In this document: positions 1-32,000 of the stretch, one piece after another
Numbering within the stretch: position 1 is the first letter of the stretch
Layout of the letters: each line of letters opens with the position of its first letter
Source: Singulisphaera sp. GP187
GTDB lineage: Bacteria; Planctomycetota; Planctomycetia; Isosphaerales; Isosphaeraceae
Reading direction: 5' to 3'
Assembly (NCBI RefSeq): GCF_900129635.1
Contig: NZ_FSRB01000002.1
Span: forward strand, 244,727-276,726
Length of the DNA stretch: 32,000 nucleotides
Notes under the pieces: model-generated
The model's database searches: none
What the model was told of the DNA's origin: nothing
What the model saw: only the letters and a program-made list of their open reading frames with translations
Made by a program: the position numbers and the translations under genes

Positions 1-179
1 ATGGGAGGACGATGATCAGCACGGCCCGCTACTCATCGGTCATCATCCCTGCCTATGCGGTCATCGCCCATCTGCTCTACAAGGTCGAGCCACCGATCGT
101 CTCCGCGCTCGTGGGGATCAGTTGCTTTTTCCTCGGGGCGTTCTCCGCATTGTTCGCGACCTGGCACGTCATCATCTGA
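1..179 (+). CDS. 3' end of an edge-truncated membrane-protein gene
   Basis: Frame 3 is open from the window edge to TGA at 177-179. The translation ...MISTARYSSVIIPAYAVIAHLLYKVEPPIVSALVGISCFFLGAFSALFATWHVII forms two hydrophobic helices and uses the G/C-ending codons seen in the well-supported genes here. It is absent from the ORF track because it is open at the edge. An internal ATG at 12 would give only 55 aa. Confidence 0.4.
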   Translation, partial: GRTMISTARYSSVIIPAYAVIAHLLYKVEPPIVSALVGISCFFLGAFSALFATWHVII

Positions 180-332
180 ATCGATCCGTCTCCCGGCTCG
201 TCGAGCCTGCCGCGGCGGCCGTCCCCGAATGCCCGAAGAACCGACAGGACAATCTCGATGTGGCGTCGAAAATCGTCGGGAAATCCAACCTCGATCCCGG
301 ACTCCCCGGGCGGCCGCGAGCGGGGCCGAACC

Positions 333-1355
333 ATGGCCCGCGAGTCGTCGCAATCCTCGTCCCCGGGTCGGGGGTTTACCCTGATCGAGCTGCTGGTCGT
401 CATCGCCGTGATCGGGCTCCTGATCGCGCTGCTCCTCCCCGCCGTGCAGGCGGCGCGAGAGGCGGCGCGGCGGACGCAATGCACCGACAACCTGCGGCAG
501 ATCGGCGTGGCCCTGGCCAATTACACCGCCACGCTCGGAGTCCTCCCTTTCGGCGTGGGGGGGGCGGGGCCGCAAGGACGCGAGCCACGTTGGTCGGCAC
601 ACTCGCAGCTCCTCCCCTACCTCGAACAGGCGGCGCTCTTCACCGCGCTGAACGTCTCGGGCGTGCCTTGGCTCCATGACCCGCAATACGGGCCCATGAA
701 TCGAACCGCCCTCTCGACCCGGGTCGCCGTGTTCCTCTGCCCGTCGGACCACGACCGGATCGACGACGGCAGGGCCGATTCTCTGATGGTCACCGCCCCG
801 ACGAGCTATCGAGGGTGCGCCGGCACGCTCCCCAGGAACCTGGCGGCCGACCTGCCGATCCCGGGCGGCACCGCGAAGAACGACGGCACGTTCTGGTACC
901 AGAGCGCGGTGAGGCCGGCCGACTTCCGGGACGGGATGAGCAACACCGCCTCGTTCGGCGAGCGCTGCCTCGGCCGGACAGCCTCGGCCGACCCCCTGAC
1001 GAACTACTTCCTCGCCGACAGCGCCACCGAGTCGTGCGCGACGGCGAGCCCGGCCAATTCCCTCAGCTTTGACACCCCCTATCACCTCTCGGGGAGCCGC
1101 TGGGCGGACGGAAACGCCCTCTACACACGCTACCATCACATCTTCACACCAATGAAACCGAGCTGCCTGCTGGGCGGCTCCGACGACTTCGACAGCCCGG
1201 TCGTGGTCACCGCGACGAGCCGGCATCCGGGCGGCCTGAATTTGCTGCTGGGGGACGCGTCGGTCCGCTTCGTCCGTAAGGAGATCGGCGCGGCCGTCTG
1301 GAAGGCCTTGGGGACCGTTGCCGGAGGCGAGGTGGTGGACGCGTCCCAGTTCTGA
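333..1355 (+). CDS. DUF1559 / H-X9-DG family protein with prepilin-type N-terminal cleavage-methylation signal
   Basis: Track ORF 258-1355. The ATG at 333 gives [14 protein letters not shown]|[36 protein letters not shown]. This is a class-III (prepilin) signal followed by the DUF1559 signature that is massively expanded in Planctomycetota. The C-terminal [12 protein letters not shown] fits the H-X9-D(G) motif. Confidence 0.9.
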
Positions 1356-1400
1356 GCGCCATTCGGGCTCGGGGGACGTGTCCCAATTCGATCGAGAGCC

Positions 1401-3023
1401 ATGATGAGCACCGCGACTCTTCCGGAACCGATGCCGCGCGACGCCGCCGAGTCCGAGCTTCCCGGACCCCGCCGAGCCGGGCCGGCCCTGAGAATCGCGG
1501 GGCTCCTGGTCCTCGGCCTCTACATCGTCGCGTTCCGGGTCCATACGCGTACCGAGCCGCCGGAGTGCGACCACGGCACCTACGCCGTGATCGGCCACGA
1601 ACTCCTCCGCGGCCGCTCGTTGTATTCCGACCTCTGGGACATCAAACCGCCGACGATTTATGCGACCTACGCTGCCGCCGAGGTCCTCGTCGGGTATGGC
1701 AAGGGCGAGTTGCTCGCGCTGGGGGTCTTTGCGGCCCTGGTGACCCTGGTCGGCGTCGAGCGCGCGGGGGAGGCGCTCGGCCGAGGCGGGGGACTCTGGG
1801 CGGCGGCCTTCTGGGCGGTCGCTTGCAACGATCCCGACCTCCAGGCCAATCAGCCCAACTCCGAGGTCTTCATCAATGCCTTGATGGTCTGGGCGTTCGT
1901 CGCCCTGATGCGGATCTCCTCCGGGAACGGCGGCCAAACACTGGCGCTCGCGGCGGGCGTCCTCTTCGCGGTCGCCTCGACCTACAAGCAGGTCGTGGTC
2001 TTCGTGGCGTTCACGCTGGCCCTGGCCCACCTGGCGACGATGAGGCCGAAGCGAGTGGCGCTGATCCAGATCGTCGGGATGGCCCTGCCCGGGCTGCTCC
2101 TCTGGGTCGGCATGGGGGCCTACTTCGCCACCACCGGCCGGTACGACATCTACTGGCGGACGAACTTTCTCTTCAGCACGCGGTACTCGGGGAACCTCCT
2201 GGAAAACGTGGCGGCGGCGCTCATCCCGTCGGGGATCGACGCGCTGGCCTCGAAGGCGATCCTGATCCCCCTCGGCGTGCTGGCGATCGTCCCGTTCCTG
2301 ACCCGGAGGAACGAGCAGACGCCGCGAGCCCTCGCCTTGATGGCGGCCTGGATCGCGGGGACCTTGGTGGCCGTGGCGGCCCCGGGCCGGTTCTGGCCGC
2401 ACTACTATCAGCTCTGGCTCCCACCGCTGGCCGTCGGAGCCGGCTGGGGGGCGGCGGCGGTCGTCCAGCGACTGGGGAGCCGCGATCGAGTGCTCGCCTG
2501 GGCCCCCGGGCTCTTCATCCTGGCGAATTGCCTCTGGATCGAGCTCCCCCACGCCCAGCTCGACCCCGACCTGTGGTCACGCCGAAAATATGGCGATAGC
2601 TTTATCGCATCGGAACGGTTCGGCCGGGCCCTGGCCGGCCTCCTGAAGCCGAACGAGACGTTTTACCAGTGGGGGCCGCACCCCGAAGTCTACTTCGCGA
2701 GCGGTTCGAGCCCGCCCGTCGGCGTCCTCTGGGATGACCCGCTCTACGAAGGCCCGATGCAGGACGAGCTCTCGGCTCGGACCCTCGCCGACCTCGAGGC
2801 GCACCCTCCCGAGTTGATCGCCGTCTACACGACCAAGCGGAACGCGGGCCGGCGCCACCCCGTCCTCGATTGGATCGAGGCCCGATACCTGCGGGTGCCC
2901 GGCTCCCACTCGGCCAAGGAGGACCTCCCCGAGCTCTACGTCCGCCCCGACGGCTCGCTCGAGGCCCGCCTCAAGCCTTTGAATCGCGATGCGTTCCGAG
3001 ACTCGGGTGGAGGTCCACGATGA
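1401..3023 (+). CDS. polytopic membrane glycosyltransferase, ArnT/PMT-like GT-C fold (putative)
   Basis: 540-aa ORF with an ATGATG start 45 nt after the previous stop. It has many hydrophobic helices, an early loop ECDHGTYAVIGHELLRGRSLYSDLWDIKPP and a soluble C-terminal part of about 170 aa. This is the architecture of polyprenyl-phosphate-sugar-dependent GT-C enzymes. The family call is by pattern only. Confidence 0.7.
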   Translation: MMSTATLPEPMPRDAAESELPGPRRAGPALRIAGLLVLGLYIVAFRVHTRTEPPECDHGTYAVIGHELLRGRSLYSDLWDIKPPTIYATYAAAEVLVGYGKGELLALGVFAALVTLVGVERAGEALGRGGGLWAAAFWAVACNDPDLQANQPNSEVFINALMVWAFVALMRISSGNGGQTLALAAGVLFAVASTYKQVVVFVAFTLALAHLATMRPKRVALIQIVGMALPGLLLWVGMGAYFATTGRYDIYWRTNFLFSTRYSGNLLENVAAALIPSGIDALASKAILIPLGVLAIVPFLTRRNEQTPRALALMAAWIAGTLVAVAAPGRFWPHYYQLWLPPLAVGAGWGAAAVVQRLGSRDRVLAWAPGLFILANCLWIELPHAQLDPDLWSRRKYGDSFIASERFGRALAGLLKPNETFYQWGPHPEVYFASGSSPPVGVLWDDPLYEGPMQDELSARTLADLEAHPPELIAVYTTKRNAGRRHPVLDWIEARYLRVPGSHSAKEDLPELYVRPDGSLEARLKPLNRDAFRDSGGGPR

Positions 3024-4399
3024 TGGGAATCGGACGAGAAGGCCGGAACTCGGCCCTCGCGATCGTCTCCGCAACGCTCGTGCTGGTCGCGTACGCCGCG
3101 ATCTTCGACCTGCTCGACCGCTACGACTGGGACCAGGCCTTCGTCCGCTTCGCCTGCCTGGCGAGCCTGCTGGCGATGACCCTGGGCACGCGTCGGCGGC
3201 CCGACATGCCCCCGCATGAGGCGGGGGAAATCGCGGCCATCGTGGCGCCGGCGTTCGCGATACTCGCCCTTAATTGGGGGCTCTACAAGAGCCTGGAAGA
3301 CCTCCACTCGCCGCCGGTCGTCGACATCGGCCAGACGACCCAGGAGGCCGCTCGCCTCGTCTTCCTCGACGGGAAGAACCCCTATGAGAGCCGGACGATC
3401 GCCGTGCTCGGCGACAACCCGTCGATGTGGGGGTTCAAATATGGTCCCACGATGATCCTCGGGTACGCGATCAGCGTCGTCAATCCGGCGAACGGGATCA
3501 AATCCACCAGCCTCGCGTACCTCGGCGCGACGGTCGTGCTCGTCTTCCTGCTGGGGAGGGGGCGCGGCGAAATGTCGGAGTCGACCGCGACCGCCTGGTT
3601 TTGCTGCACGCTCATGCTGCTGCCGAACCGGCTCTGGCACGAGCTGTTCCATCAGGGTTCGAATGACATCTTCCCGGTGATGCTGATCCTCGGGTCGATC
3701 CTGGCCGTCCGCGGCAAGGCCTGGGCGTGGGCGGGCCTGCTGGCGGGCCTGTCCCTCACCGCGAAAGTCTCGCCGGCGATCTTCTACCTCGTCCTGTTCG
3801 TCCGCCGCCGACCCGAGCCGCGGTTCGTCGTCGGGTTCGCCGCCGGCCTGGTGCCCCTGTTACCCTTTCTCGCGTGGGACGCCGGGGCCTTGTTCCGCAA
3901 CGTCGTCCTGTTCCATTCGACTAAGGCGGCCGATTCGACGAGCCTCTATTCCATCACCCCCAAGGAGTTGCACTACGCCTTCACCGCGATTCAGCTCATG
4001 ACGATCGCCCTGGTGATCGCCAAGAACTTCCACGCCCGGCTCGATCATCGCTCGCTCGTCTTCTGGTATCTCGTGCTCACGCTCCTCTGCGAGATGAGCT
4101 ATCGAGAGGTCCACGGCAATCACCTGATCTGGTTCATGCCCTTCGCCGCGTTGCAATTCGGCTGGAATCGCCAGGCGTTCCTGCCCAACATCGCCTCGGC
4201 CCTGCGGTCGTTCGGCGATGAGTCCCCTGCTCCGGCCCCCCGCGCCGACCATGCGGCGAGTCGGCCAGAGGGAAGGGCATCGAACCGACAGAGCGCCGAG
4301 GGTGACCGCCCGCTCGAGAACTTCGACGACCAGCGCCTACCCGCCGGTTCGGGCGAACCCAGTGGCCGTGACGGGAACACTTCCAATACGCTCCTCTGA
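3020..4399 (+). CDS. polytopic membrane protein, DUF2029/GT87-like glycosyltransferase (putative)
   Basis: Track ORF 2870-4399. The in-frame ATG at 3020 overlaps the upstream TGA (3021-3023) as ATGA. The loop GKNPYESR...FKYGPTMILGY resembles the DUF2029/GT87 (PimE-like) signature. About 10 hydrophobic segments. The last 65 aa or so are low-complexity. Confidence 0.7.
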   Translation: MMGIGREGRNSALAIVSATLVLVAYAAIFDLLDRYDWDQAFVRFACLASLLAMTLGTRRRPDMPPHEAGEIAAIVAPAFAILALNWGLYKSLEDLHSPPVVDIGQTTQEAARLVFLDGKNPYESRTIAVLGDNPSMWGFKYGPTMILGYAISVVNPANGIKSTSLAYLGATVVLVFLLGRGRGEMSESTATAWFCCTLMLLPNRLWHELFHQGSNDIFPVMLILGSILAVRGKAWAWAGLLAGLSLTAKVSPAIFYLVLFVRRRPEPRFVVGFAAGLVPLLPFLAWDAGALFRNVVLFHSTKAADSTSLYSITPKELHYAFTAIQLMTIALVIAKNFHARLDHRSLVFWYLVLTLLCEMSYREVHGNHLIWFMPFAALQFGWNRQAFLPNIASALRSFGDESPAPAPRADHAASRPEGRASNRQSAEGDRPLENFDDQRLPAGSGEPSGRDGNTSNTLL

Positions 4400-4458
4400 C
4401 CCGACCATCATACGTCCCGCGCCGGAGCGGAGGCCATCCCACCCACGAGGTCGCCTCG

Positions 4459-5478
4459 ATGAATTCCCCTTACCTCTCGATCGTTGTGCCCTGCTATAAC
4501 GAAGAAGAAATGCTCGATGAGCTGTACCGTCGGCTCAAGGCGGTCTGCTTATTGCTGGGACGTTCTTATGAGATCGTCTTTGTCGACGACGGCTCGAAGG
4601 ATCGGAGCTGGCCGATCTTGGAGTCGCTCGCGGCGGCCGACCCCTTCGTCGTGGCCGTTGCCCTTTCGCGCAACCACGGCCATCAGTTGGCCTTGACCGC
4701 TGGCCTGCAAACCTGCCAGGGCGAGCGGATCCTCATTATCGACGCCGACCTCCAGGACCCTCCCGAACTGCTGCCGGCGATGCTCGATCGTATGGATGCC
4801 GGTCTCGACGTCGTCTACGGCCAGCGCCGCCGACGCGATGGCGAGACCGCGTTCAAGCGAGGCACCGCAGCACTGTTCTATCGCCTGATCACGTGCCTCT
4901 CCGAAGTGCCGATTCCGCCCGACACGGGTGACTTTCGCCTCATGAGTCGCCGGGCCCTCAACGTTCTGCTCGCGATGCCGGAGCACCATCGCTTCATCCG
5001 CGGTATGGTCCCTTGGATCGGCTTCCCTCAGGCGGCGATGCCTTACGACCGCCAGTGCCGCTACGCGGGGGTCTCCAAATTCCCGCTCCGCAAGATGGTC
5101 AGGTTCGCCCTCGACGCGATCACGGCCTTCTCGACCAAACCGCTCATCTTGGCGAGTTGGTTCGGCATCGGCACGGCGCTGATCACACTCGCGCTGGCGG
5201 CCTACTCGCTCGCGTCATGGGTGGGAGGGAATCCGGTGAGCGAGTGGATGATCCTGATCATCGTCATCTCCTTATTCGGCAGCCTCCAGCTCCTAGTCCT
5301 GGGCATCTTGGGCGAATACCTGGGGCGGATGTACGAACAAACCAAGAATCGCCCCCTATTCATCATCAAGAACCTCCTGCGGTGGGAGCCTTCTCCGACG
5401 CTCGAAATCAGCACCGATTACAGCAACGTTGCAAGCGCGGAGTTCCCCGACGCGTTCGCCCAGCAGGGCGACCGGTAA
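4459..5478 (+). CDS. GT2 polyprenyl-phosphate glycosyltransferase (GtrB/ArnC/DPM1-like)
   Basis: LSIVVPCYNEEEML, VFVDDGSKDRS, IIDADLQDPPE and the FRLMSRRAL motifs of GT-A family 2, plus two C-terminal TM helices (LILASWFGIGTALITL..., MILIIVISLFGSLQLLVLGILGEY). This is typical of bactoprenol-phosphate sugar synthases. Confidence 0.92.
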   Translation: MNSPYLSIVVPCYNEEEMLDELYRRLKAVCLLLGRSYEIVFVDDGSKDRSWPILESLAAADPFVVAVALSRNHGHQLALTAGLQTCQGERILIIDADLQDPPELLPAMLDRMDAGLDVVYGQRRRRDGETAFKRGTAALFYRLITCLSEVPIPPDTGDFRLMSRRALNVLLAMPEHHRFIRGMVPWIGFPQAAMPYDRQCRYAGVSKFPLRKMVRFALDAITAFSTKPLILASWFGIGTALITLALAAYSLASWVGGNPVSEWMILIIVISLFGSLQLLVLGILGEYLGRMYEQTKNRPLFIIKNLLRWEPSPTLEISTDYSNVASAEFPDAFAQQGDR

Positions 5479-5510
5479 ACTTTAGCACAATCAGCCATAT
5501 CTTCAATCGA

Positions 5511-6353
5511 TCATGCAATTATCCCCAGATTATTCAAGACGTCGCGTTCGAGGATCTCCTCGATCACCTCGCCGGGGATCTGCGGGAGCGGGGTCCCCTG
5601 CACTTGCTCGTTCAAACGGCGAAGGCTCGCGATGGCCGTGCTCGGTTCCCACAACGGATAGTCGGAGCCGAATAGGAGCTTGTGGGTCACGCCCCACTCG
5701 AGGCAGACAATCATCGCTTCATACCCTTGCCAGGGGCGATGCCAGAGGCCGGAGATATCGGCATACACGTTCGCGTGCTTGCGGATCACCAGGGCCGTTT
5801 CCCGCTGCCAGGGGTGGCCGAGGTGGGCGATAATGACCCGGAGTTCCGGGAAGGCGATCGCCAGGTCGTCGACCAGGAGCGGGAGCGAGTACTTGAGCGG
5901 CCCTTGGCTGACCGGCGAGGCGCCCATGTGCATCATCACCGGCAGCCCGAGCTCCACAGCGCGGCGATAGAACGGGTGGAAGGCCGGGTCGGCCGGGTTG
6001 TAGACCGACATGATCGGATAGAGCTTGATGCCTCGAAAGCCGAACTCGTGGACCCCGCGTTCCATCTCGCGGATCGCGTCCGGCCGGCTCGGGTCGAGGG
6101 CCATGAACCCGATGTACTTCGCGGGATTGCGAGCGACCAGGCGTGCCACGTGCTCGTGCGGCGTGTGGACGCCCATCGCGTGCGCGGTGATCCCGAAGAC
6201 GAGGACCTTGTCGAACGGCTCCATCGCCCGCTCGAAGTCCTCGGCCGAAACCTCGGGCCACGCCCCCAGGCCGCACTGCTCGTCCCAATCTCGAGTAAAC
6301 TTCGCGCCGAAGTGGACCCGCTCGATGAAATGCGAATGATAGTCGATCCTCAT
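5511..6353 (-). CDS. amidohydrolase-2 family metal-dependent hydrolase (likely sugar lactonase)
   Basis: MRIDYHSHF (HxH), MHMG, IIAHLGHPW and FGSDYPLW motifs of the TIM-barrel amidohydrolase-2 family. Its start lies 1 nt downstream of the stop of the enolase-superfamily gene. Confidence 0.9.
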   Translation of the reverse strand: MRIDYHSHFIERVHFGAKFTRDWDEQCGLGAWPEVSAEDFERAMEPFDKVLVFGITAHAMGVHTPHEHVARLVARNPAKYIGFMALDPSRPDAIREMERGVHEFGFRGIKLYPIMSVYNPADPAFHPFYRRAVELGLPVMMHMGASPVSQGPLKYSLPLLVDDLAIAFPELRVIIAHLGHPWQRETALVIRKHANVYADISGLWHRPWQGYEAMIVCLEWGVTHKLLFGSDYPLWEPSTAIASLRRLNEQVQGTPLPQIPGEVIEEILERDVLNNLGIIA

Positions 6354-6354
6354 C

Positions 6355-7509
6355 TCAACGGCCCCCCTTCTGCATCCGGATCCCTTCCTCGGGCCGGAAC
6401 GCGAACTCTTCCCGGACCTCGTCCCTCAGCTCGACCCCCAGGCCGGGCGCCGACGGCGGATAGAGTTCCCCTTGCTCGATCCGCAACGGCTCGACGAATA
6501 AAGCATCGCGGAGCGGATACCCCCAGGTCGGATACTCGAGCACCTTGCAGTTCGGCAAGGTGAACGCAAGATGATAGTTCCCCGCCAGGACGATCGAGGA
6601 CGACCAGGAATGAAACGCAACCTCGACCCCTTGGCTCTGGGCCAGGGTCGCGATCTTGCGACACTCGATGATCCCGCCGGCGTGAGCCACGTCGGGTTGG
6701 GCGATGTCGAGCGCCTCGGCGTCGAAGAAGTGGCGGAACTCGTGGATCGTTGTCGAGCTCTCACCCCCCGAAACCGGGATCGGGACATGCCGGCGCACGT
6801 GTGCGTACCCGGCGTAATCCGTCGCGGCGCACGGCTCCTCGAACCAGCGGAGGTTGAGCTCGCGGAGGGCCGACCCCGCGCGAACGGCCTGGGCGGCGGT
6901 CCAAGGTTCCGGGTTGTGCCCCTGGACCGCGTCGACCATCAGGTCCATCCCGTCGCCGATCACGTCGCGAACGCGGCGGACCTTCTCGAGGTCACGCGCC
7001 GGGTCCATCCCGATCCGGACCTTCACCGCCTTGAGCCCCTCCTCACGATAGCCGCGCATCTCGTCGACGAGCTCGTCCAGCGGCTTCTCCAGACCGCCGC
7101 TGGCGTACAGCGGCAGCCGAGCGTGGACCGCGCCTCCGAGCAATTCATGCACCGGCTTGCCGACTGCCTTGCCCGCGATGTCCCACAAGGCCATCTCGAC
7201 GGCGCCGATGGTGCTGACCCCCGCGCCGACCCGGGCCCAGAACAAGGTCTTCGAGACCATCCGCTGATACAAGGCCGCGATGTTCCGCGGGTCTTCCCCG
7301 ATCAGGAGCGGCTCCAAAGCCTCGACGATCCCCTTGACCGCGAGCGGGGCAAAGATGCCGACATAAGTCTCCCCCAGCCCGGTGATCCCCTCGTCGGTGT
7401 GCACCTGAATCAGGGCCGCATGCACCGTCGAGATCACGCCCCCCGACCAGCGGATCTCCCGCGCTGGCTTGCTGCTCAGCAGAACCGGCTCGACACGCGT
7501 AATTTTCAC
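6355..7509 (-). CDS. enolase-superfamily (mandelate racemase/muconate lactonizing) sugar-acid dehydratase
   Basis: GTG start at 7509. MKITRVEP... N-terminal capping domain. Metal ligands in LMVDAVQGHN, WFEEPC and VSGGES. KVRIG motif. Confidence 0.92.
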   Translation of the reverse strand: MKITRVEPVLLSSKPAREIRWSGGVISTVHAALIQVHTDEGITGLGETYVGIFAPLAVKGIVEALEPLLIGEDPRNIAALYQRMVSKTLFWARVGAGVSTIGAVEMALWDIAGKAVGKPVHELLGGAVHARLPLYASGGLEKPLDELVDEMRGYREEGLKAVKVRIGMDPARDLEKVRRVRDVIGDGMDLMVDAVQGHNPEPWTAAQAVRAGSALRELNLRWFEEPCAATDYAGYAHVRRHVPIPVSGGESSTTIHEFRHFFDAEALDIAQPDVAHAGGIIECRKIATLAQSQGVEVAFHSWSSSIVLAGNYHLAFTLPNCKVLEYPTWGYPLRDALFVEPLRIEQGELYPPSAPGLGVELRDEVREEFAFRPEEGIRMQKGGR

Positions 7510-7624
7510 GCTTGGACTCCGCGTCGGCTAACTGATAGAATATCCAGGAATCGATGGCCGAGGCTAATCTCCGATCGGCCGCCATGTCAAGGGGGACTGA
7601 CTCCCCTCGGGAGCGTCCAAACTC

Positions 7625-8464
7625 ATGCCGAAGAGCAAGCCCCCCAAGGGCAAGGACTATCGCGTCCCGGCCGTCCGGCGCGCCTTCACGATCCTCGACA
7701 GCCTCAACCAGAGCTCCACGGGTCTGACGGTGCAAGAGGTGAGTCGGATCCACGCGATCCCGTACAGCACGGCGTTCTACCTGCTGGAGACGATGGAAGG
7801 CTGCGGCTACGCGAGCCGCGACGACGAGTCGAAGCGGTACAGCGTCGGCTATAAACTGCTCGCGATCCGGGAGAGCGGGGCGGCGAGACAGAACCTCAAC
7901 CTCCGCTCGCTCGCGCTGCCGCTGATGGAGGAACTGACCGAGGTCACCGGCCTGACCTGTCATCTCGCCACGCTCGAGAAGGATGAGGCGGTCTATATCG
8001 AAAAGACGGAACCGGCGGGCTTCATCCGCTTGAACACCTGGGTGGGCAAGCGGAACAGCCTGCACTGCACGGCGGTCGGCAAGGCACTCCTCTTGCAACA
8101 TAACCGGGAAGAGTTGCGCCTGCTCTTCGAAGCCGCCGGCCTGCCGCGTCGAACCGACCGGACGATCACGGATTTGCCCCTGTTCGCCGACGACTTGCTG
8201 GCTTCCTCCCGCCGCGGCTACGCCGTCGACGACGCCGAGGACGAACTCGAGGGCCGTTGCGTCGCCGCCCCGGTCCACGGCGACACGGGGAAGATCGTGG
8301 CCGCGATCGGCCTCTCGGGGACCTCCAACCAGATCGATCCCCAGCGGCGTGACGCCCTCGGCAAGCTCGTCCGGAACTACGCGAGGCAGATCTCCACCCG
8401 CCTCGGCTACGTCGAGGAAGGGGCTACGCGGCCAAGCTCCGAAGGGGCCTCGCCCCGAAGCTAG
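7625..8464 (+). CDS. IclR-family transcriptional regulator
   Basis: N-terminal wHTH (VPAVRRAFTILDSLNQSSTGLTVQEVSRIHAIPYSTAFYLLETMEGCGY) and a C-terminal IclR effector domain (GLTCHLATL..., GRCVAAPVH...AAIGLSG). Divergent from the dehydratase/lactonase pair with a 115-nt spacer. Confidence 0.92.
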   Translation: MPKSKPPKGKDYRVPAVRRAFTILDSLNQSSTGLTVQEVSRIHAIPYSTAFYLLETMEGCGYASRDDESKRYSVGYKLLAIRESGAARQNLNLRSLALPLMEELTEVTGLTCHLATLEKDEAVYIEKTEPAGFIRLNTWVGKRNSLHCTAVGKALLLQHNREELRLLFEAAGLPRRTDRTITDLPLFADDLLASSRRGYAVDDAEDELEGRCVAAPVHGDTGKIVAAIGLSGTSNQIDPQRRDALGKLVRNYARQISTRLGYVEEGATRPSSEGASPRS

Positions 8465-8495
8465 CCCGCAACTTGCAGCCCCAGAGGGGCGACCG

Positions 8496-8651
8496 TCAAT
8501 AGCCAGGGGTAGTTTTGCGTAGGCTGTGAACGGCTGCTGCGCGATTCGACGGTTGTGCATCCGGCTGGGGCGGCGGGTCGGCCTGGCCGATCGATTCCAC
8601 GGTTACCAGTGCGCACAGCGACAGAATACCCATCACGCGTATTGCACTCAT
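8496..8651 (-). CDS. possible small exported peptide (51 aa)
   Basis: ATG at 8651, 11 nt after the TAA (8663-8665) of the upstream gene and preceded by AGGGG. MSAIRVMGILSLCALVTVESIGQA|DPPPQPDAQPSN... looks like a signal peptide followed by a Pro-rich tail. It is short and weakly supported. Confidence 0.25.
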   Translation of the reverse strand: MSAIRVMGILSLCALVTVESIGQADPPPQPDAQPSNRAAAVHSLRKTTPGY

Positions 8652-8662
8652 CTCTTGCCCCT

Positions 8663-9850
8663 TTACTGAGTGGCTCCCGGGCTTTGCAAACCCTTGATCG
8701 TCAAACACGCCCAAGTTGCGTCGGCGATTTCGGTCCTGCCCCAGCACCAGGCCTGGACGAACGCCCCTCCGGCCGCCACGAGTGCGATGCCGCAGCCCGC
8801 GGACAGGAATTGGACAGCGCCGGTCAAGTCCCAAGCCGCCACGGCACCGAACCCAAGGACCGAGCCAAGAGCGACCAACGCGATCAGCAAGTTGAGCACG
8901 ATGGCCTTGGGCGGCGACTTCCGTGCCCAACACGCTCCCAACAGGGAATCTCGCAACTTGAAGTACAAAAGAGCGCTGGCGAATTGCCAAGGTGGAACGA
9001 CCACCAATAGCGCGAACGTAAGCCAGAGTGTTTTCATTCCGTGGGGTTGCCATCCATCAAGCGAGGCGACACCGGCGACCAACAGACTGCACACGATGGC
9101 GATGAGACAAAATGTTTGAGCCGCCAGTCGCAAGGAAAGTCGTGCGGCGGATTCGGGCGGCTTCCACCCGAACCTGCGTTCCAGATAGCAAGCGATTCGC
9201 TCGCTTGGCGGAAGAGTGGCTTCAAGTTCGCGGCCGAGTTCGGCAGAGTCTCCGAATCTCCGTGCGGCTTCGTTCATGGCGGTCACGCAGTCGTCTTCGC
9301 GGCTCAGCTCCTCCTCGACAGTCGATGCCAGATGAGCGAGAAGTTCCTCGCGGATTGTTCGCTTCCGCGACATGCTCGCTCGAATCGAGCGGACAGCGCT
9401 CTCAACAATCTTGTATTTCGATGCCATGACGTTCCTCACTTCCCGGCTCACCAAGTCCGGCTGGAGTCCTGCGTCTAAAAGGATCAGCGCCGCGACGCCA
9501 TCACGGTCATGAAGCAAACCGAAGAACAGGTGGTCGACGTCGGCAACGAGATCCAGGTTCGACGCGTCGCCGACGGCGTACTCGACGACCTGCTTGGCGC
9601 GTGGTGTCAACGATCGTTCGCCTGTGGAAATGGCGACCGGGTCGCGACCGACGCGATTCTCTACCTCCAGGCGAACCATCGCGAGGTCGATGCCGTGTGA
9701 CTTGAGGATTTTGGCGCCGACGCTGCTAGCGTCGTTGATCAACCCCAACAGAATGTGCTCTGTGCCGACGTGTTGATGCCCGAATCCCCGCGCTTCCTCG
9801 TCGGCCAACTTCATGACAGTTCGCGCCCGAGGCGTGAAGTTTTCAAACAT
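8663..9850 (-). CDS. membrane protein: ClpC-type N-domain (two Clp R repeats) + DUF1700/HAAS-like helical module + ~5 TM helices
   Basis: The N-terminus MFENFTPRARTVMKLADEEARGFGHQHVGTEHILLGLINDASSVGAKILKSHGIDL... follows the ClpC N-domain pattern. A second, degenerate repeat reads LTPRAKQVVEYAV...DHLFFGLLHDRDGVAALIL. RKRTIREELLAHLASTVEEELSREDDCVTAMNEAARRFGDSAELGRELEATLPPSER matches the 'permease prefix domain 1'/DUF1700 pattern. Hydrophobic helices run to the C-terminus. No AAA+ motifs. Confidence 0.85.
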   Translation of the reverse strand: MFENFTPRARTVMKLADEEARGFGHQHVGTEHILLGLINDASSVGAKILKSHGIDLAMVRLEVENRVGRDPVAISTGERSLTPRAKQVVEYAVGDASNLDLVADVDHLFFGLLHDRDGVAALILLDAGLQPDLVSREVRNVMASKYKIVESAVRSIRASMSRKRTIREELLAHLASTVEEELSREDDCVTAMNEAARRFGDSAELGRELEATLPPSERIACYLERRFGWKPPESAARLSLRLAAQTFCLIAIVCSLLVAGVASLDGWQPHGMKTLWLTFALLVVVPPWQFASALLYFKLRDSLLGACWARKSPPKAIVLNLLIALVALGSVLGFGAVAAWDLTGAVQFLSAGCGIALVAAGGAFVQAWCWGRTEIADATWACLTIKGLQSPGATQ

Positions 9851-9893
9851 GCTCGATTCTCCCGATTCGAGATCGCGATCAATGCAATCCGAC

Positions 9894-10247
9894 TCAGTTC
9901 GTGAGTGCCTGCGCCCCCAGAATTCCTCCGAGGGTATTCACAAACGTTTTCCATTCTTCGCGACATTGGCGCAGCTTCTGTTGACCCTTCGCCGTGAGGT
10001 GATAAATGCGTCGACGAGCGCCACGCCTTGCATGGGGCTGATTCTCCCACACGGCCTTAACTTGCCCTGCGGCTTCAAGCCGGTAGAGCGCGGGATAAAG
10101 TGACCCTTCCTTGAGCAGGAGAAGACCACAACCGGCCTCTTCCAATCGCCGAAGGATTTCCAACCCGTGCGCTTCGCCGCGTTCCAGCGTCGCAAGAATC
10201 AGGGCTTCAAGATGGCCCCTGAGCTTATCCCCGTTGATTGCTTCCAT
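9894..10247 (-). CDS. PadR-family transcriptional regulator
   Basis: LRGHLEALILATLERGEAHGLEILRRLEE...LKEGSLYPALYRLEAAGQVKAVWE...RRIYHLTAKG is the canonical PadR wHTH. It ends 43 nt upstream of the Clp-N/HAAS gene. Confidence 0.92.
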   Translation of the reverse strand: MEAINGDKLRGHLEALILATLERGEAHGLEILRRLEEAGCGLLLLKEGSLYPALYRLEAAGQVKAVWENQPHARRGARRRIYHLTAKGQQKLRQCREEWKTFVNTLGGILGAQALTN

Positions 10248-10349
10248 ACGATTATCCTAGACAGCCTAGGAATAGAATTCAAGGACAGCACCGGAAAAAT
10301 AACGAAGGCCGCCAGGCTGGATTTCGGAGAGCTTCCCAGGCGAAGAGTG

Positions 10350-10871
10350 CTAAGCCTTCCAGTCGGCCGCGGCGTGGCCCAACACTTCGGCCCGATGCTT
10401 CGCCGACTCGGAAAAGAGCGATTTCAGCCCATCATGCTGGGTCAATTGCCGATCCACCGTCTTCCGGAAGATCGGGTCCTGGATCTCCCGCCGAGCCGTT
10501 TCCAGAATCCCCTTGGCGCGATCCAGCTCCGCGTCGAAATCCCCATCGCTTACCTCGACCCGTTCCAGGACCTCCTGGTAGGTTCTGTTCGCCGCGATAT
10601 CGCGGTCCGCCGATGCGTTGAAAGCCTTCAGCCAGTCGGCGTCATGCATCGCGACCGACACAAGCTCGGTCGTGCCGGTTTCCCTTAGGGAGCCGTAGCT
10701 CTGGGAGGATTCCTCCTCGGCCCGTCGAACCCCGAAACCGTCCCATTCACGAGCCGAATCTTGACGGACGATGCGTGCAACTTGTGGTCCCTGCATTTTC
10801 GGATCGATGAAGAAATCGGGAATAATGTCGTAGGAATAAGCGATTTCGTTAAAGATTACATGAAATCCCAA
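10350..10871 (-). CDS. hypothetical protein (helical, no family recognised)
   Basis: 173-aa ORF with ordinary amino-acid composition, unlike the Arg/Pro-rich shadow ORFs. Same strand as the PadR pair. The first 25 codons lie in AT-rich DNA, so ATG 10796 (MQGPQVARIV...) is an equally plausible start. Confidence 0.5.
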   Translation of the reverse strand: MGFHVIFNEIAYSYDIIPDFFIDPKMQGPQVARIVRQDSAREWDGFGVRRAEEESSQSYGSLRETGTTELVSVAMHDADWLKAFNASADRDIAANRTYQEVLERVEVSDGDFDAELDRAKGILETARREIQDPIFRKTVDRQLTQHDGLKSLFSESAKHRAEVLGHAAADWKA

Positions 10872-10879
10872 TAATATAC

Positions 10880-12463
10880 TTGAGTCCGGCCCCGCCGCTG
10901 GTATGCATAATCATTTGCCACCAGCTATCTGACCGACCGCATGCCGGGGTCGTCGGGAGACCCGAGTTGCTATTCGATTTCGATGTCATCGTCGTCGGGG
11001 GCGGCGCGGGAGGTGCCACCTTCGCCTACGCGTGTGCACGGGCGGGGAAGTCGGTCCTGGTCCTGGAGCGGGGCGATCGGCAGACGGCCGGCGACCCGAG
11101 TTTCGACGAGAAGGCGGTTCTCATCGACAAGGGGCCGTACGACGACAGAGTGATCAAGCTCAACGGCCGGCCGAAGCGCCTGTATATGGGCGGCATCTTG
11201 GGCGGGGGAACGAGCGTGTACGGCGGTGCGCTGATCCGACCGAGCGAGCAGGACTTCCAGCCGGGGCGGTACTACGGCAAGAGGATCCCGAAGGCGATCT
11301 GGGACTGGCCGATCTCCTACGGGGACATGGAGCCGTACTATACCGAGGCCGAGCGGCTCTACGGCGTCACGGGCTGCGGGGAGGACGATTTTGGGCCGTT
11401 GCGCAAGCCGGCCCGGGGGTTCGTGGGGGAGCCCCTGCCCCTGCACTCGCTGAATCAAAGGCTCATCGCCACCAGCCGCCAGCACGGCCTGCATCCCTTC
11501 CGGCTGCCGATGGCGATCGATTCGTCGAAGTGCCTGCGCTGCGCCCTCTGCGCCGGCTTCGTCTGCCCCACCGGGGCGCGCGGCTCGGCGGCCCAACTGC
11601 TCGACTCTGCCCAGGACCAGGGTCTCGCACTTGAGGTCCAGACGCGGGTCGAGGTGGAGCGGCTGGCCCGGGAGCGCGGCACGGGGGCGACGGTGATCAC
11701 GGTGCTGGACCGCACCACGGGTCGGCGACGTCAGTACCGTGCCCGCCGCTACGCGCTGGCGGCGGGGGCGTTCGGGTCGCCGCTGTTGCTGCTAAGGTCG
11801 GGGATGACGCACCCGCTGATCGGGCGGAATTACATGCTGCACCTGTGCGCGATCGTTGCGGGCGTCTACCCCAGGGCGACGAGCGGCGACTTGTCGTTCA
11901 TCAAGCAGGTGGGCTTCTCGGACTACTATTTCGGCACGAAGGAGTATCCGCACAAGATGGGACTGGTGCAGTCGCTGGCGGTGCCCGGCCCGCTCATGGT
12001 GGCCAGGGCGTCGCCGTTCCTGCCCGCCGCGGTTCGGTTGTTCGTGCGGCAGAGGATGCTGCCGCTGGCGGGGATTATCGAGGACCTGCCCAACCCCGCC
12101 AACTGCGTGACCCTGGGGCCGGACGGGAGCGGGAAGATCACGCATCGGTACGGCAAGTATGACCTGACCCGGCGCAAGCACATGACCCCATACATCGCCC
12201 GGATCTTGCGGAAGTCGGGCGCGGTGTACTGCATCGCGCCGCGGTATTCGTCGCACGAGCACGTCGCCCACCAGTGCGGGACCCTGCGGTTCGGCACCGA
12301 CCCCACCCACGCCGTCCTGGACCCGGACTGCCGGATGTTCGCAAACCCGGACATCTTCGCGGTGGACGGCAGCTCCCTGCCGACATCGCTGGGGGTCGGG
12401 CCCGGGCTGACAATCATGGCCAACGCGCTGCGGGTGGCGTCCAAGGTGGTGGCCGAGCTATGA
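10880..12463 (+). CDS. GMC-family FAD oxidoreductase with a Cys-rich (Fe-S-like) insert
   Basis: FDVIVVGGGAGGATFAYACARAGKSVLVLERG dinucleotide-binding fold. The C-terminal GMC part reads HQCGTLRFG...DGSSLPTSLGVGPGLTIMANALR. CLRCALCAGFVCP motif. The start is uncertain. The track uses TTG 10880. TTG 10967 (M-LFDFDVIVVGGG) would leave a normal promoter spacer. Confidence 0.88.
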   Translation: MSPAPPLVCIIICHQLSDRPHAGVVGRPELLFDFDVIVVGGGAGGATFAYACARAGKSVLVLERGDRQTAGDPSFDEKAVLIDKGPYDDRVIKLNGRPKRLYMGGILGGGTSVYGGALIRPSEQDFQPGRYYGKRIPKAIWDWPISYGDMEPYYTEAERLYGVTGCGEDDFGPLRKPARGFVGEPLPLHSLNQRLIATSRQHGLHPFRLPMAIDSSKCLRCALCAGFVCPTGARGSAAQLLDSAQDQGLALEVQTRVEVERLARERGTGATVITVLDRTTGRRRQYRARRYALAAGAFGSPLLLLRSGMTHPLIGRNYMLHLCAIVAGVYPRATSGDLSFIKQVGFSDYYFGTKEYPHKMGLVQSLAVPGPLMVARASPFLPAAVRLFVRQRMLPLAGIIEDLPNPANCVTLGPDGSGKITHRYGKYDLTRRKHMTPYIARILRKSGAVYCIAPRYSSHEHVAHQCGTLRFGTDPTHAVLDPDCRMFANPDIFAVDGSSLPTSLGVGPGLTIMANALRVASKVVAEL

Positions 12464-13386
12464 ACACTCCGGGGAGGCCACCCGACACCGGCGCGCGGCG
12501 ACGCGCCTCAATCCAACGGGAGCAGTTCCGCCAGGCCCGGCGCATCCACGGCGGCCTGTGGGGTTTCTGCCTGGCGGTCCTGGGGGTGAAGCTCGCTCGA
12601 GTGCCGATCCCCTCGCGGCGACTGCGGCAGCGTCTGTTCCGAGACCTCTACGCGAGGATGTACCCGCCCGGGCTGGACGAGCAGGAGGCGGAGCGCCCGT
12701 TGGGGGACTACCCGACGTTCAACGCCCTGTTCACCCGGGGCGTGAAGCGCGGGCACCGGCCCATCCCCGCCGTCGGCTCGGACCTGCTGAGCCCGTGCGA
12801 CGGCACGGTCCAGGACCTCGGCCGCGTGGAGGGGGGACGGCTCCTCACGGTCAAGGGGACCGCCTACTCCGTCGAATCTTTGCTCGCCGGCCTGGACGTG
12901 CGACCGTACGAGGGCGGCCAGTTTGCAATCATCTTCCTGTCGCCGATCGACTGTCATCGCGTCTTCAGCCCGTCGGACGGGCGGATCGATGAGGCCGTCC
13001 ACGTCCCGGGGGCGAGACTGCTGGTCCACCCCCCGTGCCAGTCGCCCGAGTACCCGGTGTACACTTTGAACGAACGCATGATTCTGAGTCTCTCAACAGA
13101 CTCGGGGTCGTGCGCAGTCGTCCTGGTCGCAGGTTGGGGGGTGGGGAAAATCACGCTGCCCCTGGCGCCGGGATTTCGGCCGGGTTCGAGGCGGGTCGAG
13201 TCATACCGGTGGCCGTCTCCCCCGCAGGTCGAGCGCGGGGGCTGGATCGCGACGTTCGAGTTGGGCTCGACGGTCGTGCTGATCGCGTCGTCGTCGCCCG
13301 AGGCGACTCCCCTGGTCTCCCCGAACGAGAGGGTCCGCTATGGACAGCCCGTCTTTCGGATCGATCCCCACGGCCGCCCCGTCTGA
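12460..13386 (+). CDS. psd: phosphatidylserine-decarboxylase-family pyruvoyl proenzyme
   Basis: Track ORF 12274-13386. ATG 12460 overlaps the GMC stop (12461-12463) as ATGA. FLSPIDCHRVFSP matches the PSD YLSPxDYHRxH motif. ATFELGSTVVL contains the LGST self-cleavage site that generates the pyruvoyl group. Confidence 0.88.
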   Translation: MNTPGRPPDTGARRRASIQREQFRQARRIHGGLWGFCLAVLGVKLARVPIPSRRLRQRLFRDLYARMYPPGLDEQEAERPLGDYPTFNALFTRGVKRGHRPIPAVGSDLLSPCDGTVQDLGRVEGGRLLTVKGTAYSVESLLAGLDVRPYEGGQFAIIFLSPIDCHRVFSPSDGRIDEAVHVPGARLLVHPPCQSPEYPVYTLNERMILSLSTDSGSCAVVLVAGWGVGKITLPLAPGFRPGSRRVESYRWPSPPQVERGGWIATFELGSTVVLIASSSPEATPLVSPNERVRYGQPVFRIDPHGRPV

Positions 13387-15196
13387 CCGACGGGGGGAGG
13401 CCGGCGAGGTTCTCTGCGCGGCGGCCGGCCCCGAGCCGGCGGACCGGGGGGACGTCGTGTTCATCGCCGGCTTCGGAAGTGCGATCGCGGCGGACTTCGC
13501 GGCGTTTGTGGGCCGGGAGGCGCGGGTCGAGGTCGTGCCGGTGGACGACGAGGGGGGTCGCGGCCCGGCGAGCCTGGTCGTGTTCCTGCCCCCGAGCCTC
13601 GGCGAGCCCGGGCGGCGCAGGCTCGCGGAGTTGCTGGATGCCGCGGCTCGGCGGTCCGTCGGGTTCGTTGGGATCGTCGGCACCTTCCGGGTCCACCTCA
13701 ACGACCCGGTGGCGGAGGAGACGGAGCGGCTCGCGCTAGCCCTGGTCCGGTCGAGCGGCATCGCGGCCCGCGTCGCCGTCTTCCGGCCGGGTCTCGTGCT
13801 CAGCCCGAATTCAGGCGTGAGCCGGTGGCTGGGGCGCCTCGGTCCGCTGTTCCCGCTGGCCCCGGGGCGGCTCCGCACCTGCTTCATCGAGGGGGAGGAG
13901 CTCTTCGCGGCGATCGAGGCCGAGCGGTCGGGGGACGCCCGGCCGGGCGGGACAGGCGAGGTGGGACCGGCCGGGCGGGCCATGGGGCATCGCCGGAGGG
14001 CCTACACGTACCTGGGCGCGAACCTCGCCTGGCGCGAGGTGCTGGAGCGCCACCGGGGGACCTCCGCCGGGCGGCGGGTGGCGACGGCGGTCGCGCGAGT
14101 CCTCTCGTGGCTTCTCGCCGGGCAACTGGTGGCGCTCGCCGTGGGCCTGCTGTCGAGGTGGTTCCCGGGGGCGAGGCCCTGGTCGGTCCGGACTCTGAAG
14201 CCGCGGTCGATGCGCGAGATCGTCTCGCTCTGCCACGATGGGAATATCGGGCGCGTCCGGGTTGTGGGGTACAACAACGGCGTCAACCACTTCGGGCATC
14301 GGTACCCGGGAAGGACGATCGTCTCGACCGTCTGCTGTCGTCGGGCGGTCCACGCCGGGCCGAGGGTGTTGAAGGCGGATTGCGGCGCAACAATCCGCGG
14401 GGCGAGGGAATATCTGGGCGGGCGCGGCGAGGAGCTGTTCGTCATGCCCAATTACTCCTTCGTGTCGGTCGGGACCTCGTTCTTCGTGCCGATCCACGGC
14501 TCGTCCGTGGATTACGCCACGGTCGCGGACACGGCCTGCCGGGTGGTCCTGTACGACCCGAATTCGGATCGGATCGTCTCGGCCGGGCGGGACGAGGGGG
14601 CGTTCCGGGAGAACGTTTACAACCTACGGTCCCGCATGGTGGTCCTGCGGCTCTACCTGCGGACCAAGCCGAAGTCGACTTACTACGTCCGGCGCGAGAC
14701 GTGGAAGAACGCGGGGGCGGACGACCTGCTCGCGGCGCTCCGGGACCGGGACGCGGCAAACGTGGAGATCCGGCAGGCGCACGCGGCGAGCGACACGGTG
14801 ACGATCTCGAAGTACTACAACGAGCCGTCCGGGCCGTCCGGGCCCGCGCAGGAGTCGCCGCGCGACGCGCTAGGGCGGCTGTGGGACCGGCTGGAGGAGA
14901 ACCCGGTCACGTCGTTCCTGATGCACGCCCTGAGCCGGCACGTCGCCTGGCACACGGAACTGTTCCTCACGCCCGCCGAGTTCGAGCGGTTCTGGGCGAC
15001 GCACGCCGAGGTCGCCCTGCGAAAGATCCAGCTCCGCTACATCCGGCGCGACGGCATGCCACACTCGCCGTTCCGAGACGAGGACTGCGTCTCGGCCGAC
15101 CTGTTCCTGTTCCGGTTCGACAAGGCGGCCTTCGACGGCTACCTGGCGAAGAACCTCCCGAACGTCCGATGCAACCCCGGCAAACACAGCAACTAG
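13340..15196 (+). CDS. three-module protein: atypical Rossmann/SDR-like domain, TM helix, VAO/PCMH-type FAD oxidoreductase (ALO-like C-terminus)
   Basis: N-terminal module: DVVFIAGFGSAIAADF...VAVFRPGLVLSP (NAD(P)-binding-like). A hydrophobic helix follows: VATAVARVLSWLLAGQLVALAVGLL. The C-terminal module reads LKPRSMREIVSLCHDG...VRVVGYNNGVNHFGH...FFVPIHGS...NPGKHSN, resembling the FAD_binding_4 / arabinonolactone-oxidase type. ATG 13340 overlaps psd by 47 nt. GTG 13457 (M-FIAGFGS) is an alternative start. Confidence 0.75.
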   Translation: MDSPSFGSIPTAAPSDRRGEAGEVLCAAAGPEPADRGDVVFIAGFGSAIAADFAAFVGREARVEVVPVDDEGGRGPASLVVFLPPSLGEPGRRRLAELLDAAARRSVGFVGIVGTFRVHLNDPVAEETERLALALVRSSGIAARVAVFRPGLVLSPNSGVSRWLGRLGPLFPLAPGRLRTCFIEGEELFAAIEAERSGDARPGGTGEVGPAGRAMGHRRRAYTYLGANLAWREVLERHRGTSAGRRVATAVARVLSWLLAGQLVALAVGLLSRWFPGARPWSVRTLKPRSMREIVSLCHDGNIGRVRVVGYNNGVNHFGHRYPGRTIVSTVCCRRAVHAGPRVLKADCGATIRGAREYLGGRGEELFVMPNYSFVSVGTSFFVPIHGSSVDYATVADTACRVVLYDPNSDRIVSAGRDEGAFRENVYNLRSRMVVLRLYLRTKPKSTYYVRRETWKNAGADDLLAALRDRDAANVEIRQAHAASDTVTISKYYNEPSGPSGPAQESPRDALGRLWDRLEENPVTSFLMHALSRHVAWHTELFLTPAEFERFWATHAEVALRKIQLRYIRRDGMPHSPFRDEDCVSADLFLFRFDKAAFDGYLAKNLPNVRCNPGKHSN

Positions 15197-15203
15197 GCCA
15201 CAA

Positions 15204-17288
15204 ATGCAATCGCTACCCTCTGCGATCGAGACGCTGGAGTCGATGCTGCGTGAGCAGGAGCCGAACCTGCTCAGGCTCTACCTGAACCCGCACGTCGCCC
15301 AGGCCTGCTTCTGCCTCGACCGCTACGTCCGCACGACGTGGGCGGACCCATCGGGCCGCGCCGCGGGCGGGGGTGAGGAGTTCCAGTCGTTCCTGGCGAA
15401 CGGGCTCGATGAGGCACTCGGCGGCGCGATCAAGCTCGTAAGGTACAACCGGGGGGCGGTCGACGGCATCCGGGTCGGGCTCGTGCTCGACCCCGCTGAC
15501 CGCCTGGTCGGGTTCGCCGACTGGGACCTGACGGATGGGCGACGCGTCGAGTTCTTGCCGGGAGTGCGCGTGATCGGTCGTCGCGGTTTTGGCGAGGTAG
15601 CCGAGCGGCTCCGATCGGGTGATTTCGATGGGGTGGTGATCGATCCGCTCGTGCTGGTCACCGGGGATGACGGCCTCCTGGACACGCACGCGGAGGCGAT
15701 CGGGGAGCTCGTGCGTCGTCACAAGCCGGCCGTCGTCACGTGCGTCGATCGGGAGAGCCTGGCGCGCCTGCGGGGCGGGGCGCGGGGGGTCTTGCGCGAG
15801 GTCGTCCCCGACGTGGTCGTCTTTGACGAGTCGTTCGCCGGCCGCGCCGTCCCCTTCGGCGCCTTCACGGCCCGGCGGTCGATGTTCGCGGCCTGGAATC
15901 GAATGGGGAAGAGCACGTTCCATTCGACGACCTTCCAGCCGAATACGGTCTCGACCCGGCATTTCATGAACGTCATGGCGGCGACCGACCCGGGATTCTT
16001 CCGCCGTCATGCCGATGAACTGCTGGCGATTGCTGATAACCTCACCCGTCGGGGGGAAGCGTTCCGGCGTTATTACAACCCCTCGCTCTACCGGGTCATC
16101 CGGACCGCCGGGTTCGAGACGGCGGACGTACGGGCCGTCGGCAGCTCGGTCGTCGTCAACGGACGCCCCGTCCTCGATTTCGTGAGCGGCGTCGCGTGCA
16201 GCCTCCGCGGGCACAACCCATCGGGCTACGTGGAAGCTTTGACGTCTCCGGTGGGCGGCCTCGGTTCTCCCCAGGCCGAACTCCGGGATCGCCTCCGGGT
16301 CCTTACCGGCCTCGGGAACGTCCTGCCCGCGGTCAGCGGCGGCACCGCCGTCGAGAACGCGCTGAAGGCGGCCCTCGTCGCGCGGTTCCCCCGGCGGCAC
16401 GTCCTGGCGCTGAGGGCCGGGTTCGGGGGGAAGACGCTGTTCTCACTGACGGGGACCGCCAACCCCTCTTACAAGGAACGCATCGGCCCCCTGTTCGCCG
16501 AGGTACACTACGTCGACCCCTTCGCCCCTGACGCCCGCGTTCAAATCGACACTCTCCTGGATAGGCATGATTGCGCAGCAGTTCAGATCGAGCTCATCCA
16601 GTCGGTGGGCGGGGTCAGGCGCATCCCGGAGCCCCTGGTGCGCCACCTCGACGAGGGACGGAAACGCCGGGGCTACCTGCTGATCGTGGACGAGGTGCAG
16701 ACGGGCCTTTACCGGACCGGGCCGTTCAGCCAATCGCGCGTGTTCGGCCTGACGCCGGACGTGATGCTCCTGGGCAAGGGGACGTCGGACATGATGGTGC
16801 CCTTCTCCCTGACGCTCTACTCGGACGAGGTGGCCGAATCGCTCGCGGACCGTGGTGCGGGGCTGGTGGAAACGATCCGGGGGCATTACGGGTATGAGTT
16901 GGGATACCGGACCGTGCTCAACGCGCTCCGGGCGGCCGAGGAACTGGGGCTCGCCGGGCGGGTGGCCGAGGCCGGGTCGAGGTTCGAGCAGGCGCTCCGG
17001 GCCGGGCTGGCCCCGCTCAAGGGCGTGAGCGACGTGCGGGTCTTCGGGCTGCTCATCGCCATCGAGCTGGACGCGCGAGGGGGGCCGCGCCGTTGGCTGC
17101 GCAAGCGGCTCGGCGCGTCGTACCTGCTGGCCATGCTCCGGCACGAGCGATCCCCCGTATTGGCCGGCTTTTGTCAGTACGAGCCGAATACATTGAAGTT
17201 CACCCCGCCGTTGAACGTCAGCCCCGAAGACATCGACCGGGCCTGCGAGACGATCATCGACGTCCTGGGACGTCCGCTCCCCGAGTGA
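15204..17288 (+). CDS. class-III (PLP) aminotransferase with an N-terminal degenerate second copy of the same fold
   Basis: C-terminal ~390 aa: LDFVSGVACSLRGHNP, AVSGGTAVENALKAAL, LLIVDEVQTGLYRTG, PDVMLLGKGTSD (catalytic Lys). N-terminal ~300 aa align to the same blocks (LYLNPHVAQ, FLANGLDEALGGAIKLVR, VVTCVDRES, PDVVVFDESFAGRAVPFGAF, FHSTTFQPN) but have Glu at the Lys position. ATG lies 7 nt after the previous stop. Confidence 0.9.
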   Translation: MQSLPSAIETLESMLREQEPNLLRLYLNPHVAQACFCLDRYVRTTWADPSGRAAGGGEEFQSFLANGLDEALGGAIKLVRYNRGAVDGIRVGLVLDPADRLVGFADWDLTDGRRVEFLPGVRVIGRRGFGEVAERLRSGDFDGVVIDPLVLVTGDDGLLDTHAEAIGELVRRHKPAVVTCVDRESLARLRGGARGVLREVVPDVVVFDESFAGRAVPFGAFTARRSMFAAWNRMGKSTFHSTTFQPNTVSTRHFMNVMAATDPGFFRRHADELLAIADNLTRRGEAFRRYYNPSLYRVIRTAGFETADVRAVGSSVVVNGRPVLDFVSGVACSLRGHNPSGYVEALTSPVGGLGSPQAELRDRLRVLTGLGNVLPAVSGGTAVENALKAALVARFPRRHVLALRAGFGGKTLFSLTGTANPSYKERIGPLFAEVHYVDPFAPDARVQIDTLLDRHDCAAVQIELIQSVGGVRRIPEPLVRHLDEGRKRRGYLLIVDEVQTGLYRTGPFSQSRVFGLTPDVMLLGKGTSDMMVPFSLTLYSDEVAESLADRGAGLVETIRGHYGYELGYRTVLNALRAAEELGLAGRVAEAGSRFEQALRAGLAPLKGVSDVRVFGLLIAIELDARGGPRRWLRKRLGASYLLAMLRHERSPVLAGFCQYEPNTLKFTPPLNVSPEDIDRACETIIDVLGRPLPE

Positions 17289-17342
17289 TCGTCGCGGGGC
17301 TCGCTCACCTGTTGAGACCATCCCCAATCCGAAAGGCAGACC

Positions 17343-17876
17343 ATGAGCACAGGGACCGCCCGGCCGTTGAGCTTGCTTCACGTTGACTTCGAGGGCCTCT
17401 ACACCCGGCACCTCGGCCGGCATTCGCAGGCGGGCATCAACATCAACCATCTGCTCGCGCTCTCCATGCTTTGGTTCGGCGTCTACGCCTTTCTCACTCA
17501 GGGGGCGCGGCTCGTCGGCGTCCCATCGCCGTGGGGAGTGCCGGTGGGGCTGGCCGCGGCCTACTTGCTCGTCATCGGCATGCACTCGCCGCCCCGAGTG
17601 ATCCTCGCGACGGCGGCGTTCCTCGGTTTGCTCGTGGGGAGCGTCGTGGCGCTGCCGACGGTGCCGGGGTGGGCGGCCCCGCTGTTCCTCCTGCTGGCCC
17701 CGATCGGCTACAAAGTCCAGGCCTGGGGGCACAAGGTCTGGACGATCGCCGCGGACATGTCCGACTTCAACCGGCGCTTCCCGCCGGGGCGCGACCTGAA
17801 CCTCATCCTGCTGTTCTACGAGGTACCGGTCTGCCTGAACTACCTGGTGTTCCGCCCGAGGGACTGGAGGCGGTGA
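17343..17876 (+). CDS. DUF962 / Mpo1-like membrane protein
   Basis: Four hydrophobic helices. HSQAGININHLLALSMLWFG and YKVQAWGHKVWTIAAD resemble the His-containing DUF962 (yeast Mpo1/YGL010w family) motifs. 54 nt downstream of the aminotransferase. Confidence 0.75.
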   Translation: MSTGTARPLSLLHVDFEGLYTRHLGRHSQAGININHLLALSMLWFGVYAFLTQGARLVGVPSPWGVPVGLAAAYLLVIGMHSPPRVILATAAFLGLLVGSVVALPTVPGWAAPLFLLLAPIGYKVQAWGHKVWTIAADMSDFNRRFPPGRDLNLILLFYEVPVCLNYLVFRPRDWRR

Positions 17877-17910
17877 GCGGTCGCGCGACCGGCGCCGCCC
17901 GTCGACGGTC

Positions 17911-18723
17911 TCATCGCTTGCGGCCGAGCACGGCCACGATGTTGTGCGAATCCTGGACCGGGAAGACCAGGCGGTCGAGGGCCCAACGCTTGACCGACCC
18001 GGCGCGGTGCAGCCCGAGGCTCTCGATCAGGGGCGTCAGCCAGCCGCCGCGATAGCCGAACTCCATGAAGGTGTCGAAGTCCTCGAACGTCAGGGGCGGC
18101 TGGAAGGTCTCGGTCCGGATCACGTCGAGGCCCTGGGCGCCCATGACCTCGGCGACTTCGCGCTCGTCGGTCGGGTTCAGAACCGTGTCGTCCACCTGGC
18201 GCGAGCCGGCGCCGCTGAGCCAGCGGAGGAGTTTTGAATCCCCCTTCGCCTGCAAGGCCGGATAGGCCGCCCTCGTGCCGCCGACCAGCGACCAGTAGCC
18301 GCCGGGCCGGAGCTTGCGCGCGATTTGGGGTGCCAGCACGCGCATCGATACGAAGCCGGTGACGAAATGTGTGCAGACGCAGTCAAACTCCCGGCCCGGG
18401 AAAAAGGCGTCCAGGTTCGAGGCATCGCCGACCACCGCCTCCAGGCCCTTGATCCGCCGGTGCGCGACCTCCAGCATGTTCTCGGCAAGGTCGATCCCGA
18501 AGGGAACAATCGGGCTGCCGGACGCGAGCCGAAGCTTCTCGAGGAAGAGGCCTGTCCCCATGCCGACGTCGAGGACACGCAGATCCCCGCCGTCCAGCAG
18601 GCCTTCCTCCTTCATCTGGGCGATGCCGCGGTCGAGGGACCGCCCGATCACGCCCTGCGGATCGAGGTCGTAGTGGGTCGCGACGACGTCGTTGTAGGCA
18701 TGGTGGACCTCGGTCGTGCTCAT
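17911..18723 (-). CDS. class I SAM-dependent methyltransferase
   Basis: LRVLDVGMGTGLFLEKL (motif I), IVPFGIDLAENML and VGDASNL motifs. Its ATG (18721-18723) overlaps the upstream TGA (18720-18722) as ATGA. Confidence 0.9.
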   Translation of the reverse strand: MSTTEVHHAYNDVVATHYDLDPQGVIGRSLDRGIAQMKEEGLLDGGDLRVLDVGMGTGLFLEKLRLASGSPIVPFGIDLAENMLEVAHRRIKGLEAVVGDASNLDAFFPGREFDCVCTHFVTGFVSMRVLAPQIARKLRPGGYWSLVGGTRAAYPALQAKGDSKLLRWLSGAGSRQVDDTVLNPTDEREVAEVMGAQGLDVIRTETFQPPLTFEDFDTFMEFGYRGGWLTPLIESLGLHRAGSVKRWALDRLVFPVQDSHNIVAVLGRKR

Positions 18724-19571
18724 GGTGTGTCGTGGCCTCGGATAGGGAGAAGTCGGGTGGTCTGGGGAAACGAATTCGAAGGGTCGCGTTGAAGATCAGA
18801 CCGCGACCGCGACGACGGGGGGGGCACCGGGACGTCGGATGGCGTCGCCGTCGCGTGCGCGAGTTCCGAGGCGGCAGGCTCGTCGGTCGCGAGTGGCCAG
18901 GATTCCAGCCGGACCTCGCTGCCACGAACCGACACGAACGGGCAGGGTGGCTGCTCGGTCCACGTGCCGCTGTTGGCGTAGAGCACATCGCCCACCTGGT
19001 CGATGCCGGGCAGGTGGGTGTGGCCGCAGGTCACGTGGCGGAAGCCCTTCGACGCCGCGTAAGCGACGGCCCCGTCGCGGATCGAGACGCTGCTGCGCTG
19101 CCACTTCTTGGAGACCCGCCGGAGGTAGCGCGCGGTTTGGTGAGGCGCCCACTTCTGGACGTAGTAGAACAGACCGCAGGCGATCTCCGTCAGCCAGCCG
19201 TAGTCGTTGACGAAGCGGTCGAACTGGTCACCGTGGAGGGCGAGCAGATGGAGCCGGTCGTTTCGGAAGACGTACTCGTCGAGGACCTGGACGCCGACGA
19301 TGTGCCCGACGACGTCGGCGGGGCCGTCGTGGTTGCCGCGGACCCAGACCAGGCGGAGGTCGTCGCGGTCGGAGTTGCGGCGGAGGATCTTGAGGCAGGC
19401 GAAGTGCCGCTTCGAGAGCCGGTTGAAGTTGAGGTCGTCGAAGATGTCGCCGTTGATGACCAGCACGCCGGTGTTCTCGACCGCCCACTCGAGGAACTGC
19501 TCCAGGAGCACGGCCTGGCAGACGTCGCTGCCGAGATGCAGGTCGCTAATGACCAGGCAGTCGTAGCGCAT
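18720..19571 (-). CDS. LpxH-like metallophosphoesterase (UDP-2,3-diacylglucosamine-hydrolase family)
   Basis: Track ORF 18720-19742. ATG 19571 gives MRYDCLVISDLHLGSD. Further motifs: INGDIFDD, VRGNHD, LHGDQFD, CGHTHLP. This is the full calcineurin-type motif set in LpxH-like order. The upstream 57 codons are Arg/Pro-rich and were treated as non-coding. Confidence 0.87.
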   Translation of the reverse strand: MRYDCLVISDLHLGSDVCQAVLLEQFLEWAVENTGVLVINGDIFDDLNFNRLSKRHFACLKILRRNSDRDDLRLVWVRGNHDGPADVVGHIVGVQVLDEYVFRNDRLHLLALHGDQFDRFVNDYGWLTEIACGLFYYVQKWAPHQTARYLRRVSKKWQRSSVSIRDGAVAYAASKGFRHVTCGHTHLPGIDQVGDVLYANSGTWTEQPPCPFVSVRGSEVRLESWPLATDEPAASELAHATATPSDVPVPPPSSRSRSDLQRDPSNSFPQTTRLLPIRGHDTP

Positions 19572-19935
19572 CGGTGTCGCTCCCAACCTCTCACCGGGCC
19601 TGCAGTCGGGTGTGGCGGTCGTGACAGTCGCGTACCTCGACCATCCTCCTCGCCCCCGAGCCGGAGGCCGGAGTCCCGCCCTGCCCGCGATCCAGACGCG
19701 GGCACGCGGTGGGAGTATGACCGTCGATCGCCCGGATTCCAAGCGACTTGGTGATTACTCATGAAAGATTCACGACCTCTTCTTGTTACGGGGCATCTCC
19801 GACCCGGAACGCCGCGTCCGAACCACGTTTGACGAGGGTTCAGCGTCATCGACCGGTCGGTCCATGCCCCCAGCCGCGGTTGGGAAATCCTCGCGAAGGA
19901 TTGCCCCCGTCCTTCCGGCGAGAATTGCGGAAAGA

Positions 19936-19959
19936 GCCCGGCGGCTACGGCCGCCGGGC
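19936..19959 (-). terminator. putative intrinsic terminator hairpin
   Basis: GCCCGGCGGC-TACG-GCCGCCGGGC is a perfect 10-bp stem with a 4-nt loop. It starts 18 nt downstream of the stop of the 19977-20933 gene. On the transcribed strand it is followed only by a weak CTCTTTCC tract, so there is no clear U-run. Confidence 0.45.
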
Positions 19960-19976
19960 CTCGGAAGCAGGGGGCC

Positions 19977-20933
19977 CTATCCGAGCGTGGAGTCGATGAC
20001 GGCGAGCGACCTGCGGCCTGCGATGAAGTTCACGCTCGTCAGGCCCAGCATGCTGCGCAACTTCTCGGCCGGCACGTTCTTGATCGGCCCCGGACCGGCG
20101 GCCTGGCCTGGAGCCGGCTGAGGGAAGGCGGTCGATCGCGCCGTGTGGAAGGTGACGTTCCCCTCAACCTTCTGGAGGATCTGGTGGATGTGGCCGTTCA
20201 GCACGGTGACCGAGCCGAAGCGCTTCAGGTAGCTCAGCGCCTGCTGACCGTCCTCGGTGCCCCAGCCCCACTCGGGGTAGATCATCCAGAGGGGGACGTG
20301 GGCGTACACCACGATCGGCGTGCTGCTGGTGAGCCCCGCCAGGTCATTCCTGAGCCAGTCCAGTTGCTCCTTGCCCAAGACCCCGAGGCCCCCGGCCTTG
20401 AGGCCCAGACTCATGACGTTGACGAGACCGACGAAATGCACTCCCTGATGGTTGAAGCTCTGCCAGCCGGTGCCCATGGTCCCCCGGCCGAAACGCCTCA
20501 GGTACTGTTTCCCGTCGTCCGTGAAGACATCGTGTTCGCCGGGGACGTAGACGACCTGGCCGGCCCTGGCGCCCTTGAGGACCTCAGCGACGATGTCGAA
20601 CTCTCCGGGCTTCGAGAGATGGGTCAGGTCGCCGGTGTGGATCAGGAGGTCCGGTGCCCGTGGCAGCGTGTTGATCTTGGCGACCGTCTCCTGGAGCGTG
20701 GCGGTCACGTCCTTGTTTGTCTCCTTGGAGAACCCGATGTGGCTGTCGCTGATTTGGACGAACGTGAAATCGCCCCTCCCCTTCCGGTCGGGTCCCGCGC
20801 CGAACGCGCGGGACGAGAGGACGCCGCCGCTGACCGCCCAGACGAGGCCCGTGCCGGCCCAGGCCATGCATTCGAGGAACCCGCGACGGTCCACGCCGTC
20901 GCCCTCGTGATCTTGGTCGTTTTCATAGGGCAT
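19977..20933 (-). CDS. Tat-exported metallophosphoesterase
   Basis: Twin-arginine signal VDRRGFLECMAWAGTGLVWAV. Motifs: VQISDSHIGF, IHTGDLTH, VPGEHD, YAHVPLW, LNGHIHQ. Confidence 0.9.
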   Translation of the reverse strand: MPYENDQDHEGDGVDRRGFLECMAWAGTGLVWAVSGGVLSSRAFGAGPDRKGRGDFTFVQISDSHIGFSKETNKDVTATLQETVAKINTLPRAPDLLIHTGDLTHLSKPGEFDIVAEVLKGARAGQVVYVPGEHDVFTDDGKQYLRRFGRGTMGTGWQSFNHQGVHFVGLVNVMSLGLKAGGLGVLGKEQLDWLRNDLAGLTSSTPIVVYAHVPLWMIYPEWGWGTEDGQQALSYLKRFGSVTVLNGHIHQILQKVEGNVTFHTARSTAFPQPAPGQAAGPGPIKNVPAEKLRSMLGLTSVNFIAGRRSLAVIDSTLG

Positions 20934-20990
20934 GGATATGAATCCTGAGTGGTTGCTAAGAGTGAAGGTTTGAACTTGACATGGGCGCCG

Positions 20991-21431
20991 TCATCGCTTC
21001 TCGACGATGACCTGGCCCGACATCTTGGGATGGATGGTGCACACGTAGATATACGTGCCCGGATCGGCGAAGACATGCGAGTATTGGTCGTCGGTATCCA
21101 GAGCCTCCGAGTTGAGGATCTTGGGCTTGCCGGTGCTCGTCACCGTGTGCGGCATGTCGTCGTGATTGGTCCAGGTCACCTTTGTGCCGGCCGGGATGGT
21201 TAGAGTGCCTGGGGCATATTTGAAATTGTCGATTGAGATTTGCTTTGGTTCAGCACTCACCGGCTTGCCGGCACTCTCACCCGGAGGTGCATTGGCCGCC
21301 GTGTCACCACCGACGGGGATTGTCCCCCCGGCACTTCCGCCACAACCTGGAAGCATCACGCCCATCGGGCCCATCAGCGGGATGAGCACCAGCATCCTCC
21401 GCATCAAACTCGTCATCATGAGTCTCCTCAT
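20991..21431 (-). CDS. cupredoxin (amicyanin/plastocyanin-like blue copper) lipoprotein
   Basis: Signal peptide with lipobox MLPGC. Type-1 Cu ligands are His in NHDDMPHTV and C-T-I-H-P-K-M (compare amicyanin C-T-P-H-P-F-M). Confidence 0.9.
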   Translation of the reverse strand: MRRLMMTSLMRRMLVLIPLMGPMGVMLPGCGGSAGGTIPVGGDTAANAPPGESAGKPVSAEPKQISIDNFKYAPGTLTIPAGTKVTWTNHDDMPHTVTSTGKPKILNSEALDTDDQYSHVFADPGTYIYVCTIHPKMSGQVIVEKR

Positions 21432-21518
21432 CTCGGCCGAGACAATCTTGAGTGTCTCGATTCCTTGAACTCAGTACACCAGGTTCGCAACTCAAGAGGG
21501 GTTCGAGGGGGTGACGTG

Positions 21519-24434
21519 TCAGTCACCTCTGAGCAATGACGGGGCCTCCCTGCGGACGTCCTTCATGACCTCGCGTACGCCACCGATCCATCCGACCTGG
21601 GCGTCGTTGAACTCGGGGGCGAAGCTGGCAATGTGCGTCGCCCCGGGGTTACCGTCCTTGGCCCAGTAGTTGAAGCGGTACTGCGAGGGGTCGAGTCCCA
21701 TCGAGGGGAGCAGGCCCCCCGGGACGTTCACCGCGATCACCTGGCCCCGGATCAGGACCGAACCCCTCGGCAAGTTCGTGGATTTGTTGGTCGTCAAGTC
21801 GGTCACGGAGGCAGTTGGCGCCTGGCCGGGCGTGAGGGTGACCACGACGACGGCGTCGAACCGGATGTCCGGGCGGTCGGGGAACGGTCCGGGGGACAGC
21901 TTGCCATTGCGGTCGATTCCGAAGACGTATGTCGCCTGAACCTTCGGGTCGATCGCCCCCTGGTTGACGCCGAAGAACTCGAAATTGCCATTCGGGAGCC
22001 GCTCGCCGGCCGCGGCCACGGCGTTCAACTGGGCCAGCTGTGGCCCGACGTAATGCTCGTAGAAATGAGGGGTCTTCACCACGATGCCGTTGTGGCCGAA
22101 GTCCTCGCCGCTCACTGTCACCTTGCCGAATAGCCCGTTGTTCTCATCGTTGATGCCCGCGGCGAAGAAGAGGGAGTTGGTGGCTGCGCCCCCGTGGCCA
22201 TTGCCGAACGTGAGTCCCCAGAGGCCCTTGGTGTCGCCCTCCCGGACCCCGCCGTTGAGGATCAGGGGGTGGCCCTGGGCGTCGCTGAGCTGGCCGAGGA
22301 ACGCGCCGGTCTTCAGGTCGAACGCGTTGACCTTGCTGTCGCCGAAGTTGCCGACGAGCAGGGCGTTGCTGAACTGCCCGAAGTTGTCCGGGGCGACGGC
22401 GATCCCGTGCGGCGAATTGAGCAACCCCTGCGAGGCGAACCGCGTGATGAACTGGCCGCTGAGGGTGAACTCGTCGATGAAGCCGTTGCCCACGCCCGCG
22501 ACGTCGTCGTGCCTGGCGTCGTCCTGCTTGGCGTAGGTGACGAACAGCGTGCCGTTGACGTTCTTGAGCCCGAACGGGGCGAACCCGGCCGGGATGCCCG
22601 GGTCGGTGAACTGGTCCTGGGAGAAGCTGTGGAGCTGGAACTTCTTGTCGATGACGTCGACGGTGCCGTTGTGGAAGTCGCTCGCGTAGAGGTAATTCGC
22701 CCCGTTGACGGTACCCGCGGTGAGGGTCTTGAAGACCGCCCCGCTCTGGGACAGGTCGGCCGCGATCACGCCCTCGTGCCTGTCCACCGTGGGGTTAAAG
22801 CCGACGATGGTGCCGTCCTCGGTCGAGAAGATCACGGTCGCCGGCGCCCTCTTGCCGCCGTGGCTGATGACAAAGTCACTGGTGGTGTTGAAGACGTTGC
22901 CGTTGGGGGCGGCGGGGGGCGTGACGCCCGGGGGCGTGGGAATGGTGATCGGTGCGCCGACGATGTGCCCAGAGGCGTCGTACAGCGTCGCCACGCCTGC
23001 GTGGTTGTCCGCCACGCGGAACTGGCCGTCGGGGGTCTGCGAGAGGCCCCAGGGGTTCTGAAGGTTCGGGTCGGTCGTGGGGGCGAGACCGGGGACGTTG
23101 GAGACGAGGTTGGTCTGCTGGTAGGCGCTGCCCGGGAGCGGCTTGAAGAAGTTCTGGTCGATGAACTGGGCCACCGATCGGCCCTGAGCGTCACCGGCCG
23201 TGACATCGAACCGGAAATGATTCCCGCTCCAGACGACGCTATTCTCCGCCTCGGTCGCCGCGGCCGAGAAGCTAGAGAACGAATGCGTTTCGCCCTTCAA
23301 ATCCTCGGATGTCAGACGGAAGCTGATGTTGTCGGTACCGAAGAAGTTGTCAAGTGTCGCCGCAGCCGCGCCGCTGATGCCGCCGTGCGCGGAGACCCAC
23401 GACGGGTGGTTCGCCGTGTTGTTCAGCGGCAGCCAGTTCGGGTCGGCGACGGTGTCGGGATTGCCGTCCTGGCCGGCGAGTTGGATGGCCGTGACCGGGC
23501 GCCACCGGTTGTACGTATACTTGGCATCGAAGAAGGCGATCGTCTCGTCGGCCAGCGCGACGTTCAACTCGGCGAACAGCCGCGCGTTCTGATCCAGCGT
23601 GTTGTTCTGAGACAGGGCGGCGCTCTCTGCGATCTCGTTCCAGTAGCCGGCGATCTGGGGGGTGCCGGCCTTGCCCTCCCAGAACCGGGCCACGTCGGTC
23701 TGCTGGGCCGTGCGGACGGTGCTGTCCACGCGTCCGAAGTCTTTCACCTCGTTGAAGGCGGCCGTGTACTTGGGACTGGTCAACGCCGGGGGTGGGCCCG
23801 GCCGGAACTGGGAGCCGCTGTTCAGGGCGAAGGGCGTGACATCGGGCCATTGCGGCGTCTGGGCCGGCGCGAAGGCGGTCGGCGTCGGTCGCCAATCCCC
23901 CGGGTTGGTTCCCGGCGTGTCGTTCACCACGGCGTTCGCGCCATCTGTGGCGCGCCAGATCAGGGTCTGCTCAGCGACGAATCGCCCCACGGCGATGCCG
24001 TCGGTCTTGGCCCGGCCGTCAGGGACATTTGCCAGGGACGCCTGATACGTCGCCTGGAACAATGCCGCGTCGGTCGGGAAGAGGGCAGACGCGGTGAAGA
24101 GCCCCGCCGCAGCGGCCGCCGCCACGGGCGACGCATCGGCCGGTGCATCCACCTGAACGTGAAAGACGCTGGACGTATGGTCGATGCCGTTCACCGCGTC
24201 GTAGATCGCTGACTGCACGATCGCCAGGTCGCGGGTCAGGAAGCCGATCGTCGGTTTCTCGTTCCGGATGGCGGTCAGGACCGCCTGGTTCCATTGGATG
24301 ACCACGTCGGCCGAGAGCAGGCAGCGCTCGTCGAGCGACTCGATGCTCGGGCGGCGGGCCCGCGATCGGCGATTTCTGACCCGAGACGATCGGTACTCCC
24401 GAGTGCGTGAGCCGGTCCAGAGTGGAAATAACAT
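21519..24434 (-). CDS. large secreted fusion protein: PAP2/vanadium-haloperoxidase-like domain + TIGR03118-family beta-propeller + unassigned C-terminal domain
   Basis: PAP2/VHPO motifs: KYTYNRWRP (K-x6-RP), HPSWVSAHG (PS..S.H) and NSVVWSGNHFRFD (..G.H...D). YQQTNLVSNVPGLAPTTDPNLQNPWGLSQTPDGQFRVADNHAGVATLY matches the start of TIGR03118 proteins. The N-terminus is Arg-rich with ESLDERCLLS and no hydrophobic h-region. Confidence 0.88.
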   Translation of the reverse strand: MLFPLWTGSRTREYRSSRVRNRRSRARRPSIESLDERCLLSADVVIQWNQAVLTAIRNEKPTIGFLTRDLAIVQSAIYDAVNGIDHTSSVFHVQVDAPADASPVAAAAAAGLFTASALFPTDAALFQATYQASLANVPDGRAKTDGIAVGRFVAEQTLIWRATDGANAVVNDTPGTNPGDWRPTPTAFAPAQTPQWPDVTPFALNSGSQFRPGPPPALTSPKYTAAFNEVKDFGRVDSTVRTAQQTDVARFWEGKAGTPQIAGYWNEIAESAALSQNNTLDQNARLFAELNVALADETIAFFDAKYTYNRWRPVTAIQLAGQDGNPDTVADPNWLPLNNTANHPSWVSAHGGISGAAAATLDNFFGTDNISFRLTSEDLKGETHSFSSFSAAATEAENSVVWSGNHFRFDVTAGDAQGRSVAQFIDQNFFKPLPGSAYQQTNLVSNVPGLAPTTDPNLQNPWGLSQTPDGQFRVADNHAGVATLYDASGHIVGAPITIPTPPGVTPPAAPNGNVFNTTSDFVISHGGKRAPATVIFSTEDGTIVGFNPTVDRHEGVIAADLSQSGAVFKTLTAGTVNGANYLYASDFHNGTVDVIDKKFQLHSFSQDQFTDPGIPAGFAPFGLKNVNGTLFVTYAKQDDARHDDVAGVGNGFIDEFTLSGQFITRFASQGLLNSPHGIAVAPDNFGQFSNALLVGNFGDSKVNAFDLKTGAFLGQLSDAQGHPLILNGGVREGDTKGLWGLTFGNGHGGAATNSLFFAAGINDENNGLFGKVTVSGEDFGHNGIVVKTPHFYEHYVGPQLAQLNAVAAAGERLPNGNFEFFGVNQGAIDPKVQATYVFGIDRNGKLSPGPFPDRPDIRFDAVVVVTLTPGQAPTASVTDLTTNKSTNLPRGSVLIRGQVIAVNVPGGLLPSMGLDPSQYRFNYWAKDGNPGATHIASFAPEFNDAQVGWIGGVREVMKDVRREAPSLLRGD

Positions 24435-24470
24435 GAGATGCTCCGTTCACGTCAATCGTGGACCCGCTCG

Positions 24471-24489
24471 TCACGGGGACTCCCCGTGA
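24471..24489. promoter_or_regulatory. perfect 9+1+9 palindrome (candidate operator or 5'-UTR hairpin)
   Basis: TCACGGGGA-C-TCCCCGTGA, centred 46 nt upstream of the ATG (24434) of the 971-aa gene, in the 443-nt divergent spacer shared with the ECF sigma gene. Confidence 0.3.
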
Positions 24490-24877
24490 GAACTGCGAGC
24501 GGTTCCCGTCCAAGGACAAAGGGGTTGGCCGAGGAAGGAGCCGCGGTCGATGCCACCGGACCGGTCGCATCGCGGGCTCCTTGCGCAGACCGACGGGGTC
24601 GCATCGTGGCGCGGGCCACGGTGGTCTTCCCGTCCTTCGAGCAAGCACCGCCGGACCTCTGACGTCCCGACGCTTGCCGGACACGAGTCGGGCTCAAGCT
24701 CCCGACGCCAACAACCTAGACCGCCCCGACCCGGAGATTATTCCCGCGGGCTTCGGATACCCGGGAATTTGCCGCGAGCGAGGCGGTGACGGATCGACTG
24801 AGCCCTATTTCTGGCGAAGGCTTGGGAGTAAAACAGCAAGATGCGCGGTCATATATTACTGAGGGGTCAACGAAGAG

Positions 24878-25417
24878 GTGGAATCGCCGTTGCAAAGAGC
24901 CGAGGAGCGAGAGCGGTTTGAACAAGCCCTCCTACCGCACCTGGACGCCGCGTACAACCTGGCGCGCTGGCTGACCCACGACGACCATGATGCGGAGGAC
25001 CTGGTGCAAGCGGCCTATCTGCGCGCCCTGAAATTCTTCGGCGGATTCCACGGGGCGAACGCCCGCGCCTGGCTGCTCACGATCGTGCGCAATGCCTGTT
25101 ACACCTGGCTCGAACAGAAGCGGGCGCGCGGCCCCGCGACGGCTTATGATGAGGAAATCCACAGCGTCGAATCCGACACCATGGCCCCCGAACAATCTCT
25201 CCTGCGCGAGGAAGCCCAGCAGTCGGTCCGACGAGCTCTGGAAGAATTGCCCGTGGAGCTCCGCGAGGTGGTGGTCCTGCGCGAGCTGGAAGGTCTATCT
25301 TACAAGGAGATCGCTGCCATCGCCGAGATTCCCCTGGGTACGGTCATGTCCCGCCTGGCCCGTGCCCGCGAGCGGCTGCATCAACGACTCGGCGACTGCG
25401 GGGACTGGGAGCCTTAA
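24878..25417 (+). CDS. ECF-type RNA polymerase sigma-70 family factor
   Basis: GTG start preceded by GAGGGG..GAAGAG. Region 2: DAEDLVQAAYLRALKFFGGF...AWLLTIVRNACYTWL. Region 4 HTH: LSYKEIAAIAEIPLGTVMSRLARARERL. Confidence 0.92.
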   Translation: MESPLQRAEERERFEQALLPHLDAAYNLARWLTHDDHDAEDLVQAAYLRALKFFGGFHGANARAWLLTIVRNACYTWLEQKRARGPATAYDEEIHSVESDTMAPEQSLLREEAQQSVRRALEELPVELREVVVLRELEGLSYKEIAAIAEIPLGTVMSRLARARERLHQRLGDCGDWEP

Positions 25418-25418
25418 C

Positions 25419-26174
25419 TTGGATTGCCGAGAGACCCGAGCACTCATCCACGGCTACGCCGACGGCGAGCTCGACCTGGTGACGAGCCTGGAGATCGAGC
25501 GTCACCTTCCGGAGTGCCCAGACTGTGCGAACGCCCTGGCGGGCCTGCAGGCAGTACGGGCCGCGATCAAGAGCAGCGTCCCTTACTATCAGGCACCTCC
25601 CGGTCTGGCGGGGCGCGTGCGGTCGTCCGTGCGCAGGGCAACCCGTGCGGACCGAACCCCGCGCCTGGGTCCCGGTCCGCTGATCGCCTTGGCGGCCTCG
25701 CTGGCGTTGATGACGGCCGTGGGCTGGGGGTTGGCACACATCCTGCGTGTCCCCGGCGACGATGCGTTCCTGACGCGGGAGCTGGTCGCGAGCCACGTCC
25801 GCTCGCAGATGCTCCCCTCGCACCGGTTCGACGTGGTGTCCTCCGACCCGCACACGGTCAAGCCGTGGTTCGAGGGGAAGCTCGACTTCGCGCCCCCGGC
25901 GAAGGACCTGACGGACCAGGGCTTCCCCCTCGTCGGGGGGCGACTCGACTACCTCCACGGCCGGCCCGTGGCGGCGATCGTCTACCAGCGCCGCCGGCAC
26001 ACCATCAACCTGTTCGTCTGGCCGTCGTCACCGGCCGACGATGCGGCGCCGGCGAAGGCATCACGGCAAGGGTTCCACATGCTGAGATGGACGAACTCGG
26101 GGATGACGTTCTGGGCCGTCTCCGACCTCAACGAGGGCGAACTGCAAGAGTTCGTTCGCCTCATCCAGGGCTAA
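25419..26174 (+). CDS. zf-HC2 anti-sigma factor, single-pass membrane protein
   Basis: Track ORF 25092-26174. TTG 25419, 1 nt after the sigma stop, gives M-DCRETRALIHGYADGELD...HLPECPDCANAL (H-x3-C-x2-C). One TM helix (PLIALAASLALMTAVGWGLAHIL) and an extracytoplasmic domain of about 140 aa. Confidence 0.85.
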   Translation: MDCRETRALIHGYADGELDLVTSLEIERHLPECPDCANALAGLQAVRAAIKSSVPYYQAPPGLAGRVRSSVRRATRADRTPRLGPGPLIALAASLALMTAVGWGLAHILRVPGDDAFLTRELVASHVRSQMLPSHRFDVVSSDPHTVKPWFEGKLDFAPPAKDLTDQGFPLVGGRLDYLHGRPVAAIVYQRRRHTINLFVWPSSPADDAAPAKASRQGFHMLRWTNSGMTFWAVSDLNEGELQEFVRLIQG

Positions 26175-26296
26175 TACAGGGCCGGCCGGGCAGAATGACC
26201 GATTGTGGCGAATCCTGCCGTCGGTGTGTCTCACGGTGCAGAGGACGCACTTTTGGATGACCGGACGCCGAGCGCATTTGGCCCCTCAGCCGTTTG

Positions 26297-26440
26297 CTAC
26301 CGCCCGGCCGTGACTGATTGCCCTTTGAGCCACTGCCGCTCGAACTCGGCCGGTGCCAGGTAGCCCAGCGACGAATGGACCCGCTTCCGGTTGTACACGT
26401 CGTCCAAGAAGCGGCCCACTCGGCCATACGCATTTCCACT
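26297..26440 (-). pseudogene. relic of an IS3-family transposase (C-terminal end of the rve integrase ORF)
   Basis: Reverse-strand translation gives ...AYGRVGRFLDDVYNRKRVHSSLGYLAPAEFERQWLKGQSVTAGR* (TAG at 26297-26299). YN-x-x-R-x-HS-x-LGY-x-x-P-x-x-FE is the conserved tail of IS3-family OrfB. No upstream DDE region precedes it, because the Gfo/Idh/MocA gene ends at 26479. The track ORF 26161-26439 is in a different frame. Confidence 0.65.
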
Positions 26441-26478
26441 ACCGAGAATCGGCGTAACCTTGCTTATGGGACAGTCTC

Positions 26479-27555
26479 TTAGAAAGCCACTGGCTCGATT
26501 CGAACCAGTTCGCCCCGCTCCGCCGACTCGGCACAGGCGAGGGCCAACCGGAGGGTATCGAGGGCCTCGCCCGGCTCGGGGGCGTCGGCGCGGGGGAGAC
26601 CACGGACCAGGTCGGCGAAACAGGCGAGCTCGCGGGCAAAGGCAGAGCCAAGGACGTCCGGCTCCTGGCGCAGCACGACCTCGGGGGGCTCGCCCGGCCG
26701 ATAGCAGAGCAAGGTCGCCGGGTCGTCATGCGCGGTGCGGCCCGCGTCGGAGCCGCTCATGTCGTGCATGGCGAACTCCTGCAGGTTCATCCCGTAGTCG
26801 AACGACCCGAGCGTGCAGACCGCCTTGGCGGTGAAGACCATCGGGTCGCCCCGGAGCAAGTAGCTCCCCTCGACCAAGGCGCGCAAGCCCGACGGCCAGA
26901 GCAGGGTCGTATACGCGTGGTTCAAGCCGCCGTCACCGTCGCGCGGACCCGCGCAGAAGACTTGCTCCGGCATGCCGAACGTCCAGCGGAGGAAGTCGAG
27001 GTCGTGGATCTGCAAGTCGAGCACGACGCCCCCCATCCGGCTGGGGCGGTGCCTCCAGCCGTCCTCCCCCTGGACTGAAATCAGGAGGGAGAGCATCCGC
27101 CGCATCGTGATCGCCAGGCAAGGCCCCAGCGCCTCTGAGCGCAGCAAGTCGCGGAGCCGAACGTACTCCGGCCAGAACCGCAGGACGTGACCGACCATCA
27201 GCCGGACCCCGGCGGCTCGACACGCATCCACCATCGCCAGCGCATCGTCCCAGGTCAACGCGATCGGCTTCTCGCAGAGGACGTGCTTCCCCCGCGCCGC
27301 GGCCCGCTCGACATAAGGCCGGTGCAAGTCGTTGGGCACGCAGACGTCCACGCCCGCGACCTCGGGGTCGTCGAGCATGGCGTCATAGCTGTTGTAGAGC
27401 CGAGCCCCCATCTCGTGGGCAAGCGCCTCCGCCCGCTCTGGGTTGCGGCCTCGGCAGACGGCCAGCTCGACCCCCGGGCAGTCCCGCAGCGCCCGGGCAT
27501 GGAGCCGGCCAATATCACCCAGACCCACCAACCCGATCCGGATCGTCTCACTCAT
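26479..27555 (-). CDS. Gfo/Idh/MocA-family NAD(P)-dependent oxidoreductase (cytoplasmic)
   Basis: Track ORF 26479-27681. ATG 27555 gives MSETIRIGLVGLGDIGRLHARAL (Rossmann fold). EKPIALT motif. The start overlaps the upstream stop (27548-27550) by 8 nt. Confidence 0.9.
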   Translation of the reverse strand: MSETIRIGLVGLGDIGRLHARALRDCPGVELAVCRGRNPERAEALAHEMGARLYNSYDAMLDDPEVAGVDVCVPNDLHRPYVERAAARGKHVLCEKPIALTWDDALAMVDACRAAGVRLMVGHVLRFWPEYVRLRDLLRSEALGPCLAITMRRMLSLLISVQGEDGWRHRPSRMGGVVLDLQIHDLDFLRWTFGMPEQVFCAGPRDGDGGLNHAYTTLLWPSGLRALVEGSYLLRGDPMVFTAKAVCTLGSFDYGMNLQEFAMHDMSGSDAGRTAHDDPATLLCYRPGEPPEVVLRQEPDVLGSAFARELACFADLVRGLPRADAPEPGEALDTLRLALACAESAERGELVRIEPVAF

Positions 27556-29299
27556 GGGGATTGATTCGCTCCGTTGGCTCGTAACGCCCAAGGATCCGGT
27601 CCATCGCCGCCGAGGTCTGATCGAGAACCAGGTCGCCATGCCGCTCGGTCGGGAACTGCTCGGCGATCCAGCAGCCTTCAAAGCCGGCCACCTTCGCGGC
27701 TTGAGCCAGCGCGACCCAATCGACGTCGCCCGCCAGCAACGGGACGAAGCCGTGGATGGTTCCCACCTGCCTTCGGAAGTCCTTCAGGTGGATCTCCTTC
27801 ACGCGCGGGCCGAGGATCCGCATCCATTGCTCGGCGAACCCGAAGAGCGTGACGTTGCCCGTGTCGAGCAAGACCCCACACCGCGGGCTTCCCACCTCAT
27901 CGACGAGCCGCCTCATCTCGAGCGGGCTGAGCAGGAACATGTTCCAGATCGGCTCCACCAGCAAGTTGACCCCCGCCTGCTCGGCGTCCGGGGCGAGCGC
28001 GCGGAGCGCGGCGAGGGTGCGGTCCCAGGCATGCTCGTAATCGACCTGGTCGGTCTTCGCGTCCCACGGCTTCCCGACATAGCCGGGGATGACCAGCACC
28101 CCACGCGCCCCCAGCTCGGCCGCGATGGCGAGGGCCCGCCGAACGACGGCGACTCCCTGGGTTCGGATCGCCGCATCGTCACTCGTAAATGAATACTGCA
28201 AAGGGGCGATCTCGAGGCTCGGCAGGTCGATCCCTTCGTCGGCCGCCCTTGAGGCAATCTCGCGGACTTGCGCGACCTCGGTCTCGAGGTGAAGCAATCC
28301 CCCTTCGAGCTCGAGGTAGGGCTGAACGGCCTCGAAGCCGGCCCGCCGCGCTCTCCGGTAAACCCGGCTGTAGTCCTCCATCGTGCGTAGAAACGAGGTC
28401 CCAGCCAGGAAGTCTCCCGAGTCAGCGAATGCCCGAATGACGATCCCTTTCTTCCATGGTTGGATCATGTCTGGATTATTCTCCGACTCGAAGGGTCGTG
28501 GGGGTGGGAGAGTCACCTTGCCGGTTGCCGCCCACTCGACCCCGCGCTGAAAGGTGGCGACGAAACCGGGGGTGCCGACCGACCGCAAGTCGTGGCCGAG
28601 GGCCGTCGTGAAGACGCGTCCGTTGCGATAGGGGAGCGTCCACATAATCGGCTCGTCCTTGCCCGAGCCACAGATGGGCGACGGCCCCTTCGAGCAGTTG
28701 TTGGGGTCGTCATGCGCGGTGGCGAGGACGGTGATTCCAGGCTGCATCGTCAGGCGCTGGTTGATCTCGTCATGCTGGAGGAACGAGCGGGGCAGACCCT
28801 GCAAGATCGGGTGTTCCGACTCCTTCAGGTCGACGTCGAAGGTGTGGTAGGGAGCGTGGGTCGCCCCTTGCCGCCAGGCGCCCCCGATCAGTTTCTCATA
28901 TTCGGGCCACTGGGGATGTGAGCTCAGGGCGGCATGGAACGCCACCACCCCCTTGCCGCGATCGAGCACGCTCAGGAGGGCGCGCCGGGTGCTGTCCGGC
29001 CACTCCGGGCCGAAGACACCGGCATGATTGGTGAAGTTGAGGACGATCGCGTCATACCCTTCGAACGTCTTCTCGTCGCAACCAACCGGCTCCTCGTTCA
29101 CCCGGACCTCGAACCGCCCCGTCGCCTCGAGCGTGGCGCGGAGCGACTCGGTGATCTTCCGCCAGTCGTGCATGTTATAGCCGGTGAGGATCAGGACTTG
29201 CAGCTTCTTCGGGTCCCGCCCCGGCGTCTCCGCCTCGGTCGGGCCGGCGAGCGTCGTCAGCAGGAACGCCGCCAGAAGCACCGCGAGGAATCGCTTCAT
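27548..29299 (-). CDS. Sec-exported fusion: ThuA-like domain + xylose-isomerase-like TIM-barrel (sugar phosphate isomerase/epimerase family)
   Basis: Track ORF 27548-29401. ATG 29299 gives the signal peptide MKRFLAVLLAAFLLTTLAGPTEA|E. ThuA block: LQVLILTGYNMHDW...VVAFHAALSSH...WTLPYRNGRVFTTALGHD. TIM-barrel block: GFEAVQPYLE...GARGVLVIPGY...NLLVEPIWNMFL...LLDTGNV...EIHLKDF. Confidence 0.87.
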   Translation of the reverse strand: MKRFLAVLLAAFLLTTLAGPTEAETPGRDPKKLQVLILTGYNMHDWRKITESLRATLEATGRFEVRVNEEPVGCDEKTFEGYDAIVLNFTNHAGVFGPEWPDSTRRALLSVLDRGKGVVAFHAALSSHPQWPEYEKLIGGAWRQGATHAPYHTFDVDLKESEHPILQGLPRSFLQHDEINQRLTMQPGITVLATAHDDPNNCSKGPSPICGSGKDEPIMWTLPYRNGRVFTTALGHDLRSVGTPGFVATFQRGVEWAATGKVTLPPPRPFESENNPDMIQPWKKGIVIRAFADSGDFLAGTSFLRTMEDYSRVYRRARRAGFEAVQPYLELEGGLLHLETEVAQVREIASRAADEGIDLPSLEIAPLQYSFTSDDAAIRTQGVAVVRRALAIAAELGARGVLVIPGYVGKPWDAKTDQVDYEHAWDRTLAALRALAPDAEQAGVNLLVEPIWNMFLLSPLEMRRLVDEVGSPRCGVLLDTGNVTLFGFAEQWMRILGPRVKEIHLKDFRRQVGTIHGFVPLLAGDVDWVALAQAAKVAGFEGCWIAEQFPTERHGDLVLDQTSAAMDRILGRYEPTERINPHE

Positions 29300-29646
29300 C
29301 GTCACCTCGTCATAAAGTGTCTTGTCGGGTGGGCACGTCCCACCATGCCTTTTGACCAACGACTTGACAGGCGTGGGGGACCCGCTGGAGTCAAACCCCA
29401 AGACCAGGCGGCCTTGCCATCAGAATACGGATGTTATATCAGCCCCCCAAGCGATTCCACCCCCCTCCGCGATTCGCGGTCGCCTCTGCCTTGGACGGTG
29501 GGCACGGCCCACCCGATAAAAATTAGACCCGAGGGGAGAGGAGAGGGCGAACTCTTGACATCTCAGCCCGATGATGCCATATCACATAGCCGACGCCATC
29601 GTAGGCTTCAGCCGTGTCGCACGCACGAAGGGAAAGGGCCATCCTG

Positions 29647-30885
29647 ATGAGACCCGCCGTGAATCGCAGAGAGTTCCTCGGCAGCGTCGGCGGGGGCTTG
29701 GCGGCCGTCGCCGCGGGATCGTCGGCCGCCGCGGAGCCTGCCGACGCCGCAGGCAGGCCGATCCGGTTCGGCCTGATCGGGTGCGGTAACCGGGGCCCGC
29801 ACGACGCCGCAGGGCTGATCACCCAGGCCGGGGGGCAGCTCGTCGCGCTCGCCGACCTCTTCGAGGACAAGGTCACGAAGATCAGGCCGACCCTCGACGG
29901 CGTCCTCAAGGCGAAGGGGCTGCCCCCGGTCGCGGCCGACCGGCTCTACCACGGCCCACAGTCCGCGCTCCGGCTAGCGGAGAGCGACCTCGACGCCGTC
30001 CTGATCGCGATCACCCCTTACTACTACCCGGCCGTGCTCGAGATGATCGCCGGGACCGGCCGGCACATTTACTGCGAGAAGCCGGTCGCCGTCGACGTCC
30101 CGGGTTGCTTGCGGGTGATCGACCTGGCGAAGCGGTTCGAGGGCAAGATCGTCTTCCACGTCGGGATGCAAGTTCCCTGGGCTTCGGCCATGCAGGAGAT
30201 GGCCAGGCGGATCCACGCGGGGGCGATCGGCGAGATCGTGACCGCGCAGTCGTTCTTCTACTTCAGCGGCGGCGGGCTCGTGGCCCCGCCCAACGTCGGC
30301 CCCGACGAGGCCCGGATCAGACGCTGGACGGGTGACCGCGTGCTCTCCGGCGACATCATTGTCGAGCAGAACGTGCACGGCATCGACAAGATCAACTGGA
30401 TCCTCAAGGGGCACCCGATCGCGGCGTTCGCCAAGGGCGGACGCAAGGCACGGACCGACTTCGGCGACGTCTGGGATCACTACGTCGGCGCCTTGACCTA
30501 CCCCAACGACGTCGTGGTCAACTTCCAGTCGACCCAGTTCCCCCCCAGCCTCGGCGACGCGGGCGAGCGGTTCTTCGGGACCCGCGGAGTCTCCGAATCG
30601 CACTACAGCGGCGGGGTCAAAATCTTCGGCGCGTCCCCGTGGGACTCCGGGGCCAATGAGATCATCACCGACGCCGAGGCCAACAAGTACAAGGCATTCA
30701 TTGAGGACATCCGCACGGGGAACCTCCGCAACGAGGCCTTCCGGGGCGCGGAGAGCGCACTGAGCGCGATCCTGGTGCGCACGGCTGCCTACCAAGGGCG
30801 TGAAGTCACCTGGGACGCAATGCTCAAATCGGGCGAGGCGTTGAATGCCGGGTTCGACCTGAAGCAGTTCGAGACCCGCTCATGA
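29647..30885 (+). CDS. Tat-exported Gfo/Idh/MocA-family oxidoreductase
   Basis: ATG 29647 gives MRPAVNRREFLGSVGGGLAAVAAGSSAAA (twin-arginine signal), then IRFGLIGCGNRG (Rossmann fold) and YCEKPVAV. The track start GTG 29614 is an alternative. Confidence 0.9.
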   Translation: MRPAVNRREFLGSVGGGLAAVAAGSSAAAEPADAAGRPIRFGLIGCGNRGPHDAAGLITQAGGQLVALADLFEDKVTKIRPTLDGVLKAKGLPPVAADRLYHGPQSALRLAESDLDAVLIAITPYYYPAVLEMIAGTGRHIYCEKPVAVDVPGCLRVIDLAKRFEGKIVFHVGMQVPWASAMQEMARRIHAGAIGEIVTAQSFFYFSGGGLVAPPNVGPDEARIRRWTGDRVLSGDIIVEQNVHGIDKINWILKGHPIAAFAKGGRKARTDFGDVWDHYVGALTYPNDVVVNFQSTQFPPSLGDAGERFFGTRGVSESHYSGGVKIFGASPWDSGANEIITDAEANKYKAFIEDIRTGNLRNEAFRGAESALSAILVRTAAYQGREVTWDAMLKSGEALNAGFDLKQFETRS

Positions 30886-31703
30886 CAATGTCTCTCACGG
30901 GAAAAGTCGCGATCGTCACCGGCGCAGGCAGTCATCGCGGTATTGGCCGGGCGATCGCGCTCGGCCTGGCGCGCGAGGGCGCCGACGTGGCGGTCACGGA
31001 ATGGGCCGGCGAGGGGGTCGCCGACGAGATCGAAGGGCTCGGCCGGCGATCCTTGGCCGCCGCCATCGACGTCGCCGACGCGCCGGCCGTTCGCCAGTTC
31101 GTCGACGCCGTCGCCCGCAAGTTCGGGCACATCGATATCCTGGTCAACAACGCCGGGTTCTGCGAGTTCGTCCCGTTCCTCGACCTGACCGAGGAGCTCT
31201 GGGATCGGACCCTGGCGGTGAACCTGAAGGGGTTCTTCCTGTTCGGCCAATGCGTCGCCCAGCAGATGGTCCGCCAAGGACTCGGCGGTAAGATCTTGAA
31301 CATCTCCTCACAGGCTGCTGAGGTGGCGGGCGAGGAGAAGGTTCACTATTGCGTCTCCAAGGCCGGCGTCAAAATGCTCACCCAGGGGATGGCCCTGGAA
31401 CTCGCGCGGCACCGGATCCAGGTCAACGCCATTGCCCCGGGCACTATCGACACCGAGATCGTCCGCCAACCCCACATCCAGGCCCTGGTCGAACGCGAGC
31501 GTCAACACTCCACCATCCCGCTCGGCCGCATGGGAACCGCCGCGGACCTCGTCGGCGCCGCCCTCTTCCTCTGCTCGCCCGCGTCGGATTACGTCACCGG
31601 CGCCACCCTGCTCGTCGACGGCGGCATCCTCAGCGGCTCCCTCCTTCCCGAAGAATTCCGCTCCGCCAACTTCCCCCAAAAAAATGATGGTGGCCTCCCC
31701 TAA
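30882..31703 (+). CDS. short-chain dehydrogenase/reductase (FabG-like SDR)
   Basis: GKVAIVTGAGSHRGIGRAIA (TGxxxGxG), NNAGF and S...YCVSKAG (catalytic Y-x3-K). The ATG overlaps the upstream TGA as ATGA (30882-30885). Confidence 0.92.
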   Translation: MTMSLTGKVAIVTGAGSHRGIGRAIALGLAREGADVAVTEWAGEGVADEIEGLGRRSLAAAIDVADAPAVRQFVDAVARKFGHIDILVNNAGFCEFVPFLDLTEELWDRTLAVNLKGFFLFGQCVAQQMVRQGLGGKILNISSQAAEVAGEEKVHYCVSKAGVKMLTQGMALELARHRIQVNAIAPGTIDTEIVRQPHIQALVERERQHSTIPLGRMGTAADLVGAALFLCSPASDYVTGATLLVDGGILSGSLLPEEFRSANFPQKNDGGLP

Positions 31704-31726
31704 CCCAGAGCAAGCCCCCTCCCTTT

Positions 31727-31739
31727 CCCCCCCCCCCCC
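31727..31739. repeat. 13-nt poly-C homopolymer inside a polypyrimidine stretch
   Basis: Counted directly: C at 31727-31739, embedded in GCCCCCTCCCTTT(C)13 (31714-31739). Intergenic, 24 nt after the SDR stop and 96 nt before the ABC ATG. Confidence 0.95.
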
Positions 31740-31792
31740 GCCGGGGCCATTCATCACGGTTCCGATAGCCTGGCTCGACGAGCTCTGTTATC

Positions 31793-31810
31793 GTCGATGC
31801 AAGCATCGAC
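31793..31810. promoter_or_regulatory. inverted repeat flanked by 11-nt direct repeats (candidate operator)
   Basis: GTCGATGC-AA-GCATCGAC (8-bp arms). It is flanked by CGAGCTCTGTT at 31779-31789 and again at 31823-31833. The second copy abuts the ATG at 31835. Confidence 0.3.
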
Positions 31811-31834
31811 AAACAACCTTGGCGAGCTCTGTTT

Positions 31835-32000
31835 ATGACCTTGGCGATCGAGACGCATCAGTTATCCCGATTCTTCAATAACTCCTGTGCCGTCAACGGT
31901 ATCGAATTATCCGTCGAACGCGGAACTTTTTACGGGTTTCTCGGGCCCAACGGCGCGGGAAAATCGACAACCATCAAGATGTTGACGGGCTTGCTCGCCC
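31835..32000 (+). CDS. ABC transporter ATP-binding protein (5' part, runs off the window)
   Basis: MTLAIETHQLSRFFNNSCAVNGIELSVERGTFYGFLGPNGAGKSTTIKMLTGLLA carries Walker A GPNGAGKST at the usual distance from the N-terminus. Absent from the track because it is open-ended. Confidence 0.85.
   Translation, partial: MTLAIETHQLSRFFNNSCAVNGIELSVERGTFYGFLGPNGAGKSTTIKMLTGLLA

Follow-up and report, generated by a model that had tools for sequence, protein, structure and literature searches.

The window, a stretch of 32,000 nucleotides of Singulisphaera sp. GP187 DNA, holds a conserved, uncharacterised gene cluster that occurs in two phyla. Its invariant core consists of the genes for a decarboxylase of the phosphatidylserine decarboxylase (PSD) family, a three-part protein (ORF3), an aminotransferase and a small membrane protein (ORF5), together with a methyltransferase. 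A full-text literature search for the gene combination returned no paper describing it, in line with the original prediction, which had called the pathway undescribed. We tentatively propose, with slightly less than even confidence, that the cluster encodes a membrane-associated pathway which adds an N-methylated amino group to a lipid-bound head group of the sugar, polyol or glycerol type. If this is true, a methylated amine head group is built on a membrane lipid by an undescribed route.

All seven predicted genes are real and lie in the frames claimed, with a GC3 of 0.8–0.97 in each, and the close packing is as described. The GMC oxidoreductase gene is joined to the PSD gene by an ATGA stop/start overlap (12460–12463), the PSD gene (stop 13386) overlaps ORF3 (ATG 13340) by 47 nt, and 7 nt separate ORF3 from the aminotransferase (15196–15204). 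ORF5 converges on the methyltransferase across 34 nt (17876/17911), and on the minus strand a second ATGA (18720–18723) couples the methyltransferase to a metallophosphoesterase, MPE1, whose ATG is at 19571.

Conservation of the neighbourhood, a test set beforehand, was assessed in 40 loci from Isosphaeraceae, Gemmataceae, Tepidisphaerales, Planctomycetaceae and low-GC cyanobacteria (35–44% GC), about 33 of them planctomycete. PSD, ORF3, aminotransferase and ORF5 are found together in 36–40 of the 40, and the order GMC-PSD-ORF3-aminotransferase-ORF5 is kept in every locus that bears a GMC gene (34/40; the gene is missing from several cyanobacterial versions). The neighbours of the PSD gene are the same in 40 loci of two phyla at 36–74% identity, so that the conservation of gene order exceeds chance. 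The PSD/ORF3 overlap measures 20–47 nt wherever both genes could be located. A methyltransferase lies near the core in 32 loci, in varying position and orientation, and an MPE1 homologue in 12, on either side and either strand. A GT4 glycosyltransferase, whose best NCBIfam neighbours are the lipid glycosyltransferases GlcNAc-PG synthase and monoglucosyl-DAG synthase, sits inside the cluster in 14 loci, none of them in Isosphaeraceae, the window included. The seven genes thus form one linked unit, as had been proposed, but not a fixed set, since GMC, MPE1 and GT4 vary by lineage. In Singulisphaera acidiphila, at 96% amino-acid identity, the flank directly past MPE1 is already different, and upstream only a PadR/Clp_N pair is in common, about 2 kb farther from the GMC gene; the unit is therefore delimited from GMC to MPE1.

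The PSD gene (12460..13386, plus strand) encodes a pyruvoyl decarboxylase proenzyme (PF02666, PS_Dcarbxylase, 1e-43) with the LGST motif intact, as predicted. The protein passes the cut-off of TIGR00163, the NCBI phosphatidylserine decarboxylase equivalog (127.5 bits vs 111.75), and matches the E. coli PSD structures 7cnw and 6l06 at 3e-26; across 30 orthologues LGS(T/S) is kept, as are the residues equivalent to D90, D142 and H144. The family consists of monotopic membrane proteins, and in the E. coli enzyme the side chains of Y137 and S166 hydrogen-bond the phosphate (PMC7952604). At these phosphate-contact positions (E. coli numbering), Y137 is replaced by F in 28 of the 30 orthologues and S166 by L, P or H. 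The loss of both contacting side chains speaks against ordinary phosphatidylserine as the substrate. Two further substitutions, Y143C and H147F, are invariant among the orthologues (n=30), and on these residues the cluster PSD is a distinct 'DCHRVF' subfamily.

ORF3 (13340..15196, plus strand) belongs to a tiny family, with 264 representatives among 1.84 billion. Because 19 homologues share M1 and a 'MDSPS' motif, ATG 13340 is, on comparative grounds, its true start. The AlphaFold model (pLDDT 75), Foldseek and the Pfam matches of distant homologues divide the protein into a degenerate extended-SDR-like domain (residues ~39–230), two hydrophobic helices (~243–281) and a flavoenzyme domain of VAO/PCMH fold (~290–618), similar to DprE1, aldonolactone oxidase and alditol oxidase. 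Foldseek against the PDB returned L-galactono-1,4-lactone dehydrogenase (8qnb, 3e-12), DprE1, alditol oxidase and D-lactate dehydrogenase, and distant homologues match Pfam Epimerase and FAD_binding_4. The predicted architecture of a membrane-anchored Rossmann plus VAO protein is supported in this way; the window protein itself gave no Pfam match, FAD models included, and we infer from the modelled fold that the flavin domain binds FAD. In a distant clade the SDR part is intact (Gly loop TGxxGxxG, YxxxK), and at two of the three loci that were informative the gene has GT4 genes beside it; in the cluster clade the Gly loop and YxxxK are both lost and the gene always adjoins the aminotransferase. 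Among lipid-linked systems, DprE1 is the best analogue of ORF3.

The GMC-family FAD oxidoreductase (GMC_oxred_N, GMC_oxred_C; plus strand) had been placed at TTG 10880, where the longest ORF does begin. The gene most likely starts instead at TTG 10967 and runs to 12463 (10967..12463), because the FAD motif lies 3–5 codons after the start in 30 orthologues. GxGxxG, the active-site His and a four-Cys motif, CxxCxxCx4CP, which by its pattern is of the type carrying an Fe-S cluster, are invariant in 25 orthologues. The closest solved relatives are the alpha subunit of FAD-glucose dehydrogenase (6a2u/8hdd, 1.5e-24), the large subunit of fructose dehydrogenase and 6'''-hydroxyparomomycin C oxidase; the nearest are sugar oxidisers, including an aminoglycoside 6'-oxidase partnered with an aminotransferase.

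The aminotransferase (15204..17288, plus strand) is a class-III (omega-type) PLP enzyme. Aminotran_3 matches residues 312–688 only (3e-43), leaving the N-terminal 300 residues outside, and the N- and C-terminal halves show no significant likeness to each other (BLAST E 0.55; hhalign E 0.08). In NCBIfam it comes closest to the PigE aminotransferase domain and ArgD/LysJ, and in the PDB it matches 1vef and PigE (4ppm). All but one of 26 orthologues retain the catalytic Lys525 and the DEVQTG motif.

On the minus strand, the class-I SAM methyltransferase (17911..18723; Methyltransf_25, Methyltransf_11) has an invariant SAM motif among orthologues. Its PDB relatives include bacterial PmtA (8ys9, 7e-7), the amino-sugar N-methyltransferase CalS10 and phosphoethanolamine NMT, and it weakly matches Legionella-type PmtA in NCBIfam; it is probably an N-methyltransferase. 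MPE1 (18720..19571), ATGA-coupled to it, is a calcineurin-type metallophosphoesterase (Metallophos 5e-9) with DxH, GDxxD and GNHD motifs invariant in seven close orthologues; no sequence relatives were found in the PDB. Its labelling as LpxH-type holds at superfamily level at most, as it reaches 24.5 bits with NF003743, where 134 are required, and the motifs are those of generic metallophosphoesterases.

ORF5 (17343..17876, plus strand) represents a new family of small polytopic membrane proteins, with 129 homologues, all unannotated. Neither Pfam nor NCBIfam matches it, and its all-helical predicted model (pLDDT 92) has no fold match in the PDB (best E 0.95). H27, H36, H130, D138 and E160 are invariant, and H23 is present in 29 of 30. 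The earlier Mpo1/DUF962 label is reduced to a sub-threshold hint: PF06127 matches 4 of 23 homologues, in one register throughout, with a top score of 15.8 bits where the cut-off is 24. ORF5 may, judging by this register, be a distant Mpo1-like metal-dependent oxidase. The profile check of families thus upheld GMC, PSD, Aminotran_3, Methyltransf_25/11 and Metallophos, and not Mpo1/DUF962 or LpxH-type.

Of our pathway model, the linkage of the genes, the protein folds and the conservation of catalytic motifs are observed; we infer the sequence of steps, an alpha-amino acid as intermediate, and the lipid nature and identity of the substrate. The pathway would begin with a hydroxylated head group on a membrane lipid, placed in many lineages by the cluster's own GT4, and the metallophosphoesterase may, in some planctomycetes, release the acceptor beforehand. 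The Fe-S-type GMC dehydrogenase would oxidise a primary alcohol or hemiacetal carbon toward a carboxylate or lactone, and the DprE1/aldonolactone-oxidase-like domain of ORF3 would convert a neighbouring secondary hydroxyl to a ketone. DprE1/DprE2 re-reduces such a ketone in an epimerisation, whereas the reductase half of the cluster ORF3 is degenerate; its decay suggests that the ketone is not re-reduced and is aminated instead. The class-III aminotransferase would then give a lipid-bound alpha-amino acid, from which the PSD-family enzyme would strip the carboxyl before the PmtA-like methyltransferase methylates the amine. ORF5 may serve as a membrane metallo-oxidase or scaffold. The GnnA/GnnB analogy drawn originally involves enzyme families other than those of the cluster; DprE1/DprE2 and the NeoQ/NeoB-type pair of GMC oxidase and class-III aminotransferase are closer precedents. 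The lipid reading itself has gained strength from the GT4 genes in 14 loci, the DprE1-like fold of ORF3, the PmtA-like methyltransferase, and membrane-association features in PSD, ORF3, aminotransferase and ORF5.

Several points weigh against this model. The carbonyl groups that class-III aminotransferases aminate, whether aldehyde or ketone, usually lie far from a carboxylate, so that the alpha-amino-acid intermediate is an assumption that gives the PSD a substrate. The anomeric carbon of a glycoside is blocked, and how a sugar-derived alpha-amino acid would be tethered is unclear. GT4 is absent from the Isosphaeraceae loci and GMC from some cyanobacterial ones. The PSD scores as a phosphatidylserine decarboxylase equivalog, and Y137F keeps ~50% activity in the E. 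coli enzyme (PMC7952604). The lipids seen in extracts of S. acidiphila (PG, PC, and ornithine lipids with their methylated forms) each have another explanation, and no lipid known from these organisms requires the cluster pathway.

The GMC-less cyanobacterial loci adjoin FAAL/PKS and alpha-oxoamine synthase (AOS) genes, which hints at a non-glycerolipid backbone. The product of the cluster would then be no glycerolipid head group but a long-chain amino alcohol, an alkylamine or a sphingoid-like lipid. Its precursor, an alpha-amino acid of lipidic nature (e.g. a 2-amino or 2-amino-3-hydroxy fatty acid), would arise from a 2-hydroxy or 2-oxo acid through ORF3 and the aminotransferase, or be made by an AOS; the PSD would decarboxylate it to a long-chain amine, to be N-methylated and glycosylated. 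We regard this as rather unlikely. It would account for the TE-ACP-AOS and SDR genes directly upstream, on the same strand, of GT4-PSD-ORF3-aminotransferase-methyltransferase-ORF5 in Mastigocoleus, for the FAAL-ACP-KS-AT PKS following the cluster in two loci (L037, L038), for a distant ORF3 relative clustered as FAAL-ACP-AOS, SDR, FAAL, ORF3-like and GT4, and for a PSD without phosphate contacts; 2-hydroxy fatty acids are also the substrates of Mpo1, the one characterised protein proposed as a relative of ORF5. However, no AOS, FAAL or PKS genes occur within 10 kb of the cluster in the ~33 planctomycete loci, the closest GMC and ORF3 relatives work on sugars and not on fatty acids, and two oxidases would be more than one 2-hydroxy to 2-oxo step needs.

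The equivalog-level score of the PSD fits a pathway in which it keeps its canonical reaction, namely a PssA-independent route to PE and PC by serine synthesis on phosphatidylglycerol or another glyceryl-terminated lipid. GMC and ORF3 would oxidise the free glycerol to a glycerate and then a hydroxypyruvate moiety, transamination would give phosphatidylserine, the PSD would yield PE, and the methyltransferase MMPE, DMPE and PC, mirroring the soluble phosphoserine pathway. PG is universal, cyanobacteria included, and some GMC enzymes, choline oxidase for one, oxidise an alcohol in two steps to the acid. The ORF3 fold matches include D-lactate dehydrogenase, a 2-hydroxy-acid dehydrogenase, the methyltransferase resembles PmtA, and work on four wetland planctomycetes, Singulisphaera among them, reports PE, MMPE, DMPE and PC. 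We nevertheless judge this route improbable, given the hydrophobic residues that take the place of both phosphate-contacting side chains in 28/30 orthologues, the recurrent GT4 and cyanobacterial FAAL/AOS neighbours that it leaves unexplained, and its lack of a role for ORF5 and MPE1; nor are cyanobacteria known to make PE or PC.

A soluble small-molecule amine pathway, leading to a methylated amino-polyol, osmolyte or alkaloid-like product, had been offered as an alternative and now appears decidedly improbable. Here the PSD would decarboxylate a free amino acid as does fungal PsiD, a PSD-family enzyme, the PKS neighbours suggest secondary metabolism, and two cyanobacterial loci are flanked by MFS transporters and a HAD phosphatase. 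Arginine decarboxylation by a PSD-family enzyme is also reported from A. oryzae (PMC12904898). Against this stand the membrane features of PSD, ORF3, aminotransferase and ORF5, the closeness of GT4 to lipid glycosyltransferases and of ORF3 to DprE1, and the place of the cluster in the conserved core of whole planctomycete families, unlike patchy natural-product clusters. Least credible of all is plain housekeeping, with psd making PE, the methyltransferase PC, and the rest unrelated neighbours, for although the PSD exceeds the equivalog cut-off, the methyltransferase is PmtA-like, PE and PC are present in these bacteria and tight packing is common among bacterial genomes, the same psd neighbours recur in 40 loci of two phyla while downstream genes differ between near-identical strains, no pssA is adjacent, the PSD subfamily is distinct (invariant Y143C and H147F, Y137F in 28/30) and low-GC cyanobacteria also carry the set.

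Finally, the 54-nt spacer noted before 17343 is literally there, but aminotransferase and ORF5 overlap by 44 nt in at least 20 related loci. The spacer arises because a 1-nt deletion in the C-run at 17279–17283, seen when the DNA is aligned with that of S. acidiphila and of two further genera, truncates the 3' end of the aminotransferase gene. The deletion removes a tail of ~35 residues that is conserved in 25 orthologues, where it carries a hydrophobic 'LLAAGLGGLL'. In the window this displaced tail, PRVIVAGLAHLLRPSPIRKADHEHRDRPAVELASR, is intact in the other frame (17279..17386, plus strand), overlapping the start of ORF5.

We searched one genome per GTDB species with a profile of ORF3, the third gene of the cluster (13340–15196, plus strand), and obtained 35 loci; protein look-ups contributed another five, for a total of 40 cluster loci, and also four loci of distant ORF3 relatives. 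ORF3 is found in 40/40 of the cluster loci, the PSD-family decarboxylase gene (PSD, 12460–13386, plus strand) and the aminotransferase gene (AT, 15204–17288, plus strand) in 39/40 each, ORF5 (17343–17876, plus strand) in 36/40, the GMC oxidoreductase gene (GMC, 10967–12463, plus strand) in 34/40 and the SAM methyltransferase gene (MT, 17911–18723, minus strand) in 32/40. Missing genes fall mostly at contig ends, and GMC is absent from several cyanobacterial loci. Among the 40 loci, every one with GMC keeps the order GMC-PSD-ORF3-AT-ORF5, which agrees with the original prediction of a single coupled cluster. The hosts comprise Isosphaeraceae, Gemmataceae, Planctomycetaceae and Tepidisphaerales, the last from a different class, as well as cyanobacterial contigs of 35–44% GC that include Mastigocoleus, a Trichodesmium-bin MAG and TARA scaffolds, and protein identities across the related loci fall to 36–56%. 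MT switches side and strand between lineages, yet remains adjacent to the cluster. Twelve loci have a homologue of the metallophosphoesterase gene MPE1 (18720–19571, minus strand) close by, with four different arrangements among them, while a gene for a lipid-type glycosyltransferase (GT4) stands within the cluster in 14 loci and is absent from the Isosphaeraceae loci and the window.

The window itself (57–73% GC) bears hallmarks of planctomycetes, among them a DUF1559/N-methyl protein (180–1355), and the proteins of ORF3 and its neighbours are 93–98% identical to those of S. acidiphila DSM 18658 (NC_019892.1, about 5.13–5.15 Mb). The genes beyond MPE1 differ between the two: S. acidiphila carries AraC/DJ-1, HD, hypothetical and IS4/5 transposase genes (16200–21854 of its locus, L001), whereas the window continues with a second metallophosphoesterase (CpdA-like) and then a 971-residue protein with PAP2, TIGR03118 (PEP-CTERM-associated) and NHL matches (19977–24434). 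The comparison indicates strain-level rearrangement at the cluster border beyond MPE1, and the unit is therefore taken to run from GMC to MPE1, about 10967–19571; the right end of the extent first proposed (10880–19571) is kept, and the left end shifts to about 10967. The second metallophosphoesterase (MPE2, 19977–20933) and the PAP2/TIGR03118 protein (21519–24434) were considered as members and rejected, since neither gene occurs in any of the 40 related loci and both are missing even from the 96%-identical S. acidiphila locus. On the other flank, the stretch at 8500–10900 has a lower GC content (57–59%) and encodes a Clp_N-domain protein, a PadR regulator and unassigned ORFs. PadR and GMC lie about 0.7 kb apart in the window, as against about 2.7 kb in S. 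acidiphila (L001 3300–7600), which points to an indel of roughly 2 kb directly upstream of the cluster. The glycosyltransferase genes at 2738–5478 (GT87-like and GT2), which lie about 6 kb upstream of the cluster, hold no conserved position beside it in other loci.

All seven genes are read in the frames first proposed: in the codon-position GC plot, GC3 reaches 0.8–0.97 in precisely those frames, and the frame switches coincide with the junctions. The described couplings were also recovered, namely the ATGA overlap of GMC and PSD at 12460–12463, the 47-nt overlap of PSD with ORF3 read from ATG 13340, the 7-nt gap between ORF3 and AT (15196 to 15204), the convergent gap of 34 nt between ORF5 and MT and the minus-strand ATGA of MT and MPE1 at 18720–18723, with the MPE1 ATG at 19571. 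ATG 13340 is the true ORF3 start because Met1 and the 'MDSPS' stretch are kept in 19 homologues. The TTG at 10880 proposed as the GMC start did not hold: in 30 orthologues the start codon lies 3–5 codons ahead of the FAD-binding strand, and the window gene therefore most likely starts at TTG 10967, 87 nt inside the longest ORF. No in-frame ATG is available between 10880 and 10967.

The 54-nt spacer between AT and ORF5 is literally there, but it is not ancestral and arises from a missing C. The C-run at 17279–17283 is one base shorter in the window than in S. acidiphila and two other genera, and AT meets a premature stop as a result. The displaced frame still encodes the conserved AT tail PRVIVAGLAHLLRPSPIRK... 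as far as 17386, overlapping the ORF5 start, and in 20 loci AT overlaps this start by 44 nt. The tail comprises about 35 hydrophobic and basic residues, and a hydrophobic tail is present in all orthologues. The deletion is either a sequencing or assembly error or a very recent frameshift. A promoter and terminator scan of 9800–21600 gave nothing over shuffled background.

PSD is commonly regarded as a housekeeping enzyme with one substrate. In the E. coli enzyme, substrate has been trapped at the pyruvoyl group by means of NaCNBH3. The cluster protein belongs to the family, as predicted (PF02666, 149.6 bits against a GA of 22, 1e-43; TIGR00163, 127.5 bits against a cut-off of 111.75), and the intact LGST cleavage site noticed in the window is an invariant LGS(T/S) in 30 orthologues. 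In the E. coli enzyme, D90, D142–H144 and S254 serve catalysis and self-cleavage, and Tyr137 and Ser166 hydrogen-bond the phosphate of bound PE (PMC7952604). All 30 orthologues keep the H144 and D90 equivalents, the latter with PCDG aligning to PADG of E. coli PSD, and 28 of them have Asp at the D142 position. Across the family, the Tyr137 position is occupied by Tyr (85%) or Arg (15%) (PMC7952604). Of the 30 orthologues of the cluster protein, 28 have Phe there and only those of two cyanobacterial loci have Tyr, and the Ser166 equivalent is replaced by Leu, Pro or His, so that the phosphate-binding side chains typical of the family are lacking. The changes Tyr143 to Cys and His147 to Phe are invariant and give the subfamily its signature 'DCHRVF'. 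Judged from these residues, the cluster PSD is a divergent, non-standard subfamily. As the E. coli Y137F variant loses about half of its activity and the double mutant far more (PMC7952604), the substitutions suggest, and do not prove, a substrate with a serine-like moiety that is not joined via a phosphodiester.

For GMC, both the N- and C-terminal domains of the predicted family were matched. The GxGxxG FAD loop (G9, G11, G14) and the C-terminal active-site His H433 are invariant in 25 orthologues, as is a CxxCxxCx4CP cysteine motif among the GMC orthologues. The nearest solved relatives are the catalytic subunits of Fe-S-containing FAD-glucose dehydrogenase and fructose dehydrogenase, together with an aminoglycoside 6'''-oxidase. 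The spacing of the cysteine motif is presumably unlike that of the 3Fe-4S motif of FAD-GDH, and the cluster holds no gene for a cytochrome c or gamma subunit, the expected partners in Fe-S dehydrogenase complexes.

The AlphaFold model of ORF3 (pLDDT 75) consists of a Rossmann-like domain (39–230), two hydrophobic helices (243–281) and a C-terminal domain. Foldseek relates the latter to L-galactono-1,4-lactone dehydrogenase, DprE1, alditol oxidase and D-lactate dehydrogenase in the PDB with a probability of 1.0 (E 3e-12 to 1e-9 against 8qnb, DprE1 and 2vfr, over about 370–430 columns), and the model predicts a two-domain FAD-binding PCMH fold. PF01565 (FAD_binding_4) does not match the window protein even at E 10, some orthologues show weak or faint matches, and the separate halves of the protein match nothing in Pfam at E 10. 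The profile search places 264 proteins in the family among 1.84 billion representatives, with no tail into ordinary VAO enzymes. A divergent clade (19–23% identity) matches both Epimerase and FAD_binding_4 of Pfam and keeps both TGxxGxxG and YxxxK (proteins P0438, P0439, P0442 and P0466), whereas in cluster-type ORF3 the glycine loop is not conserved and the YxxxK position is lost in an 8-residue deletion, so that the extended-SDR pattern is missing. The distant-clade protein resembles a single-chain DprE2-DprE1; in loci L041 (10001–11872), L042 (10001–11962) and L043 (10001–12025) an intact extended SDR is fused via membrane helices to FAD_binding_4. Neighbours in this clade include GT4 genes in two loci, and sulfotransferase, DUF2334 and PEMT-domain proteins; in one locus (L043, 3739–13359) FAAL-ACP-alpha-oxoamine synthase, SDR, FAAL and GT4 genes lie by the ORF3 relative. 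None of the distant-clade loci has PSD, AT or ORF5 beside ORF3. By analogy with DprE1 and DprE2, the ancestral ORF3 may have been a fused oxidase/reductase whose substrate was the sugar of a glycolipid made by GT4; its reductase would then have decayed in the cluster clade, with the keto product passing to AT, which is always the next gene.

The predicted AT family was recovered (PF00202, 148 bits), with class III beginning only at residue 312. AT shows likenesses to ArgD/LysJ and the PigE transaminase domain, and K525 and D496/E497/Q499 (DEVQTG region) are kept in 25 of 26 orthologues. At E 10, Pfam gives no family for the first 300 residues. An internal duplication is not significant (BLAST E 0.55, hhalign E 0.08); both alignments choose the equivalent Lys-loop stretch, in which 'PDVVVFDES' of the N-terminal region is set against 'PDVMLLGKG', the loop of the catalytic lysine in the C-terminal domain, and the N-terminal region (15204–16100) may be a decayed second aminotransferase half. 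A link to ornithine lipids was considered on account of the likeness of AT to acetylornithine aminotransferase and of the trimethylornithine lipids made by Singulisphaera. It was rejected because the S. acidiphila pathway (Sinac_1599-1601) lies elsewhere in the genome and an acylated ornithine gives PSD no free alpha-amine. For Singulisphaera, a gene knock-out is on record (PMC12493201).

The Mpo1/DUF962 label given to ORF5 survives as a hint only: PF06127 does not match the window protein, and its matches to 4 of 23 homologues and to both cyanobacterial orthologues, although in one register, are weak (at best 15.8 bits, E 0.015, against a gathering score of 24). ORF5 has no match in Pfam or NCBIfam, every one of its 129 homologues is unannotated, and its confident, all-helical model has no counterpart in the PDB. 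MT is borne out as a class-I SAM methyltransferase; its solved relatives include bacterial PmtA (8ys9, 7e-7), the amino-sugar N-methyltransferase CalS10, phosphoethanolamine N-methyltransferase and other small-molecule methyltransferases; its score against the PmtA equivalog NF045882 is 24 bits, below the cut-off of 390. The LpxH-type label of MPE1 is not upheld (NF003743, 24.5 bits against a cut-off of 134). Carrying only the generic metallophosphoesterase motifs DxH/GDxxD/GNHD, MPE1 is a generic calcineurin-type phosphoesterase. The best NCBIfam neighbours of GT4, below cut-off, are GlcNAc-phosphatidylglycerol synthase and monoglucosyl-diacylglycerol synthase.

A pyruvoyl decarboxylase requires an amine and a carboxylate on one carbon. 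AT is the sole amine former of the unit, and GMC and ORF3 are its sole carbonyl formers. The most economical scheme is to oxidise, transaminate, decarboxylate and methylate. A vicinal hydroxyl/alcohol (or hemiacetal) pair on a lipid would be oxidised to an alpha-keto acid, which AT would transaminate; the PSD-family enzyme would then decarboxylate the amino acid and MT would N-methylate the amine. We infer the order of every step. In a sugar version, the glucose-1-dehydrogenase-like GMC and the aldonolactone-oxidase-like ORF3 would produce a 2-keto-aldonate, which by analogy fits the nearest characterised relatives. A glycerol version, converting a glyceryl group via glycerate and hydroxypyruvate to serine, is equally consistent with the chemistry.

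A bypass from PG via PS and PE to PC explains PSD and MT well and matches the PE/MMPE/DMPE/PC lipids reported for these planctomycetes, but it accounts neither for the lost phosphate contacts nor for GT4. The genes that neighbour the cyanobacterial clusters suit a long-chain amine or sphingoid-like pathway; the planctomycete loci, however, do not agree with it. The membrane features of PSD, ORF3, AT and ORF5, together with GT4, favour a lipid substrate, and a soluble product, at odds with those membrane features, is the least compatible. Plain housekeeping genes for PE and PC are contradicted by the synteny and the occurrence in cyanobacteria.

Following the oxidise-to-methylate scheme, the product might be a phosphorus-free analogue of PE or PC, its serine-like unit built on a lipid-bound sugar and decarboxylated and methylated in place, a specific proposal that we consider quite unlikely. 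One candidate would be a DGCC-type betaine lipid derived from uronosyl- or pentosyl-diacylglycerol, in which ring oxidation, C4 amination and C2-C3 cleavage would yield DAG-O-CH(COO-)-O-CH2-CH(NH2)-COOH for PSD and MT. Another would be an N-methylated aminopentanetetrol-type head group, formed by sugar C1 oxidation, conversion to the 2-keto and then the 2-amino-aldonate, and decarboxylation. We know of no biosynthetic pathway for aminopentanetetrol lipids, and a literature search found none. For DGCC, no biosynthetic route is known (PMC10685587). Tailoring of a hopanoid side chain, ribosylhopane being a lipid-tethered reducing sugar, was entertained as an idea only, and no hopanoid genes lie nearby.

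With the PssA/Psd/PmtA route the cluster shares a pyruvoyl proenzyme of the PSD family with its LGST site and D/D-H-S residues, a PmtA-like class-I SAM methyltransferase and the principle that an amino head group is first decarboxylated, then N-methylated. In contrast to that route, it has no PssA, its PSD has replaced Tyr137 and Ser166 of the E. coli enzyme and is tightly coupled to two flavoenzymes, AT and a new membrane protein, and it also occurs in cyanobacteria, for which we know of no PE or PC synthesis. The ORF3 family resembles DprE1/DprE2, the mycobacterial decaprenylphosphoryl-ribose 2'-epimerase, in joining a VAO-fold flavoenzyme (Foldseek DprE1) to an SDR domain, intact in the distant clade, in its membrane association and in lipid-linked sugar chemistry, implied for ORF3 by the GT4 neighbours. 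It differs in fusing both activities in one polypeptide with membrane helices between them, and the window protein has no detectable sequence membership in FAD_binding_4. The cluster SDR lacks the NAD loop and YxxxK, and AT is an invariable neighbour; therefore, the keto intermediate is presumably aminated and not reduced.

In aminoglycoside synthesis, the NeoB-type transaminase is the partner of the NeoQ/LivQ 6'-oxidase. The cluster likewise combines a GMC flavoenzyme with an omega-type aminotransferase, a pairing that takes a sugar hydroxyl to carbonyl and amine, and 6'''-hydroxyparomomycin C oxidase is among the solved relatives of its GMC. The aminoglycoside system, however, is soluble, acts on a pseudo-oligosaccharide and has no decarboxylase, VAO enzyme or membrane proteins, whereas the cluster GMC bears a putative Fe-S-type Cys motif comparable to that of membrane dehydrogenase complexes. 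Oxidation by glucose oxidase/dehydrogenase and aldonolactone oxidase (erythorbate/ascorbate-type, C1 then C2) offers a likeness at the level of fold and family only: glucose 1-dehydrogenase is the nearest solved relative of GMC, and aldono-1,4-lactone dehydrogenases are the nearest fold relatives of ORF3. By this analogy a sugar would become a 2-keto-aldonate, an alpha-keto acid that could next be transaminated and decarboxylated. The cluster version would require a lipid-tethered sugar with a free anomeric carbon, none being known here, and that route has no equivalent of the amination, decarboxylation and methylation. PlcP-Agt remodelling under phosphate limitation also pairs a metallophosphoesterase, to which MPE1 may be likened by enzyme type, with a GT4 lipid glycosyltransferase, and the SAM-dependent N-methylation of the cluster could, as in BtaA/BtaB betaine-lipid synthesis, give a phosphorus-free choline-like lipid. 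The cluster, however, has no BtaA, and its oxidase, AT and decarboxylase steps are without counterpart in either system.

The combination was originally put forward as a candidate undescribed pathway, and full-text searches indeed found no description of it; searches on PlcP/glycolipid in planctomycetes, aminopentanetetrol biosynthesis, DGCC and Isosphaeraceae polar lipids gave no paper on the cluster either. As its parts belong to known superfamilies, we regard it as a lipid or head-group operon and not a categorically new system; it does include two unannotated families (ORF3 and ORF5) and the divergent PSD subfamily. From Isosphaeraceae to Tepidisphaerales, and also in cyanobacteria, a PSD subfamily with altered phosphate contacts is locked into an operon with oxidases, AT and MT, and ORF3 appears to be a natural oxidase/reductase fusion of the epimerase type whose reductase half would have decayed once AT took the keto intermediate. 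If the scheme is true, an amino or choline-like head group would be made at the membrane by oxidation, amination and decarboxylation, without serine via PssA, representing a new pathway type in bacterial lipid biosynthesis. It would also give a function to the two unannotated protein families and supply candidate genes for lipids with nitrogen and no phosphorus, which environmental lipidomics has detected yet left unassigned. Were the product DGCC or an aminopentanetetrol lipid, these would be the first enzymes for such lipids, with the PSD fold newly used on a non-phosphate substrate.

Several cyanobacterial clusters have acyl-chain genes beside them: TE-ACP-alpha-oxoamine synthase and SDR genes (with a fatty-acid desaturase) in L028 (3106–9062), and FAAL-PKS genes in L037 and L038, that of L037 (8120–11986) being a FAAL-ACP-KS-AT PKS. 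Taken together, the gene sets of L028, L037 and the distant locus L043 resemble a cluster, so far undescribed, that would make a glycosylated long-chain amino alcohol, and the acyl-chain machinery near the cyanobacterial clusters suggests that the two phyla may use different backbones. MFS transporter genes flank three cyanobacterial clusters (L019 10146–12123, L039 10219–12196 and L029 36–677), followed in two of the three by a HAD-family hydrolase.
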